Shown: positions 1 through 64,000 of the stretch, piece after piece | How the letters are laid out: each line of letters starts with the position of its first letter | Position numbering within the stretch: the first letter of the stretch is position 1 | NCBI GenBank assembly: GCA_965215015.1 | Contig: OZ244042.1 | Location: 1,984,001 to 2,048,000 of the forward strand | Reading direction: 5' to 3' | From: Candidatus Poribacteria bacterium | Lineage (GTDB): Bacteria > Poribacteria > WGA-4E > PCPOR2b | Length of the DNA: 64,000 bases | Notes under the pieces: generated by a model | Told to the model about the DNA's origin: nothing | Seen by the model: only the letters and a program-made list of their open reading frames with translations | The model's database searches: none | Position numbers and translations under genes: made by a program

Positions 1-61
1 AGATGCCGGGGACCGCATTGCAGCAACGGCGATTCGACTACTTCACGATGCACATGGATAA
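1..61 (+). CDS. 3' end of a gene entering from the left edge (partial)
   Basis: Frame from nt 2 reads DAGDRIAATAIRLLHDAHG-stop (TAA 59-61), followed by an intergenic repeat. Confidence 0.55.
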   Translation, partial: DAGDRIAATAIRLLHDAHG

Positions 62-62
62 A

Positions 63-265
63 TGGGGGGCTCATAATTATGGTCTGAATCAGAATTTTCA
101 GAATTTAAGGATTCACAGGATTATATGACTCACGTTCACATCTAAACGGCGAGATAGGTCTGAGGAAGGGGCCTCCTTATTGTCTGAATTACGGATTAAA
201 CGGAAAACACGGATTGGGGACCCTCCGGTGGCACGATTTCACGAATTGGATTTATGAGCCCCCTC
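63..265. mobile_element. MITE family A copy
   Basis: Terminal inverted repeats GGGGGCTCATAA ... TTATGAGCCCCCTC; same ends at 5799-6023, 25145-25394, 60071-60221. Confidence 0.7.
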
Positions 266-317
266 ACGTATTTACCGGATCTTTCACATAATGTATGCTA
301 ATTAGGCCCCATTCACC

Positions 318-683
318 TTAGGACTGCTGATTTAATAACTTACTTCCTAACTGTTTAGCCACCTGAATCAGGACGCGAAGATCGTCAGGCGTACATATGG
401 GCAGCTCTGCGAATAGGGCTTCATAGAGATGTACACGCTCTTTATCCTCGGTTTCGGCAGAAACTTCAACAAAGTCAAATAACGCCTTGGGTGCTACATT
501 TAATCCGTATGCAATGCGTTCCACCATTTTGAGGGATGGCACCTGTTGGCCGCGTTCGACATTTCCCATAAAGTTAAGGCTCACCTCCGCGATTTCCGCC
601 AGCTGCGTTTGTGTCAAGCCGGCGGCTTTTCGCAACCGCCGCATTTTGATGCCCAGTTTGGTTGCCAGACTTTGTGTTTGCAT
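318..683 (-). CDS. XRE/Cro-C1 family HTH transcriptional regulator
   Basis: LRKAAGLTQTQLAEIAEVSLNFMGNVERGQQVPSL is a canonical HTH_3 motif; divergent from 951-1472. Confidence 0.9.
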   Translation of the reverse strand: MQTQSLATKLGIKMRRLRKAAGLTQTQLAEIAEVSLNFMGNVERGQQVPSLKMVERIAYGLNVAPKALFDFVEVSAETEDKERVHLYEALFAELPICTPDDLRVLIQVAKQLGSKLLNQQS

Positions 684-799
684 CCTTGCGTTTCTCCTTA
701 AGATAGAGTGGGCATACTATAACATATAGAATGGAAACCTTATAGGCATTATTAATCTATAAAAAAATATATATAAAGTGTAATAATGTGTTTTTTTTC

Positions 800-873
800 T
801 TGACAAGGCTATTTCGCTTGATGTATCTTCATACTATAATACATCCAAGTTGTAAAATCGTTATAGCTTGGAT
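800..873 (+). promoter_or_regulatory. Putative sigma70 promoter and 5'-UTR hairpin for the secreted-protein operon
   Basis: TTGACA 800-805, TATCTT 824-829 (TATAAT also at 835-840); imperfect inverted repeat ATCCAAGTTGTAA...TTATAGCTTGGAT 843-873. Confidence 0.5.
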
Positions 874-950
874 ACTAACGAACGCAAACTTTTTCTTATG
901 AAAGTTTGCGCCAATCACCTGGCTCTATGAGCCAATGCAATGGAGATACA

Positions 951-1472
951 ATGTATCGGAAAGTTTTGTTTGCAACTTTGGCGGTAGTGTTTATTGTAAC
1001 TTTGTGCCTTTTTGTGTATAACCAGAGCTATGCTGGAATAACGACCTGTTCTGCGAGCGCGTCTGCGGGAACGTGGAGATCAACTGCCTCTGTGTCCCCT
1101 GGGCTTATTAACGACGCTAGAACTTATAGTGTAGGAACATTCCGCAGTGGCCCAGCAACCGTGAAAGCCCATGTCAATGGGGACACCGATAAAAAAACGA
1201 AAAGTATTACTGTGGAAGTGGTCGAAGAAATACGAGAAACGTTTTTTGGGTTTGGTGTGAGTATTAGCCCACCGGGTAGTGTTGTTTCCATCACCATTGT
1301 TTCAGGCGGTTATAAGGTGAGTTATAAGACAAAGTCCGTGAAAACAGAGAGTGCTAGCGAAAGCAATTGGGGTATGCCAACATCTCACAAATGGGGATCT
1401 GCAAAGGGGACCATTGATGGTGCCAGTGACTCCGCTTGGGCTGAATATCATTACAGCGGCTATTACAATTAG
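951..1472 (+). CDS. Small secreted Ser/Gly/Thr-rich protein, unknown function
   Basis: GGAG RBS before ATG 951; signal peptide MYRKVLFATLAVVFIVTLCLFVYNQSYA; beta-rich mature part ending SAWAEYHYSGYYN. Confidence 0.8.
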   Translation: MYRKVLFATLAVVFIVTLCLFVYNQSYAGITTCSASASAGTWRSTASVSPGLINDARTYSVGTFRSGPATVKAHVNGDTDKKTKSITVEVVEEIRETFFGFGVSISPPGSVVSITIVSGGYKVSYKTKSVKTESASESNWGMPTSHKWGSAKGTIDGASDSAWAEYHYSGYYN

Positions 1473-1486
1473 TCGTTTCCCATCAG

Positions 1487-1519
1487 AAACCGGTGGCACC
1501 TGAAGTGCCCCCGGTTTTT
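1487..1519 (+). terminator. Terminator-like hairpin between secreted gene and partner gene
   Basis: AAACCGGTGGCAC-CTGAA-GTGCCCCCGGTTT continuing into a T run; homologous hairpin at 3168-3198. Confidence 0.6.
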
Positions 1520-1540
1520 ATCCAATACAGGAGGCTGAAG

Positions 1541-2998
1541 ATGAAATATAAAAAGGCCTTGCTAGGACTTTTCCTTTTAATTATTTTCGTTTTTATTACC
1601 TTTTTCGGCTTACGAGGCAATAGGCAAGCACTGCATCAAAACGAAGGTGCAGATTGGTCCAACTCAGGTCTTGTTTCAAGCCGGACGCCTACGGGATCCC
1701 CGAAGTTCACCTCCCGCCGCGTAGCTAATGGGAATCAACAATCGGCAGATCCGTGGACAGCTTATGTGGAGGAAAAGACAGAACGGCTTTACCAGGATGG
1801 ATTGAAAAACTCTGAGGTAGAGCCGCCGGCTGATTTTCGTGATACGATTCGAGAGGCGATTGAAGCCGAAGCCGCTGCGTTAAAAAAACAATACACGCTG
1901 CCGCCTTTAAGAATAGGAGTCGAGATACCTGAAAAGTATACCGGACCCCAGACAGTTGAAGCCCTGATGGAGACGTTTGAAGCGTATGACCGTCAGGGAG
2001 CTCAGGGAGATGATCTTGAGTCGGATGAGAAGTACCCCCGCGCGGAGTGGCTTGCGATGTTCCTTGAGAAGGAGGTGGTGATAAGAAATTACACCGATTA
2101 TTCGCATTGTCTAGGGATTCGAGGGAATCTGATCAGCTTTGAGCGAGAGGGACATTGGGTAGAAGGGACTCAAGGGGTGCCACCGACGGACGATTGGGAG
2201 ACATTCAAGGCAGCTTATATTGATAGGCAGGCTTGGGAACACCAGCAAATGAGTATGGCCCGGCAAAATGACCCGAACGTGTTCGGTGGACTGTTTACCG
2301 GTCCTGATAACCGCACCTATCTCCCGGGACGTGCAAATCGCGTCTACGTCGAAAGAAGAGAGCGCGGAGCATTTTTTCATGGTGCACCCCTTACCGAAAA
2401 ACAGCAGTGGGACATTATGTTGCAAGGGAAGCACCCGGAAGGCTATGAAATCATCTATATCGATGAAAATGGGACGATTCTCTCCGAACCCCCGCCGCCC
2501 ATCCCACCTCCAACAGGGGAAGAAAGACGCCAATTGGAAACGTGGCTGAGAAGAGGGAAAAGCCAACCGCCAGAGACCTCCGCCGATGCGTCAAGTCAAA
2601 CTTCCGAGGATTGGGATATACGCGGGCAGGACAGTCCTTTGGAGGCCGAAACGGTGAGGGCAGCAGCCCAAGCCACTCAGAAACGGTTTGAGCAGGCACA
2701 AACTGAGGCTTTGGAACGCGCCACCAAAAGTGATGTCGAAATAGACGCCGAGCTCGAAAAACTATTGACACCCGAACCGACCACGCCGTTTGACCCAGAA
2801 GCGTGGGAGGGGTTGTCCCCCGAGCAACGAAAGAGAGCCAAACTGTTCTTTGACCAGTATGGCGCAGAGGAGGGGCTTCGTCGGCTGCGGGTGTCTCACC
2901 CTGAAGCCGCCGAGCAATTTGAGCGGGAGCGAAACAATCCACCCGGTCGTGATGCGCCGCCGGTCAAAGACGAGAAGGCTACGCCCTCAACACAGTAG
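1541..2998 (+). CDS. Membrane-anchored uncharacterised protein (partner A)
   Basis: AGGAGG RBS, ATG 1541, N-terminal TM (MKYKKALLGLFLLIIFVFITFFGL); paralogue of 3223-4704. Confidence 0.85.
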   Translation: MKYKKALLGLFLLIIFVFITFFGLRGNRQALHQNEGADWSNSGLVSSRTPTGSPKFTSRRVANGNQQSADPWTAYVEEKTERLYQDGLKNSEVEPPADFRDTIREAIEAEAAALKKQYTLPPLRIGVEIPEKYTGPQTVEALMETFEAYDRQGAQGDDLESDEKYPRAEWLAMFLEKEVVIRNYTDYSHCLGIRGNLISFEREGHWVEGTQGVPPTDDWETFKAAYIDRQAWEHQQMSMARQNDPNVFGGLFTGPDNRTYLPGRANRVYVERRERGAFFHGAPLTEKQQWDIMLQGKHPEGYEIIYIDENGTILSEPPPPIPPPTGEERRQLETWLRRGKSQPPETSADASSQTSEDWDIRGQDSPLEAETVRAAAQATQKRFEQAQTEALERATKSDVEIDAELEKLLTPEPTTPFDPEAWEGLSPEQRKRAKLFFDQYGAEEGLRRLRVSHPEAAEQFERERNNPPGRDAPPVKDEKATPSTQ

Positions 2999-3016
2999 GC
3001 AAGCACGAGTTGGTGG

Positions 3017-3057
3017 AAGCGGTATCCATCCATTTTCCGGGGGATACCGCTTTTTTT
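3017..3057 (+). terminator. Rho-independent terminator
   Basis: AAGCGGTATCC...GGATACCGCTT followed by T tract; duplicated at ~4723-4762. Confidence 0.75.
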
Positions 3058-3222
3058 CTAAGTCGCATTATTGCTCCCTCCCATTCCGAGTCATTCAATG
3101 AGGGAGCGTACAAGCATGGAGGCGAAGTGGTAAGGGGTTTAACCTCAGATAATCGTTCCTAAATTGGAAATCGGGGCACCTTTAAGGTGCCCCGATTCTA
3201 ACTCTCATATAGGGGATAAAAG

Positions 3223-4704
3223 ATGAAATATAAAAAAACAGTGCTCGCACTTTCCGTTTTGACAACTATCGGTATCATCGCCTTTTTTGTCTTCCGAGTG
3301 AACCGACCCACCTTCCGCTTGCCCGCGTCAGTGGTTGGAGGCTTTATGGCTGGAGATAGACTCGGCACCGGTCATCAAAAAGAATCTGATGATCCGTGGC
3401 AAGCCTGGGTGGAAAAGCAAACGACCGAAGTCATTAAAAATATGGTAGCAGTGGACAAGAAACAGGCTCGTTCTACATTGGACGCAAGCCAAATCGCTGA
3501 ATGGCGCACCGATATTCATGCCTACATGACCAAGCACGCGGATATGATGAAAGAGAAATATCCTTCTCCTGCTGCGATGGAGGCAAATGGTGATGGGTTA
3601 CCCACTGAGGTTGAGCTTACGGTTAGGAAAGTGCCCCTTGAAAGATATACCGGTCCTCAGACGGTTGAAGCCCTGATGGCAGCATTTGATGAGAACGACG
3701 ACCGTCGCAAGGTGGATGATCGCAAGGTGGATGAGAAGTATCCTCGCGCCGAATGGCTTGCGATGCTCCTTGATAAAGGCGTCGTGTTCAGGGATTACAG
3801 CGATTACTCTCTTTTTATGAACGAGCGATGGAATTTGGTAGGTTTTGAGGAGAATGGGCGTTGGGTATCGGGAGCACTAGGGATGCCACCGACGGACGAT
3901 TGGGAGACATTCAAGGAAGGTTATATTAATAAGAGGATTTGGCAAGAGCAGCAAATCGCTGCCGAGCGGCAAAGTGATCCGAGCGTGTTCGGTGGACTGT
4001 TTACCGGTCCTGACAATCAAACCTACCTCCCGGGACGCGCGAATCGTGTCTACGTCGAAAGAAAAGGGCGCGGGGCATTTTTTCATGGTGCACCCCTTAC
4101 CGAAAAACAGCAGTGGGACATTATGTTGCAAGGGAAGCACCCGGAAGGCTATGAAATCATCTATATCGATGAAAACGGGACGATTCTCTCCGAACCCCCA
4201 CCGCCCATTCCACCCCCGACAGGAGAAGAACGTCGTCAAATGGAGGCATGGTTAAAAAGAGGGAAAAGCCAACCGCCAGAGACCTCCGCCGATGCAGCCA
4301 GCCAAACTTCCGAGGATTGGGATATACGCGGGCAGGACAGTCCTTTGGAGGACGAAACGGTGAGTGCAGCAGCCCAAGCCACTCAGAAACGGTTTGAGCA
4401 GGCGCAAACGGAGGCTTTGGAACGCGCCACCAAAAGCGATGCCGAAATAGACGCAGAGCTCGAGAAACTATTGACACCCGAACCGACCACACCGTTTGAC
4501 CCAGAAGCGTGGGAGGGGTTGTCACCGGACCGACGAAAGAGAGCCAAACAGTTCTTTGACCAGTATGGCACAGAGGAGGGGCTTCGCCGGCTGCGGGCAT
4601 CTGACCCTGAAGCCGCCGAGCAATTTGAGCGGGAGCGAAACAATCCACCCGGTCGTGATGCGCCTCCGGTCAAAGACGAGAAGGCTACGCCCTCAACACA
4701 GTAG
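3223..4704 (+). CDS. Membrane-anchored uncharacterised protein (partner B)
   Basis: 493-aa ORF, MKYKK plus TM; C-terminal ~235 aa nearly identical to partner A, N-terminal ~140 aa divergent. Confidence 0.85.
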   Translation: MKYKKTVLALSVLTTIGIIAFFVFRVNRPTFRLPASVVGGFMAGDRLGTGHQKESDDPWQAWVEKQTTEVIKNMVAVDKKQARSTLDASQIAEWRTDIHAYMTKHADMMKEKYPSPAAMEANGDGLPTEVELTVRKVPLERYTGPQTVEALMAAFDENDDRRKVDDRKVDEKYPRAEWLAMLLDKGVVFRDYSDYSLFMNERWNLVGFEENGRWVSGALGMPPTDDWETFKEGYINKRIWQEQQIAAERQSDPSVFGGLFTGPDNQTYLPGRANRVYVERKGRGAFFHGAPLTEKQQWDIMLQGKHPEGYEIIYIDENGTILSEPPPPIPPPTGEERRQMEAWLKRGKSQPPETSADAASQTSEDWDIRGQDSPLEDETVSAAAQATQKRFEQAQTEALERATKSDAEIDAELEKLLTPEPTTPFDPEAWEGLSPDRRKRAKQFFDQYGTEEGLRRLRASDPEAAEQFERERNNPPGRDAPPVKDEKATPSTQ

Positions 4705-4878
4705 GCAAACACGAGTTGGTGGAAGCGGTATCCGTCCATCTTCCGGGGGATACCGCCTTTTTTCTAAGTCGCATTATCGCTCCCTCCCATTCCGAGTCAT
4801 TCAATGAGGGGGCGTACAAGCATGGAGGCAAAATAGTAAGGGGTTTAGATGCTACCAAGCAATCTAAGAGATTCATGT

Positions 4879-5118
4879 TCATACCTCCACCGCGGTCTTA
4901 TCCATCCACGGGTTGCTACTTTGATCGTCATCGTCGAGGGTGAACGGCGGGGCGTTTCTTTCCATCTCAAAATACTCTTGTGCTTTCGCTTCGTCCTTCT
5001 CGACACCGAATCCCTCAGTATACATGAATCCCAAAATCCCCATGGCATCGGGATTGCCTAACTCCGCTTCTTTGATCAGAGCGGGCAGCCAGTTGCTGAG
5101 TGTGTCCTTCATGTTCAT
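4879..5118 (-). CDS. Small single Sel1-like repeat protein (possibly a remnant)
   Basis: AELGNPDAMGILGFMYTEGFGVEKDEAKAQEYFE matches the Sel1 consensus; GAGGAGG RBS upstream. Confidence 0.7.
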   Translation of the reverse strand: MNMKDTLSNWLPALIKEAELGNPDAMGILGFMYTEGFGVEKDEAKAQEYFEMERNAPPFTLDDDDQSSNPWMDKTAVEV

Positions 5119-5416
5119 CGTGCTTTCCTCCTCAGAATTTCATCAAGTTGTTGTTTGATGTGTTCCTTCTCGCTTTCATGCCTTGCTTGCATCGCTGATG
5201 CAATTTCATCGCGCTACTACCAACCGCCTCTGCGATTTGATTTGAAGCCAACATCAACAATCGCTGGCTCTTTATAATCGCTCATGATGTGCTAAGTGGT
5301 CGATGTGGTTCTGGTTAAGTTGTCGGATTGCTCGCTTCTATGTCCGATAGACGCTGATTCATCTCAGTAAAACGCTGAGGGGCTATTTCGGATCTACCTT
5401 ATCCTCGCTTTTTTGC

Positions 5417-5570
5417 TTACGTATGGCGGTTGATCAACTTGGGTAAATCAAACTCAATACACTCTCTGACAACTTCCGAAAAACTCAACCCGAAACGCGC
5501 CCTGTCATAGGTTTCGGGATCAAACGCAATGCTCAATAGATGTGTATATCAGATGTGTATATCTTTTTAT
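5417..5570 (-). pseudogene. Ribbon-helix-helix (CopG/Arc-like) pseudogene
   Basis: After AGGAGG RBS and removal of a 13-bp tandem duplication (5538-5563) it reads KRYTHLLSIAFDPETYDRARFGLSFSEVVRECIEFDLPKL; start codon is ATA. Confidence 0.5.
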
Positions 5571-5798
5571 TTTTATCCTCCTTTTATATCATTCATGGTT
5601 GATTTATCAACCGGGTCTTATTTTTTATAGAGTTGTAAACCATTTTGCACAGTCTACATTACCTATACTCTTGCGCTTCTTCGATATAGGAATCGTGCAG
5701 GTTGGCAAATCTGCCTTCTTCAGCAATAGAACCGCCTCTCCGATCCACTTGTGTGTACTCATAAAACTGCGTTTGACTCCCTGACAGCATAACGATGT

Positions 5799-6023
5799 GA
5801 GGAGTGCTCATAATTATTGTCTGAATCGTGGATTCAGCAGAGGATACAGATAAGGGTCTCAGACGGGAGATGAGGCAAGATACTCCACCGACGGGGTTGG
5901 GGATATTTTGTTGTTCCCCATTATGGCTGGGAGTTTAATCGCAGTTGCGTGTTAGCCAAGCACCACAACGGTTGTGGGGTTTACGGCCCGCGGAGAGCAC
6001 CTACTAGTTGATAAGCCCCCCTC
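5799..6023. mobile_element. MITE family A copy
   Basis: GAGGAGTGCTCATAA ... TTGATAAGCCCCCCTC; interior homologous to 25145-25394. Confidence 0.75.
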
Positions 6024-6149
6024 ATTTAAATGGGGGAGAGAAGCTCTTCAAGAAAAATCCTTATGCCGCAGGATACTTTTGCCTTTGTCCAAAATCTCAG
6101 GCGTTTACAATCTGGAACGCCCAAGGCTGAGCCCCGAATCTGCGTTGTG

Positions 6150-7187
6150 CTAATTGCCTTGGCTGGCGAGACTCTCCTCATAGGGAGGGTGAGCAATACC
6201 CTTTTCTGTGATAATTGCTGTGATGAGGGGGGCGGGAGTGACATCAAAAGCGGGACTGTAGACTTTGACCCCTTCGGGAGCCGTTCTGTTGCCGAAGCCT
6301 TCCGTCACTTCTTCGGCGGCGCGCTGCTCAATCGGAATCAAATCGCCCGTTTTAAGGGAGAAGTCAAGCGTTGAAGTCGGTGCGGCAACATAGAAAGGGA
6401 TGTCGTGTGCCTTTGCCAATATCGCAACGTTATAGGTTCCAATCTTGTTGGCGGTGTCGCCGTTTGCGGCAATCCGATCTGCCCCAACAATAACACACTG
6501 GATCTTCCCTTCTTTCATGACCTGTGCTGCCATATTGTCACAAATCAAGGTCACATCAATCCCTGCTTGCATGAGCTCCCACGCTGTCAACCGGGCACCT
6601 TGCAACAACGGGCGCGTCTCATCGGCATAAACGCTGATGTGCTTTCCTGACTCATGTGCAGAGAACATAACCGCTAGTGCCGTACCGTAATCAGAAGTGG
6701 CGAGCCCTCCTGCATTGCAATGTGTCAAAATGGTATCACCATTGCGGATGAGGTCTAATCCATGTTGACCGATAGCGCGACACCTCGCCCGGTCCTCTTC
6801 AATAATACGCTGTGCTTCATTAAGAAGAACACCCTTGAGTTGTGAAATCTCAAGCTCTTTGTGCTTTTCCGCTGTTTGCTCGATCCGCGCCAAAGCCCAA
6901 AAGAGATTCACCGCCGTTGGACGGGAAGTCGCAAGATAATCTGTTACTTTTTTGAGTTCAACCGCGAAATCAGGGTAATTTGTCGCCCTTGATTGCCAAA
7001 TCCCAAGCACCGCTCCCAACGCACCCGCAATCCCGATTGCAGGTGCCCCGCGAACCCGAAGTGATTTAATCGCCTCCCAAACGCTTTCTACATCATCACA
7101 ATAAATCTGCTTAAATTCATTTGGCAGCAAGGTTTGATCGATTAAATGGATTCTACCATCAACCCATTCAATTGTCGGGATCGGCAT
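6150..7187 (-). CDS. mtnA: S-methyl-5-thioribose-1-phosphate isomerase
   Basis: VRGAPAIG, SRPTAVNL, THCNAGGLAT, DETRPLLQGARLT, GADRIAANGDTANKIGTY motifs. Confidence 0.97.
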   Translation of the reverse strand: MPIPTIEWVDGRIHLIDQTLLPNEFKQIYCDDVESVWEAIKSLRVRGAPAIGIAGALGAVLGIWQSRATNYPDFAVELKKVTDYLATSRPTAVNLFWALARIEQTAEKHKELEISQLKGVLLNEAQRIIEEDRARCRAIGQHGLDLIRNGDTILTHCNAGGLATSDYGTALAVMFSAHESGKHISVYADETRPLLQGARLTAWELMQAGIDVTLICDNMAAQVMKEGKIQCVIVGADRIAANGDTANKIGTYNVAILAKAHDIPFYVAAPTSTLDFSLKTGDLIPIEQRAAEEVTEGFGNRTAPEGVKVYSPAFDVTPAPLITAIITEKGIAHPPYEESLASQGN

Positions 7188-7252
7188 CTTCCTCCTCCCC
7201 TTGGTAATCATGGGCAGCCTGTTCAGTGCCCTCCGCTACTACGCTAGTTTCT

Positions 7253-7816
7253 TCACGGGGTGTCATTGAAACCTGCAGCAGGCCCGTTATCTTTGAGATT
7301 GGCGTCTGTTCGAGTTTCGGTGGCACGGGGTTTAGGGGTCGTAATATATGCTTCGTGTGCATCTTTAATCATCTCGATCGTCTCGGCGTAATTTAGCCAA
7401 CCGGATAATTCAAAGTAGGGTTCAAAAAACTGCACGATTCTTTTAAGCAACTTAACGTCCAAATCAGAAATATCCTTAACCGAAGTGTAACGCTCATCAC
7501 CCAACATCACACAGATGACATGATGATCTCGGTCCTTACGTTTTAACAGGCCGATCGGGCGCGCCTCACAGATGTAGCCGGGGTGACTCGCGTTACGAGC
7601 AATCACCATTGCGTTCAGGAAATGTCCATCTTCAGCGACTGTTTCCGGGATCCAACCGTATTCCGTTGGCACTGGCATACTAAATTCATACGCCAACCGA
7701 AATTTGCGGCTCTTCGCATGGTAGCGATATTTTTTCCGACTCCCTTTTGGTGCCTCGATAACAACATTGATGATTGAGGGTGCATGGCGTCCAAGTGAAA
7801 TATCTCGCAAGTTCAT
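7253..7816 (-). CDS. Family I inorganic pyrophosphatase-like protein with degenerate active site
   Basis: VVIEAPKGS..KY, YGWIPET, RPIGLL, VKDISDL, QFFEPY align with PPase, but DGDPxD reads DGHFLN. Confidence 0.85.
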   Translation of the reverse strand: MNLRDISLGRHAPSIINVVIEAPKGSRKKYRYHAKSRKFRLAYEFSMPVPTEYGWIPETVAEDGHFLNAMVIARNASHPGYICEARPIGLLKRKDRDHHVICVMLGDERYTSVKDISDLDVKLLKRIVQFFEPYFELSGWLNYAETIEMIKDAHEAYITTPKPRATETRTDANLKDNGPAAGFNDTP

Positions 7817-8075
7817 TGTTCTTCCCTGCCTTTGAGCGTGTCCCATGAAAGTGGGGAAAGGTTACGGTAGCCGGCAACCTTAACAGACCGAAAATTCAAA
7901 GGAGGCAGTGCAGCACCTCCATAACCCATGAGGAAGGGAATGAATCATTCCATACCTCAACTCTTATCGAACAGGATAAAACCCAATGCAATTCATAAAT
8001 TCAATCCTAAGAATCCAATAAAATTCGCTCAAAAAGATTCAAGCGGTTACGTTTTGACTGACTAATAGTTTGCAC

Positions 8076-8104
8076 ATTATAGCACACCTCACTTAACCTT
8101 GCAA
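8076..8104 (-). promoter_or_regulatory. Sigma70 promoter for the ppa-like/mtnA genes
   Basis: Minus strand TTGCAA-17 nt-TATAAT with extended -10 TG. Confidence 0.7.
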
Positions 8105-8265
8105 TCGAAAAACAGGGCAGGTACAATTTCTCAGCGACCAATAGCCAAAGATCCAAATCCAAAGGTTTGTTTTCAGACCTATATTGGGGTATAATATCCT
8201 ATCAGTTTGACAGTTACCTGTGCCTTTATAACCCTTGATGCTAATTGTGAAAGGATTCAAATCAG

Positions 8266-9405
8266 ATGCCTGTACTCTGCATATCTCTATTGATTTTTAT
8301 CCTTAGCTCACAAATTGCTTTAAATCCCAATGTAACCGGTAAAGCAGTAGATATCCCCGATGTAAATCTGGAAGGTGCACTTCGGGCGCAGTTAGGTATC
8401 CCATCCGATCCGCTTACCGATACCGATTTGGCAGTGCTTACACATCTTTCGGTGATACACATCGAAATTGCCAATTTAACAGGATTGGAGTATTGTCGGG
8501 GTTTAGTGCATCTTAGCCTGATTGGCGTAAAAATCAAAGATATTCGTCCAATCGCAAAATTAAAAAACCTACGGTGGCTTGATCTGGGTAATAATCAGGT
8601 CAGCGATATTCAGCCAATCGCGGCCTTAAATAATCTACAATGGCTCGACCTAAACAACAATCAGATTCACGATATTCAGCCAATTACTGGACTAATACAT
8701 CTAGAACGGCTTGACTTGAATAATAATCAAATTGACGATGTTCAATCCCTCGCTAGATTGATAAATCTGGAGCGACTTTACCTGAATAATAACCGGATCC
8801 ACGATATCCGCTCCCTGGCAGGATTGATAAACTTGGAGAGTCTTGACCTGCCTAGGAATCAGATTCGTGATATTCAGTCACTCGGAGAGTTGAGAAATCT
8901 GAAATGGCTTTATCTGGACGAAAATCAAATTCGCGATATTCGCCCCATTGCAAAATTAGAAAACTTAGAAAGACTCTACCTAGAGACTAATCAAATTCGC
9001 GATGTAGGTCCGCTCGCCGGACTGAAAAATCTGTTTCGACTTAATCTGAACAGAAATCAGATTGACGACATTCGTTCGCTTGCAAAATCAGGAAACCTTG
9101 AGAGGCTTGAACTAATGGACAATCAAATCTCTGATGTGACCCCCCTCACAGAATTAATAAACCTGAAATGGCTTTATCTGGCGAAGAATCAAATCCGCGA
9201 TGTGACTCCTCTCGCAAAATTGGTAAACCTATATGAACTCAATCTGAAGGAGAATCAGATTCGTGATATTCACCCCTTGGTCAACAACCCAGGACTCGGA
9301 AGAGGTGACGTCATTTCCGTGGAATCCAATCCCTTGAATGAAGCCTCTATGGAGAATTATATTCACCGATTGAAAGCACGAGGCGTGCGTTTTTCTGATA
9401 ATTAA
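8266..9405 (+). CDS. Secreted internalin-like leucine-rich repeat protein
   Basis: Signal peptide, IPDVNLEGALR cap, ~11-12 22-aa repeats LxxLxLxxNQIxDIxPL, C-cap NPL. Confidence 0.93.
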   Translation: MPVLCISLLIFILSSQIALNPNVTGKAVDIPDVNLEGALRAQLGIPSDPLTDTDLAVLTHLSVIHIEIANLTGLEYCRGLVHLSLIGVKIKDIRPIAKLKNLRWLDLGNNQVSDIQPIAALNNLQWLDLNNNQIHDIQPITGLIHLERLDLNNNQIDDVQSLARLINLERLYLNNNRIHDIRSLAGLINLESLDLPRNQIRDIQSLGELRNLKWLYLDENQIRDIRPIAKLENLERLYLETNQIRDVGPLAGLKNLFRLNLNRNQIDDIRSLAKSGNLERLELMDNQISDVTPLTELINLKWLYLAKNQIRDVTPLAKLVNLYELNLKENQIRDIHPLVNNPGLGRGDVISVESNPLNEASMENYIHRLKARGVRFSDN

Positions 9406-9449
9406 TTTAACATTTATAAAACTGTGGAGAACAGCTTGGAGGTTACAAC

Positions 9450-10595
9450 ATGGCTTACGATTTGCTAATCAAAGGTGGGACACTAATTGATCCCGCACAA
9501 AATATTCACGCAAACAAAGATGTGGCATTTTCAAACGGCCTTGTCGCAGAAGTCGGTGATGATTTGCCAAAGACAGACGCACATGAGGTATTGGATGCTA
9601 ATCGCTGCCTAGTTACGCCCGGCATGATTGATTTGCATGTTCATGTGTTCTACGGCGTCAGTCATTATGGTATCGAGCCCGACCCGACCTGTTTGGCAAA
9701 AGGGGCAACGACAGTGGTTGACGCCGGTTCGGCGGGGGCCGACATTTTTCCCGGCTTTCGCAAATACGTAATCGATGTCAGTGAAACCCGCATCTTCGCG
9801 CAAATCAATATCTCATCGCAGGGGATGCTGACACAAGAAATTGGCGAGTTCGAGATTCCTGAGTACGCCGATGTGGACAAAGCCTGTGCGATGATTGAAA
9901 AGCACCGTGATGTCATTTTGGGAGTGAAGGTGCGGTTGACAAAGCACAGTATTGTCAGTGAACGATCCGGCATGATTCCGCTGCACCACGCGCGTGAAGC
10001 AGCGGACGCAGCAGGGCTACCCATCATGGTGCACCCACAAGCTGCTTGGTGCGATTCCATAGATGATATCTTGGCGGTTATGGGCGAGCGGGACATCGTG
10101 ACACACTGCTTCCACGGAAGCGAATGTGGTATCTTGGACAACAACGGGAAGGTTCGTAAGTCGGTACATGAGGCGATGGCGCGCGGGGTTGTCTTTGATG
10201 TGGGGCACGGGGCAGGGTCTTTCTCCTGGGATATCGTTGAACAGACGATGAGCCAAGGGGTCGCCCCGCAAACCATCTCATCAGACCTGCACACTTACAA
10301 TGTCAACGGGCCCGTCTACGACCTCGCAAATGTTGTGACTAAGTTCCTCCATCTCGGCATGTCGCTTGACGACGCCATAGCGAAAGTTACCTCAATTCCG
10401 GCAGAGGTCATTCTGATGACGGACAAAATCGGCACACTCGCGCCCGGTGCATGGGGAGACGCGATTATCTCTGAACTGCGCGAAGGCGAATTCCAATTGG
10501 TTGATTCGCGTGGCGAGACCCGTATCAGCAGACAGAACTTTGTGCCGGTTACCGTCGTCAAGGGCGGGCGGGTGTATCGGCAAAGGGCGAATTAA
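9450..10595 (+). CDS. Amidohydrolase/deacetylase (dihydroorotase-like) metallohydrolase
   Basis: PGMIDLHVH, VVDAGSAG, GVKVRL, MVH, THCFHG, DVGHGAGSFS, ISSDLH. Confidence 0.9.
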   Translation: MAYDLLIKGGTLIDPAQNIHANKDVAFSNGLVAEVGDDLPKTDAHEVLDANRCLVTPGMIDLHVHVFYGVSHYGIEPDPTCLAKGATTVVDAGSAGADIFPGFRKYVIDVSETRIFAQINISSQGMLTQEIGEFEIPEYADVDKACAMIEKHRDVILGVKVRLTKHSIVSERSGMIPLHHAREAADAAGLPIMVHPQAAWCDSIDDILAVMGERDIVTHCFHGSECGILDNNGKVRKSVHEAMARGVVFDVGHGAGSFSWDIVEQTMSQGVAPQTISSDLHTYNVNGPVYDLANVVTKFLHLGMSLDDAIAKVTSIPAEVILMTDKIGTLAPGAWGDAIISELREGEFQLVDSRGETRISRQNFVPVTVVKGGRVYRQRAN

Positions 10596-10706
10596 CATAA
10601 CCCAAGTTGCTATCTGACAATTGGAATCTCCTCATGGCCACAGAGCCTGCCCTCAATTCATTGGGGTTGGTCCCTGCACCATGACGGGGTTAACGGCGAT
10701 AGGAAT

Positions 10707-11030
10707 GTGCCTTTAAAAGCACTTGCCAAAATCCTATGGAATGGCGGGGCAACATGGAAAACCGTCTACGACACCGCCAGTGCGAAGGCAAAATCACTTG
10801 ACCTCAAAGCAGCCGCCTTGCGAACGATCCAACGCTGGGTGAATACACACGAGCCAGGCCCCACCGAACCCGAGGTTCAACCCCCGCAACCCGAAGCCAT
10901 CGAATATATTGGGGAGGGCAGCGTCGCCTTCATCGAATCTCTCTTGACCCTTGGGACACCGACACATCGCAAATATCGCACGACCCTTGGACCGCCAGCC
11001 TCGAAAAAAGGGCAGGAAATGACGCAATAG
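10707..11030 (+). CDS. Hypothetical protein or fragment within the element
   Basis: 107-aa ORF starting inside the 35-bp repeat; LRTIQRWV resembles an HTH recognition helix. Confidence 0.3.
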   Translation: MPLKALAKILWNGGATWKTVYDTASAKAKSLDLKAAALRTIQRWVNTHEPGPTEPEVQPPQPEAIEYIGEGSVAFIESLLTLGTPTHRKYRTTLGPPASKKGQEMTQ

Positions 11031-11313
11031 GCGGTTCCGTGAGTGGCAGTTTTATGTCTTGTCGAAAAGACTTTCAACAAGATCTTATAACGTTCTGCGT
11101 CTGTTAGGGCGTTTGGCTTTGAAGGTCGAAAGTCTTAAGGGGAATAAAAGAAGGGAGGTCCAGTGGATGTCCGTTTAATCCGGGGTGTGTAAAGGGCAAT
11201 GCGAAAAGCCCTGAGGTTGATGGCTACGGTTGATCGAAAGATTTTGAGAACTATCCTGAAGGGACATTACCCGTCAGATTTTTATGCCTTTTATCGGAAC
11301 CCGTTACCACGCA

Positions 11314-11715
11314 TCAACCACCAGACGACTTAGAGGCATGTACAAAGTAAGCAGTACCGTACCGATTGTGCCCCGAAGCCCACGCACTCGATCGCGCATT
11401 TGACGCGCTTGAGGTGTAATCTCTCGCTCGCCTTACCCGAGTACTCAATCCGTTTCGGTAATGTCCGGCACCGCCGGCATATTTACTTCCTGATACCGCG
11501 GATATTTCCCATACTCCATGCTTTGCCGACCGTGATGCCCAAGCCTTTCCCTTCGCTACTGTCTGTGATCGCTTTTTGTATACATCAGCCTCAGCTGTCA
11601 GCAGGCGATTAGTGTCTATGTCTGCAGCACCCATCGCCAATCTGAAAACAAAGCCCATCGTAGAAAAAGTAACCAAAAAACAAGTAATCAAACTAACCCA
11701 AAAACGTTTACGCAT
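11314..11715 (-). CDS. Small secreted cationic Ser/Ala/Gly-rich protein
   Basis: AAGGAG RBS; N-terminal hydrophobic signal; Arg/Lys-rich mature part with SSAWASG. Confidence 0.8.
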   Translation of the reverse strand: MRKRFWVSLITCFLVTFSTMGFVFRLAMGAADIDTNRLLTAEADVYKKRSQTVAKGKAWASRSAKHGVWEISAVSGSKYAGGAGHYRNGLSTRVRRARDYTSSASNARSSAWASGHNRYGTAYFVHASKSSGG

Positions 11716-11726
11716 TTTATTTCTCC

Positions 11727-12503
11727 TTATTGGTTGAGATTCAAAAAAGTGTAAGGATCAATTGCATCTGAATCATAATCAAGCACGGTGATGCCGGCCG
11801 GAATAATTCCTTCCCCTAAATCATCATAGTCCCTATCCGACACCCCCTCACCCCCCGATATGGATTCCGCATATCGGCTAGTCCTCCCATCTTCTTCCTC
11901 AAAGTATTCCCATCGGACATAAACCGTATTGGAAAATGATGGATAGACGAGCCCATTCTCCATTGACGCAGAGGTGGCACGATGTCCCTGATTCCAGAGT
12001 TTAATTAAAATCCGATCCATCAATTCTGCCGCTTTCATCGCCTCACTCCCAAACTGAGATATATTTTCGTCCATATCCTCTTCCCAAATGACATCTTCAG
12101 GATAATCTGAAGGCACTTCGGGATAGGGACCGAAGCCAAAGGAGGACACCGGCTGCGTCTCCTCTACGACTTCAGTCGTCAACAGGGCTATCTCCTCATC
12201 CGATAGCTCTGCCAAGAAATCATCGGCCGACTCGACCGCCGTAGGCGGAACTGTAGCCTTTGATTCAATCGCACCGGTCTTTTCGGAATCTGAAGCAACG
12301 GGTGCCCCTTCACCGTGATGCGCGGCGTCGTAGGAAGAATGGTCATGTTGCCCCTCAATTGAACGATTAAAGGCCTGAGCATCTGACAAATCCGTCTTAA
12401 GCTTAACATAGCCTTGGTATTCCCTATAGGTGACATAAAAGGTAAAAATAAACGCAACAATACACCCCCCAACAATATAGGGGATAAAACCACGTTTTAA
12501 CAT
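11727..12503 (-). CDS. Membrane-anchored acidic uncharacterised protein (partner C)
   Basis: GGAGGT RBS; N-terminal TM; ENGLVYPSFSNTVYV and GIIPAGITVLDYD resemble motifs in partners A/B. Confidence 0.85.
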   Translation of the reverse strand: MLKRGFIPYIVGGCIVAFIFTFYVTYREYQGYVKLKTDLSDAQAFNRSIEGQHDHSSYDAAHHGEGAPVASDSEKTGAIESKATVPPTAVESADDFLAELSDEEIALLTTEVVEETQPVSSFGFGPYPEVPSDYPEDVIWEEDMDENISQFGSEAMKAAELMDRILIKLWNQGHRATSASMENGLVYPSFSNTVYVRWEYFEEEDGRTSRYAESISGGEGVSDRDYDDLGEGIIPAGITVLDYDSDAIDPYTFLNLNQ

Positions 12504-12549
12504 TAGAGTTACCTCCCTTAAAAACCCTTACCCACCACAATGTGGTGGG

Positions 12550-12960
12550 TAAGGAAATGACCAGAGATAAAGCCTTCGATACCAGCGACAGAGGCCCACT
12601 GTTTGATAGCGTTGCGCGAAGATCTTATAACATTCTGCAACAAAGTCTGTTAGCGATCCGCTAACAGACGGTTTAAAACATGAATGCTATAGATCCTCCC
12701 CCGTTGACCGTCAATAGTGATTCTTGGATATGGTCACCCCTGACAATCCTTCGGAACAGCATACCCTTTTGGATGTTTGCCTTATCACGGTAAAGCCTTA
12801 TGATTTCCTGTGTGCGGTTCCCAATGAACAGCACCACGCCTTCATCTGTCTAGTCTGTCTTACTCGACTGGACGATTAGGGCGTTATCAGTCATAGCCTC
12901 GACGTTGACCGCCACCGCTTCAGAGATTCGCAACAGGCAATCGCTCATGAGCTGTATCAA
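12550..12960 (-). pseudogene. Cre-like tyrosine recombinase/integrase remnant
   Basis: LIQLMSDCLLRISEAVAVNV..SSKTD*TDEG..LFRRIVRGDH..LTVNG[80-bp insert]ARNAIKQWASVAGIEGFISGH(fs)SL: box I Arg, SKTD Lys and start of HxxR. Confidence 0.8.
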
Positions 12961-13331
12961 CCCCCCGCAAGCGGAGGGAGGGTTCTTAGCGGGGGGATTC
13001 CCCTCCGCTGGTGGGGATTTAGGGTTCTCTGAAGCGAAAGCCAAGAGGAGGTGTGAGACTTTTTTAATCTGTTGATGCATTTCCAATCATATGTTAAAAT
13101 ATAGGAACGAAAAAGCCGACGCCGGCCACAGAAATCCCTAGATAATTCAACCCTTAGATTCCTAGAAAAGTGGTTAATTTTCTAGAAGTTAGTTAATTTT
13201 AACAGGAATGCCCGTTTAAGTTAACCCTCAGCTCCATTAGTTTCCTATTTCCCGCACCAATACGCCACTCAGAAAAATTCTAATTTTATGCTTTCGCATG
13301 TTTATCAATAGCACAGGAAACCGATTATCTG

Positions 13332-13784
13332 TTGTCCGCTCAGGATGGATTGTTCTCGGATAAAAAACTTGAGGAGTTCACACAGGAGATTATTAAGTCA
13401 CAACGGCAGGTCACAGGGATTCTCGATGAAATTCAACCACACGAACTCTATCCCAAAAACCGACTGGAACAATCGGAGTTACAACGCATCCTAACGGATT
13501 GGCAATCCACACCCGCTGCGACGTTTGCCTCCGATGTGATCGACGCACTGGAGAAATCCTTAAAACCAAACTATCAACGCATTCGGGAGATTGTCAAAGG
13601 ACTGAGCGAAAGTGAACAACGAATGATTGTTGATGCGTTTATGAAAATACGGTTAACGGGAAAAGTCTCCTTTGAGGAAAGCGATAAAATCATAGATGAT
13701 GAAGACGTCATCCAAGCTCAGGGAGTCTTTCGGTCAAAAAGCGGTCATGAGATTTACATCGCCACAACAGAGGAGAATCAGTAG
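13332..13784 (+). CDS. Hypothetical protein, probably 5'-damaged
   Basis: 150-aa ORF; frame extends upstream as FYAFACLSIAQET (signal-like) with no start codon. Confidence 0.45.
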   Translation: MSAQDGLFSDKKLEEFTQEIIKSQRQVTGILDEIQPHELYPKNRLEQSELQRILTDWQSTPAATFASDVIDALEKSLKPNYQRIREIVKGLSESEQRMIVDAFMKIRLTGKVSFEESDKIIDDEDVIQAQGVFRSKSGHEIYIATTEENQ

Positions 13785-14226
13785 AAGTTGACAGACATGA
13801 GACTGCTCAACGTCTTCCGAAAAGAGATTGATGCCAGTGTGCTTTTAATGTTGTGAATCTTTAAGCGATCGGCAACATGATTCAAGAAGGAATTTCACGA
13901 CAAAAGATTGGTAGATTAATAAGCAGCGCAGGGGCCGACATTTTGGCACGCACTACTAATACTACTAATAAGGGGCCTTTTAGGCAGGCGGGCCAAAATG
14001 TCATCTAAAAAAAGGCGATAGGAATACGCCTTTAAAGGCACTTGCCAATTGGTCCCTGCACCATGACGGAGGATAACCCCATTTTCTGATTGTCCATTCC
14101 CCTAATTTCTATAACAGGTGCAATTTCCCTAGCAACTTAAGTTAAGAAAGAGCACGCCTGTCGTGACAACTTTAACCGCTTTTTCTAGCCTCCGGAGATT
14201 TATCCGAATAACGAAAGAAAATAATA

Positions 14227-15636
14227 ATGAATCTAATACGCTCCAAACCGGGCGACCTAATCCTGACACCTTTTCTTCTTGAAACAAAAGAAGGCAAGCC
14301 GATTACGGCGGAATGGGGACGCCTCATCGCCCCAGAAAATCGATCGCAACCCAAAGGCAACCTTATCGAGCTCCCATTCGTTCGCTTCAAAGCCACTACC
14401 ACAGAAAAAAGAACACCAATCTTCTCTTTGGCTGGAGGTCCCGGAGATGAGACCCTCGGCAACTTGACATACATGTTGCCGTATGTGCCAACATTTCAAG
14501 CCCTTGGTGATCTGATTATTCCAGAGCCGCGTGGAGTCGGTTTTTCTCGACCCTGTCTCGCTTGCCCTGGAGCTTACCATCTCCCGCTCGATAAACCGTT
14601 AGACTATGATATGCTGGTCAAGACAGAACGAGAATATATGGTCAACTGTGCCAAGTTTTGGAAGGAACAAGGCATAGATTTGTCCGGCTATAATGTTCGG
14701 GAGATGGCAGCCGACGTGGATGCCATACGACAGGCCTTGGGATACCACAAAATCAACTTATTTGGCGGGAGTTTTGGATCCCATCATGGATTGGCGGTGC
14801 TTAGGTACCATGGAGAACATATCGAACGAGCAGTTCTATCCAGTGTCGAAGGGCCAAACCACACGATCAAACTGCCAAGTAATATTCAACACCATCTCGA
14901 AAAATTGGCTTCCATGGTAAAGGCGGACCCGCAGTTGAGCCGGGATATTCCCGATCTTCTAAAACTGATCGGGACGGTGCTTGAACGGTTGGAACAAGCA
15001 CCCGTGACGGTCCAAGTCGAAGATCCTGAAACTGGCAGGACAGTTGCAGTAACGGTTGGGGCACTCGACTTGCAAGCGGCAACTGCCGGCGGGATGCGTA
15101 GTGTTCCATTTTTTCAAGCACTCCCCGCCTGTTACCATGCGATGGCTCAAGGGGACTTCTCTTGGTTGGCTGAACGTGCTTTAGAACATCGGAGAAATTG
15201 TCGAGCCAGGTTAATGCCGGCACTAGTTGATTGTGCATCTGGGGCGATGACGGAACGACGCACCAAAATTGAGAAAGAGGCAGATCAAACCTTATTGGGA
15301 GGCATTATCAACGGCGCACTATTCGATTACTGCGATAAGTTGGGAGGAATAGACCTGAATGACGAATTTCGGGAAGATCTTTATTCCGAAGTTCCAACGC
15401 TACTGGTCAGTGGTACCCTGGATGTAAGAACTCCGGTGAGCAACGCTGAAGAGGTGCTGAAGGGTCTGGTAAATGGACAACATTTAATCCTCGAAAATAT
15501 ATCCCATAGCCATGGGGACCTTGGTGACGAACAAATGCAGCAATTTCTCCATGCTGTTACCCAATTCCTGAAGGGCGAGCCGCTATCTACGACACGAATT
15601 GTCAACCCATTTCAGTTTAATCCAATAGCACCATAG
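14227..15636 (+). CDS. Alpha/beta hydrolase (TAP-like, peptidase S33-related)
   Basis: LAGGPG, PRGVGFS, GGSFG nucleophile elbow, GTLDVRTP, SH. Confidence 0.88.
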   Translation: MNLIRSKPGDLILTPFLLETKEGKPITAEWGRLIAPENRSQPKGNLIELPFVRFKATTTEKRTPIFSLAGGPGDETLGNLTYMLPYVPTFQALGDLIIPEPRGVGFSRPCLACPGAYHLPLDKPLDYDMLVKTEREYMVNCAKFWKEQGIDLSGYNVREMAADVDAIRQALGYHKINLFGGSFGSHHGLAVLRYHGEHIERAVLSSVEGPNHTIKLPSNIQHHLEKLASMVKADPQLSRDIPDLLKLIGTVLERLEQAPVTVQVEDPETGRTVAVTVGALDLQAATAGGMRSVPFFQALPACYHAMAQGDFSWLAERALEHRRNCRARLMPALVDCASGAMTERRTKIEKEADQTLLGGIINGALFDYCDKLGGIDLNDEFREDLYSEVPTLLVSGTLDVRTPVSNAEEVLKGLVNGQHLILENISHSHGDLGDEQMQQFLHAVTQFLKGEPLSTTRIVNPFQFNPIAP

Positions 15637-15768
15637 CGCAAGGAGCTCATTGGATTTTGGATGTGGACTGTTCGTATTGCTCCCAATGGCGTCCCACTTT
15701 TTTCAAAACAGCATTCACAAAACTGTCTAAGCACCTCTGATATTGGACATAACGAAAGCAGAAATAAT

Positions 15769-17217
15769 ATGGCATATTCCAGTCTGAGAGATTTTGTAAA
15801 AGAGTTAGAACAAGCCGGCGAATTAAAGCGGATTACAGCCGAAGTCTCCCCAAATCTTGAGATTACACAGATTACAGATCGGGTGAGTAAAGCGGAAGGA
15901 CCAGCACTGTTGTTTGAAAACGTTGAGGGAAGCGACATGCCGCTGCTAATCAACGCCTTTGGCTCCTATAAGCGGATGGCGATGGCACTTGGCGTTGGAG
16001 ATATGAATGAAATCGCCGATGAAATTGAAGGCATGATCCAGCTCGGCCCCCCCGAATCGCTGCTTGACAAAGTAAAACTCCTCGGCATTCTGAGCAAACT
16101 GACGAAATTCCCACCGAAAACGGTCAGGCGCGGGGCATGTCAGGAAGTGGTTTTGACCGACAAGCAAATTTCATTAGACCGCATCCCGCTCATCAAATGC
16201 TGGCCCCTTGATGCAGACAAATATATTACCTTGCCGCAGGTCTTTACGCACAGCCTGAAAACGGGCCAACGCAATGTAGGCACCTACCGGCTACAGAAAC
16301 TCAATGAACAAACGCTGGCAATGCACTGGCAGATCCACCATGATGGTGCCGGGCATCACCGCGAGTACCGCGAGGAAGGACAACGAATGCCCGTTGCTGT
16401 CGCTATCGGCGGCGACCCGATTATGTCCTATATCGGTACTGCACCCCTGCCAAGTGGCATTGATGAACTCCTGTTTGCAGGGTTTCTCCGCAAAGCCAAT
16501 GTCCGGATGGTCGCGTGCAAAACCATCGATATGTTGGTCCCCGCAGATGCGGACATCGTGATTGAAGGGTATATCGAACCGGACGAGGTCTGCATCGAGG
16601 GACCCTTTGGCGATCATACCGGCTACTACTCCCTGGCGGACGAATATCCCATCTTTCACATCACCGCTATCACACACCGTAAGCGGCCCATCTACCAAAC
16701 AATTATCGTCGGTAAACCGCCGATGGAAGATTGTTACATGGGCAAGGCAACGGAGCGCATCTTCATGCCTTTGATCCAGACACAACTGCCAGAGTTGGTC
16801 GATATGAACCTGCCACTGTTCGGTGTATTCCACAACTTTGCTTTAATTTCCATCGACAAACGTTACCCTTTCCATGCAAAGAAGATTATGCACAGCCTGT
16901 GGGGGCTTGGTCAACTGATGTTCAGCAAAATTATTATCGTTGTAGACAAAGATGTTGATGTCCAGAATGTCGACGAAGTGCTTTTCCGCGTCGGAAGCAA
17001 CGTCGATCCCAAGCGAGATGTGACCATCGTTGAGGGGCCAGTTGATGTGCTTGATCACGCAGCACCACTGATGGGAGCAGGATCAAAGATGGGGATTGAT
17101 GCAACAACCAAATGGCGGGCGGAAGGTTATCAGCGCGAATGGCCCGATGAAATCAAGATGTCTCAGGAAATCATCAATCTGGTGGACAAGCGATGGAAGG
17201 AATATGGAATCGGATAA
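15769..17217 (+). CDS. UbiD-family prenyl-FMN decarboxylase (menaquinone-biosynthesis type)
   Basis: EGPFGDHTGYYS, RNVGTYR, VGKPPMED, GSKMGIDAT; likely start MAYSSLRDF at 15769. Confidence 0.93.
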   Translation: MAYSSLRDFVKELEQAGELKRITAEVSPNLEITQITDRVSKAEGPALLFENVEGSDMPLLINAFGSYKRMAMALGVGDMNEIADEIEGMIQLGPPESLLDKVKLLGILSKLTKFPPKTVRRGACQEVVLTDKQISLDRIPLIKCWPLDADKYITLPQVFTHSLKTGQRNVGTYRLQKLNEQTLAMHWQIHHDGAGHHREYREEGQRMPVAVAIGGDPIMSYIGTAPLPSGIDELLFAGFLRKANVRMVACKTIDMLVPADADIVIEGYIEPDEVCIEGPFGDHTGYYSLADEYPIFHITAITHRKRPIYQTIIVGKPPMEDCYMGKATERIFMPLIQTQLPELVDMNLPLFGVFHNFALISIDKRYPFHAKKIMHSLWGLGQLMFSKIIIVVDKDVDVQNVDEVLFRVGSNVDPKRDVTIVEGPVDVLDHAAPLMGAGSKMGIDATTKWRAEGYQREWPDEIKMSQEIINLVDKRWKEYGIG

Positions 17218-17316
17218 ATCGCCAAACGCTCCGGCTTCCATAATCGATCGCAAGGCAAAATCTTGAGAAGGTTCGTTGTGAGGAAATAAATTTTACATTA
17301 CAATGGAGGCAAAACG

Positions 17317-18396
17317 ATGAAAACTTACCGCGCCGCTGTCATCGGTTGTAGCCGGATGGGGGCATTTATTGATAATGAAGTACCCGATTATCGAGCAATT
17401 CAGCTGCCGTATTCACATGCAGCTGGCTTTTATGCCGAAGAACGAACAGATCTTGTCGGTTGTTCAGATCTGCGTCCAGAAGTCATGGAGGCCTTCGGAG
17501 AACGGTATAATGTACCCAAGGGACGACAATACACCGACTATCGAGAACTCATTGACAAAGAGAACTTGGACATCGTGAGTGTCGCGACGCAGCCGGAACA
17601 CCGCGCCGAAGTTGTTATCTACGCTGTGGAGCATGGGGTCAAGGCAATCTACGCGGAAAAGGCGATGGCGGCTTCTATGGACGAAGCGGCTGCGATGGTA
17701 GAAGCGGTGGAACGCAACGGAGCCTTCTTCAATTTAGGCACAAATCGCCGTTGGCACACCGGTTTCGACAAGATGAAGGAGGTTATTGACAGCGGTGAGT
17801 TGGGAGCACTCAAGACGCTAATCATCTACGGAAACCACTCGCTCTTTAATGGCTCCAGTCATCAGTTCGATCTAATCTTGCGCCTGAACAGCGACCACCG
17901 CGCTTTGTGGGCATCCGCACATATCACCGATGATGATAGCATCTTCGACGGTGACATTGTTCGGGAAGATCCGAATGGCCACGGGATGATTCAATTTGAA
18001 AACGGCGTCACGGCACATGCCCTCCTCTCTCCGCGCGGCAGCGAATGGGAGGCAATCTGCGACAGAGGGACCGTAACATGCTGGAATAATGGTTGGCAGT
18101 GGCATATCCGACGTCAAGCCGACGTTCCGGGGTGGCGAAATTGTTTTGTGCCGGAGACTTTTCCTGAGTTTGAACGCACCAGCAGCACAGCGAATCTCAT
18201 CAAAGATTTGGTTCATTCACTCGACACCGGCGAACCATCACGCTGCGGCGTCCGCGTGGCACACGCAAGTACGGAATTAATCTTTGCGTTCATGGAATCG
18301 CACTTGCAGAACGGGGCAAGAGTCCAACTGCCATTGCAGGGGTCGAAGCTGCGGTTGGAGAGAGTGCGTGCTCCGAGGCAACCTAGGTTTGGATAG
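17317..18396 (+). CDS. Gfo/Idh/MocA family oxidoreductase
   Basis: AAVIGCSRMG, LDIVSVAT, AEKAMA, GELG. Confidence 0.9.
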   Translation: MKTYRAAVIGCSRMGAFIDNEVPDYRAIQLPYSHAAGFYAEERTDLVGCSDLRPEVMEAFGERYNVPKGRQYTDYRELIDKENLDIVSVATQPEHRAEVVIYAVEHGVKAIYAEKAMAASMDEAAAMVEAVERNGAFFNLGTNRRWHTGFDKMKEVIDSGELGALKTLIIYGNHSLFNGSSHQFDLILRLNSDHRALWASAHITDDDSIFDGDIVREDPNGHGMIQFENGVTAHALLSPRGSEWEAICDRGTVTCWNNGWQWHIRRQADVPGWRNCFVPETFPEFERTSSTANLIKDLVHSLDTGEPSRCGVRVAHASTELIFAFMESHLQNGARVQLPLQGSKLRLERVRAPRQPRFG

Positions 18397-18839
18397 AGCA
18401 TATTGACATTTGACAGTAGTACCCGTCGGTCGGGCAAGATGCCCGACCCCTCCACCCAGTTGAATAGCGGCAGGTAACTTGTAGGTCAAGATTCATATCT
18501 CGACACAAAAATGTCAATAGAACTAGAAAAACAAGCAGGACAATCGCATGTAAATATTATGTAGGACTGACTTTGATTGCAAAAATCATGTCCCATTCCC
18601 TACTGCGCATGAGTAGAACTTTGGGACATGACAAGGGCAATCTACTCATGGCACAGGGTTTCCTAACCTATGATCGGATCGGGATTAGGCAACCGCGATC
18701 TCATTGAGGACAGCCTCTACCCCACGGCAGGGGTTAAACCAACGTTTTGATTGCTCAGCTGCCTAATTCCTATAACAGATGCAATTCCCCTAAACAAACA
18801 AAGAAAGTCTCAAGAGCCTTGGTCAGCTGGATAATATGC

Positions 18840-18868
18840 TTGAGTTTGCCATTATGCAATGCTATAAT
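18840..18868 (+). promoter_or_regulatory. Putative sigma70 promoter of the R-M operon
   Basis: TTGAGT-17 nt-TATAAT with extended -10 TG. Confidence 0.5.
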
Positions 18869-18977
18869 GGTAATGCGTCCTAGCAATGTTAAACTAACGA
18901 AATGATTCGTAAGGTCTTGCTAATTCCTATGTTTATAGTGCAAGGTAACCGTATCTACAAGGTAAGTTAAGTAAAAG

Positions 18978-19949
18978 ATGAGATCACTAGTAAGTAAGTT
19001 CAAAACGGTCATAGAGAAAAATACCTTCTATTTCTCCGATATGGTGTTTGAGGAGGGATATGAAAGCTATTTGAACTCAGTAAGGGAAACGCTGCTTGTT
19101 CTCAAAAATAGTGTGGAAACAAGTGGTTTAAGGAAAGAACTTATTGAGGGGTTACTTCAAAAAGAAAACGGCTTGACCGCGCTATTAGCTCTGACCGGAT
19201 TTTCCAATGAATACCTCAAGCGACTGATTACAATCATTCGTGTTGTCGATGATTCAGAGTTGTCAAAGTTGGTATTAAAGGACGAGTGGCATTCCAATGA
19301 ATCATCAGCGTATCTCAAAGAGTGGTCAGATGCTCAGATAGCGAAGATGATCTGCCAAAACAAGTATTTCAGAAAAGGGATAGTGAACATCTTTTTTGAG
19401 GGCGCAACAATCCCCTTTTTGGCAAACACGATTCCTCTGTTTGAACTTAAAAAGCTGAGCATTTCCAAGTTGAAATTTGAAGTGCCAGCAATGATTGATA
19501 CCATGGTGCGGTATAAAGAGAAAGGTTCGTATTCTGGTAAGAAGAGTAACAATGCTGAGATTGTTATAGCGGAGTTGCTTGACAGGTTGGAACTTTCTTC
19601 TGAGACAGGTGATTTAGATAGACTTGCCAAGAGTGAATCAAACTTGAAAAGAACAGTGGACTTCATTATTCCTGATAAACAGAAACCACAAGTTATTATT
19701 GAATCTTCTTTTTTATCAACCACTTCCTCTGGACAAGGCGATAAATCAAAGACAGAAATAAACGTTTCTACGCTTATAAAGAAATATTATCCAGAGGCAA
19801 AATTCATCGGTTTTGTCGATGGCATTGGCTGGTACGTTCGCAACAACGATTTGAAGCGAATGGTAGCAGCTTACGAAGACGTTTTCACTTTTCATAAGGA
19901 AGAAATCTCGCGATTTGAGGAATTTTTGAGAAAGGAATTTCAAAGCTAG
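18978..19949 (+). CDS. Type II restriction endonuclease, DpnII-like PD-(D/E)xK fold
   Basis: KRTVDFIIP..IIESSF..TTSSGQGDK..FIGFVDGIGW; AT-rich; coupled to the methyltransferase. Confidence 0.75.
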   Translation: MRSLVSKFKTVIEKNTFYFSDMVFEEGYESYLNSVRETLLVLKNSVETSGLRKELIEGLLQKENGLTALLALTGFSNEYLKRLITIIRVVDDSELSKLVLKDEWHSNESSAYLKEWSDAQIAKMICQNKYFRKGIVNIFFEGATIPFLANTIPLFELKKLSISKLKFEVPAMIDTMVRYKEKGSYSGKKSNNAEIVIAELLDRLELSSETGDLDRLAKSESNLKRTVDFIIPDKQKPQVIIESSFLSTTSSGQGDKSKTEINVSTLIKKYYPEAKFIGFVDGIGWYVRNNDLKRMVAAYEDVFTFHKEEISRFEEFLRKEFQS

Positions 19950-20935
19950 TGGAAACATATACAGATCGAATTCTTCAAGGCGATTGTCTCGAATTGTTTC
20001 GCCAAATTCCCAATAACAGCGTCGACATAACCTTTGCCGACCCGCCCTTCAATCTAAAAAAGAAATATCACAGCACGAGAGATAGCCTTGAGTTGGAGGA
20101 ATATTTACACTGGTGCGAAAAATGGATTTTGGAGATGGTTCGTGTTACTAAAGAAACGGGATCAATCTTTGTACATAACATTCCTAAGTGGCTGACGTAC
20201 TATGCAGGCTTTTTGAACAAGTTAGCTGATTTTAAGCATTGGATTTCCTGGGAGGCCCCCACCGCACCGATGGGGAAGACACTTCAGCCTGCACATTACG
20301 GCATCCTATTTTATGCCAAAGATGCAAAGCAAAATAAATTTTACGAAATTCGTTATTCACACAAACGTTGTCGTAAATGTAACTATTTGCATAAGGACTA
20401 TGGTGGGAAAAAGGGGGGATTGCATCCTTTTGGACCGCTTGTTCCAGATACATGGACAGATATCCATCGGATAAAGCATAACAAATATCGCGATCCGCAT
20501 CCATGTCAATTGCCGATCCACCTGTTAGAACGCGTTATCTTAATGTCCACTGATGAAGGCGATACAGTGCTAGATCCGTTTTTGGGGACAGGAACAACAG
20601 CAATCGCTGCAAAGCGACTTGGACGACACTACGTCGGTTTTGAACTCGATGACGTTTACGCAACAATCGCCCATGATAAAGTAGAGCAGCTGACATCGAA
20701 CTCCCGGGTTGGAAATGTATGGGTCAGTGTTTACTTAGACGAAATTATCACACTCCGTGATCAAGATTGGGATGTATTGCAGCCAGAATTTCATATCCCT
20801 GAGTCTGCCAAAGCAATCGATTATACCAAAATATTGCTAAAAAGTAAAATACCGCTCATACCAACGGTTAGTCAACAGGAAACACACCAAGAAACACAAT
20901 TGCGATTGATAGAGAATCGCAAAAGATATAAGTAA
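19949..20935 (+). CDS. Amino (N4-C/N6-A) DNA methyltransferase, beta class
   Basis: DPPF motif IV before HPCQLP and DPFLGTGTT motif I; GTG start overlaps the upstream TAG. Confidence 0.93.
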   Translation: METYTDRILQGDCLELFRQIPNNSVDITFADPPFNLKKKYHSTRDSLELEEYLHWCEKWILEMVRVTKETGSIFVHNIPKWLTYYAGFLNKLADFKHWISWEAPTAPMGKTLQPAHYGILFYAKDAKQNKFYEIRYSHKRCRKCNYLHKDYGGKKGGLHPFGPLVPDTWTDIHRIKHNKYRDPHPCQLPIHLLERVILMSTDEGDTVLDPFLGTGTTAIAAKRLGRHYVGFELDDVYATIAHDKVEQLTSNSRVGNVWVSVYLDEIITLRDQDWDVLQPEFHIPESAKAIDYTKILLKSKIPLIPTVSQQETHQETQLRLIENRKRYK

Positions 20936-21071
20936 CGCAAATTGCTAGTAGTAGGCATACTCCGTATGCCGTAACCTCACCCCGTTTTCGCGTGGAAAAT
21001 GGGGGGCGTTTTTCCGCGTGTCAAATGTCAATAGAACCTAGCAACTTACGTCAAAAGTAAGGAGGGCTTTT

Positions 21072-22118
21072 ATGCCTACAATCGATCATGATGTTTTGAG
21101 GAAATTTGTTTATGATATGTACATCGGGGCCGGGGGTGTTGAGGAAGATGCACGCATCGTCAGCGATCATGTCGTAGATTCTAACCTGATGGGACACGAT
21201 TCGCACGGCGTAATCAACGCGCCCAACTACGCAGGTGGTATGAGCGGCCGCCCCTCAACAGATAAGATGGAAATTGTCCGTGAGACCCCTGCAACGGCGG
21301 TGATCAACGCGAACGGTGGGCTCGGCATGGTCATCGCTCAGAAAGCGATGGAGTTGGCAATTGAAAAGGCGAAAACGCACACATTCGGCGGAGTTGGACT
21401 CCACCGTTGTGGACATGCCGGACGGATGGGAACCTATCCCCCACTTGCCGCAAAGGAAGGAATGATTGGGCTCGTCTTCCTAAATGGCGGTGGACGATTT
21501 ATGCACCCCTTTGGCGGTACATCCCGGAAACTCCCACCCAACCCGATCGCCATCGCGGTCCCACGCAAAAATGGTGAACCGTTGATGCTCGATATGACGC
21601 TGAGTGTGGTTGCTGGCGGAAAGATACTGGTCAAACGCGCGCGCGACGAGGAGATGCCAGAAGGTTGGATGATCGATTCGGAAGGAAACACGGTCACCGA
21701 TCCGAACGCTTTTCTGGATCGTCATGATGATACGGCGGTGATGCCAGTCGGAGGTTTCCAATTCGGGCACAAGGGGTTTGGCTTAGGCTTTATGATCGAC
21801 GCCATCGCCGGTGGGCTTTCCTGGGCGGGTTGCAGCCGTCAAGAACCCACGCGTGGGGCAAGCGGGATTGTGATGCTCGCTATCAAGATTCAGGATTTCA
21901 TCGATCTGGATGTCTACCGGCAGGAGATCGAGTACCTCACGGAATGGATAAAGTCCTCTGAAAAGCTGCCCGGTGTTGATGAAGTTTTCGCTCCCGGTGA
22001 ATTTGAGGAACGGAATCGTGAACAGCGTCTGAAAGCGGGCATCCCAATCGAAGAAAAAACGTGGGATCGCCTCATTGAAGCGGCTGCCTCCTATGGTGTT
22101 TCAGTCCCCGAAGTCTAA
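21072..22118 (+). CDS. Ldh_2 family (malate/L-lactate/sulfolactate-type) oxidoreductase
   Basis: GHDSHG, HAGRMG, NPIAIAVP, LDM, GHKGFGL, PGE. Confidence 0.92.
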   Translation: MPTIDHDVLRKFVYDMYIGAGGVEEDARIVSDHVVDSNLMGHDSHGVINAPNYAGGMSGRPSTDKMEIVRETPATAVINANGGLGMVIAQKAMELAIEKAKTHTFGGVGLHRCGHAGRMGTYPPLAAKEGMIGLVFLNGGGRFMHPFGGTSRKLPPNPIAIAVPRKNGEPLMLDMTLSVVAGGKILVKRARDEEMPEGWMIDSEGNTVTDPNAFLDRHDDTAVMPVGGFQFGHKGFGLGFMIDAIAGGLSWAGCSRQEPTRGASGIVMLAIKIQDFIDLDVYRQEIEYLTEWIKSSEKLPGVDEVFAPGEFEERNREQRLKAGIPIEEKTWDRLIEAAASYGVSVPEV

Positions 22119-22426
22119 AAGCAAACAAACTTCACAGGCATAACACAAGTTGCCCCCTCGCATTTCCAATCCAATCGTAGCGTAGATTTCCCAACCTGTG
22201 AGTGCCTTGCAGGTTAGGGAACCTACGCCACCATCTATAGTGAAAGAGAGGGGCCTTGACAGACGGTGAGCCCCTGACTCTACAAGCCAATTGATGGTTT
22301 TTCAATAACTAGGTTCTGTTGACATTTGACTATCAAGCTTCCTAGCCCGAGCACCCTGAACCCTAACCCCCAATCTTGGGTATAGGGGTTGGATGACCCA
22401 CCTCCTATAAATCTAAAGATAAGAAG

Positions 22427-23587
22427 ATGATCACGAAGTTTGGTTCACTATTCGCAGGACATGTCGACCTAAAAGATATAGGATTCGATGGCCCCCCTGT
22501 TAACGAGCGTTGGCTCTCCGATGAACAGCTGGCAACCGTATTCGACAAGACTCAAGCCATTGCTCAGCTCATGGACCGCACCGGCTACGAGACCCTCTGG
22601 TTGGCTGAACACCACTTTCAGCGCGAGGGGTATGAATGCATCCCTAACATCCTGATGCTCGGCGTCCATCTCGCACACTTGACCCAGAGACTCAAAATTG
22701 GGTGTGCTTTCAACGTTACACCGATGTGGCATCCACTACGACTGGCAGAAGATTACGCGACTGCGGACATTCTCACGGGGGGGCGTATCGTCTTTGGCGT
22801 CGGGCGAGGCTACCATACACGCGAAGTGGAGGTCTTTGGGGCACCTCTGCTTGATGGAGACGCCAACCGCGAAATGTTTGAGGAGCAAGTTGACATCATC
22901 TTCAAGGCGTTCAATGAGCAATCCTTCTCCCACCACGGCATGTACTACAACATCCCGCCCCCAGTTCCGTATCGTGGGTATGAATTAGAGGAGGTTACAC
23001 TGGTGCCCCGACCGCTCAATCGACCTGTCGAGTGCTGGCAGCCCATCGTCAGTGCCAGCGAACGTGGACTCAATCTTATGGCAAAATACCGCATCAAGGG
23101 GATGATCGGCGGCGGGGCTGCTGCGGGTGGTGCTGCGGAAAAGGTTATACAGGCTTGGCAACTGGTGCAAGCGAATCACGGCAGAGAAATGGAACTCGGC
23201 GGAGACCTTATTATCGGATTCTCCTACCATATTGCCGATACAGAGGAAAAGGCGATCGAGGAGGCCAGTAGATACTTTGAAGAACACATGAAGATGTTCG
23301 CACCTCTAGGATTCGTGCGTGGATTGACGGAGGACCAGATTGCGGCGACGGCAGATCCGCAACAGGCGCGCACCGCCGGGTTGCCGACGCTGCAAGACGC
23401 GGTGAAAGCAGGCTCGTGGCTATGCGGACCGCCGGAGCTGATTATTGAAAAACTGATGGACGTTCAGAAACGCTATCCTGGACTGGATCAGGTGAGCGTC
23501 AACAATGCCGTGGGCACACCCGAAAGTGTGATTTTGGAGCAGCTCGACCAGTTTGCCAAGGAGGTCATGCCCGCATTCAAAAACTAG
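22427..23587 (+). CDS. Luciferase-like (LLM) flavin-dependent oxidoreductase
   Basis: WLAEHHF, HPLRLAEDYATADILTGGR, GVGRGY, FAKEVMP. Confidence 0.92.
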   Translation: MITKFGSLFAGHVDLKDIGFDGPPVNERWLSDEQLATVFDKTQAIAQLMDRTGYETLWLAEHHFQREGYECIPNILMLGVHLAHLTQRLKIGCAFNVTPMWHPLRLAEDYATADILTGGRIVFGVGRGYHTREVEVFGAPLLDGDANREMFEEQVDIIFKAFNEQSFSHHGMYYNIPPPVPYRGYELEEVTLVPRPLNRPVECWQPIVSASERGLNLMAKYRIKGMIGGGAAAGGAAEKVIQAWQLVQANHGREMELGGDLIIGFSYHIADTEEKAIEEASRYFEEHMKMFAPLGFVRGLTEDQIAATADPQQARTAGLPTLQDAVKAGSWLCGPPELIIEKLMDVQKRYPGLDQVSVNNAVGTPESVILEQLDQFAKEVMPAFKN

Positions 23588-23869
23588 GGCTAGCAGTTAC
23601 GCAGTTAAAGTGTGAAGCCATTGAGCCAGATAAGTTCTGAAGTGACATAAATATAATTGTTTGTAATTTTTTTCTAACACAATCGGCAGTCTACAACAAA
23701 ATGCTTCATTCTGAGATAGGAACAATTTCCCCATTTTCGCGTGGAAAACATAACTTTTTTAATCTCGCTCATGTTAAGAAATAGTCTTGTGCTTTCCTTT
23801 GCCGTAAGCCTTCTACTTTTATCTCTGAAATCAGCGAAATCTGCGTCTGTGCTAGTGCATTAGCTTGCC

Positions 23870-25111
23870 CTACTTCTCTAGAACCATACCTTCCCGCCCG
23901 ATGCGTTCAAGCATTGCCCGGTAAGCTGGAGTGCCATCATCATCCCAGTATTCAGTCTCAATAGGGGCGTCATAACTCATGGGGACCAACCCGCCACGCC
24001 AATCTGGCCTTACCATGAAGTGACGAGTGTTAGCGGGATCATAGCGATTATACATCATTGAACCGTTGGCAAAACGGGACCTGATAATCCACGGTGCCTG
24101 CGCCGGTAACTCCAGATGCTTCAGTCGCTCCAGCGCATCATGATCCAGTGTGAGACCCAGCCCGGGTGCTTCCGGCACGCGAACAAATCCGTTGACTGGA
24201 TCTAGTCTCTCCTTCACAACATCGCTTTTATAGATTTCCGTGGTAGTGACAAAGTGGAAGGTCGCTGTAGGAAAAACCGCCATCATGTGTGTGGTCATCG
24301 CTCGGGTGATAGTACCCCCCACGTTTTGTAACATGAAGGGGATATTGCCCGCAGCGAAGAGACCGGCACAACGTATGGCTGCACCAATCTTCTGGTGACC
24401 CCGCATATACACATCCCCAGCCCCCATCAGTACCTCGTAGGTGGCATCCAATGGTGCTTGGTGGCGCACGATGGGCAGCGGTACTCGATGGCGCAGCTCA
24501 ATTGAAGCGAGCGTATCCCCGGCATCAATGCAATCCTCAAAGCAGCCGGCAATAGGAGACTGCGCTAATTTGCCTAGTAATTCTGGCATGTAGTCATTCG
24601 TCCCGCCCCCGGTGAAGTCGTAGTGAATCCTGAAACCCTTGGGTGCCACTGCCTCCATAGCCTTGGTCTGGTCAAAGACATTTTCAAAAGGCGAAAGGTG
24701 ATATTTCATCCAAGTATAGCCCTGCGCTGCGTACTGCTCCACAGCCTCCGCCATACGCCGGGGATGGGTTGACACCGTCCAACTGCTCACCGGGACCCAT
24801 GAGCGAGTTTTCTGCCCAAAGAGCTGATAGATTGGCACACCGGCGGCTTGCCCCATTAAATCGTACATGGCTGTCCCCAAAGCCAGCGAGGTTTCGTCTC
24901 CGACCCATTTGAAGGGGTTAGTGCCGATATACTGGTCAATGACCTCCTGAGGTTCGGAGCCGCCGCCCTCCCCAAGCCCCACTCGTCCGTCGTCTGTATG
25001 CACCACATACACTGTGCGACCAGCGGGCCCTGAGTAGTGGTTCATCTGGTAGGCGATCCAGTCTTGGTATTCGGGGGTAATCTTATGGACTTCGATTTCA
25101 GTAACTTTCAT
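23870..25111 (-). CDS. Enolase superfamily (mandelate racemase/MLE-like) protein
   Basis: VHTDDGRVGLGE, AMYDLMGQAAGVPIYQLFG, VPEAPGLG. Confidence 0.88.
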   Translation of the reverse strand: MKVTEIEVHKITPEYQDWIAYQMNHYSGPAGRTVYVVHTDDGRVGLGEGGGSEPQEVIDQYIGTNPFKWVGDETSLALGTAMYDLMGQAAGVPIYQLFGQKTRSWVPVSSWTVSTHPRRMAEAVEQYAAQGYTWMKYHLSPFENVFDQTKAMEAVAPKGFRIHYDFTGGGTNDYMPELLGKLAQSPIAGCFEDCIDAGDTLASIELRHRVPLPIVRHQAPLDATYEVLMGAGDVYMRGHQKIGAAIRCAGLFAAGNIPFMLQNVGGTITRAMTTHMMAVFPTATFHFVTTTEIYKSDVVKERLDPVNGFVRVPEAPGLGLTLDHDALERLKHLELPAQAPWIIRSRFANGSMMYNRYDPANTRHFMVRPDWRGGLVPMSYDAPIETEYWDDDGTPAYRAMLERIGREGMVLEK

Positions 25112-25144
25112 ATGGTTCTCCTGTTAGGGCACCACTAATTAATC

Positions 25145-25394
25145 GAGGGGTGCTCATAATAATTGTCTGAATCGCAGATGCAGCAGCTGACGCAGCAAAC
25201 ACCGATATACAATAGATAGGGGGCTCAGGCGGTAGATGGGGCACGATGCCCCACCGACGGGGTTAGAGATATTTTGTTTTTCCCAATTCGGGGTACGAGC
25301 TTAATGAAAGTTGGGTGTTGGCCAAGTAATACGCCATAACAGTTGTGGGATTTACGGCAAGCGGACCGTGCCTACTACTTTATGAGTACCCCTC
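25145..25394. mobile_element. MITE family A copy
   Basis: GAGGGGTGCTCATAA ... TTATGAGTACCCCTC. Confidence 0.78.
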
Positions 25395-25668
25395 AAGTAA
25401 GCTCCGGTGATAGATTTTAAATCATTGCATAAAGTTGCGGCAACCGAGGCCGGCCTTCACGTTCGCTACAGCATAGCACTTTATATCCGCTGTGTCATTA
25501 GAAAGTTGACAGTAGACCATTCTTCTCTTGACGTTCAAATGAATTTCTGCGAAAATAATATGGTAAATGTCAAAAAGATGGTTGCGTAGTGGCAACTTCA
25601 GTTACTCTTGTTACGATCCCTAACATAATGCTCGAAAATCCGTATCAAAAAGATCGAGGTGATTCACT

Positions 25669-26580
25669 ATGAACTACGATACGACGAATCGAACTTTTGA
25701 CTGCGAACCTACCCTCACCGACACACAGGTTCTGCAATTTTGTCGAGATGGTTTCTTAACCTTGGAGGGGGTTGTCCCCGATCACATCAACCAGCGCGCC
25801 TGCGATTACTTGAGAGGAAAAATACCGGCTAACCCCAGTTACATTCCTAAAGGGCTTACCAAAGCGGATTTAGAACGAATCCGTAACTCCCATGAACCGA
25901 GCACAATCCTTCTTGAGGATTGGTTCATTGAGCATGTCCTTCTCAATCAACAAGTCGCTGGTGCCCTGCGGTCACTGCTCGGTAAGAATGTGGGGTTACC
26001 TGTACTAGTGAGCGATCACAGTATTGAATGTCCCGCACCCGCCCAAGGGTGGCATCAGGATGCCGACCACATCTTCGGACCGGAAGTTAATTTCATTGAG
26101 GTTTTTTATTTTCCACAAGATACACCCCTGATGATGGGACCCACTGAGATTGTACCCGGAACGCACCTCGGGCCCACCCAACGTGACCCATCGGATTCAG
26201 GGGTGCCAACCAGTGGACCCCCTGGAACATTTGCCCTTCACTCTCAAAGTATTCTACATCGCAGAGGTGAATCAACTGGAAAAGGGCTGCGCCACATGCT
26301 GAAATACAATTACTGGCGGACAGTACCCCCAGAAAGAGATTGGATTATTGAACCGGGCTTTGATTTTCAGCGAGCCTATTACGGAGGCCATCGCGTTGCC
26401 AGATACATTGCTCACATGTTTTATTGGTTATGTGGCAAGGGCAATGAATTTCGGGTTATCGGCGGACAGGGGTGGCCCTGGTCAACTGAGAACCAAATTG
26501 GACCATCTTATGGATTTGGAGCGGTCGGAGGATACCTACCGGATTGGCGTCAGAATAATCGTGATGGCTACGCAAATTAG
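25669..26580 (+). CDS. Phytanoyl-CoA dioxygenase (PhyH) family Fe(II)/2OG enzyme
   Basis: QFCRDGF, QGWHQD, GPTEIVPGTH, ILHR. Confidence 0.88.
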   Translation: MNYDTTNRTFDCEPTLTDTQVLQFCRDGFLTLEGVVPDHINQRACDYLRGKIPANPSYIPKGLTKADLERIRNSHEPSTILLEDWFIEHVLLNQQVAGALRSLLGKNVGLPVLVSDHSIECPAPAQGWHQDADHIFGPEVNFIEVFYFPQDTPLMMGPTEIVPGTHLGPTQRDPSDSGVPTSGPPGTFALHSQSILHRRGESTGKGLRHMLKYNYWRTVPPERDWIIEPGFDFQRAYYGGHRVARYIAHMFYWLCGKGNEFRVIGGQGWPWSTENQIGPSYGFGAVGGYLPDWRQNNRDGYAN

Positions 26581-26610
26581 AGTGGTTTACTTAATCAAGG
26601 AGGAGAAAAC

Positions 26611-26928
26611 ATGTACGTCATAGTCGCACCAATTCAGATTAAGGAAGGACACAGGGAAGCGTTCATCGAAGCCATGCTCGACGATGCCAAAGGCTCAGTG
26701 AACCATGAGCCCGGCTGTCTGAGGTTTGATGTCATTCAGGACGGTGCAGATCCCAACCGGATTTGGCTCTACGAGATTTACGTGGACGAGGCGGCTTTCC
26801 AAGCCCATCTGCAAGCACCTCACTTCATAAAGTGGCGGGATACGGTCAAAGACTGGTTTGCTGACGGGCCCAAAGGGGCAGGAGGAGGAAGTTACAATAT
26901 CTGGCCCCCCGATGATGAGTGGAAGTAG
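26611..26928 (+). CDS. ABM/LsrG-like monooxygenase family protein
   Basis: EPGCLRFDVIQD..LYEIY..AFQAHLQAPHF. Confidence 0.9.
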   Translation: MYVIVAPIQIKEGHREAFIEAMLDDAKGSVNHEPGCLRFDVIQDGADPNRIWLYEIYVDEAAFQAHLQAPHFIKWRDTVKDWFADGPKGAGGGSYNIWPPDDEWK

Positions 26929-27034
26929 TATCGTCCCTACACGCTTGGCGTACTCTCAAGCGTTGCACCTGGAAGTACGTCAAGTTTTCAATCACAGAGA
27001 AAATCACAGCAGCATTATTACCTAAAATATCTTC

Positions 27035-29023
27035 TCAAAATTCCCGTTTCAGCTCCTCAATCCCATCCCGCAAAGTCGCCGCTTTTTCAAACTCCAGATT
27101 CGCCGCCGCTTCCTGCATCTGTTTCGTGAAATCCGCAATCAAGGCATGGATTTCTGCCTCAGAGGTCGCCTCCGAAATGTTGATGCCCAGAGAATCCGAC
27201 GGTTCGTCATCATCGTCAATAAGTTCACTGATAAGATCTCGAATTTCCTTATCAATTGTCGCTGGCGTGATGCCATGTGCTTGATTGTAAACCATCTGAA
27301 TTTCGCGACGCCGTTCCGTTTCATTGATAGCATTGCGGATAGCCTCGGTGATTTCATCGGCATACAAGATGACCTCGCCATCAAGATTTCGAGCCGCACG
27401 ACCCGCAGTTTGAATCAGAGACGTTTCCGATCGAAGAAAGCCCGCCCGGTCCGCATCAAGAATAGCAACCAGTGATACCTCTGGCAAATCCAAACCCTCG
27501 CGGAGCAGGTTAATCCCGACAAGGACATCAAAGCTACCCTGTCGAAGTGATTTTAAGATTCGCGCCCGGTCTAAGGTATCAATGTCTGAATGGAGATATT
27601 CGGCCTTGATACCAGCTTCGGTGAGGTAATCGGTCAAATCTTCAGCCATGCGCTTCGTGAGGGTTGTAACAAGTACTCGCTGCCTTTGAGCAACCCGTCC
27701 ATTGATAACCCCAATAAGGTGGTCAATCTGTCCTTCCACCGGATAGACCGAAATTTTTGGGTCAATTAAGCCTGTAGGACGAATAATTTGTTCGACCACT
27801 TGTGTGCCGTGCTGAAGCTCATAAGGTCCCGGTGTCGCGGAAACAAACACCGCTCGAAGGAGATACGATTCAAACTCCTCAAACCGTAAGGGGCGATTAT
27901 CCAGTGCCGATGGCAGACGGAAGCCGTAGTCCACCAATGTCTGTTTGCGGGCACGGTCTCCCCGATACATTCCACGAATTTGCGGTAGGGTCACATGGGA
28001 TTCATCAATAATCATCAGATAGTCATCGGGAAAGTAGTTGAGTAGGCAGTAAGGGGGCTCCCCGGGGACTAGCCCTGAGAAATGGCGCGAATAGTTCTCG
28101 ATGCCTTGACAGTAACCAACTTCCCGCATCATTTCAAGATCAAACCGGGTTCGTTGTTCAATCCGTTGGGCTTCCAACAGTTTGTTGTTAGCAATGAAGG
28201 CATCAATCCGATCCTGCAATTCAGTTTCAATGTCCGACAGGGCTTGTTCAAACCGTTCAGCATCCGTCATGAAGTGCCTAGCAGGGAAAAGCATGATTGT
28301 CTCATGTTCCTCTAAGATTTCGCCCGTCAGTGTATTAATCTCGGTAAGCCGCTCAACCTCGTCGCCGAAAAGTTCGATCCGGTAGGCGGTGTCCTCATAC
28401 GCAGGGAAAACCTCGATCACGTCACCGCGGGCGCGGAAACTCCCACGCGAAAAATCGATGTCGTTCCGATCGTATCGAATATCCACAAATGCACGTAGAA
28501 GTTTATTCCTTTTGATAATATCTCCACGGCTTACCTCAACCCGCTGAGTATCGTACTCCTTGGGAGAGCCAATGCCGTAGATGCAAGAGACACTAGCAAC
28601 GATGATAACGTCACGTCGTGTGAGCAGCGAGGCCGTCGAAGCAAGACGGAGCCGATCGATCTCCTCGTTAATCTGTATATCTTTTTCAATATAGGTATCT
28701 GTGGTCGGCAGGTATGCCTCAGGTTGGTAGTAATCGTAGTAGCTCACGAAGTAGTGGACAGCGTTGTTCGGGAAAAATTCCCGGAACTCGCTATACAACT
28801 GTGCGGCAAGGGTTTTGTTGTGGGAGACAACTAACGTGGGACGCTGCAAATTTGCAATGACGTGCGCCATCGTGAAGGTTTTTCCCGAACCTGTAACGCC
28901 CAACAATGTTTGAACGTTGTTCTCCTTTTGCAGAAAACCTTCTGTAAGCGTCTGAATCGCCTGCGGCTGATCTCCTTGCGGCGTATAGTCTGAAACTAAC
29001 TCAAACTTTTCCATGTTTTTCAT
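27035..29023 (-). CDS. uvrB: Excinuclease ABC subunit B
   Basis: [33 protein letters not shown]-terminal UVR motif. Confidence 0.99.
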
Positions 29024-29133
29024 TTTCCTAGTAGTATTATACGGAATAACGATCGTAAGCCCCAGGCATCAGTTGAATCTTCGCCGTAAAAAATTCGATT
29101 TCTCCCTCTTCCTTCACGTTTTTCGCTCACGCC

Positions 29134-31581
29134 TTACCGATGGGCATTACATAGCATCTTTGGTTCATAGCCAGCGATGAAGGCTTCCTTAATAATAGCT
29201 TCCTCCGGACATTTTCCTTGGTATTTCAGCATTCCTGTATTTTTATCGATGTCTCGCAAAACGACGTTGGACGGTTTATCAAAATCCCTAACGGGGCCGC
29301 GTGCCCCTTCAATCATAAATCGAGCCCAAATCGGTAAGGCACCTTGGGCACCGGGGAAGGTCGTCTTCCGCTTCGGGTCGTTAAACCCCACCCAAACCCC
29401 GGCGGCGAGATTCCGAATATAACCGACAAACCACGCATCTGTATAATCGTCCGTCGTGCCGGTTTTGCCGGCCGCGGGACGTTCTAACCCCATCAGACGT
29501 GCCCGCCGACCGGTGCCATTATTAATCACGCCCTTCAGGAGATGCGTCATGAGATAGGCAACCCCTTCATCAAGAACCTGTTCCAGCGGCAGTTGATTTT
29601 CAATTAAGATTTCTCCGTACTGATCCTCTACATAGTGAACGCCTATCGGTTTCTTATACCTCCCACTATTAGCAAAGACAGCATACGCACCAGTGAGTTC
29701 GAGTAGCGGCAATCCGCCTGCCCCTAACGCAACTGACGGATATGCGGGTAAATCAGTTTGGATACCCAGACGTTTCGCAATCGCAAGCGTTCGATTCAGC
29801 CCGGCAGGTTTGTCATTTTCCTCTATCGGTGTCTCCCACATCATTCGTGCTGTCGCAATGTTGATTGATTTCTCCAATACCCTTCGCGCGGTAATATCTC
29901 CGTAGTAGCGCTTTCCGTAATTCCGAGGCCTCCAACGCCGCCCTGTGCCAACGTCGATAGACCATGCTTCATCGCGGACTATCGTTGCAGGTGTTATTAA
30001 AGGAGGGAAATCAAGCAGGCCGGCAAAGATAATTGGTTTGAAGGCTGAACCGGGCTGGCGATTGGCGTCAACTGATCGATTAAAAAAGTTAATTTTTTGC
30101 GGGGTAATATAGAAATCGCGGCCCCCAACCATTGCCTTGATGTGCCCCGTTTGCGGTTCAAGGGCGATTAGCCCTGCTTGCAAGTAATTGGTAATCGGAT
30201 CGATGCCATGTGGATTATTTTTATTCTCGTCGTAATCGGGCAGATTTCTATACCTACTAGAGCCTCTCAGCTTTTGATCCAATTCGCGCAAATGGTCACC
30301 AACAGCCCTTTCTGCAATCTCTTGCATGGAAACGTCAATTGTCGTGTACACCCTTAACCCTTGGTTGTACAAATGTCCTTCTAGTTCAGGTATCTGTCTC
30401 AGCTGTTCATGAACATATTCCAAAAAATGCGAGCCACCTGTGCCCTGTGCACTTTTGGGGACTTCAACAACAACAGGTTTCTGCACATTCGCATTGTATT
30501 CCTCCGTATTAATGAAACCTGCCTTTAGCATCAATCCCAGCACCAGATCACGCCGTTCTTTTGAACGGTCTGGATAACGCACCGGCGAATAACGGGTTGG
30601 TGATTTCGGAATACCTGCCAGTGTGGCGCACTCGTGGAGCTCTAACTCCCATACATTTTTCCCAAAATAGTTTTGGGCTGCTTCTTGGACGCCAAGTACC
30701 TCCTGCGAGCCGTAGCGTCCCAAATTAATTAGGTTTAGATACCTTTCGAGAATTTCATCCTTGGAAAATTGATGCTCAATACGCACTGCGAGCAGTGCTT
30801 CCTTTACCTTTCGCAAAATCCGCTTCTCACGGGTCAGATAGATATTCCGTGTGAGTTGCTGAGTAATTGTACTCGCTCCTTGCAGCGTTCCCTGCGTTTG
30901 TCCTAAAAATAACTGAGTATTGTGAATGGCCGCACGGAGAATCCCCAGAAAATCCACACCCCAGTGCTCGTGGAATCGCCGATCTTCAACCGCGAGGAAT
31001 GCCTGTAGCAGGATATCAGGCATCTGCACTAGTTGCACAATCTCTCGTGCCTCAGCTTCACCCTTTCTATCATAAAGCGCGTTAAGCAACTCCGGTCTCA
31101 AATCGAAACTATCGATTTTTTCACCATCGTTGTTTTGGATTGTCTCTATTTTGCCATCAATCACAGAAAGCTCAACCTGATATGCCTTCCGATCCTCATC
31201 TGGAAAATGGAAACCTTGGAGATAAATCCATAACCTCTCAGGTTGTCCCTGTTCATCACGCCCGACTGAATAGTGTCCAACAACACTCGGTTTGATGAAC
31301 TCTCCACTTTCTTCATATTCCAATCGTTTCAATTTGTCCAGTAGGAAATCAATTGAATCTCCTGATTCAACTGTACAAACGGAGGAATAGACCTCAAGGT
31401 GCTGTTTCCACGTATTGACCTCGCTATATTCCAGTTGGTCCAAATCAATATCTTTGATGGTGCCCCATGAATCGAGGACAACACCCCCTACAAATCCGAT
31501 ACTGACGAAGATCAGCATCATCACACAGATAGTAGCAATGAGAAACAGTGTAAGCATACCTCGAAGAATTTTTTTTATCAT
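29134..31581 (-). CDS. Class A penicillin-binding protein (PBP1b-like)
   Basis: EDRRF..H.G, GASTITQQL, RKVKE, SAFK, SIN, KTG; insert before the TG domain resembles UB2H. Confidence 0.93.
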   Translation of the reverse strand: MIKKILRGMLTLFLIATICVMMLIFVSIGFVGGVVLDSWGTIKDIDLDQLEYSEVNTWKQHLEVYSSVCTVESGDSIDFLLDKLKRLEYEESGEFIKPSVVGHYSVGRDEQGQPERLWIYLQGFHFPDEDRKAYQVELSVIDGKIETIQNNDGEKIDSFDLRPELLNALYDRKGEAEAREIVQLVQMPDILLQAFLAVEDRRFHEHWGVDFLGILRAAIHNTQLFLGQTQGTLQGASTITQQLTRNIYLTREKRILRKVKEALLAVRIEHQFSKDEILERYLNLINLGRYGSQEVLGVQEAAQNYFGKNVWELELHECATLAGIPKSPTRYSPVRYPDRSKERRDLVLGLMLKAGFINTEEYNANVQKPVVVEVPKSAQGTGGSHFLEYVHEQLRQIPELEGHLYNQGLRVYTTIDVSMQEIAERAVGDHLRELDQKLRGSSRYRNLPDYDENKNNPHGIDPITNYLQAGLIALEPQTGHIKAMVGGRDFYITPQKINFFNRSVDANRQPGSAFKPIIFAGLLDFPPLITPATIVRDEAWSIDVGTGRRWRPRNYGKRYYGDITARRVLEKSINIATARMMWETPIEENDKPAGLNRTLAIAKRLGIQTDLPAYPSVALGAGGLPLLELTGAYAVFANSGRYKKPIGVHYVEDQYGEILIENQLPLEQVLDEGVAYLMTHLLKGVINNGTGRRARLMGLERPAAGKTGTTDDYTDAWFVGYIRNLAAGVWVGFNDPKRKTTFPGAQGALPIWARFMIEGARGPVRDFDKPSNVVLRDIDKNTGMLKYQGKCPEEAIIKEAFIAGYEPKMLCNAHR

Positions 31582-31675
31582 CTAATTTTCCCCATCCCAA
31601 ACCCTAATTTTATCGATTTTCCTTAAAAATCCGAAAACCTTAAAATCCGAAAACCTAAAGAATTCTAATCTGAAT

Positions 31676-32293
31676 TTACGGGGTGCGGCCTCGATCCCGC
31701 GCTTTCCTAACGCGCTTGATCGTGCAGCCAAACGCCTTCGTCTTTTTGATGGCCTCCGGAATTTCTTTCCCAGCAACTACGAGATCAAGTGCCTCGCGTA
31801 GGTAGTGCGTTTCGGGGGCGTGCTGACTGTTATCAATGGCACCATGATACCGAAGTATCCGCTTTTCGTCCAATAAGTAGATTTCAGGAGTACGCTTTGC
31901 CCCAAAATTATCCGCAATCTCATTCTTCAAATCTTTCAAGACTAAGAAATGGAACTCGTTTGCTTTGTTATGCTCGGCAATTTCTTTGACGGATTCATTC
32001 TTGTTAGAGTTGATTCCAATGAACTGTACCCCTTGGCCTTTGTAGTCGTTATGTAGCGCAATAATCCTTTCGTTATACTCATTAGAAACAGGACATTGGG
32101 CCGAAATGAACATCACAACTGTTGCCTTCTTGTCCCGACTCAAATCCTTGAGTGAATGCGCTTTGTCCATTGTGTCTTTGAGCGTGAAGTCGGCAACTTC
32201 CTTATCCATCTTGATGGCGGCTGCGTCAGCAATCGCACTAGAAACTAGAGTAAAAATGAAGGTCAAGGCAAAAATTCGGATCAATAATTCCAT
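31676..32293 (-). CDS. Secreted AhpC/TSA thioredoxin-family protein
   Basis: Signal peptide, SAQCP, GINSN, GAKRTPE, YHGAID, GCTIK. Confidence 0.88.
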   Translation of the reverse strand: MELLIRIFALTFIFTLVSSAIADAAAIKMDKEVADFTLKDTMDKAHSLKDLSRDKKATVVMFISAQCPVSNEYNERIIALHNDYKGQGVQFIGINSNKNESVKEIAEHNKANEFHFLVLKDLKNEIADNFGAKRTPEIYLLDEKRILRYHGAIDNSQHAPETHYLREALDLVVAGKEIPEAIKKTKAFGCTIKRVRKARDRGRTP

Positions 32294-32835
32294 CTGATTC
32301 CTCCTAAAGCTATAATCAATCTTCCATCTCTCGAATCCACATAATATTATATTAAGACGTTTGACATCTCCTTCCGTTTAAGACTGATTTTATCTGTTTG
32401 GACAAATTCAACCTCGTACCGCTTAAATTTTACACCCTTTGTAGCGATAATCCTTAACATCTAAACGTTCAAATTGAAACGAAGGTGACAGCTACTAGAA
32501 AAAAATATAACAATCCCTTCCCGATAATACACATCAATCTCCAAATCTGTTCCGAACTGTGGCTCCAAAAAAAAACGGTGAAGTTTGTTGATTTCCTATT
32601 TTTGAATTAACGCTACCATTGAATATAGGTAATACGCCGATTTGTTTGCCCCCCTTCTTGTTTCATTGCCTCACTCCTCCTGAACCATTTTGTGCAGCGA
32701 CATGGTAACAACTGAACATAAACGAACATATCTATTACCGACGGTTCCACTCGGGAAAGGCACGCTCCATGTGAGGGATTGCCAGCGATTCCAACGTTAT
32801 GAGGGTTTAGAATTGACGTTTAATGTAAAACAATT

Positions 32836-34230
32836 TCATCTGTTGCGCCGGTCCCGTAATTGTGCTTCAGCTCCCGGCATGATATAGCATTGCCCGTTTG
32901 TGACTTCAGAGACACCGCGCTGGAACTCATCAACAAATCCACCACCATGACCCACCGGCACAATACCTCCAATAACGTTGACTTGCGCGCCGGTCTGACG
33001 GCAGACTGCTATCGCCTTTGCAGATGTATACTCTGTTCCCGGGCCGCTACTGGAAGATTCATCAGTTACGATAAAGAGTACGAGTTTCCGATTGTCTGGT
33101 GTTTGGAGTTTAGGTACACCTTCCATAACTGCGTCCAACAGGTGTTCATCACCACGTCCGGGTGTACGAAACATCTGCCTTACCTGTTCAGTATTTAACG
33201 GTGGTTTCGTTATCACAACTGAACTTTCGCCGCCCCCCGATCTTGCCCAGAATCGGATGACTCCAAGACGGTAGTCCAGCTCCTTACCATCCAAAATCTT
33301 GACCAGCGAATCCAGTCCTGTGCAGATTTTGTCCATTTTATCGTACATGCTCAAGCTGGAGTCAAAGATGAACACCAAATCGGCAGGTTGCTTTACTGTT
33401 GCAGCAATATGTCGAGCGATGCGCTTGAAAACGCTGTCAATATCGAGTATAGATCGTTTTATTAGAGGCACATGTTCGACCTTACGTCGGTTTTCCCTAG
33501 TACCGTACCATTTGCCATTGGTCCGGTCGGCTAATAGCATTTGTATCTCTTCGTTGATCCCAATGACGTTGAGTCGAATTTCATCCTGTTCACACCAATC
33601 CAAGATTTTCTCGACAACCTCATTTTTTTCGTCTCCGCCACCCCAAGTTGTTTTCAACGCCGAATTTGTCACAACGACGAAGTGCTTTTCGGCGTCCCAG
33701 CGGAACTTCAAATCTGTAAGGCCTCTCATAATCGCGTTAAGCCCATATCCAACAATAGGACCCTTAAACTTCGCCACCGGCAACCTACGAAAATTTTCTT
33801 GAATCGGAAGAAGCCCCCTCTGTAGTGGTTTGACTATGATTTGCGAGCCACCGATATTTTGAAACCAAATGAGCGCGAACTGATAATCAATCACTGATTC
33901 TTCAAAGACCCGCGCCATATCGGCAATCCGTCTTTCAACCTTTCTGCCCAGATCTCTCATCGCCAAACTCCCGTCAATAACAAATACCAGATCGACTGCT
34001 TGATTTATGCTGTCACGACTTGCACGCTCGGCAATTTCGACGAGACTTTTACCGATATCAACAGTGTTCTTTTTATTTAGCTCATTTGGGTTCGCCACCA
34101 CATGCCTCTTTCGACGCAGGGACCCTTCTTCCGACGGTGTAACTGTCGCCATGCCATCAGGACCAACCCAAGCTGCTAATATCATCAACCCAATTAGACA
34201 TTTCCAAATGTGTTGTTTCGGTGATTTCAT
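32836..34230 (-). CDS. Secreted protein with two VWA domains
   Basis: VDLVFVIDGSLAM and ADLVFIFDSSLSM MIDAS-like motifs; IVTDE; signal peptide. Confidence 0.85.
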   Translation of the reverse strand: MKSPKQHIWKCLIGLMILAAWVGPDGMATVTPSEEGSLRRKRHVVANPNELNKKNTVDIGKSLVEIAERASRDSINQAVDLVFVIDGSLAMRDLGRKVERRIADMARVFEESVIDYQFALIWFQNIGGSQIIVKPLQRGLLPIQENFRRLPVAKFKGPIVGYGLNAIMRGLTDLKFRWDAEKHFVVVTNSALKTTWGGGDEKNEVVEKILDWCEQDEIRLNVIGINEEIQMLLADRTNGKWYGTRENRRKVEHVPLIKRSILDIDSVFKRIARHIAATVKQPADLVFIFDSSLSMYDKMDKICTGLDSLVKILDGKELDYRLGVIRFWARSGGGESSVVITKPPLNTEQVRQMFRTPGRGDEHLLDAVMEGVPKLQTPDNRKLVLFIVTDESSSSGPGTEYTSAKAIAVCRQTGAQVNVIGGIVPVGHGGGFVDEFQRGVSEVTNGQCYIMPGAEAQLRDRRNR

Positions 34231-34464
34231 GACTTTCCTCCCATGTGATATAAAGTGCTAATATTAGTTGAAACTGCGGAGCCTCGAGAACTCTAATGCC
34301 ACGCAGTTACTGTCGGATCTCAGAGGAGGACGCACATAGTATGCCACATCCGATAAAGGGTGGATTTCGCGTTTGTAGGCGCATTTCTCACCATTTATGG
34401 CGAAATGGGAGCTCTATATTGTTCATTTTTTTTACACTCTTGTTCACAAATTTGTCTTTCCATT

Positions 34465-35409
34465 TCATACCTCAATGCGTTTCGTCACTGAATGGGTGGG
34501 GCCTCCCCACCTAGGAATTGCAACTGTCCATTGCCCCGCAGGACCTCCAGCAACGACAATAATGACATCTTCAGGAAGCCGCTGTGTCTGTTCGTGTATA
34601 TACGCCTGTATGTTGCCCCTGTTAAAACCATCACGGGCGATTGTTTTCATGTGCTCAAGGCTAAATACAAGGACAATCTCAGCGGATGGGGACCCCAGCG
34701 CGGAAATGCTACCGCAAATTGTGTCTAGGATACTTTCCGCTGTGTTTCCACTGGAACCGATGTGATATGGAGAGGAACCTGCGTGGACTGTCACTGTACT
34801 GTCAGAAGATTGGAATCCACGCTCAATGTGCAAAGGCTGCCACAAACTCTCCTCCTCCCGTTCCGCGATGCAGAAGGTGTATTTGCCGGCATGACCCAAA
34901 GTGGAGCGGTCTAATTCGCCAGGCAATGCCCCACCGATATTCGTACCAATCAGGCGGATTGCCCGCCCAATCGTCGCGTTTGCACGCCAACCCTGTCCAA
35001 AAACGTTAAAACTATCGTTGAACTCCAACTGTTTTCGGATGGGACCATTGATAATCAGTAACGGTGTAGAATCAGCGGTTGTTACCTGAACACCGTGCAG
35101 ATTGAACTCTTTTTCGGTAATCGCCTCGACCGCTGCGATGACAACCGGCATATATTCCGGCTTGCAACCAGCCATCACCGCGTTAATAGCGATGCGTTCG
35201 ATTGTTGCGTGCCCCCACTTGGGGGGGATCGATGCGAGCAATTCATCCGGCTGCCTATCCGTACCAGCTAACATTTTTTTTACCCGATCCGGTATCGGTG
35301 GAACAACCGGCAAGCCATCAGTCCAACCGTTTTGGTAACAAACTTCGATGAGGTCCGCGGCTTCAGCCGCTTCAACCTGATTTGACTGCCATTGGATCTG
35401 TGTCATCAT
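34465..35409 (-). CDS. Conserved hypothetical protein (GWTDGLPVVPP family)
   Basis: GWTDGLPVVPP, AINAVMAGCKPEY, RANATIGRA, CIAEREE. Confidence 0.8.
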   Translation of the reverse strand: MMTQIQWQSNQVEAAEAADLIEVCYQNGWTDGLPVVPPIPDRVKKMLAGTDRQPDELLASIPPKWGHATIERIAINAVMAGCKPEYMPVVIAAVEAITEKEFNLHGVQVTTADSTPLLIINGPIRKQLEFNDSFNVFGQGWRANATIGRAIRLIGTNIGGALPGELDRSTLGHAGKYTFCIAEREEESLWQPLHIERGFQSSDSTVTVHAGSSPYHIGSSGNTAESILDTICGSISALGSPSAEIVLVFSLEHMKTIARDGFNRGNIQAYIHEQTQRLPEDVIIVVAGGPAGQWTVAIPRWGGPTHSVTKRIEV

Positions 35410-35505
35410 AAATTTCCTTTCAATTTCTCAACTTTTGTGATATTATGCTAAAATATAAAAAAATAATATCTTACGCAGGGCACTATATAAAATGGAGACA
35501 TACTT

Positions 35506-36984
35506 ATGCGGATCGCAACGGGTTGCATCGGTCATGAAACAAACACATTTTCATCGGTGCCGACTTCAATTGACGATTTTAAGAGAAGTTACCACATCGG
35601 CAACGAGATCATCTCAGCCTTCAAAAAGACGAGCACCATCACCGGCGGGTTTATTGAGAGTTCGGAGAAGCTCGGGATCCAAATCATTCCGCTCTTATGG
35701 ACCTTCGCTACCCCCTCTGGTGCTGTTGAGCAAAGAGCGTACGATACGCTTAAAGGAGAGTTCCTCAATCTCTTGCGAAACGCTGGGCAAATTGACGGAG
35801 TTTTCCTAGATTTACACGGGGCAATGGCAACGGAGGAAATCGAAGATGCTGAGGGCGATGTCATCCGATCGGTGCGTGAAATTGTCGGCTCCCTCCCAAT
35901 TGTTGTGACGCTAGATCTTCACGCGAATATCACCGTCGAGATGGCGGAATACAGTGACACAATTATCGGATTCGACACCTACCCCCATGTCGATTGCTAT
36001 GACCGAGGTGTTGAAGCCGCACAGGTGATATTTGACATCGTTCGTGGAAATATCCAGCCGACAATGGCATATCGCCAACTGCCGTTATTGACTTCACCGC
36101 CGGCGCAATGTACGATGAAACCCTTGATGAGCAGAGCGGTAGAACACCTTCACGCCCTCGAAACGCAACCGGGAGTGGTAACGGCAACCCTGTCAATGGG
36201 TTTTCCCTTTGCAGATATACATGATGCCGGTGTCTCGGTGCTCGTCACGACTAACGCCGATCAGCAACTCGCTGAACAGTATACAGACAATTTTGCGAAG
36301 TACATCTGGGACATGCGAGAGGCATTTAATCTGAACCTCGTTTCCGTTGAAGAGGCAATCGAGGTCGCTAACCGAGCGGAAGAGCAGCCAATTGTTCTTG
36401 CAGAGGGTTCAGATAATCCCGGTGGTGGCGGCCCCTGCGATGGAACGATTATTCTTAGGAAATTCATTGAAGCCGATGTCCAAGATGCGGTAATCGCTAT
36501 AATCGCTGACCCAGAGTCCGTAGCACTTGCAATCGAATCCGGAGTCGGCAATACGGTAGCACTTGATGTCGGTGGAAAGACGATTCCGCTGCACGGCGAT
36601 CCAGTTGCATTGACAGGTTATGTGAAAACAATTTCTGACGGTCAATTTGTGTATAAGGGACCGATGGGACGTGGAATCAGAAGCAGTTTGGGACGCACTG
36701 CCGTTGTCAAGGTTGGCGGTGTCGAAATCATCCTGACGGAACATCGTGTTCAACCCATTGACGCTGAAGTGCTTCGTAGTGTCGGCATTGAACCGCGGGA
36801 TCGGAAACTCATTGCGCTCAAATCGGCTGTTCACTTCCGTGCAGACTATACGCCAATCGCCCATAGAATCTTAGAGGTAGATACCCCCGGTGTGCATAGC
36901 CCAGATCTCTTTTCCTACGATTATCAGAAGGTCCGACGCCCCATTTACCCACTAGACGCAGACGTTGAATTTCGACAAACGTGA
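35506..36984 (+). CDS. M81 family metallopeptidase (MlrC-like)
   Basis: HETNTF, LHGAM, DLHAN, YPHVD, DNPGGG, KSAVHFRA. Confidence 0.93.
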   Translation: MRIATGCIGHETNTFSSVPTSIDDFKRSYHIGNEIISAFKKTSTITGGFIESSEKLGIQIIPLLWTFATPSGAVEQRAYDTLKGEFLNLLRNAGQIDGVFLDLHGAMATEEIEDAEGDVIRSVREIVGSLPIVVTLDLHANITVEMAEYSDTIIGFDTYPHVDCYDRGVEAAQVIFDIVRGNIQPTMAYRQLPLLTSPPAQCTMKPLMSRAVEHLHALETQPGVVTATLSMGFPFADIHDAGVSVLVTTNADQQLAEQYTDNFAKYIWDMREAFNLNLVSVEEAIEVANRAEEQPIVLAEGSDNPGGGGPCDGTIILRKFIEADVQDAVIAIIADPESVALAIESGVGNTVALDVGGKTIPLHGDPVALTGYVKTISDGQFVYKGPMGRGIRSSLGRTAVVKVGGVEIILTEHRVQPIDAEVLRSVGIEPRDRKLIALKSAVHFRADYTPIAHRILEVDTPGVHSPDLFSYDYQKVRRPIYPLDADVEFRQT

Positions 36985-37036
36985 CCGGTCGTTGTCTCCT
37001 TACAACAAACCTGCTTTAACCTCTAGAGGCATTACC

Positions 37037-38353
37037 ATGAGAACAATTTTATACATCGCATCCGTCCGGATTGCAATTCTCCTTTTACTGGTTTCGGGAG
37101 GCGGCGCAACACACGCCTCACCCGTTGCAATACTCGGTGCATTTGATGAAGAAGTCGCAATCCTTGAGGGACAACTTGTCAATCCAAAGACGCATACAAT
37201 CGAGAGAATCCAGTTCCTCACAGGGACACTCAACGAGCAAGACGTAGTTATTGCAAGGACAGGGGTTGGCAAAGTCAACGCAGCGATGACAGCTACTCTG
37301 CTCATTGAGCATTTTCAGCCTAATGGAGTTGTCTTCACAGGGGTTGCCGGTGGACTCAATCCAGACCTGCAAATCGGCGATATTGTCATCGCACAAAAGA
37401 CAGCGCAACACGATTTAGGCAAATTAGAGTCAACCGAAATCGAAAACACAGGCGTTAGGAATCCCATCAATGGGAACCGAAACCCTGTCTTCTTTCCTGC
37501 GGACCCTGAACTCTTGCAGATAGCAGAAACCGCTCTGGGGGCCATTGAACTCAACCCATTTCAAACCCCTCAAGGTCAACGATACCCACGAATCATCAAG
37601 GGAACGGTCGTAACTGGGGATGTATTTGTCGCTTCTGATGCAAAAAAAACAACCTTGCACAAAAATCTCGGTGCAGATGCGGTCGAGATGGAAGGCGCAG
37701 CAGTTGCCCAAGTCTGCTGGCAGCACAATATCCCCTGCTTGGTCATACGCAGCTTGAGCGATAATGCCGGCCCAAATGCTTCAGAAGATTTTAAGAAATA
37801 CTACAAAATCGCTGCTCGTAATTCCGCAGCACTCGTCTCCCGAATCGTCAGCCAACGTCATTCCGAGCAATTGCCGCAGCCGGACATGACAATTAATCAG
37901 CAGCAGCAACAGGATTCCCCTGTATTACCACAGCAAAATGGGTTGACCCCCAATGAAAAACGATTTCAGGAGATACTTTCCGGCGTTACGCTCGCCGGGC
38001 ACTTCACAATCACAGGGGAGGGGGATCAGAATACCCTTAGAGAAGAAAAGTATACCATCGTAAAAGTTACCAAAATGAGCGATGATTACTGGCTCTTCTT
38101 TGCACGAATTCAGTACGGTGGGAAGGATGTTACTGTGCCATTGCCACTTGAAGTCAAATGGGCAGAGGACACCCCCATCATCACATTGACTGATCGGGAG
38201 CTGCCAAACTTGGGAACCTACACTGCAAGGGTGATAATCTATCGCGGACAATATGCTGGTACATGGAGCAGCGACAAGCACGGAGGGCATCTGTTCGGGA
38301 TAATAACCAAAAGCACGTCCGAATCAGATGATATTGACTCTCAACAGGATTAG
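37037..38353 (+). CDS. mtnN: Secreted MTA/SAH nucleosidase fused to an unknown C-terminal domain
   Basis: GVGKVNAA, FTGVAG, TGDVF, EMEGAA, IRSLSD; signal peptide; Q-rich linker then ~130-aa extra domain. Confidence 0.85.
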   Translation: MRTILYIASVRIAILLLLVSGGGATHASPVAILGAFDEEVAILEGQLVNPKTHTIERIQFLTGTLNEQDVVIARTGVGKVNAAMTATLLIEHFQPNGVVFTGVAGGLNPDLQIGDIVIAQKTAQHDLGKLESTEIENTGVRNPINGNRNPVFFPADPELLQIAETALGAIELNPFQTPQGQRYPRIIKGTVVTGDVFVASDAKKTTLHKNLGADAVEMEGAAVAQVCWQHNIPCLVIRSLSDNAGPNASEDFKKYYKIAARNSAALVSRIVSQRHSEQLPQPDMTINQQQQQDSPVLPQQNGLTPNEKRFQEILSGVTLAGHFTITGEGDQNTLREEKYTIVKVTKMSDDYWLFFARIQYGGKDVTVPLPLEVKWAEDTPIITLTDRELPNLGTYTARVIIYRGQYAGTWSSDKHGGHLFGIITKSTSESDDIDSQQD

Positions 38354-38379
38354 TAGCGAATGCAGACTACTTATTATGA

Positions 38380-38733
38380 TAACGCAAGTTGCTAGGTTCT
38401 GTTGACATTTAACCAGATAAATCGAGGGGTGTGCAAAGATACACGGTCCTTCGTAGGGATTGGGTGTTGGTCAATGGGTAAAGGTACCTCACCCCCACGA
38501 TGATGGACAGTTTCACATAAATGCCAACACGCCCTTGCTATAGGAACCGTTGCAAATCAGCAAGGGAATCACTCACCGCTCGCAGTAGATTGACAAATCC
38601 ACTGCATTCGATTTTGGAAAATTGACCGACAGAAGTCCGGAGCCGTCTCAAGTTGTTCTGAATCCCGATCCTATCGGGAGCATCAGAATTGGTTCAATTT
38701 GTCAAATGTCAACACCCCTAGCAACCTCGGTTA
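38380..38733. mobile_element. Nested MITE: family B inserted at CTAG of a short palindrome
   Basis: TAACGCAAGTTG-CTAG-GTTCTGTTGACATTT ... AAATGTCAACACCC-CTAG-CAACCTCGGTTA. Confidence 0.65.
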
Positions 38734-38798
38734 TGATCGCATGTGTGCTCTATTTGAGGGGCACTCGACTTAACCTAACAATATGAGGAAATTAGACA

Positions 38799-39251
38799 GT
38801 GAAAATCAAAGGCGAGTACACAGTTTCCGCCCCGCGTGAAAGGGTCTGGGAATATTTCACGACTCCTGAACTTTTGCAGCAATGTATCCCCGGTTGCGAA
38901 GAGTTGAAACCCCTTAGTGATGATAGCTTTGAGGCTACAATCAAGGTAGGCGTCGCTACGATCAAAGGGGTATATAAAGGTTCCGTCAAAATAGAAAATA
39001 AGCAGCCGCCTTCAGCCTACCGTCTAGGCGTTCAGGGTAAAAGTAAGATTGGCTTTGTCAATGGGGCATGTGACTTGACCTTGGCAGAAGCCGGGGAAAA
39101 TCAAACAGCAGTCAACTTGACTGGAGAACTAACCGTGGGTGGAAAACTGGCCCGTGTAGGGCAGCGGGTCATCGGTGGGGCATCCAAGATGATGATCGGT
39201 AAGTTCTTCAACGAAGTTGAGCGATTGGCGAAATCCGAAGCGGCAACTTAA
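38799..39251 (+). CDS. CoxG/SRPBCC family protein
   Basis: APRERVW..PELLQQCIPGCE; GGKLARVGQR. Confidence 0.9.
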   Translation: MKIKGEYTVSAPRERVWEYFTTPELLQQCIPGCEELKPLSDDSFEATIKVGVATIKGVYKGSVKIENKQPPSAYRLGVQGKSKIGFVNGACDLTLAEAGENQTAVNLTGELTVGGKLARVGQRVIGGASKMMIGKFFNEVERLAKSEAAT

Positions 39252-40657
39252 GGGAGTTGATGGATGTATATGTCAGCATCTTTGCCCCGGTAATCACTCC
39301 AAACTATAAACGCACCGCCCCTGCCGTTGGCGATTGCACGCGGAGCAATCTGATCCCCGTCAGCCGTACATACGGGCACACCGTTAAACGGCCAAATTGA
39401 TTTGCCATCCACATCAATCCGTTGAGCATAAATTGCATCTGCGGTAACGTTCCCGTAATCCTCCCGAAAATCTTTCCAGTAGATAATTGCGCCTTGGGAG
39501 CCATCGGAAACAAGATGAGGTTCCCGCTGTACTCCCGCCGCCACACAGATAGAAATCCCGTTGTCCTGCCACATCGGCACCCCGTCCGGGTTGATTCGTT
39601 GGGCGTAAATATCGGCAAAAATATCACGGTCATCCCACCAAGTAACAATCAACCCACCCATACCGTCACTAATCCCTTCGGATTGTTGTTGATTTGACGG
39701 GTCATTACAGAAATTAATGCCGTCCTTTGCCCAGAGTGCCTGGCCGTTTGCATTGATCCGTTGAGCATAGAGGTCCGCACTACTGAAAATATTCGGATCG
39801 TTACGGTAGTCTGACCAAACAACAAACGCTCCCCCTGAACCATCAGCGACAACAAACGGACCTCCCTGATTGCCAGCGGCTGTACATACTGGAACACCCC
39901 CATTTTCCCAGACTTGCTCGCCTGTGGCCCCCATCCGTTGCGCGAAAACATTCCAATCCGGTGTACTGATGTCCCACCATGCAATGATTGCACCCCCGGC
40001 AGCGTCTGTCGTTAAAAACGGATCATACTGATCGCCTGCCCCTTTATAGACAGGGATACCGTTAAGGTCCCAAGCAGGTTTGCCCTTCCCATCAATCCGT
40101 TGGGCATAAATATCCAAATTACCGTGCCGCGAATCCTCCCATACAATAATCGCCCCGCCGTTACCGTCGGAAATGGCTTTGACATCCTCCTTCAAGAAGG
40201 GCACGATGCTGACAGGGATTCCATCCTTGCCCCAAAGTAATCTGCCGTTGACATCAATCCGTTGGGCATAGATGTCCCGATTGCGGTGGCGAGAGTCCCC
40301 AAAAACAACAATTGCACCCTCTTCCGCATCAGGGATAAGGAGGGGCCAGCTTTGTGCGTTGGGCTGTACGCAGATTGGAATACCATCGTTGGCCCACAGC
40401 ATCTCACCATTTATGCTAATCCGCTGTGCGAATACATCCCGATTTCCATGCCTCACATCGCGCCACGCCACGATGATGCCGCCATGGTTGTCAGAAATCA
40501 GGTCGGGGAAATGTTGATCCGCTGCCGCAGTACAGACTGGCAGATTTTGACCAGTATCCTCTATCCATTCAGCAGAAAGGGACTGGAACGACACTGCCAC
40601 GAAAAGAAAAGAGAAAATGAGGAGACGGAATTTCCGTTGACTCTTCCATTTTTCCAT
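39248..40657 (-). CDS. Secreted ~55-aa repeat protein, probable beta-propeller
   Basis: 8 repeats of PVC-x5-Q-x2-P..DxxGGAIIxWxDxR..DIYAQRI. Confidence 0.85.
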   Translation of the reverse strand: MEKWKSQRKFRLLIFSFLFVAVSFQSLSAEWIEDTGQNLPVCTAAADQHFPDLISDNHGGIIVAWRDVRHGNRDVFAQRISINGEMLWANDGIPICVQPNAQSWPLLIPDAEEGAIVVFGDSRHRNRDIYAQRIDVNGRLLWGKDGIPVSIVPFLKEDVKAISDGNGGAIIVWEDSRHGNLDIYAQRIDGKGKPAWDLNGIPVYKGAGDQYDPFLTTDAAGGAIIAWWDISTPDWNVFAQRMGATGEQVWENGGVPVCTAAGNQGGPFVVADGSGGAFVVWSDYRNDPNIFSSADLYAQRINANGQALWAKDGINFCNDPSNQQQSEGISDGMGGLIVTWWDDRDIFADIYAQRINPDGVPMWQDNGISICVAAGVQREPHLVSDGSQGAIIYWKDFREDYGNVTADAIYAQRIDVDGKSIWPFNGVPVCTADGDQIAPRAIANGRGGAFIVWSDYRGKDADIYIHQLP

Positions 40658-40873
40658 ACCTTCCTCCTATTTGACGAATAATTTGCACATAATCTGGAGG
40701 TCATTAACTGTCATAGATATGGGGGATCCGTACCGAAGCGTGGATAGGTGGGAGCAAGGGGCACGAAAACAAGCTTTTCCTAATTCACAAATTCGGCAAT
40801 TTGCGAATTAGGAAATCCCTCACTTTGTCATCATGGTTGGATATTTAGTAATAGTACACGCTTGGTGCGGAGA

Positions 40874-41833
40874 CTAAGGATAAATATAGGTTCTCGGATT
40901 CTGCCATTTGCCATCGTCGTAGACCCCATAGTGCAAATGGGTGCCAGTACTTCTACCGCTGTTCCCTACATAACCGATAACTTCACGGCGTTTGACCCGT
41001 GTTCCAACTTGGAGACCATCAGCGTAATTTTGCAAGTGCCCGTATAAGGTCTTCATCTGTGAATCCGGATGTTCGATCTGAATCATATGGCCAAGATATG
41101 GATCCTTCTTGATTTGATCTATAATACCATCAGCAGTAGCAATCACCGGCGTCCCCCTAGCTGCCGCGATGTCCAATCCATTATGAAATTGGGTTTTTCT
41201 TGTCAACGGGTGCAAACGAGGGCCAAACTCGGAAGAAAACCAATAAGATAGGACTTCACCCTCCGTTGACCTCGAAATTGGCAAGATCCAAGGCCTCGCA
41301 AGTTCCCTTTTCGCATTGGCTTTTACATGTTCATAGATTGGTGTAAATTCTCTTTTCATCTGTTTTATCTCTACAATCCGATTAACTAGAGAACTGTCTG
41401 TGAAATCAGCAGTGATTGATGTTGGAGCAGGTCGGGTTTCAATAATCGAACTGGTTAATTCATCGTTCACCTCTTGAGCACTAGTCTCACCCCCCCCCTG
41501 TCCGAGGACACCTTGCCCTGAGCCAATACCTAAAACACGACGTACCGTATCCGCCATTTCACGGAGACCTCGGAGCTCTTTGTCGACTGCCTGCTCCTTT
41601 TGTTGCTGCTGCTTAATTGTATTTTCAAGCTGCTCTCTACTCGTAATTTCACCTTGTAACTCAATCTGGTAACGAAGGCTGCGTTTTATCTCTAAAGCAG
41701 CAAAACTGATTATACAAAACAACGAAAGACATAGAACCAGACCTAGGCATAATGCAAGCCCCCGGTGAATCGAGAATTGCCGTACTAAATCTTGATTGGA
41801 TGACATGATGAGAAGCGTATATGTGTTTTTCAA
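40874..41833 (-). CDS. M23 family metallopeptidase with TM and coiled coil
   Basis: HNGLD, YGHL, GNSGRSTGTHLHY; TTG start after AAGGAGG. Confidence 0.92.
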   Translation of the reverse strand: MKNTYTLLIMSSNQDLVRQFSIHRGLALCLGLVLCLSLFCIISFAALEIKRSLRYQIELQGEITSREQLENTIKQQQQKEQAVDKELRGLREMADTVRRVLGIGSGQGVLGQGGGETSAQEVNDELTSSIIETRPAPTSITADFTDSSLVNRIVEIKQMKREFTPIYEHVKANAKRELARPWILPISRSTEGEVLSYWFSSEFGPRLHPLTRKTQFHNGLDIAAARGTPVIATADGIIDQIKKDPYLGHMIQIEHPDSQMKTLYGHLQNYADGLQVGTRVKRREVIGYVGNSGRSTGTHLHYGVYDDGKWQNPRTYIYP

Positions 41834-41971
41834 TGAATTCCTCCTTCTTTCAATGAATTCCTCCTTCATAGTAACACAATCTAAAATATAAGTTTGATCA
41901 CTGGATATAAACCATATTAGTATAGCATAAATATTGAGGTAAGGCAAGCGTATTGTCTATATCTTTTAGGG

Positions 41972-42193
41972 TCATTTAGTTCTCTTGTAGGAGGGATTTC
42001 CGAATTCCGACACACCGCTCAGATTAGATATGTGATTGATTAATCTAAACTTGCGGATAGACTTGCCGTATATCACATAGTATTGAGCCTGAAGGGCAAC
42101 GCAGTGATTCCACACCTGAGCGTGTCCGTCTAGCGTCTGGTGCAACTCACGATTCCCGTAATGGCTATACATTTTGAACTTGTCGGTCTTCAT
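41972..42193 (-). pseudogene. TnpB (IS200/IS605 or IS607 OrfB) N-terminal remnant
   Basis: MKTDKFKMY..ELHQTLDGHAQVWNHCVALQAQYY matches the TnpB N-terminus; truncated after ~58 aa. Confidence 0.65.
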
Positions 42194-42321
42194 GGGAGTG
42201 TCTTTCTGTCTTTCATCTCCATTTCACTTGGATGTGAAGGACACCCCCAAATGGCGGGATGAAAATCCCTCACGAAAGACAAAACAACTATACCCTATTT
42301 TGCGAAGATTTTGATAAATGT

Positions 42322-42621
42322 TAGGACTTACGCAGTTGAACGTTCAAAGGAGATACTGCTGCGCGACTGTCCTAGTGGGTTAAGCCCGGATTATGGCGCA
42401 ATGGTCATGGTATCTTTCAGTGACTCATCACCGGACAATACAATTCACGACGCCCGATGAATCGGGCAACTACAGTTCAGCCGACAGGAGTAAGCATACT
42501 CTACTGTGCCAGCCCCCTGCTTGCGGGGGGATACAGGGGGGCTTAGCGGAGTACGGCATACACCACCCCTTAAAGACACGGGTTGAATGGCGCGACTACA
42601 AACTCAAGGGCGTAACTCCTA
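42322..42621. mobile_element. MITE family C copy
   Basis: TAGGACTTACGC ... GCGTAACTCCTA; right ~43 nt recur inverted at 55279-55321; further ends at 45208 and 53601. Confidence 0.7.
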
Positions 42622-42757
42622 AATATAATAGATGTAAAGACAGTTACCATCTGAGTTTACTTTAACGAAACTAATACGGAAAGGGTTTCATGACTTCCAC
42701 CCTAGTCCCAGAATATCAATGGTTAAAATAATCCCGCCTTTGGTTTACAATCAGTTC

Positions 42758-45163
42758 TCACGGGCGTAGCATTCTGAGTTGCCCCCGAATATCTGCCTGT
42801 ACTCTCCAACCCTCCCAACGAGGGAGCATCCACGGACTAAGATGGGGCTGCCGGACTCCTCCTACCCACTTCAATGTGATCCTCCGTGCTTGCGGCTCAT
42901 ATTCAACTCGGAATTTTGCCCCATTCATTGAGAACGCTTGTGGATAATTTCTGTTGATTTCTGCGAACTCTACCTCATCAATTAGCGTGAATACAAAATC
43001 TGCCGGCGATAACAGCAGCCAATCCTCTGCAGCTTCAACACCCAAATCAGTGAGGAGCGAGAACAGCCATGTACGAGGTTCCACTGTAGCAGTACTTCCT
43101 TGCATCGCTATGTGGAGGTTGTAAGCGTTGATGCGCTCAATCAGATGTTCTCCTATATTTGGAAATAAACGCCCTGAAAGGATAAAGGTTGCAATAGCCT
43201 CTCTGAGCAGGGGGCCGGTCAGCGGTTGACGTTCCCGACCAATCTCCCGACCCGCATATACGAAACGTACCTGCCCGATGATTTCATTTTCAACTAAGGT
43301 CGGTGCTTCTAGATGAGGGGTTCCTAGTCCGGCCTCTTGCAAATCTGCAAAAGTACAAGGCAGAGCGGTGCGGCCCAAAAGTTGAACACGCGTGCCTTTT
43401 GCAAGCCCTTCTTTTTCTAGAATAAGCGCGGCATCTACCTCAGGACGAATCAGTGAACTGGAATCTAATAGCACCTCATCCTGACCATTCCCCCACGCGT
43501 TTCCTTCGCGCCGTCGAACATAAACGTAGCCAGACGATTCACGTAACAGGTAACGTATGAGCCCAAGTCGATCCGGTTGAACATTCCCTCGATCCTTAGC
43601 CAAGACTGGTATACCAAAAAACAAACGAAGTTGGGAGGCAATTCGGCAGCATTCCACGATAGCCGCACCATGCAGGTGGTGACGGTTAGGTGTGCCACGC
43701 CGCAAGGTCCGAATCAGTGCTGTAGCGTCACAGTGATTACGGATTAAATCCTTACGTCGTGCTTCAGAGATAATGTGAATCTTTTCGGGTGAAAGTTGAT
43801 CCAATTTCCGCCACAACGGTGCAGGACGCTCCAGCGTTGCAATCAGATCGATGAGATCTCGACGGAGGGAAGCTGGTGCTTTGACCAGTAACCGCGCGTA
43901 AGATAAATCAATAGGAAGCACAGATAACTTTCGCCCAAAATCGGTCAGTGCCCCTTCTTGAGACAGGATACCCCATTCAGTCAATTGTTCTTGAGCCCGT
44001 TCAACCGCAAAGGCCGGTGGCGCATCGAGAAATTCTAAGGCCTGCGGGCGAAATCCTGTTGCGGCAACTGCGAGCACAAATGGCGATAAGTCTTCTCGTA
44101 CAATTTCAGGGGGCGTCTCCCTCTCAAGTTGTCCGCGTTCTTCCCACAGCCGGTAGCACACTCCTGGCATGAGCCTTCCTGCCCGGCCGCGTCGCTGTTC
44201 AGCAGAAGCCTGCGAGATGGAACACAATGCCAGTACCACCCGTTGGGCTTGATGAATACGCTGACGTACCAAGCCCGCGTCTACAACCGCTGTTATGCCC
44301 GGCAGTGTGACGGAGGTTTCAGCAACATTCGTTGACAAAATTACACGGCGACGGGGCGTTTCCTCAAAAACCCGATCCTGTTCCGCTGTCGGCAGATCGC
44401 CGTGTAACGACAAGACCTCAACGTTTCTTAGGTAGTGCAATTCATCAAGACATGCCGAAATCTCCCCTTTGCCCGGTAGAAAGACCAATATGTTTCCATC
44501 TGTCTCTCTCAACGCTCGACGCACCCCCCGCGCCACACGCTCCTCCAACCCCCACACTGTAGGGACAGTGACACCACCAAGGTAGCGTACATCAACCGGG
44601 TAGGCTCTTCCCTCCGCAGACAACGATTTTCCACCGACAAACTGAGCGAATTTCTGGGTATCTATCGTTGCGGACATCAACACAAGCTGGGCGTCTGAAC
44701 ACTTCTTCCTGCAGATTGCTAGAAAGAGGTCCGATTCCAGTCCACGCTCATGAAATTCGTCTAGTATGATTGTCCCATATCTATCAAGCTCTCCATCTGC
44801 TGCATACCGCAGCGCAACACCCGGTGTGACGAATCGGATTTGTGTTGTTTCAGACCCCACCTCCTCAAACCTCACCGTATAACCCACTGAAGTGCCTAAC
44901 GGCTCTCCTCGGAGTTTTGACAGCCAGCGGGCAAGTGAACGGCACGCAACCCGCCGTGGTTCCAACACTAAAGTTGGGCGGTCCGACAATTCTGCACACC
45001 AAAGTGGAACCATCGTGGACTTTCCGCTACCGGTAGAAGCCGTAATAATGAGCGGTTGAGTTCCAAAGGCGGTTTGAAACGCCGAACGCAGTCGCTTAAT
45101 CGGAAAATCTGTGTTGCCTAATAGTCCTGTGTGCTGTGCTTTACCTGATGTATCAACCATCAA
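42758..45163 (-). CDS. DEAH-box ATP-dependent RNA helicase, HrpB-like
   Basis: TGSGKST, EPRRVA, DEFHER, MSAT, FLPG, STNVAETS, QRRGRAGR. Confidence 0.92.
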   Translation of the reverse strand: MMVDTSGKAQHTGLLGNTDFPIKRLRSAFQTAFGTQPLIITASTGSGKSTMVPLWCAELSDRPTLVLEPRRVACRSLARWLSKLRGEPLGTSVGYTVRFEEVGSETTQIRFVTPGVALRYAADGELDRYGTIILDEFHERGLESDLFLAICRKKCSDAQLVLMSATIDTQKFAQFVGGKSLSAEGRAYPVDVRYLGGVTVPTVWGLEERVARGVRRALRETDGNILVFLPGKGEISACLDELHYLRNVEVLSLHGDLPTAEQDRVFEETPRRRVILSTNVAETSVTLPGITAVVDAGLVRQRIHQAQRVVLALCSISQASAEQRRGRAGRLMPGVCYRLWEERGQLERETPPEIVREDLSPFVLAVAATGFRPQALEFLDAPPAFAVERAQEQLTEWGILSQEGALTDFGRKLSVLPIDLSYARLLVKAPASLRRDLIDLIATLERPAPLWRKLDQLSPEKIHIISEARRKDLIRNHCDATALIRTLRRGTPNRHHLHGAAIVECCRIASQLRLFFGIPVLAKDRGNVQPDRLGLIRYLLRESSGYVYVRRREGNAWGNGQDEVLLDSSSLIRPEVDAALILEKEGLAKGTRVQLLGRTALPCTFADLQEAGLGTPHLEAPTLVENEIIGQVRFVYAGREIGRERQPLTGPLLREAIATFILSGRLFPNIGEHLIERINAYNLHIAMQGSTATVEPRTWLFSLLTDLGVEAAEDWLLLSPADFVFTLIDEVEFAEINRNYPQAFSMNGAKFRVEYEPQARRITLKWVGGVRQPHLSPWMLPRWEGWRVQADIRGQLRMLRP

Positions 45164-45359
45164 TTTACCAACTCATTTCTTCTTTTTGCTAGATAAAGTG
45201 ATTATTGTAGGACTTACACAGTTGATCCCTCGAAGCCCTGTCGGTCAAGATTCATATCTCAACAAAACCCCGGACTCTCGCGCGATAATCCGGACGGATT
45301 GAGCCAATCGTGTCGCGCAACCGTTTTATGAGCACCCCTAAATTGCTTACAATCAATGA

Positions 45360-45388
45360 TTGACATCTGCGTCTATTTGTTGTATCAT
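45360..45388 (+). promoter_or_regulatory. Sigma70 promoter
   Basis: TTGACA-17 nt-TATCAT. Confidence 0.6.
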
Positions 45389-45401
45389 TAGCCGATTATC
45401 A

Positions 45402-45746
45402 CTAGGTTCTGTTGACATCTGATAAATTGAACTGATTCTGATGCGCTTGAGACTTTTGTCGGTTGATTTTCAAAAATCAAAAATACCGAGAACATTGCGC
45501 TACAAAATTCCAGACACGATGGGGCGACAATCCTGGCTCAATCCGCCCGGGACGTTGCGCTATAGTCCGGGTGTCTTGTCGAGATGTGAATCTTGACCTA
45601 TACAGGTCAAGGCAAACACCAGTAGGCCGGGTGTCTCGTCCGACTTTGTGCCATTTCACACTGGTTGGACGAGGAAGCCCAATATGCGAATTGTTGACAT
45701 TTTACAGATTCCTAATTGGTGATAGCAAAATGTCAACACGCCCTTA
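45402..45746. mobile_element. MITE family B copy
   Basis: CTAGGTTCTGTTGACAT ... AAATGTCAACACGCCCTTA; related ends at ~18510, ~21020-21040, ~22309, ~62288. Confidence 0.65.
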
Positions 45747-45806
45747 AGGTTTTATATTTTATTTTTTTACTCAATAAAATGCTCACAATTTCTCTGAACC
45801 GTGAAC

Positions 45807-46373
45807 ATGTCTACAACAAACACCGCCCACACAACCACTCAAACGAAGTCGGGGATGAAATTCTGTCCAAAATGTGCGAATTCTCTTGAAGAGCGAATCC
45901 TGGAAGGGAAAGCGCGTCAAGCATGTACGGTCTGTGATTTCGTGTTCTATCGCGATCCAAAGCCCGTTGCCGGCGTCCTCGCATTCAAAGACAGAAAACT
46001 GCTACTGATACAACGTGGAAATGAACCCAAACTGGGACTATGGAGTTTTCCAACAGGTTACATTGATATTGGCGATACGCCAGCAGAAACAGCCGTGCGA
46101 GAATCAAAAGAAGAAGCAGATGTCGACGTCGAATTAGATAGGCTGCTAGGGGTTTACTCCAATGAAAGCCGGACGGTTGTCCTTATTATTTATGTTGGAA
46201 GAATTGTTTCGGGAACTCCGGCGGGGCGTGCGGAAGCGTTGGATGCACGCCTATTTGCCCCTGATTCGCTGCCCGAATTGGCATTCGACCACGATTATCA
46301 TATTTTAGAGGACCTGCTTCGTTCAAAGACAAATTCACAAAAAACAGAATTCTCTATCAATAAACAAGTATAG
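45807..46373 (+). CDS. NUDIX hydrolase with N-terminal zinc ribbon
   Basis: FCPKCA..CTVC; Nudix box GYIDIGDTPAETAVRESKEEAD. Confidence 0.92.
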   Translation: MSTTNTAHTTTQTKSGMKFCPKCANSLEERILEGKARQACTVCDFVFYRDPKPVAGVLAFKDRKLLLIQRGNEPKLGLWSFPTGYIDIGDTPAETAVRESKEEADVDVELDRLLGVYSNESRTVVLIIYVGRIVSGTPAGRAEALDARLFAPDSLPELAFDHDYHILEDLLRSKTNSQKTEFSINKQV

Positions 46374-46410
46374 GAATTTTCATCTTCCACGATACACAAG
46401 GAGAAAAACA

Positions 46411-47775
46411 ATGTCGTCCCACACAATCCTAGAAAAATATCAAAAAACTTTTTCAAAAAATAGAGAACTTGCTCAACAGGCAAATTATATTTTTCCCGAT
46501 GGTGTGACGCATGATAACCGGCACACAGAGCCATTTCCAATTTACATTAATCGCGCACAGGGATCAAAAAAGTGGACCGTTGACGAGATAGAAGTCATTG
46601 ATTACTGGTCGGGACATGGGGCGTTGTTACTCGGTCACAGCCCACCTGAAATTGTCGAAGCCGTCACGCAGCAGATGCCGCACGGGACACACTACGGTGC
46701 CTGTCATGCGCTTGAGGTGGAGTGGGGAGGTCTCGTCAAAGACCTAATCCCATCCGCGGAACGGATACGATTCGTCAATTCCGGCACAGAAGCAACCTTA
46801 ATGGCGATTCGGTTAGCGCGGATGTATACGGGAAAAAACAAATTCCTGAAATTTGCAGGGCATTTTCACGGTTGGCACGATTCCGTTATTTTAGGTGTGT
46901 ATCCGCCGTTTGAGACGCCTGTGCCCGGTATTCCAGAAAGCATCATTGACACAACGGTTATCTGTCCACCGAACGACATTGACGCGGTCGAAAAGTATCT
47001 GAAATCCGACCTGGACATCGCGTGTGTTATTTTGGAGCCGACAGGCGGTGCATTCGGTACTATCCCGACAAATGGTGAGTTCCTCCGACAGCTACGGCAG
47101 GTTACGCAAGATTACGGCGTTGTGTTAATCTTTGACGAAGTCATCTCCGGTTTTCGTGTCTCTCCGGGCGGTGCCCAAGGATATTATAACATCACGCCTG
47201 ACCTTACGACGCTCGCCAAAATCTTGGCAGGGGGGCTTCCCGGCGGGGCGGTCGCTGGAAAAGAAGAACTACTGAATCTCATCTCGCTTAAAGCCGAAAA
47301 ATCGAAGCCACGCTGGAAAAAGATGCCACATCCCGGAACCTTTAACGCCAATCCGTTATCCGCTGCCGCTGGAATTGCGATGCTGAAGCGCGTCAAGACA
47401 GGTATCCCACATGAGAAGGTCAATCGTAGCGCGAAAATGTTGCGCGAAGGGCTCGTTGACGTCATTGATCAGCACGAACTTGATTGGGCGGTCTACGGCG
47501 AGTTTTCTGGGGTGAAGCTTCTCATCGGACACGGCGTTGATGGACTGCGTGCCGCCGATTTTGACCCTTACAATTGCGACTATCGTCAATTGAAAGGCGG
47601 CAGCAATGCGCTGCTCACAATGAATTTGCGTTGTGGAATGCTACTAAGCGGAATTGACATCGCCGGAAATGGCGGGATGACAATGGCAGCACACACCGAC
47701 GAAGATGTGCAACAGACGATCACGGCATTTGATCAGACAATTGGATGGATGAAGGCAGATGGGCTTTTGGACTGA
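46411..47775 (+). CDS. Class III aminotransferase (glutamate-1-semialdehyde aminomutase-like)
   Basis: RFVNSGTEA, FHGWHD, FDEVISGFR, TLAKILAGGLP, GTFNANP. Confidence 0.9.
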   Translation: MSSHTILEKYQKTFSKNRELAQQANYIFPDGVTHDNRHTEPFPIYINRAQGSKKWTVDEIEVIDYWSGHGALLLGHSPPEIVEAVTQQMPHGTHYGACHALEVEWGGLVKDLIPSAERIRFVNSGTEATLMAIRLARMYTGKNKFLKFAGHFHGWHDSVILGVYPPFETPVPGIPESIIDTTVICPPNDIDAVEKYLKSDLDIACVILEPTGGAFGTIPTNGEFLRQLRQVTQDYGVVLIFDEVISGFRVSPGGAQGYYNITPDLTTLAKILAGGLPGGAVAGKEELLNLISLKAEKSKPRWKKMPHPGTFNANPLSAAAGIAMLKRVKTGIPHEKVNRSAKMLREGLVDVIDQHELDWAVYGEFSGVKLLIGHGVDGLRAADFDPYNCDYRQLKGGSNALLTMNLRCGMLLSGIDIAGNGGMTMAAHTDEDVQQTITAFDQTIGWMKADGLLD

Positions 47776-47910
47776 AGCAGCCAAGGGGCTAAGGAGGTAT
47801 GCGAAAAGGTCAACCCTTAAACTTTCTGCTCCCCCCTATCTTCTGAGGTCCCATCTACGCCGCAAGCTGCCTTGACTCAAAGGGGCCCCGTTGTCCCCAT
47901 CCATTAGCTC

Positions 47911-49890
47911 TCAACCTCTTCCAGAACGTTTATCCACAATCTGGGCACCCTTCTTCAAGGTCGCTAACCAATTTCTGTAAATCTCAGTTTGTTTTGCCTG
48001 TAGCAACGTTTTATAAATTCGGGTGCGCTCTGCTGAGTCGTTCTCGAACTTTGCCATATCTGGTTCTTCGCGTTCAACTAGCTGGATAATATAGGCGGCG
48101 TTGTCCCCTTGAAGCCCGGCTTGCACCTCATTCAACTCCATCCTAAAAGCGGCAAACATAGCCTCCCGGCACGACCCCATTCCTGAGATAAACTGACTGT
48201 TCGGCGAGAGCGCAAACAGGTTGCTCTCCTTAACCTCTCGTTCTTTATTTGTAATATCTTCCGGTGCCTTATACTTTTTCACTAGATCCTCAAGCGATTC
48301 ATCAGAGACACGGAGTGCTGCCAGTTTCTGGGCGTCCTCCAGGGCGAGCTGCTTCGCTTTTTCCCCTTTAATATCATCAATCACTTGCGCCTTGACTGCT
48401 TCAAATTTAGGGACTATCGCGTGTTTCTTTTCAAGGACTTTCGCTACAAAATAGGCGTCAATATCCCCATTCTGTTTCCTGTTTGGACTGATCGCACTGA
48501 CATTTACTTCCATGTCGAAGACCTGATCAATCACATCTTTATACGTCCACCTCATTCCGATTTCAGGGATGTTATTATCATCCACTGTAAAGAAGCCGGT
48601 GTCCTGAACCGCAAGCGACAAATCTTTGTACCTGTCCAGTTGGATTGCCTCTTCATAATCATGAATCTCAACATCAAACAGGAGATTTTCTGAGACGGTT
48701 TTCGCCTGTTCTACACCTACAATCTGAACCAACTTATCACGGATTTCGCTCCTTGCCTGACTAAAGGGTTGAATCTCTTCCGGACGCTTCTCTTCCAACT
48801 TGATGATGTGATATCCAAATCTCGATTCGACCAAATCGCTCACCTCGCCGGGGGCTAACTCGTCAAACGCTGCCTTCTCAAACGACTGCACCATGTCGCC
48901 TCGTGCAAAATAATCTCCCGGCGGCAGATCTGGGTTATTTCCTCGCAATGCCCCTCCCTGCGGTGCCGAACCGGCATCCTCAGAATGTTCTTTGGCAAGT
49001 TCAGCAAAATCCTCCCCCTCAGCAATTGCAGCCTTGACTGTTCCAAGCAGCTTTTCCGCTTCCGCCTTCACCGCTGTCTTCTGCTCGTCGGTTGCGTTAT
49101 CTGGAAGCCTCTTCAAGATATGACGCGCTTTCACCGCTTCCGGCGTCTTAAATTCCTGTTGATGTTCATTGTAATAAGCTTGCAAATCCTCGCCCGAAAT
49201 GAAGTTTCGCGGATCGAGTTTGATGAACCTTAGATTGATCTCCTCTCCCTTTTCATATTTCTCTTTGTGTTCCTCAAAATAGGGTTGCGCTTCAGCATCG
49301 TCCACTTTAACAGCACTCTTATAGACAAAGTGCTTAAATTCAATGTACTTGAGTTTGGCTTTGGTGTTCTGGCGGCGATATTCAGCCTCCACTTCTGCAT
49401 CTGTGACCAACTCAAGTCCTTGAATCTGATTCAGCAGAATTTGATTCAGCAGGAGAGAACGAACATATTGACGGAAGTCATTTCCGTTACCACTTTGCTG
49501 TACCACATTATAATTAGCTAGCAGGTTTTCATCACTACGGATATATTGTTCGACCTCTGCATCGCTAATCTGGACGCTACCAAGAAGGACCTGACGCCTA
49601 ATGAGCAGATCAAGAACCTGTTCTTCAACCTCCTCACGTTCAATCAAAGAGCGGCTTTGGCTCTGTTGCTGTTGTCGAGTGATTTCGCCAGAAACAAGGT
49701 TTTCAAATTCGCGTTGCTGTATTTTGACACCGTTAATCTCAAAAGCGACCACATCATCTCTTCCTCCTCCCCCTAACACACCACCTCCGCCGACAATGTC
49801 GTAGAGGAGAAACGAACCTACAAGAAAGGCAATGCCAACAACGATCAAGAAAAGCTGCGCGATAAATTTCTCCCTTAAAAAAACAATCAT
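47911..49890 (-). CDS. PpiD/SurA-like membrane-anchored parvulin PPIase
   Basis: N-terminal TM, SurA-N-like region, KARHIL, FAELAKEHSED, FEKAAF, ESRFGYHII. Confidence 0.92.
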   Translation of the reverse strand: MIVFLREKFIAQLFLIVVGIAFLVGSFLLYDIVGGGGVLGGGGRDDVVAFEINGVKIQQREFENLVSGEITRQQQQSQSRSLIEREEVEEQVLDLLIRRQVLLGSVQISDAEVEQYIRSDENLLANYNVVQQSGNGNDFRQYVRSLLLNQILLNQIQGLELVTDAEVEAEYRRQNTKAKLKYIEFKHFVYKSAVKVDDAEAQPYFEEHKEKYEKGEEINLRFIKLDPRNFISGEDLQAYYNEHQQEFKTPEAVKARHILKRLPDNATDEQKTAVKAEAEKLLGTVKAAIAEGEDFAELAKEHSEDAGSAPQGGALRGNNPDLPPGDYFARGDMVQSFEKAAFDELAPGEVSDLVESRFGYHIIKLEEKRPEEIQPFSQARSEIRDKLVQIVGVEQAKTVSENLLFDVEIHDYEEAIQLDRYKDLSLAVQDTGFFTVDDNNIPEIGMRWTYKDVIDQVFDMEVNVSAISPNRKQNGDIDAYFVAKVLEKKHAIVPKFEAVKAQVIDDIKGEKAKQLALEDAQKLAALRVSDESLEDLVKKYKAPEDITNKEREVKESNLFALSPNSQFISGMGSCREAMFAAFRMELNEVQAGLQGDNAAYIIQLVEREEPDMAKFENDSAERTRIYKTLLQAKQTEIYRNWLATLKKGAQIVDKRSGRG

Positions 49891-50213
49891 AGAAATCTCT
49901 CCTGTTTATATGATGTATATAGTTAAATCAAAGTAAAACGGCTAGTATGATACTAAATTAACATCGGTTTTGCAACTTCATTTTTTTTAGAGCCTTTGAT
50001 ATTGAAAAGATTGGTTTTAACAGGCAATCAGGATTTTTATCCTTCAATCCTGATGTAATTTTGTCCAACTGATCTTGAGAACAATTGAATTGACAGCGTT
50101 TTCACAAATTGTTTGTCGAATCTAAAAAGAAAAAAAGGGATGGGAATAGCTATAGCACCATCCCTACCCCTTCATTCTCTGGCAACAGTCGTTAGTATTG
50201 CCCGAATTCATGA

Positions 50214-50297
50214 TGCCCCCGACTGGACTCGAACCAGCATGCCAATTAAGGCACAGGCCCTCAACCTGCTGTGTATACCAAATTCCACCACAGGGGC
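50214..50297 (-). tRNA. tRNA-Leu (anticodon GAG), CCA not encoded
   Basis: GCCCCTG acceptor, GTGGAATTTGGTATAC D arm, GCAGG-TTGAGGG-CCTGT anticodon arm, long variable arm, GGTTCGAGTCC T arm; TTGACA/TATAAT promoter at 50312-50341. Confidence 0.95.
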
Positions 50298-50569
50298 AGA
50301 TAAACAACCTAATTATACCCATCATGAAATAGGGTTGTCAAGCGAAATTTCTGTCTCGAATTCGTGCTTGGAAAACACGATAACCGACTATATCGTGGCA
50401 CCCGTGTGTAACCATCGGGATCAATAGCGATCCAGTTCCTACTATCAGAAGCCCGAATCAGATTCCCGCCAGCATCGCGCCCAAAACCAAAATAGCAGAA
50501 ACTCCTGCCGCCCGATGAATCGGGCAACTACAATCTAAAGTGCGTAAATCCTGATTGAATATCATCGAC

Positions 50570-51694
50570 CTACGAACTGTGTGACTCCGGCAAAAATGTC
50601 TGACTGAATCGCGCAGCCTTTTCAACGCGCTCCAAGACCGGCTGATACCCCGTCCCAGCTGACTGCGAGGGCGTAAATGTGCAATCATCGTTCAAAACCA
50701 ACTCCGTTTCTGTCAAATCTTGCCGATAGAAGAAACTACTAGGAAACAGATCGCCAGGGTAGGTGAAATTGTCCAATGTTGCAAGTTCAACCAAGACGCC
50801 GGCACCTATACCGCTCTCTAACATACTACCCACCCAGCACGGGATACCGGCATCGCGCGCCATATTGTGCAGCCTCACCGCGACGGAGAGGCCACCGACA
50901 CGGCCCGTTTTAAGATTGAGAATCTGACACGATTCCAGCTTCAGTGCCCATTCAAAAGCACGCCCTGATTCAATTGACTCATCCAGACAGACCGGCGTCT
51001 CAATCTGTCGCTGTAACTCAGCATGTTCCAATAGGTCGTTGTGATACAATGGCTGCTCAATCATTGCTAGCCCTAGCTTATCGACCTGCTTGAAAAAATT
51101 GATATCGTCCAGCGTATATCCTGAGTTGCAGTCGATATGGAACGTTTGATGAGGAAAAGCTGCGCGAACCGCCTGCAACATCTCAAGATCCCAACCCGGC
51201 CTCACTTTGAGCTTAACCCGCTTGAAGCCATCATCAACGGCGCACTGAATCTTCTCCAACAGCATGTCAATAGAATCCTGCACGCCAAAGTCAGCACCAG
51301 CATCTACCTTCCTGAAGCTGCCCCCCAACAATTGGTATAGGGGCACACCTTCCATATTTGCTTTGAGTACCCACCAAGCGACCTCCGGACCTGCTTTGGC
51401 AAATGGGTTCCCTTTAATCCACTGGTACGCAGCAAGTAATTCATCCGCTGTATCAAACGATCTGCCAACCAATAGGGGCGCAATAAACTCGGTTATCGTA
51501 TGGTATGCCGACATCGTGGATTCGGGCGAGTAGGCGGGAGCCTTCAACGGTGTAGTCTCGCCCCAACCTTCATGCCCGTCCGATTCCAGCCGGACAAGTA
51601 CCGAATCAACAGTGTCATCCTCACCGTAAGCGGTGCGCCAAGGGTAAATCAGGGGCAGACTGACATAGTAAACGTCAATACAATCTATCCGCAT
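50570..51694 (-). CDS. menC: o-succinylbenzoate synthase / N-acylamino acid racemase
   Basis: RVKLKVRPGWD, IDCN, IEQPL, CLDESI, NLKTGRVGG, GSMLESG. Confidence 0.85.
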   Translation of the reverse strand: MRIDCIDVYYVSLPLIYPWRTAYGEDDTVDSVLVRLESDGHEGWGETTPLKAPAYSPESTMSAYHTITEFIAPLLVGRSFDTADELLAAYQWIKGNPFAKAGPEVAWWVLKANMEGVPLYQLLGGSFRKVDAGADFGVQDSIDMLLEKIQCAVDDGFKRVKLKVRPGWDLEMLQAVRAAFPHQTFHIDCNSGYTLDDINFFKQVDKLGLAMIEQPLYHNDLLEHAELQRQIETPVCLDESIESGRAFEWALKLESCQILNLKTGRVGGLSVAVRLHNMARDAGIPCWVGSMLESGIGAGVLVELATLDNFTYPGDLFPSSFFYRQDLTETELVLNDDCTFTPSQSAGTGYQPVLERVEKAARFSQTFLPESHSS

Positions 51695-51952
51695 GGGTAA
51701 TTCCTCTCTATCAGGTACACTAGATTTTGTTGTTGACGCCAATCAGAAAATGTCTATAATAACAGCAAACCTCAAAGCCAACTGGTTAGGTTCAATCCTA
51801 GAGTCAGAACTGCAAAACTCACCCTAATTTTATCATATCAGAGGCAACTGAGGGAACAGAGAAATTAAGACAAGAACTTCACCAAAGACGCGGATAGTTT
51901 TGATACGAAACGGTCTCAACATTTTTACTCATCTGATCGAAAGGATAATTGG

Positions 51953-53260
51953 ATGCAAGTTGTAGATGTAGAACGCATAATCGTTGATGTGCCATTTACC
52001 CCACGGCAGCAAAAGATTACTGCACGGGAGGTATACAACTGGGCGGTTCTGGAACTGTGCAAGGTAACTACAGATACAGGACATGTCGGCTGGGGCGAAA
52101 CTGTGATCCACTACACTTGGGCGCGAGTGACAGACGATGCGGTCGAAAGGGTAAAGGGACAAAGTCCCGCAAAATTGATGAACGATGATTCTCTCGGCGC
52201 GGGCTTACAGATGGCGTTGTTTGATGTGGTCGGCAAGGTCTTGGGGGTGCCGGCTTACGAGTTGATGGGCACACAGGAGCGCGACTGGGTTCCTATCTCT
52301 TGGTGGTGTATTGATGCTTCCCCTGAAGACTGGGCGGCCGAGGCTGCGGCTGCGGTGACAAAGGGTTACACCAGCATCAAGCTCAAGCCCCGACCTTGGT
52401 GGGACATCGTTGCACAGGTCGAGGCCATCGCCCAAATGGTGCCACCGCACTTCAAGCTGGATCTTGACGCTAACGGCACGTGGCAGAATGCGGCCGCCGC
52501 AATTCTCATCATCAAAAAACTGGAAAAATATACCAATGTGGCCATGTTTGAGACACCCATCCCGCAGAACGATGTGCTTGGAAATATGCAGATTCGGAGT
52601 GTGATTAATCGGCCGATTGCGATGCACTTCGGGACGCCGCCCTACATTACCAATATCCGCGAAGGGGTTTGTGATGGATATGTTATCTGTACCGGGAAGT
52701 CTGGTGCCATCCAACAAGGAACTTTAAGTGCTGAGGCGCAGATGCCCTTCTGGCTGCAATTAGTGGGCAATGGACTGACCACGACTTGGGCTGCCCATCT
52801 AGGCTCGATTTTAACCCACGCCACTTGGCCCGCTATTACCTGCATAAATCTCTATAGCCACCAGTTATTAAAAAAGGAGATTGAGGTTGTCGGCGGGTAT
52901 CACAAGGTGCCAGAGGGGCCAGGGCTAGGCGTTGAGGTTGACGAAGAGGCAGTTGAGAAGTATCGGGTACCCCAAGATACACTCGAAGAATTCAAGAGAA
53001 ACGGTGAAATCTATGACCGACCAAAACCACGTATTATTAACACCATTGTATACCCGGATGGCAGTTGTATTCACATGGGTTACAGTAGTCAGGGATATGG
53101 CTACTTCAATGCGGGACATGGACCCGCGTATGTAGAAGGCGTGCGTTTAGAAGCGCAGCCGGACGATGGATCCAAAGCGTGGTTGGATCTGTTTGAGCGG
53201 GCTCAGCAGCATCCAGTACGAGATCGTTGGGATGGGAAATTAAAGTCAGAACTCATCTAA
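51953..53260 (+). CDS. Enolase superfamily (mandelate racemase/MLE-like) protein
   Basis: TDTGHVGWGE, ALFDVVGK, KLK, LDAN, PEGPGLGV; paralogue of 23870-25111. Confidence 0.9.
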   Translation: MQVVDVERIIVDVPFTPRQQKITAREVYNWAVLELCKVTTDTGHVGWGETVIHYTWARVTDDAVERVKGQSPAKLMNDDSLGAGLQMALFDVVGKVLGVPAYELMGTQERDWVPISWWCIDASPEDWAAEAAAAVTKGYTSIKLKPRPWWDIVAQVEAIAQMVPPHFKLDLDANGTWQNAAAAILIIKKLEKYTNVAMFETPIPQNDVLGNMQIRSVINRPIAMHFGTPPYITNIREGVCDGYVICTGKSGAIQQGTLSAEAQMPFWLQLVGNGLTTTWAAHLGSILTHATWPAITCINLYSHQLLKKEIEVVGGYHKVPEGPGLGVEVDEEAVEKYRVPQDTLEEFKRNGEIYDRPKPRIINTIVYPDGSCIHMGYSSQGYGYFNAGHGPAYVEGVRLEAQPDDGSKAWLDLFERAQQHPVRDRWDGKLKSELI

Positions 53261-53530
53261 AAAGAGAGTGCAAAGATACCCGGAACATCGCGCAACCGTC
53301 TTGGCCCAATTCACCAAACACCGGAGTCCAACGCGATTGGTATTTGCCCCCGAGTTCTTTTTCACCAAACTCAGGGGCTGTTGCACCATTTCTTAACATC
53401 AGCGAAAATCAGAACTTGTGCAGTGGATATAAAGTATCGTCCTGTACGGGCCAGGGGACCGCGCTCCTACGTAGCATATCAAAAAAAGAAATTAAACACC
53501 CTCGTGGCGCGGATTGCAATTGTTATGTGC

Positions 53531-53558
53531 GTAGGGAACGCAGATCTGCGTTCCCTAC
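53531..53558. repeat. Perfect 28-bp GTAG-flanked REP-like palindrome
   Basis: GTAGGGAACGCAGA|TCTGCGTTCCCTAC. Confidence 0.7.
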
Positions 53559-53651
53559 TCATACGCAGCACGAAATAGGAACGATTTTCGCAAGTGAAGG
53601 GCGTAAGTCCTAAAAACATAGAAATAGGATTCTGGATTGGAGGTTATGAAA

Positions 53652-54329
53652 ATGAGCTATGAAGTGGTTGAATCCAAGTTTGTCGCAACCGAGGAGCAAG
53701 GTGAGGTCTCATCGCTGCTGATTCGTCCTGACGATGCGCGGTGGCTGCTGGTGCTAGGGCATGGTGCCGGCACGCATATGCGGCACACAACCCTTCAAAC
53801 CATTGCTGAACGATTGGCGGACGTTGGCATCGCCACATTCCGTTACAACTTCCCTTATGCGGAACGAGGTGGTGGTCGAAACGCAAACGCTGTCTGTCAG
53901 GAGACCGTCCGTTCCGCAGTCACGGCGGCGCACACAGCGGCGAACGATCTATCGATTCTCGTTGGTGGACACTCCTTCAGCGGACGAATGTCATCAATAG
54001 CTGCCGCAGAGGCACCGTTAAAGCATGTGCGGGGCTTGGTGTTTTTCGCCTTTCCTTTGCATCCGTCTGGGAAGCCGTCGGTGGAACGTGCAGCACACCT
54101 GAGCGATGTCACGATACCAATGCTCTTCCTATCTGGCACACGTGACAAATTGGGTGAACTTGACCTGCTACAACCTACCTGCAATCAGATTGGTGATAAA
54201 GCAACGTTGCATCTTTTGGACACCGCTGACCACGGATTTAAGATTCTCAAACGCTCTCGCAACACCGACGAAGATGTGTTCGTGGAGATGGCGCGGGTTA
54301 TCAATGAATGGGTATCAGCGATGGATTGA
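53652..54329 (+). CDS. Alpha/beta hydrolase (KANL3/Tex30-like)
   Basis: HGAG, RYNFPY, GGHSFSGR, FPLHP, GTRD, ADH. Confidence 0.9.
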   Translation: MSYEVVESKFVATEEQGEVSSLLIRPDDARWLLVLGHGAGTHMRHTTLQTIAERLADVGIATFRYNFPYAERGGGRNANAVCQETVRSAVTAAHTAANDLSILVGGHSFSGRMSSIAAAEAPLKHVRGLVFFAFPLHPSGKPSVERAAHLSDVTIPMLFLSGTRDKLGELDLLQPTCNQIGDKATLHLLDTADHGFKILKRSRNTDEDVFVEMARVINEWVSAMD

Positions 54330-54341
54330 GTCCAATTGTGT

Positions 54342-55163
54342 TTATCGACCATGAACTGATTGTAAATCCAACCGCTGGTCAACGTTATCCGAGACTGCGT
54401 TAGTCCACTCTACATCGTCAAGGTTTTGCAGGCTCATCAGCGCGACATCAACGAGTGGATTGGAGAGGACATAATTCAGTAGAAAACTGTCCAGATCGAT
54501 TCCCTCCATCTGGGTTGGGAAACACCGCTGCATCAGATTTTGGAAGGCGTTGCTTGTCGTCGAGCGCATCAACACAACCCCCATGTCTTGGGCCTCTGCC
54601 TCCGGTATGGTCCCGCGATTGCCGAAGATGTCGCATGTGCTCTGATACATGAGGTTGTAGTGAATCTGAATCATGTCGAATTCACCGGACGCGACCATTC
54701 GCTCGATGCCCCCTGACGGCCCATCTGCCGAGAATCCAATAAAACGGATTTTCCCTTGGTCTCGCAACTGCTGATAAGTTTCCAACCCGCCCTGCTCTAG
54801 GATAAGATTCGCATCGTGCCCCTGATGCCAGCCGCCGTGAAACTGCAAGACATCGATCACGTCTGTCTGCAGACGTATCAGGCTTCCTTCTACATCGGCA
54901 AGGATGCCCTGCGGATCGAAAGCTTCTGTTTTGGTCGCTAGAACAAGCCCAGCCTTACGCCCCTGAATCGCCTTCCCTATAACGGTTTCACTGAAACCGC
55001 TCCCGTAGGTCGGTGCCGTGTCGATGTAGTTGAGGCCCATGTCGAAGGCGTGGTGGAGCATCTGAATGAGGGTTTGTGCGTCTTGATCGGGGCGCACACG
55101 CCCGCCACCGTAGCCAATCTCCGAAACGCGCAGCTGGGTGCGACCTAATGTTCGATACTGCAT
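54342..55163 (-). CDS. Aldo/keto reductase
   Basis: YRTLGRT, IDTAPTYG..SE, LATK, LQTDVID, GKIRFIG. Confidence 0.93.
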   Translation of the reverse strand: MQYRTLGRTQLRVSEIGYGGGRVRPDQDAQTLIQMLHHAFDMGLNYIDTAPTYGSGFSETVIGKAIQGRKAGLVLATKTEAFDPQGILADVEGSLIRLQTDVIDVLQFHGGWHQGHDANLILEQGGLETYQQLRDQGKIRFIGFSADGPSGGIERMVASGEFDMIQIHYNLMYQSTCDIFGNRGTIPEAEAQDMGVVLMRSTTSNAFQNLMQRCFPTQMEGIDLDSFLLNYVLSNPLVDVALMSLQNLDDVEWTNAVSDNVDQRLDLQSVHGR

Positions 55164-55447
55164 GGTGAAATCCTTTCGCCTTTGATACAATTACGGAGGT
55201 AATATAAAACCCAAGTCGCTCGGTATTGAAAATCCAGCGGTTTCTGTTAAAGTTGACGGTCTCTACCTTAATACCTTATAGGAGTTACGCCCTTGAGTTT
55301 GTCGTAACGCCATTCAACCCGAATCAAATAGACCATAAATCGCCCAACCTACCTTCCCCCTTCCCTCCGTTTGCAAGGGGTGGGGGTTCTTAGAGGGGTT
55401 ACGGCACGCGGGAGCGTGCCTGTCGCTCCAAGTGTATCCTGCCCCGA

Positions 55448-57121
55448 CTAAAAGTCAAACTCAATCTCCACCAACCGGTTCTCACGCGCGGCAGTCTCAC
55501 ATCCCTCAATACACTGGATAGGTCCTTTCGCCCATTCCGGCGTAATCAGTAAGGGTTGACTGGCGAGCAGATGATCTGAGACGTTCTTGTAATATGTCTG
55601 CCAACCCCGGTTGGTCACCGTTGGATAACTGGAAACCATTTCGCGCCCATCCTCCATGACAGAGGTCACGGTTGTTTCGCCTTGGAAATTCTGCACCACA
55701 ATAGAGCCGTGTGTGCCGACTACGGTCCAGAGCGGTTTCTCAGCTGCGTGTAAATTCGACTGGATAAGCTGCGCTTCCAAACCGCTATCGAATCGCACAT
55801 ACGCCCGGCAGAAATCTTCAACGGAACTGGCTTGCCAATGCCGTTTGAGGAAATTACCGTACAGCGTTGCACGTTTATTGATGCGATTTCCGTTTCGGTC
55901 GTGTTGAGGGACCAGTTGCAGGATCTTCTCAAATTGATGTGCACCCATATCGTACAACAGGCCGCCCGAAATCTCCTTATGGTCTCGCCACATCTGCCCG
56001 GGTGCGCCGTAGCCGACCATGTTACACTCAATCGAATATATCTGTCCAATTATACCCGATTCAACAGCATCACAGAGGGTGAGGATATCCGGATCCCAGT
56101 GTCGATTATGGTAAACCGAAAGCATGACATCCTTTTCGCGTGCGAGCGCAATCAGTTCGTCCGCTTCGGAGACATGGACGACAAACGGTTTTTCGGTGAT
56201 GGTGTGCAGCCCCGCTTCCAAGAGAATCTTCGCAACCGGGGCGTGATAGACATGCGGCACAATTACAATGCCCAGATCAATTTGACCGCTTTCTGCCATC
56301 TCTCGGGCGTCAGTGAAGGTGGCAATCGTTTCCCCTTGCTCCTCCTTCGCAGCACCGAGGCGTTCAGGATCTCTATCGCATACAGCCGCCAACTCAAATC
56401 CGTGGGTCTGTGCAATCATACCGGCGTGATGATTGCCCATATTAAACAGCGGACCGTAGCCCACCAGACCGATGCGGATCGGTGGGTTATCCTTCAGGTT
56501 GGTCACATAGCGGAGCCCCTTGAGCAATTGATCTTGAAAGTCCGGATGACCAAAAGCGCGGTCATCGTGTCCAAGCGCGGTATAAAATACCTTCCCCTCA
56601 CCATAGTCTCGCACATAGCCGAGCGGATATTTTTGGAGTCGCCACGCACCGTATTGAAAATAACGCAAGGGTGCTTCTGTCCGAACCTTCATCTGATAAC
56701 ACTCATCTACGATACGGAACTCCTTGTTGAGGCGCGGTAGGATATCGTCAATCCCGTCTTCCGTTGTCACTTCAAATGGTGCTAACGGGTCGTGTTGGAG
56801 GAACTCCGTGCCGATGAGTTCAATGTAATCATCATACTGTCCGAGTCCGGCGTTGGCACCGTGCACTGCAACCAATCCACCGCCCCCTCTGACATACTCG
56901 GTTAACCCACCCTCAACCTCTGGTGTAATTTCTCCACCGCCGATATATAGCGCGACTGCATCGAACGCAGAGGGATCCGTCAACCGGTTGCGGTCATCGC
57001 TAACCTCCACTTCAAACTGCCCCCCATCTTCAACCAGCGGCTTAAACATCTCCGCAAACGCACTAAAAGGGGGATGCGGACCATTAATAATCAATAAGAC
57101 TTTCTTCAAGTTGCCCTCCAA
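55448..57121 (-). CDS. ThuA-like domain fused to Gfo/Idh/MocA oxidoreductase
   Basis: GGGLVAVH..GKVFYTALGH then GLVGYG, EKP, HNRHWD, GGLLYDMGAH. Confidence 0.88.
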   Translation of the reverse strand: MEGNLKKVLLIINGPHPPFSAFAEMFKPLVEDGGQFEVEVSDDRNRLTDPSAFDAVALYIGGGEITPEVEGGLTEYVRGGGGLVAVHGANAGLGQYDDYIELIGTEFLQHDPLAPFEVTTEDGIDDILPRLNKEFRIVDECYQMKVRTEAPLRYFQYGAWRLQKYPLGYVRDYGEGKVFYTALGHDDRAFGHPDFQDQLLKGLRYVTNLKDNPPIRIGLVGYGPLFNMGNHHAGMIAQTHGFELAAVCDRDPERLGAAKEEQGETIATFTDAREMAESGQIDLGIVIVPHVYHAPVAKILLEAGLHTITEKPFVVHVSEADELIALAREKDVMLSVYHNRHWDPDILTLCDAVESGIIGQIYSIECNMVGYGAPGQMWRDHKEISGGLLYDMGAHQFEKILQLVPQHDRNGNRINKRATLYGNFLKRHWQASSVEDFCRAYVRFDSGLEAQLIQSNLHAAEKPLWTVVGTHGSIVVQNFQGETTVTSVMEDGREMVSSYPTVTNRGWQTYYKNVSDHLLASQPLLITPEWAKGPIQCIEGCETAARENRLVEIEFDF

Positions 57122-57170
57122 AAAAGACTACGGTTGCCAAGATAATTGACGAATTGCCCCGAAAATCCTG

Positions 57171-57998
57171 TTAATACACCCAAGCGTCCTCTGTGAGTTC
57201 ACCTGAATAGATGATTCGGGCATCCCCCTCCAGATAGACATTTTCCGGACTGCCATTAACTAGGTCAAAATGGATGGTTAGCACCGAGCCGCTGGCGGTC
57301 CGCACGGCAACCGGGGACTCAACCTTTCCTAGCGCGGCAGAGACAATCGCAGCCGCAATCGAACCTGTGCCACAGGCGAGTGTTTCATCTTCGACCCCGC
57401 GTTCATACGTGCGAATGTCAATCGCTTGAGAATCTTTGACACGCACGAAATTAGCATTTGTGCCCGCAGGTTTGAAGTCGTCGTGGTAGCGCGTCTGCCT
57501 GCCAAGCCCCAACACATCCGTTCCCTCCAAATCTTCAGCGAAAAAGAGGACATGGGGGACACCACTGTTAGCGAAAGAGATGTTGTGGACACCATTTTCC
57601 AACTGGAGCGGAAAACTCAGTCGAATGTCCGTTGGATCGCTCATCCGGACCTTGACATCGGTGCCGACAATTTCGGATTCGTAGATGCCTGCTTGGGTCT
57701 CAAAGGACATCTGCTTGGAAACGATGCCGTTAATATAGGCGAACCTGGAGATACAACGCGCACCATTGCCACAGGTCTCCGCCTCACTGCCATCCGCATT
57801 GAAGTAGCGCATTCGGAAATCCGCTTTATCTGTATTTTCGACGAGCAGCACACCATCCGCGCCGGCAGACATTCGGCGTTGGCAAACCTTTTCGACAAAA
57901 TCGGTATTTTCGTATTGGACAACGCCTTCGCGGTTATCGATAATAACGAAGTCGTTGCCTGCACCGCTCAGTTTCATGAAGGGTACTTTTTCAGCCAT
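57171..57998 (-). CDS. dapF: Diaminopimelate epimerase
   Basis: GAGNDF, NADGSEAETCGNGARC, GVPH, RTYERGVEDETLACGTG. Confidence 0.97.
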   Translation of the reverse strand: MAEKVPFMKLSGAGNDFVIIDNREGVVQYENTDFVEKVCQRRMSAGADGVLLVENTDKADFRMRYFNADGSEAETCGNGARCISRFAYINGIVSKQMSFETQAGIYESEIVGTDVKVRMSDPTDIRLSFPLQLENGVHNISFANSGVPHVLFFAEDLEGTDVLGLGRQTRYHDDFKPAGTNANFVRVKDSQAIDIRTYERGVEDETLACGTGSIAAAIVSAALGKVESPVAVRTASGSVLTIHFDLVNGSPENVYLEGDARIIYSGELTEDAWVY

Positions 57999-58204
57999 AT
58001 CGGTTCTCCTTTTCTTAATATCGAGTTATTGTATCACATCTGTCATCTATCCACCACCATCTAACAAGGTTAAATTGACGACTGGGCCGACATCAACACT
58101 CTAATTGCTCTGCAACTTTCAGGTAGGAGATGAGGAATGGTTTATAGAGGTAGGACCTACAAAGTGGGAAGAGTAGAGGGGTGATATTTACCTCTGGTGC
58201 TATT

Positions 58205-58555
58205 TTAGAGATTAAATTGTGCGATAGATAAAGGGGCGAAGCCATCGTCATCAACCGGTAAGCTATCCCACTGCAGCCACATATTAAACAACGCTATTGT
58301 GAAGGCAAATCGTGTCTTGAAATAAGCCCAACACTGAGGCGCGACTTTCTTCAAATGGCACACACCTGTCAACATGGATAAAAGAGGCTCTATCAGCATC
58401 CGAGCGTTCCATTCACCGCATTGGCACACCCGCAAGTTGGAAACAAACCCATTCACTTTGGCAAAATCGGCATCGGCAAAAACAACCATCTTCCCACTGA
58501 CACCTCCAACAAGATGTTGGAAGCAACTGCCATCGCACTCTGATGATTTTCTCAA
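58205..58555 (-). pseudogene. DDE transposase C-terminal remnant
   Basis: VFADADF..GEWNARMLIEPLLSMLTGVCH..TIALFN resembles the R-x3-E DDE C-terminus; no intact N-terminus. Confidence 0.55.
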
Positions 58556-58672
58556 GATTTGGGTCGGGAGTGTTTGCTAGTTGGGCTAGGACAGTGCTGG
58601 CCCAGCAAATGAATATGATAAAGCTGCACATGCAGCAATGTGCAAAAGTCGTGTAACTTTTTACCCTCCAAT

Positions 58673-59557
58673 TTATTGATAAATCCCTGCCGCCATATAT
58701 CCAACTACCTGATCCTGCCGCCCGATGGAGACATCTCCAGAGTTCGCAGCTTTCAGGACCTCAATCCGATTCCCGCCCAACGCTTTCGCCGCTCTCATTG
58801 TCGTATAGATTGCGCCGGTGCTGCACATCATACAGTGAAGATTCCGGGCAAGACGGTGCTGCATGTATCCATCCAGCTGCTCGCGCAAGTAATCGGGGTC
58901 AAAGTGCCCAATTGCTTCAATGACGACCTGATCGGATTTTCGCGCTTCCTCGTAGACCGGATAATGGCAGAGATCGGTGCTGCCAATCAACAGACAGGAT
59001 CGATTGCCCAGAGCTTCTGCAATCGCCTGACTCAAGGGAATGACATTTTCCGGGGAGTCATCCTGCAACAAGATAGTAACGATACGGAAATCGGAGAGGA
59101 GGTATTGTAGAAATGGCAACTGCACTTCAAGGCTATGCTCGTTTGCATGCGCCGATGGGAGGTCGAGGATGTCGCCGTTCAGGCGCATAATCTCAGCCGC
59201 AAGGTCTTCATCGATGTGGATATCTCCAAGCGGCGTACGGAACGCACCGCGTGCGTAAATCGCTGCACCCTCGATTGGGTAGCGATGGCTTAACCCGACA
59301 AGCACTACCGTGTCGAAGGACTGCCCCATCAACTGTTTGTACGCATATCCCGCAACATGACCAGAATAGATGTAGCCGGCATGGGGCGCGATGAGTCCGA
59401 TGAGTTTGCCTCCAGTTCCCTTTAACGCCGAATCATTGATGAATTTTCCCACCTGCGCGGATAGAACTTTCGGCGAATCCGAATAGAAACTGCCAGCCAC
59501 AGCAGGAAAGCGAACGGTCTCAGTCTGTGTATCTCGCTTTTTCCAACTGATACCCAT
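58673..59557 (-). CDS. amrB: MEMO1 family / AmmeMemoRadiSam system protein B
   Basis: PAVAGSFY, PHAGYIYSG, EHSLEVQLPFLQ, STDLCHY, NSGD..VVGY. Confidence 0.93.
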   Translation of the reverse strand: MGISWKKRDTQTETVRFPAVAGSFYSDSPKVLSAQVGKFINDSALKGTGGKLIGLIAPHAGYIYSGHVAGYAYKQLMGQSFDTVVLVGLSHRYPIEGAAIYARGAFRTPLGDIHIDEDLAAEIMRLNGDILDLPSAHANEHSLEVQLPFLQYLLSDFRIVTILLQDDSPENVIPLSQAIAEALGNRSCLLIGSTDLCHYPVYEEARKSDQVVIEAIGHFDPDYLREQLDGYMQHRLARNLHCMMCSTGAIYTTMRAAKALGGNRIEVLKAANSGDVSIGRQDQVVGYMAAGIYQ

Positions 59558-59635
59558 CTTCCCTCCGTTGCAGGAACTGAGAGCACGAAAGGACAGAAAT
59601 AAATAGAAACACAATATTTAGCTCTTCCTTTTCTT

Positions 59636-60028
59636 CTATTCACTCTCCGGCTTCGTCTCTTCCGATGGTATTTCACTCGTTGATTCTGAGGTTTCCGGTG
59701 TCGGAGGAGGTGGAGGATTATTCGCCATCCGTATATAAGCCATCCGGAGGTTGTATAAAGTATTATCCAACAGATTGCTTTCGGGTACTGTTAGGTTGCC
59801 CGTTGTTTTCTCTTTGAGGAGATCAATCGTGTCAATTGTCCGCTTTGCCATTTCCAGATCTATCAACGCCTCTTTTGTCTCCGGATTTTGAAATCCACCA
59901 AGGTAAGCAAACGCAGTTGTCCCAAGCTCTGCAATGAAGGCGGAAAAATCGACAGGCGGTAATTGAGGTCTTTCTTGTTCGGTTGATTGGGAGCTGTCTG
60001 AAGTCGATCCCTTTGATGCTTCTGCCAT
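59636..60028 (-). CDS. DUF1844 family protein
   Basis: DLEMAKRTIDTIDLLKEKTTGNL..LYNLRMAY. Confidence 0.88.
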   Translation of the reverse strand: MAEASKGSTSDSSQSTEQERPQLPPVDFSAFIAELGTTAFAYLGGFQNPETKEALIDLEMAKRTIDTIDLLKEKTTGNLTVPESNLLDNTLYNLRMAYIRMANNPPPPPTPETSESTSEIPSEETKPESE

Positions 60029-60070
60029 CGACGCACCTCCTTATCACTATATTGTAGATATAAATTAGGT

Positions 60071-60221
60071 GAGGAGTGCTCATAAATAGGACCCGATGTG
60101 TCTACCCTTCCAAACGGGTACGGGTTGGGGCTCGCTACCTGTTAAGCTTAGTTCCCAAGCCCCCACGATTGGCCATTTGCCTGAATCGAGGGATGACACG
60201 CCTTGATAATGAGCACCCCTC
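60071..60221. mobile_element. MITE family A copy (short)
   Basis: GAGGAGTGCTCATAA ... TAATGAGCACCCCTC. Confidence 0.7.
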
Positions 60222-60350
60222 AAATAGGTGGTGTACTTGATCGCTCGAGGCATATCTGCTACACCTGAAGTGTAGGAGCAAAGAGGGAGTTACGTTTCAG
60301 TCCTGGCGGTAGTCATAGCACACCGAGGATATAGTGATAGTAAATATTGC

Positions 60351-60719
60351 TTATTCATCAAAGATAATGATTTGTGCAGGTAGCGATCCAGCTTGATTGT
60401 TGTGTTCTGGATTTTCATTCATTGCAAGAAAAATTACGCCCTCAGCCGGTGCAGCGTTGTCGTACCGTGACCCGACAGCAAATACCATATCGTCAATTTG
60501 TGCGATTAATGCACCAACGTTGGCACCGGGCATCAGGAAACCCTCTTCAGCGGGTAGATTGGCGATACCATCCGCACCACACCAACAGATGCGATTCTGT
60601 GTATCCGGGGACCACGCCCCTTGTGCTTCAATGACCATGCGTTGTCCTTTTTTAACGCGAACGTATGTCTCTTGCCAGACCGGACTCGGACGGGCTGTGT
60701 GGATAATGGTTAATGCCAT
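60351..60719 (-). CDS. LecA/PA-IL-like lectin domain protein
   Basis: WQET..V..GQ..I.AQGAW, GALIAQI, FAVG, IFLAMNE..NNQAGSL pattern. Confidence 0.65.
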   Translation of the reverse strand: MALTIIHTARPSPVWQETYVRVKKGQRMVIEAQGAWSPDTQNRICWCGADGIANLPAEEGFLMPGANVGALIAQIDDMVFAVGSRYDNAAPAEGVIFLAMNENPEHNNQAGSLPAQIIIFDE

Positions 60720-60834
60720 AAACAATCCTTTCTTTGAATAAATTAGGTTTCAAAAAGAAATGATGAAAATGCAAATGAGCAAGAAAGACAGGCGATACCC
60801 TGTTTTCATTGCTCATTTGCACCATCGCTTAATT

Positions 60835-61437
60835 TTAACCTTTTTCACGAATCTTGACCGCCATGATCTGGTCCCCGACTGCGATGCTGTCGATCACCTC
60901 CAACCCTTTCGTAACCTTCCCAAATAGGGTGTAATCGCTGTCTAAAATAATCGTGTCGAGACAGATGAAGAATTGAGCGGCATCTGCTACAGTGGCCCCC
61001 GGTGCCTTTGCCATAGCGAGAATCCCTCTCACCGGTTGGTGGTCACTCGTCTCAATCGCTATCGTGTCTTCGATGGGAAAACGCGATCCGGCTTGAATCA
61101 GCTTTCCGGACTCAACGCGATGGAATTTCCCATGGTTATAATATTCCAACCGCGCATTCTTTAGAAAGTTTTCTACGGTTTTGGGCGCAACGTCCGCGAA
61201 AAACTCGACCTCAATTGCCCCCTTGTCTGTCTCAATGACAGCCATCGCGTTGTGGATGTCAATTTTTGATTTCGCTGCTTGCATCGTGTCAGCCGATACT
61301 GTCGGACGCGCCTTCGGCTTTGGTGGACCCTTCTGTTCCTGTGAACAGCTGACAAGGTATACGGTAAACAATGCTGCGAGGAGCATCACAGTAAAACGTT
61401 CAATGTAGCTTCGTCGGTTTTTATTCTGAAGTAACAT
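60835..61437 (-). CDS. Cyclophilin-type PPIase lipoprotein (divergent)
   Basis: LVSC lipobox, APKTVENF, FHRV, AMAK, AQFFI, YTLFGKV. Confidence 0.88.
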   Translation of the reverse strand: MLLQNKNRRSYIERFTVMLLAALFTVYLVSCSQEQKGPPKPKARPTVSADTMQAAKSKIDIHNAMAVIETDKGAIEVEFFADVAPKTVENFLKNARLEYYNHGKFHRVESGKLIQAGSRFPIEDTIAIETSDHQPVRGILAMAKAPGATVADAAQFFICLDTIILDSDYTLFGKVTKGLEVIDSIAVGDQIMAVKIREKG

Positions 61438-61996
61438 ATTTTGACTTCGCCTCCAATCGAACTTTTTTCATTACGTCGCCGACCCTCAACAGATCTACGA
61501 CCTCCATACCCTGAATAACTTGACCAAATGTTGTGTACCGGCCATCTAAATGCGGTTGTGCTTTTAGACATATATAAAACTGACTTCCTGCCGAGTTGGG
61601 GTTGCCTGTGTTTGCCATGGCAATTGTCCCTCGTTGATGCGGGAGCTGATTCGGGTGGGTGTGCTCATCAATGATGGTATATCCGGGTCCACCCGTTCCA
61701 TCCCCGTTCGGATCACCTCCCTGAATGATATTCAAACCTGGTTTATCCACTCTACGATGAAATGTGAGCCAATCGTAGAACTTTTTCTTAATTAGATTTC
61801 TAAAATTATCAACTGTGGCAGGTGCTGCGTCCGAATATAATTCAATGACAACTTTTCCTTTGTCTGTTGTTATCACAGCGACCTGCTCTTCTTCCATCAT
61901 TTTACCACCACCACTTGAGGCGGCACAACCAATCCAAGTGGATAGCGGAAATAGTATAGCAAGTACGGAAATGGTGAGCAGAATACGTTTTCGCAT
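61421..61996 (-). CDS. Cyclophilin-type PPIase lipoprotein
   Basis: WIGC lipobox, FHRR, IQGGDP, AMAN, GSQFYI, HLDGRYTTFG. Confidence 0.93.
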   Translation of the reverse strand: MRKRILLTISVLAILFPLSTWIGCAASSGGGKMMEEEQVAVITTDKGKVVIELYSDAAPATVDNFRNLIKKKFYDWLTFHRRVDKPGLNIIQGGDPNGDGTGGPGYTIIDEHTHPNQLPHQRGTIAMANTGNPNSAGSQFYICLKAQPHLDGRYTTFGQVIQGMEVVDLLRVGDVMKKVRLEAKSKYVTSE

Positions 61997-62334
61997 CACT
62001 ACCTCTTTCCTCATTGTTAGGGGCACTCTGTCTCAGCGTTCGCCGGAGCAAACGCTAATTGCATATAGACGTAGAGCAGACGTTCATCTGCACGGTCTCA
62101 GAAGGAACTCCGCACCAATTAAATCACATTGGGTGCTAGCATAGCAAAGATTAACAGAAAAGTCAAGATTTTCGTGAGATCAAGTAGGTTCATTGGGGCA
62201 TCAGTTCAGAGACTTTTGTAGGTCGATTTGCCAAAATCAACATTTCTTCCCAATGGTTACAGCGTTTGTCGAATTGGCGACAAACAAAATGTCAACACGC
62301 TCTTGCCTATTTCAGCTAGATTAGCACAGCGTGG

Positions 62335-62363
62335 TTGATTTATCAACGGTTTTTTGATATAAT
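62335..62363 (+). promoter_or_regulatory. Sigma70 promoter
   Basis: TTGATT-17 nt-TATAAT with extended -10 TG. Confidence 0.55.
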
Positions 62364-62466
62364 GATCTGAAGGGAGGAAAATGGGAAGCCGAGAAAACGG
62401 GAGAAAAATTTAATGCGAAGACGCAGAGGAGGGTTCATTGATTTTGCGAGTCATAGGAGTAAAAGG

Positions 62467-63858
62467 ATGGAATATGATTTAACCTTAAACATATCACGTT
62501 TCACGCATCACGTTTCGCAGTTTGCGCTGCTGATTGCGCTTCTCGGAGGTGTGATTGGATGCAGCGGGAAGGACGAATCGCTCCAGCAAAGCGAGGCGTT
62601 GATCCGTTCAGGGATGCATCCGGAAGCGATTAACCTGTTGGACAAGATTCTCGCCGTGGATGACCGGAACCCCAAGGCGCGGTTTCTATTAGGTCAAGCC
62701 TATGAGGGCTTGGGCAGCTATGACGAAGCGGTCCGCCATTACCGGACAGCCATTAATCTCTACCCCGCTCATCCCGAAGACCGAGCGATGGTGCGGCTTA
62801 GGTTAGCAAAGGTGTATCTAAAACAGGGGGTTCGGGAATCAGGATACCGTGAGCTGCGGGCGATTGTTCAATCTACGTCGGACAGTGCAATCCTACAGCA
62901 GATAGCAGGACTCATCACGGATGCGTATCAGGTGGAGCAGTTAACCAGTGGCAAGTCGGATAACTATTCGCCTCGATTTTCGGCGGACGGTTCGCAGCTC
63001 GCGTTTGCGTCGTATCGGTTGGATAACGGTGAGATTTTCGTCATGGATGTAGATGGGCGTGTGCGGCATCGAGTGACCTTCACGACCGACTTCGATGAAG
63101 GAGAGCCCGCGTTCCTTAGCAATTCGCGCTATCTCATCTATAGTCGTGAACCGCAGACCGCGCGTCAGGTGAAGATTTTGTTGCAGAGCAGCGGATCGAC
63201 GCCAATCTACGCGGGTTTCTATGCGTCGCACATCTATAGCAGGGTTACACAGGAGATAATGCCCGTTGGGTTCGGCGTCCGATCGCTGGGGTTATCGCCG
63301 GATCGGCAGCGTGTGGCTTACGAATCGAATAGTGCCGGCAATTTAGAGTTGTATACGCTCGATCTGAGAGGCGTAGATCTGGGGGCGATTGATCCGGCGG
63401 TGATTCCGTCCCAGCAGATCACTCACAACCAAGTGGATGATGGCAGTCCGACCTTTTTCCCTGATGGCAAACGGATTGTGTTTGTCTCGGCGCGACCTGA
63501 TGACTCGGAGAACGGTCAGGAGCGGCATCAGATTTATAGCATCAATATCGATGGTAGCGATGAAAGGCGTCTGAATCCGAACCCATATGACTGTTATAGT
63601 CCTGTAGTTTCGCCGGACGGGGGGGCTATTGCTTTTGTCTCGGCACGGGAGGGGGATATTGAGATTTACCTGATGGATGCGGACGGATCGAATGAACGAC
63701 GGTTGACGAATGGGATTGGTGCCTCGATGCAGCCGGCGTTTTCGCCGGATTCGAGGGTCTTGGCGTTTGTCTCGGATCGCAGTGACACCTTCCAGATTTA
63801 TTTGATGTACCTTGACCGACCGGTAACACGGAGGGATTTGCTCCGGCACCTAGAGTAA
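62467..63858 (+). CDS. TPR plus TolB-like (PD40) repeat lipoprotein
   Basis: VIGC lipobox; TPR helices; repeated P.(F/V)SPDG..IAFVS.R. Confidence 0.9.
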   Translation: MEYDLTLNISRFTHHVSQFALLIALLGGVIGCSGKDESLQQSEALIRSGMHPEAINLLDKILAVDDRNPKARFLLGQAYEGLGSYDEAVRHYRTAINLYPAHPEDRAMVRLRLAKVYLKQGVRESGYRELRAIVQSTSDSAILQQIAGLITDAYQVEQLTSGKSDNYSPRFSADGSQLAFASYRLDNGEIFVMDVDGRVRHRVTFTTDFDEGEPAFLSNSRYLIYSREPQTARQVKILLQSSGSTPIYAGFYASHIYSRVTQEIMPVGFGVRSLGLSPDRQRVAYESNSAGNLELYTLDLRGVDLGAIDPAVIPSQQITHNQVDDGSPTFFPDGKRIVFVSARPDDSENGQERHQIYSINIDGSDERRLNPNPYDCYSPVVSPDGGAIAFVSAREGDIEIYLMDADGSNERRLTNGIGASMQPAFSPDSRVLAFVSDRSDTFQIYLMYLDRPVTRRDLLRHLE

Positions 63859-64000
63859 ATGAAAACGAAAGAGCAAGGAGGCGAGAGGATTATTTTACGC
63901 AATAGTCCAACAACACCGAAAGGACACCGAGTGGAGATAACGGGAAAACGGCAGGTTGGATTCGTAGAGCTCCCTACCCGTTGGGCTTGGGAACCAAGCC

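Follow-up and report, generated by a model that had tools for sequence, protein, structure and literature searches.

Recurrent pairing of small secreted proteins with membrane-anchored partners in Poribacteria and their predicted cognate binding

In Poribacteria, genes for small secreted proteins are recurrently paired with genes for membrane-anchored partners. The pairs are restricted to this lineage, the partners of two module types are homologous, and the two components of a pair co-diversify and compensate each other in charge; modeling of one pair further suggests a fold and an interface through which its components may bind. Most likely, these genes encode a secreted protein and a tethered binder that serve as a previously undescribed kind of self-protection or tethering pair, and we tentatively favor an immunity-like role for the cognate pair. 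The Poribacteria live as abundant, uncultured symbionts of sponges, and almost none of the genes specific to their lineage has been explained.

Two module types in the window

The window (i.e., the whole 64,000-nucleotide stretch of poribacterial DNA analyzed) contains all six ORFs of the original prediction, together with a hairpin and a putative recombinase remnant, at two loci.

318..683, minus strand: XRE-type helix-turn-helix regulator, divergent from secA (Pfam HTH_31, E 6.5e-13; HTH_3, E 3.6e-09)
951..1472, plus strand: secA, 173 aa, Sec signal peptide, Ser/Ala/Gly-rich; small component of the type A module
1541..2998, plus strand: partA, 485 aa, N-terminally anchored; core domain, Pro-rich acidic linker, and ~50-aa C-terminal domain
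3223..4704, plus strand: partB, 493 aa, tandem paralog of partA, without a small gene of its own
11314..11715, minus strand: secD, 133 aa, basic, Sec signal peptide; begins 12 bp 3' of partC
11727..12503, minus strand: partC, 258 aa, anchored partner of the type C module
12525..12555, minus strand: perfect hairpin with a 14-bp stem, followed by a T run; terminator-like, lying between partC and the putative recombinase remnant
12551..12960, minus strand: putative tyrosine recombinase remnant, 5' of partC and on the same strand

The divergent XRE regulator expected at locus 1 was confirmed as a Cro/C1-type helix-turn-helix domain, with both Pfam scores above their cut-offs. A tblastn search gave no hit to it at the nine other secA loci (L002 to L010, with 1.5-kb flanks), and it is not conserved with the module elsewhere. 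The start of secA (ATG at 951) is backed by the N termini of homologs, and the protein has no match in Pfam (E up to 1) or NCBIfam. Relatives of secA were found in 9 of 151 Poribacteria genomes; in all eight of the other genomes with a relative, it lies directly 5' of a partA-like gene (in L004, as a remnant fused to that ORF). The two anchored partners are, as anticipated, both present and are tandem paralogs with 64% protein identity; their DNA is 87.7% identical over 1217 nt (1933-3141 versus 3641-4847), including ~140 nt of 3' flank. In type A modules, the small secreted gene stands before the anchored partner, which is tandem-duplicated at locus 1. The C-terminal domain of partA (YGxEEGLRRLR..DPEAA) is present in 24 ORFs of the genome. 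The 78 relatives of partA are annotated as hypothetical proteins of Poribacteria or carry no label, and none has a Pfam domain.

The pairing recurs at locus 2, although not as the single two-gene module originally proposed: two module types, related but reversed in gene order, are present, and type C has the anchored partner first, followed by the small secreted gene. In the AF2 model of partC, a transmembrane helix (residues ~8-45) is joined by an acidic, disordered linker (~46-115) to a conserved C-terminal domain of alpha/beta type (~120-258), which has a pLDDT of 96-98 throughout. The best PDB match to this fold had an E of 0.38 (Foldseek), and the modeled domain is a candidate new fold, without a PDB match. 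The family has 145 relatives, and no Pfam domain occurs among the 120 listed. Mature secD was modeled by AF2 as an all-beta sandwich, a meander of ~eight strands (mean pLDDT 88.4; 94-98 in the mature part, except for one 10-residue block at 83). The beta-like character foreseen for both secreted proteins is thereby shown for secD only. A profile of the secD family matched 59 cluster representatives among 1.84 billion. The contrast in charge held up (mature secD, net +11 and pI 10.5; partC ectodomain, net -36 and pI 4.1), as did the Ser+Ala+Gly richness of the two secreted proteins, with fractions of 0.36 and 0.43 versus a genome mean of 0.218 (sd 0.034).

Decayed mobile DNA had been suggested for both loci and seems to be present at locus 2 only. 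The putative recombinase remnant there covers residues 154-272 of an intact 324-aa paralog, in two pieces lying in different frames (63.5% over 96 aa and 63% over 27 aa; tblastn), and its two fragment ORFs have no Pfam match. The first 14 bases of the hairpin were found as a single copy in a genome search. Locus 1 shows the XRE gene, a partner duplicated in tandem, and a stretch with few genes; no recombinase was found there.

Homology between the partners of the two module types

Profile comparison indicates that the partners of both module types share a homologous stretch of ~67 residues. The spaced motifs that had first linked partA and partB to partC are invisible to BLASTP; they exceed chance, and profile-profile comparison, a check set beforehand, aligned exactly those motifs. 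With domain profiles, hhalign returned a probability of 77% and an E of 2e-5, and the score of 38.2 over 67 columns was above all 100 column shuffles (mean 14.0, sd 2.6, maximum 21.1; reversed profile, 16.2). Full-length profiles gave a probability of 62% and an E of 7.3e-5.

The secreted components of the two module types, by the same kinds of comparison, do not appear to be detectably homologous. BLASTP found nothing between secA and secD, and their family profiles gave an hhalign probability of 0.4% (E 0.14). The C-terminal SAWA noted earlier in both is visible by eye only. The four protein families had no match in Pfam, NCBIfam, PADLOC, or PHROGs, in line with the earlier statement that no family name applied.

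Pairing and distribution across Poribacteria

Both module types are restricted to Poribacteria. Of 151 genomes, 114 encode the partC family (about 690 matches in total) and 121 the partA core (about 520). Two large anchored-protein families are in this way tied to fast-evolving exported proteins by a specific predicted contact. With signal peptides called by our own heuristic, a small signal-peptide ORF lies directly 3' of partC in 15 of 30 loci of other genomes (gaps of 3-42 bp) and directly 5' of partA in 12 of 30 partA loci; such an ORF adjoins 11 of 29 anchored-family ORFs versus 165 of 3194 background ORFs. The genome contains 12 partC-family and 5 secD-family ORFs. All five secD-family genes adjoin a partC-family gene, which answers the adjacency check put forward earlier, and no secD-family gene lacks a partner. 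Partners outnumber small proteins while every secD gene has a partner, an immunity-like asymmetry; three of the partC-family partners are tandem genes for the C-terminal domain alone, without a small gene, two of them with a lipoprotein-like signal.

It is highly improbable that the genes form no functional pair and merely co-travel in duplicated or mobile DNA. Tandem duplication is evident, and 7 of the 14 tyrosine-recombinase loci in the genome adjoin anchored-protein genes, both of which would suit such hitchhiking. However, a recombinase lies within 1.5 kb of only 1 of the 30 partC loci sampled, that one being this genome's own; the association with mobile DNA is peculiar to this genome. 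Pair adjacency is also kept across three families of the phylum with the small protein at ~20% identity, and neither the charge compensation nor the complex model (see below) is expected from hitchhiking alone.

Predicted binding and specificity

A complex model, charge compensation, and co-diversification together support direct binding of the locus 2 pair. The complex model, another check proposed at the outset, was built for secD with the C-terminal domain of partC and reached an ipSAE of 0.91 (0.90-0.92 in three runs), versus 0.00 for the best of three controls; at least 96% of the contacts were common to the runs, and the partner pLDDT was at least 86. In calibration, 58 of 80 solved complexes reached the mark, as did 2 of 110 mismatched pairs. 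Neither Foldseek nor sequence comparison against the PDB found a solved relative of the pair, so the model could not have remembered one. According to the model, the contact surface of partC is the variable part of the partner: the predicted interface columns have 2.03 bits (n=37) versus 1.13 for the rest of the domain (n=102), with surface exposure not factored in.

Across 16 pairs, the net charge of the partner domain falls as that of the mature small protein rises (r = -0.75; 3 of 20000 permutations as extreme), and the pairwise identities of the two genes rise together, as the proposed co-diversification check had called for (Mantel r = 0.80; 0 of 5000 permutations as high); the pairs are related to one another, so these permutation values overstate significance. 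The small protein is about twice as diverged as its partner (mean identity, 0.23 versus 0.47). Within one array, dN/dS was 0.13-0.68 for the mature small protein and 0.21-0.37 for the partner and never exceeded 1.

Regulator genes beside the modules

At 10 of 30 partC loci, a regulator gene for an ECF sigma factor or a sigma-54 activator is present within 1.5 kb. An unlikely alternative is that the tethered protein and a secreted ligand act as an RseA/RseB-like sensor pair for a nearby sigma factor in ECF-linked envelope signaling. RseA-RseB and other ECF anti-sigma systems combine a membrane protein with a Sec-exported binding protein; here too, the periplasmic part of a single-pass inner-membrane protein is predicted to bind a Sec-exported protein encoded next to it, and at a minority of loci, the operon begins with an ECF sigma gene. 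Such a gene (Pfam Sigma70_r2/r4) lies directly 5' of the secA-like gene in L005, L006/L010, and L009, and a remnant is present in L004 (5 of 9 secA loci in total); sigma genes were also found within 1.5 kb of 5 of 30 partC and 4 of 30 partA loci. Directly before partC-secD pairs, two genomes carry an ECF sigma gene together with a gene for a 90-94-aa zf-HC2 protein that has no membrane helix.

Against signaling, neither locus of the window has a sigma gene beside it, nor do most loci elsewhere. The anchored proteins have only ~7-25 cytoplasmic residues and, unlike RseA, no cytoplasmic anti-sigma domain: Pfam found none in partA, partB, or partC, the membrane helix of partC begins at residue 8 in the model, and no fused anti-sigma-partC form was found among the partC relatives. 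The pairs are, moreover, multicopy and hypervariable. In one genome, five tandem partC-secD pairs (gaps of 12-15 bp) follow a single ECF sigma gene, and such an array of diverged pairs resembles a regulon rather than five sensors.

Proposed immunity-like role

Of the earlier proposal of either an effector/immunity or a subunit/chaperone system, the recurrent, specific pairing of a secreted with an anchored protein stands; the pair may serve either function, and no toxin domain, catalytic motif, or dedicated export route was found. In the immunity-like role that we tentatively favor, a fast-evolving small protein would be exported by the Sec pathway, and an acidic partner would be anchored in the inner membrane through a single N-terminal helix. 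At locus 2, the long disordered linker would carry the alpha/beta domain of partC into the periplasm, where it may bind the small basic beta-sandwich of secD one-to-one via a variable helix face and the adjacent sheet; because binding would occur via a variable face, each partner would be matched to its own neighbor. At the envelope of the producing cell itself, the tethered protein would capture and presumably neutralize the secreted protein cognate to it. The secreted protein itself may be antagonistic or surface-active, with a putative toxicity, and would probably leave the periplasm; with two secretin genes in the genome, it could pass through the outer membrane. Partner genes in excess, with no small gene beside them, may represent spare immunities. 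If these are true effector/immunity pairs, they would provide a route of bacterial competition in a diderm that needs the Sec pathway only.

The small proteins (102-188 aa) comprise only a signal peptide and one beta domain. They carry no toxin, enzyme, or pore-forming signature in Pfam, NCBIfam, PADLOC, PHROGs, or the family scan, in which no family was matched by more than 2 of the 71 secD-family members, and no dedicated export or delivery genes adjoin the modules. These absences speak against immunity, as do dN/dS values that do not exceed 1, a degree of conservation in the partner beyond what specific immunity proteins usually show, and the generic Ig-like sandwich fold of secD (best Z 6.7).

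The same binding and co-evolution evidence would equally suit a tether or chaperone, a rather unlikely reading in which the anchored protein holds, folds, or presents a harmless secreted neighbor in a stable envelope complex (e.g., a variable periplasmic or surface module facing the sponge host or phages). The tight gaps of 3-15 bp suggest co-production, the best fold matches of the small protein are Ig-like adhesin, pilin, and CsgC/CsgH-type sandwiches, the ~70-residue linker could span the periplasm, and strongly conserved N-terminal anchors common to proteins with different ectodomains suggest docking to a common membrane component. However, 7 of the 12 partner ORFs have no adjoining small gene, an unexpected pattern for a dedicated chaperone; genes for an usher, a sortase, or assembly are not found beside the modules, and the rapid divergence of a structural pair would be left without explanation. 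If the pairs are tethered display or recognition modules, they would bear on symbiont dealings with the host and phages.

Returning to the immunity-like role, it is conceivable, if doubtful, that these modules belong to a large, previously undescribed class of Sec-dependent polymorphic pairs, serving effector-immunity or self/non-self recognition among sponge symbionts without known delivery machines. In a pair of this class, the secreted protein would be Ig-like and hypervariable, and its cognate receptor would be tethered to the inner membrane and have a fold absent from the PDB; pairs would be amplified to many copies per genome, with arrays behind dedicated regulators. Being small and partly soluble, the locus 2 pair lends itself to a direct test of binding.

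Comparison with known systems

The colicin M immunity protein Cmi and the Tsi/Tai lipoproteins are periplasm-facing immunity proteins of Gram-negative bacteriocins and periplasm-acting type VI effectors. As in those systems, a small periplasm-reaching protein is encoded beside a periplasmic binder tethered by a helix or lipid (with binding predicted here), and there are arrays of pairs, spare binder genes, a variable binding surface, and complementary charges. In contrast to them, the exported proteins of the modules show neither a recognizable toxin domain nor parts for colicin-type or type VI delivery, and carry a Sec signal peptide alone; a long disordered linker and a fold unmatched in the PDB set the partner apart, and in type C, the binder gene comes first. 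With polymorphic toxin-immunity systems (CDI, Rhs, and type VI/VII), they share a tightly linked, predicted cognate binder co-varying with an exported protein, but the recognizable toxin or delivery domain of those systems is missing.

The resemblance to the Sec-exported bacteriocin lactococcin 972 (PDB 2lgn) suggested originally comes down to a weak fold match: like that protein, secD has a Sec signal peptide and is modeled as small and all-beta in its mature form. The fold match (64 of 66 residues aligned, rmsd 2.4, Z 5.6 by VIA-align) is in the generic range, below the level of a meaningful match, and stands beside unrelated Ig-like domains. Lactococcin_972 was not matched in Pfam by secA or secD (E up to 1), nor was it among the 25 of 34 families listed in the scan of 71 secD-family members. 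secD has ~eight strands versus six in lactococcin 972. Members of the lactococcin 972 family have adjacent transporter-type (multi-pass or ABC) immunity genes, whereas the sole tightly linked gene here is the single-pass partC or partA, and the host is a diderm.

Foldseek found no PDB match for the secD fold at an E of 0.001 or better, and no PDB chain matched secD in sequence at E < 0.3. No curli genes were noted beside the modules, and to our knowledge, the curli-related CsgC/CsgH proteins have no tethered partner. CsgC/CsgH (PDB 2n59 and 2y2y) are the best structural match of secD (CsgH, Z 6.7 over 85 residues; CsgC, Z 5.0), with scores that lie within the generic range and no sequence match; like them, secD is a predicted Sec-exported beta-sandwich of ~100 aa.

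Genes of the two loci

The original prediction placed in the window a recurrent module composed of a small secreted protein and a membrane-anchored partner. All of the genes that it named are present, as an XRE gene, secA, and the tandem partners partA and partB in locus 1 (type A module) and as partC and secD in locus 2 (type C module):

318-683, minus strand: XRE-type regulator (Pfam HTH_31, E 6.5e-13)
951-1472: secA, small secreted protein, 173 aa
1541-2998: partA, anchored partner, 485 aa
3223-4704: partB, anchored partner, 493 aa, tandem paralog of partA
11727-12503, minus strand: partC, anchored partner, 258 aa, ~7 kb beyond locus 1
11314-11715, minus strand: secD, small secreted protein, 133 aa, starting 12 bp after partC

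The partA and partB proteins are 64% identical, and the DNA duplication (1217 nt, 87.7% identical) reaches ~140 nt past the stop codons. The genes between the loci are ordinary in appearance, and the XRE gene was not found at the other secA loci. Searches of Pfam, NCBIfam, PADLOC, and PHROGs gave no match for secA, partA, partB, partC, or secD, in keeping with the claim that the module proteins have no family name, and all named database relatives are annotated as "hypothetical protein, Candidatus Poribacteria bacterium," which marks the genome as poribacterial. Neither family libraries nor the titles and abstract openings from a full-text literature search contained a description of these proteins; the families themselves are undescribed, and the partner's fold is perhaps undescribed too. 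The compositional bias that had been pointed out was also recovered: Ser, Ala, and Gly together account for 0.36 of secA and 0.43 of secD (genome mean, 0.218), and mature secD is basic (pI 10.5) and the partC ectodomain acidic (pI 4.1).

Recurrence of the gene pairs

The predicted recurrence was confirmed with family HMMs. In the window's own genome (G000), the partC-domain HMM recognized 12 ORFs at 8 loci and the secD HMM recognized 5 ORFs, all 5 of which lie directly beside a partC-family gene. Relatives of partC occur in 114 of 151 Poribacteria genomes (~690 matches, at least 17 of them in one genome) and are limited to three of nine families (f1, 21/25; f2, 9/10; f3, 83/100; rest, 0/15). 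We sampled 30 partC loci, one per genome, and called small signal-peptide ORFs with our own heuristic. Such an ORF adjoins partC on the same strand at 20 loci, a few of these ORFs being clearly other proteins (e.g., a WD40-like ORF in L028), and at an additional locus (L042) that the heuristic overlooked; at 15 of the 30 loci, it immediately follows partC, 3 to 42 bp away. One genome carries an ECF sigma gene and a gene for a 90-aa zf-HC2 protein, followed by five consecutive partC-secD pairs (gaps, 12 to 15 bp), and a second genome carries two pairs.

The small gene of the type A module is rare (9/151 genomes), and the partA core is found in 121/151 genomes. In each of the other eight genomes with a secA-like gene, the next gene downstream is partA-like; in one of these genomes, the secA-like gene is a remnant fused to that ORF. 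Small signal-peptide ORFs lie directly upstream at 12 of 30 sampled partA loci, and 6 of these 12 are recognized by the secA HMM. Throughout G000, 11 of 29 anchored-family ORFs have a small signal-peptide neighbor, versus 165 of 3194 long background ORFs (odds ratio, 11; Fisher p 1.4e-7, with paralogs that are not independent). That the two genes stand together by chance is very unlikely. The pairing theme is wider than the two families of the window, because small signal-peptide proteins recognized by neither HMM also lie directly upstream of anchored proteins, namely, a 127-aa protein at G000 genome positions 5432979-5433362 (ahead of a 411-aa protein) and a 133-aa protein at L016:1566-1967 (ahead of a partA-like gene).

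Several loci depart from the simple pair. At L015:1678-3238, three tandem short partC paralogs (168 to 178 aa) lack the linker, two of them with a lipoprotein-like signal (..WGC..) replacing the membrane helix, and none adjoins a small secreted gene. L049 (G105:C4:1675000-1688000) is a 13-kb cluster of nine or more partC-family ORFs, overlapping or extended in some cases. Its few small signal-peptide ORFs were not recognized by the secD HMM; one of these (115 aa), beginning 10 bp past a partC gene, has a C-terminal secD-like GTAYAYVNGYDGD motif. At L016:2102-3279, next to an intact-looking, split recombinase, a frameshift has apparently broken the partA-like gene into a pair of overlapping ORFs of 261 and 195 aa. 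A sucC-like gene (succinyl-CoA synthetase beta) adjoins partC modules in three genomes (L020, L024, and L050). A further family (~172 aa), whose members combine repeated ..ANRVxV.. segments with a signal or anchor helix, occurs beside anchored-protein genes at four places (G000 genome positions 2383390-2383908, 5433421-5433936, and 5242169-5242525; L020:2609-3127).

Relatedness of partners and of secreted proteins

Spaced motifs had been proposed to link the partners of the two loci. BLASTP of partA against partC gave nothing significant, and the originally proposed alignment scores 12.7 bits there, so that profiles were needed for the comparison. When profiles of 130 partC-family and 79 partA-family sequences were compared with hhalign, both motifs were aligned (probability, 62%; E 7.3e-5; 65 columns), and domain-limited profiles reached a probability of 77% (E 2e-5; score, 38.2; 67 columns), against a mean score of 14.0 for 100 column shuffles (SD, 2.6; maximum, 21.1) and 16.2 for a reversed control. 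The homologous stretch corresponds in the partC model to a four-stranded sheet and what comes after it. On the strength of these alignments, we accept that the partners have a homologous sub-domain of ~67 residues in common, with the motifs as part of it.

The proposed likeness of the two secreted proteins fared differently. BLASTP found no match between secA and secD, an iterated HMM of the secD family took in 17 of 34 collected small proteins but left the secA group outside, and hhalign of the two family alignments gave probabilities of 0.2 to 0.4%; by these comparisons, the two proteins are not detectably homologous. A weak match of the secD profile, P0250 (1318 aa), carries CarboxypepD_reg repeats and a type IX sorting tail; it was rejected as a relative and put down to a general beta-sandwich likeness.

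Predicted structures and binding

The AF2 model of partC (127 sequences) consists of a membrane helix (residues 8 to 45), a disordered acidic stretch to residue ~115, and a C-terminal domain (pLDDT 96 to 98) with the order helix, long helix, four strands, helix, and strand. Foldseek found no PDB match for the full model (best E 0.38), the wide VIA list for this model consisted of matches to the N-terminal helix, none reaching Z 5, and a second VIA search gave a best Z of 2.8 on the C-terminal domain. The ESM Atlas yielded no usable match for the partC domain and scores of at most 0.80 for secA, and a PDB sequence search with both family profiles returned nothing below E 0.3. The partC fold may be new, judging from the searches with the full-length model.

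The secD model (71 sequences; mean pLDDT, 88.4) has a meander topology with about eight strands of ten residues each, with pLDDT values of 94 to 98 in the mature part except for one 10-residue block (83). Its best structural matches are generic Ig-like sandwiches (Foldseek E 4e-3 or weaker). VIA matched it to CsgH (Z 6.7), a "Formosin D" entry (Z 5.9), FnBPA (Z 5.6), and lactococcin 972 (Z 5.6; 64/66 residues at an rmsd of 2.4), all under the tool's meaningful-match level. The adhesin- and CsgH-like matches would fit a partner that serves to tether or chaperone a variable envelope protein, as would the conserved anchor sequences; this reading leaves the partner genes standing alone unexplained, and we regard it as less likely than an immunity-like role.

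A complex model of partC residues 112 to 258 with secD residues 29 to 133 had an ipSAE of 0.91 (0.90 to 0.92 among runs; best of three controls, 0.00), with at least 96% of contacts in common among runs and a partner pLDDT of at least 86. In the tool's calibration, which is only rough for our own alignments, its mark is reached by 58 of 80 complexes of solved structure and by 2 of 110 mismatched pairs. Fold and PDB sequence searches found no solved relatives of partC or secD that the complex model could remember. Within the partC domain, the variable positions are those predicted to form the interface (mean entropy, 2.03 bits [n=37] versus 1.13 for the others [n=102], uncorrected for burial), and the helix carrying them has an invariant stripe, E-R-K-Q, along a different face. 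In 16 pairs, the net charge of the partner domain falls as that of the mature small protein rises (r = -0.75; p 9e-4; 3/20000 permutations reach this r). The two genes also diverge in step, as measured by their pairwise identities (Mantel r = 0.80; 0/5000 permutations). Both statistics overstate independence, because the pairs are related to one another. Divergence is about twofold greater in the small protein than in its partner (mean identity, 0.23 versus 0.47). Interface variability, charge compensation, and co-diversification agree with a specific contact of the predicted kind. We consider it well supported that the core is a cognate pair, in which an exported, fast-evolving beta-sandwich protein is predicted to be bound by a membrane-tethered periplasmic protein through a variable surface.

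Regulators and mobile DNA

ECF sigma genes were found within 1.5 kb of 5/9 secA loci, 5/30 partC loci, and 4/30 partA loci (identity confirmed by Pfam for four examples), and sigma-54-type activators were found at 7/30 partC loci. A signaling pair resembling RseA/RseB would fit the sigma-linked loci, but it is unlikely, given anchored proteins without any anti-sigma domain and a sigma gene that is missing at most loci. At L011:2111-2957 and L048:1069-1900, an ECF sigma gene and a gene for a 90- to 94-aa zf-HC2 protein without a membrane helix lie directly ahead of partC-secD pairs. In G000, a zf-HC2 ORF is in frame with the next partC-like gene (one stop between them); a split anti-sigma gene was considered and rejected, as the frames differ in another genome (G094).

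Both loci had been described as lying in decayed mobile DNA. This holds for locus 2, where a tyrosine-recombinase remnant lies upstream of partC at window positions 12551-12960; no recombinase was found at locus 1. The remnant is one of 7 tyrosine-recombinase loci, among 14 in G000, that have an anchored-protein gene beside them. The link to mobile DNA is local to G000, since a recombinase lies near only 1 of the 30 sampled partC loci, namely, that of G000 itself. Hairpins upstream of partC were rejected as repeated recombination sites because they are unique in the genome. No tRNA genes were found in window positions 1-20000.

Possible role of the pair

The logic of the pair resembles that of known secreted-protein and immunity pairs, and an immunity-like role for the tethered binder is the reading that we tentatively favor. 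We do so because there are more partner genes than small genes, some of the partner genes standing alone or in tandem sets made up of partners only (two genes of which have a lipoprotein-like signal instead of the helix), because small genes never occur alone, because the pairs form arrays of diverged copies, and because the charges are complementary. Against this role, no toxin signature of any kind was found in the small proteins, no delivery system was found (G000 has two secretin genes, though), gene-wide dN/dS gave no value above 1, and the partner scaffold is rather conserved.

Possible domain shuffling and associated genes

The last ~50 residues of partA and partB (window 2850-2998 and 4556-4704) form a separate C-terminal domain with a consensus of about YGxEEGLRRLR..DPEAA and no Pfam match. 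This domain ends 24 ORFs in G000, all N-terminally anchored proteins with quite different middles. The N-terminal anchor of partC (residues 1 to 64; window 12310-12503) differs in type from that of most partC relatives (MKTVLDLIRQP...HWYYGD) and matches the N termini of several proteins bearing the partA-type C-terminal domain (tblastn; genome positions 6417-6629, 5395175-5395327, and 5432628-5432906). These matches point to shuffling of anchor, core, and tail as separate modules. Longer proteins with a fused partC domain were also sought and none was found, a result that the tool rates as weak evidence.

Eukaryote-like repeat proteins, of the leucine-rich-repeat kind, are common in sponge symbionts; between locus 1 and locus 2 lies a 379-aa leucine-rich-repeat protein with a signal-like N terminus (window 8266-9405, plus strand). 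A 79-aa ORF (window 4879-5118, minus strand) has a weak Sel1-repeat match under the Pfam cutoff and a 58% identical paralog at genome positions 8988-9224, near another locus with an anchored protein and a recombinase. Such loci also repeatedly carry a small CopG-like ORF and a coiled-coil protein that has MQAETNQRLSD repeats.
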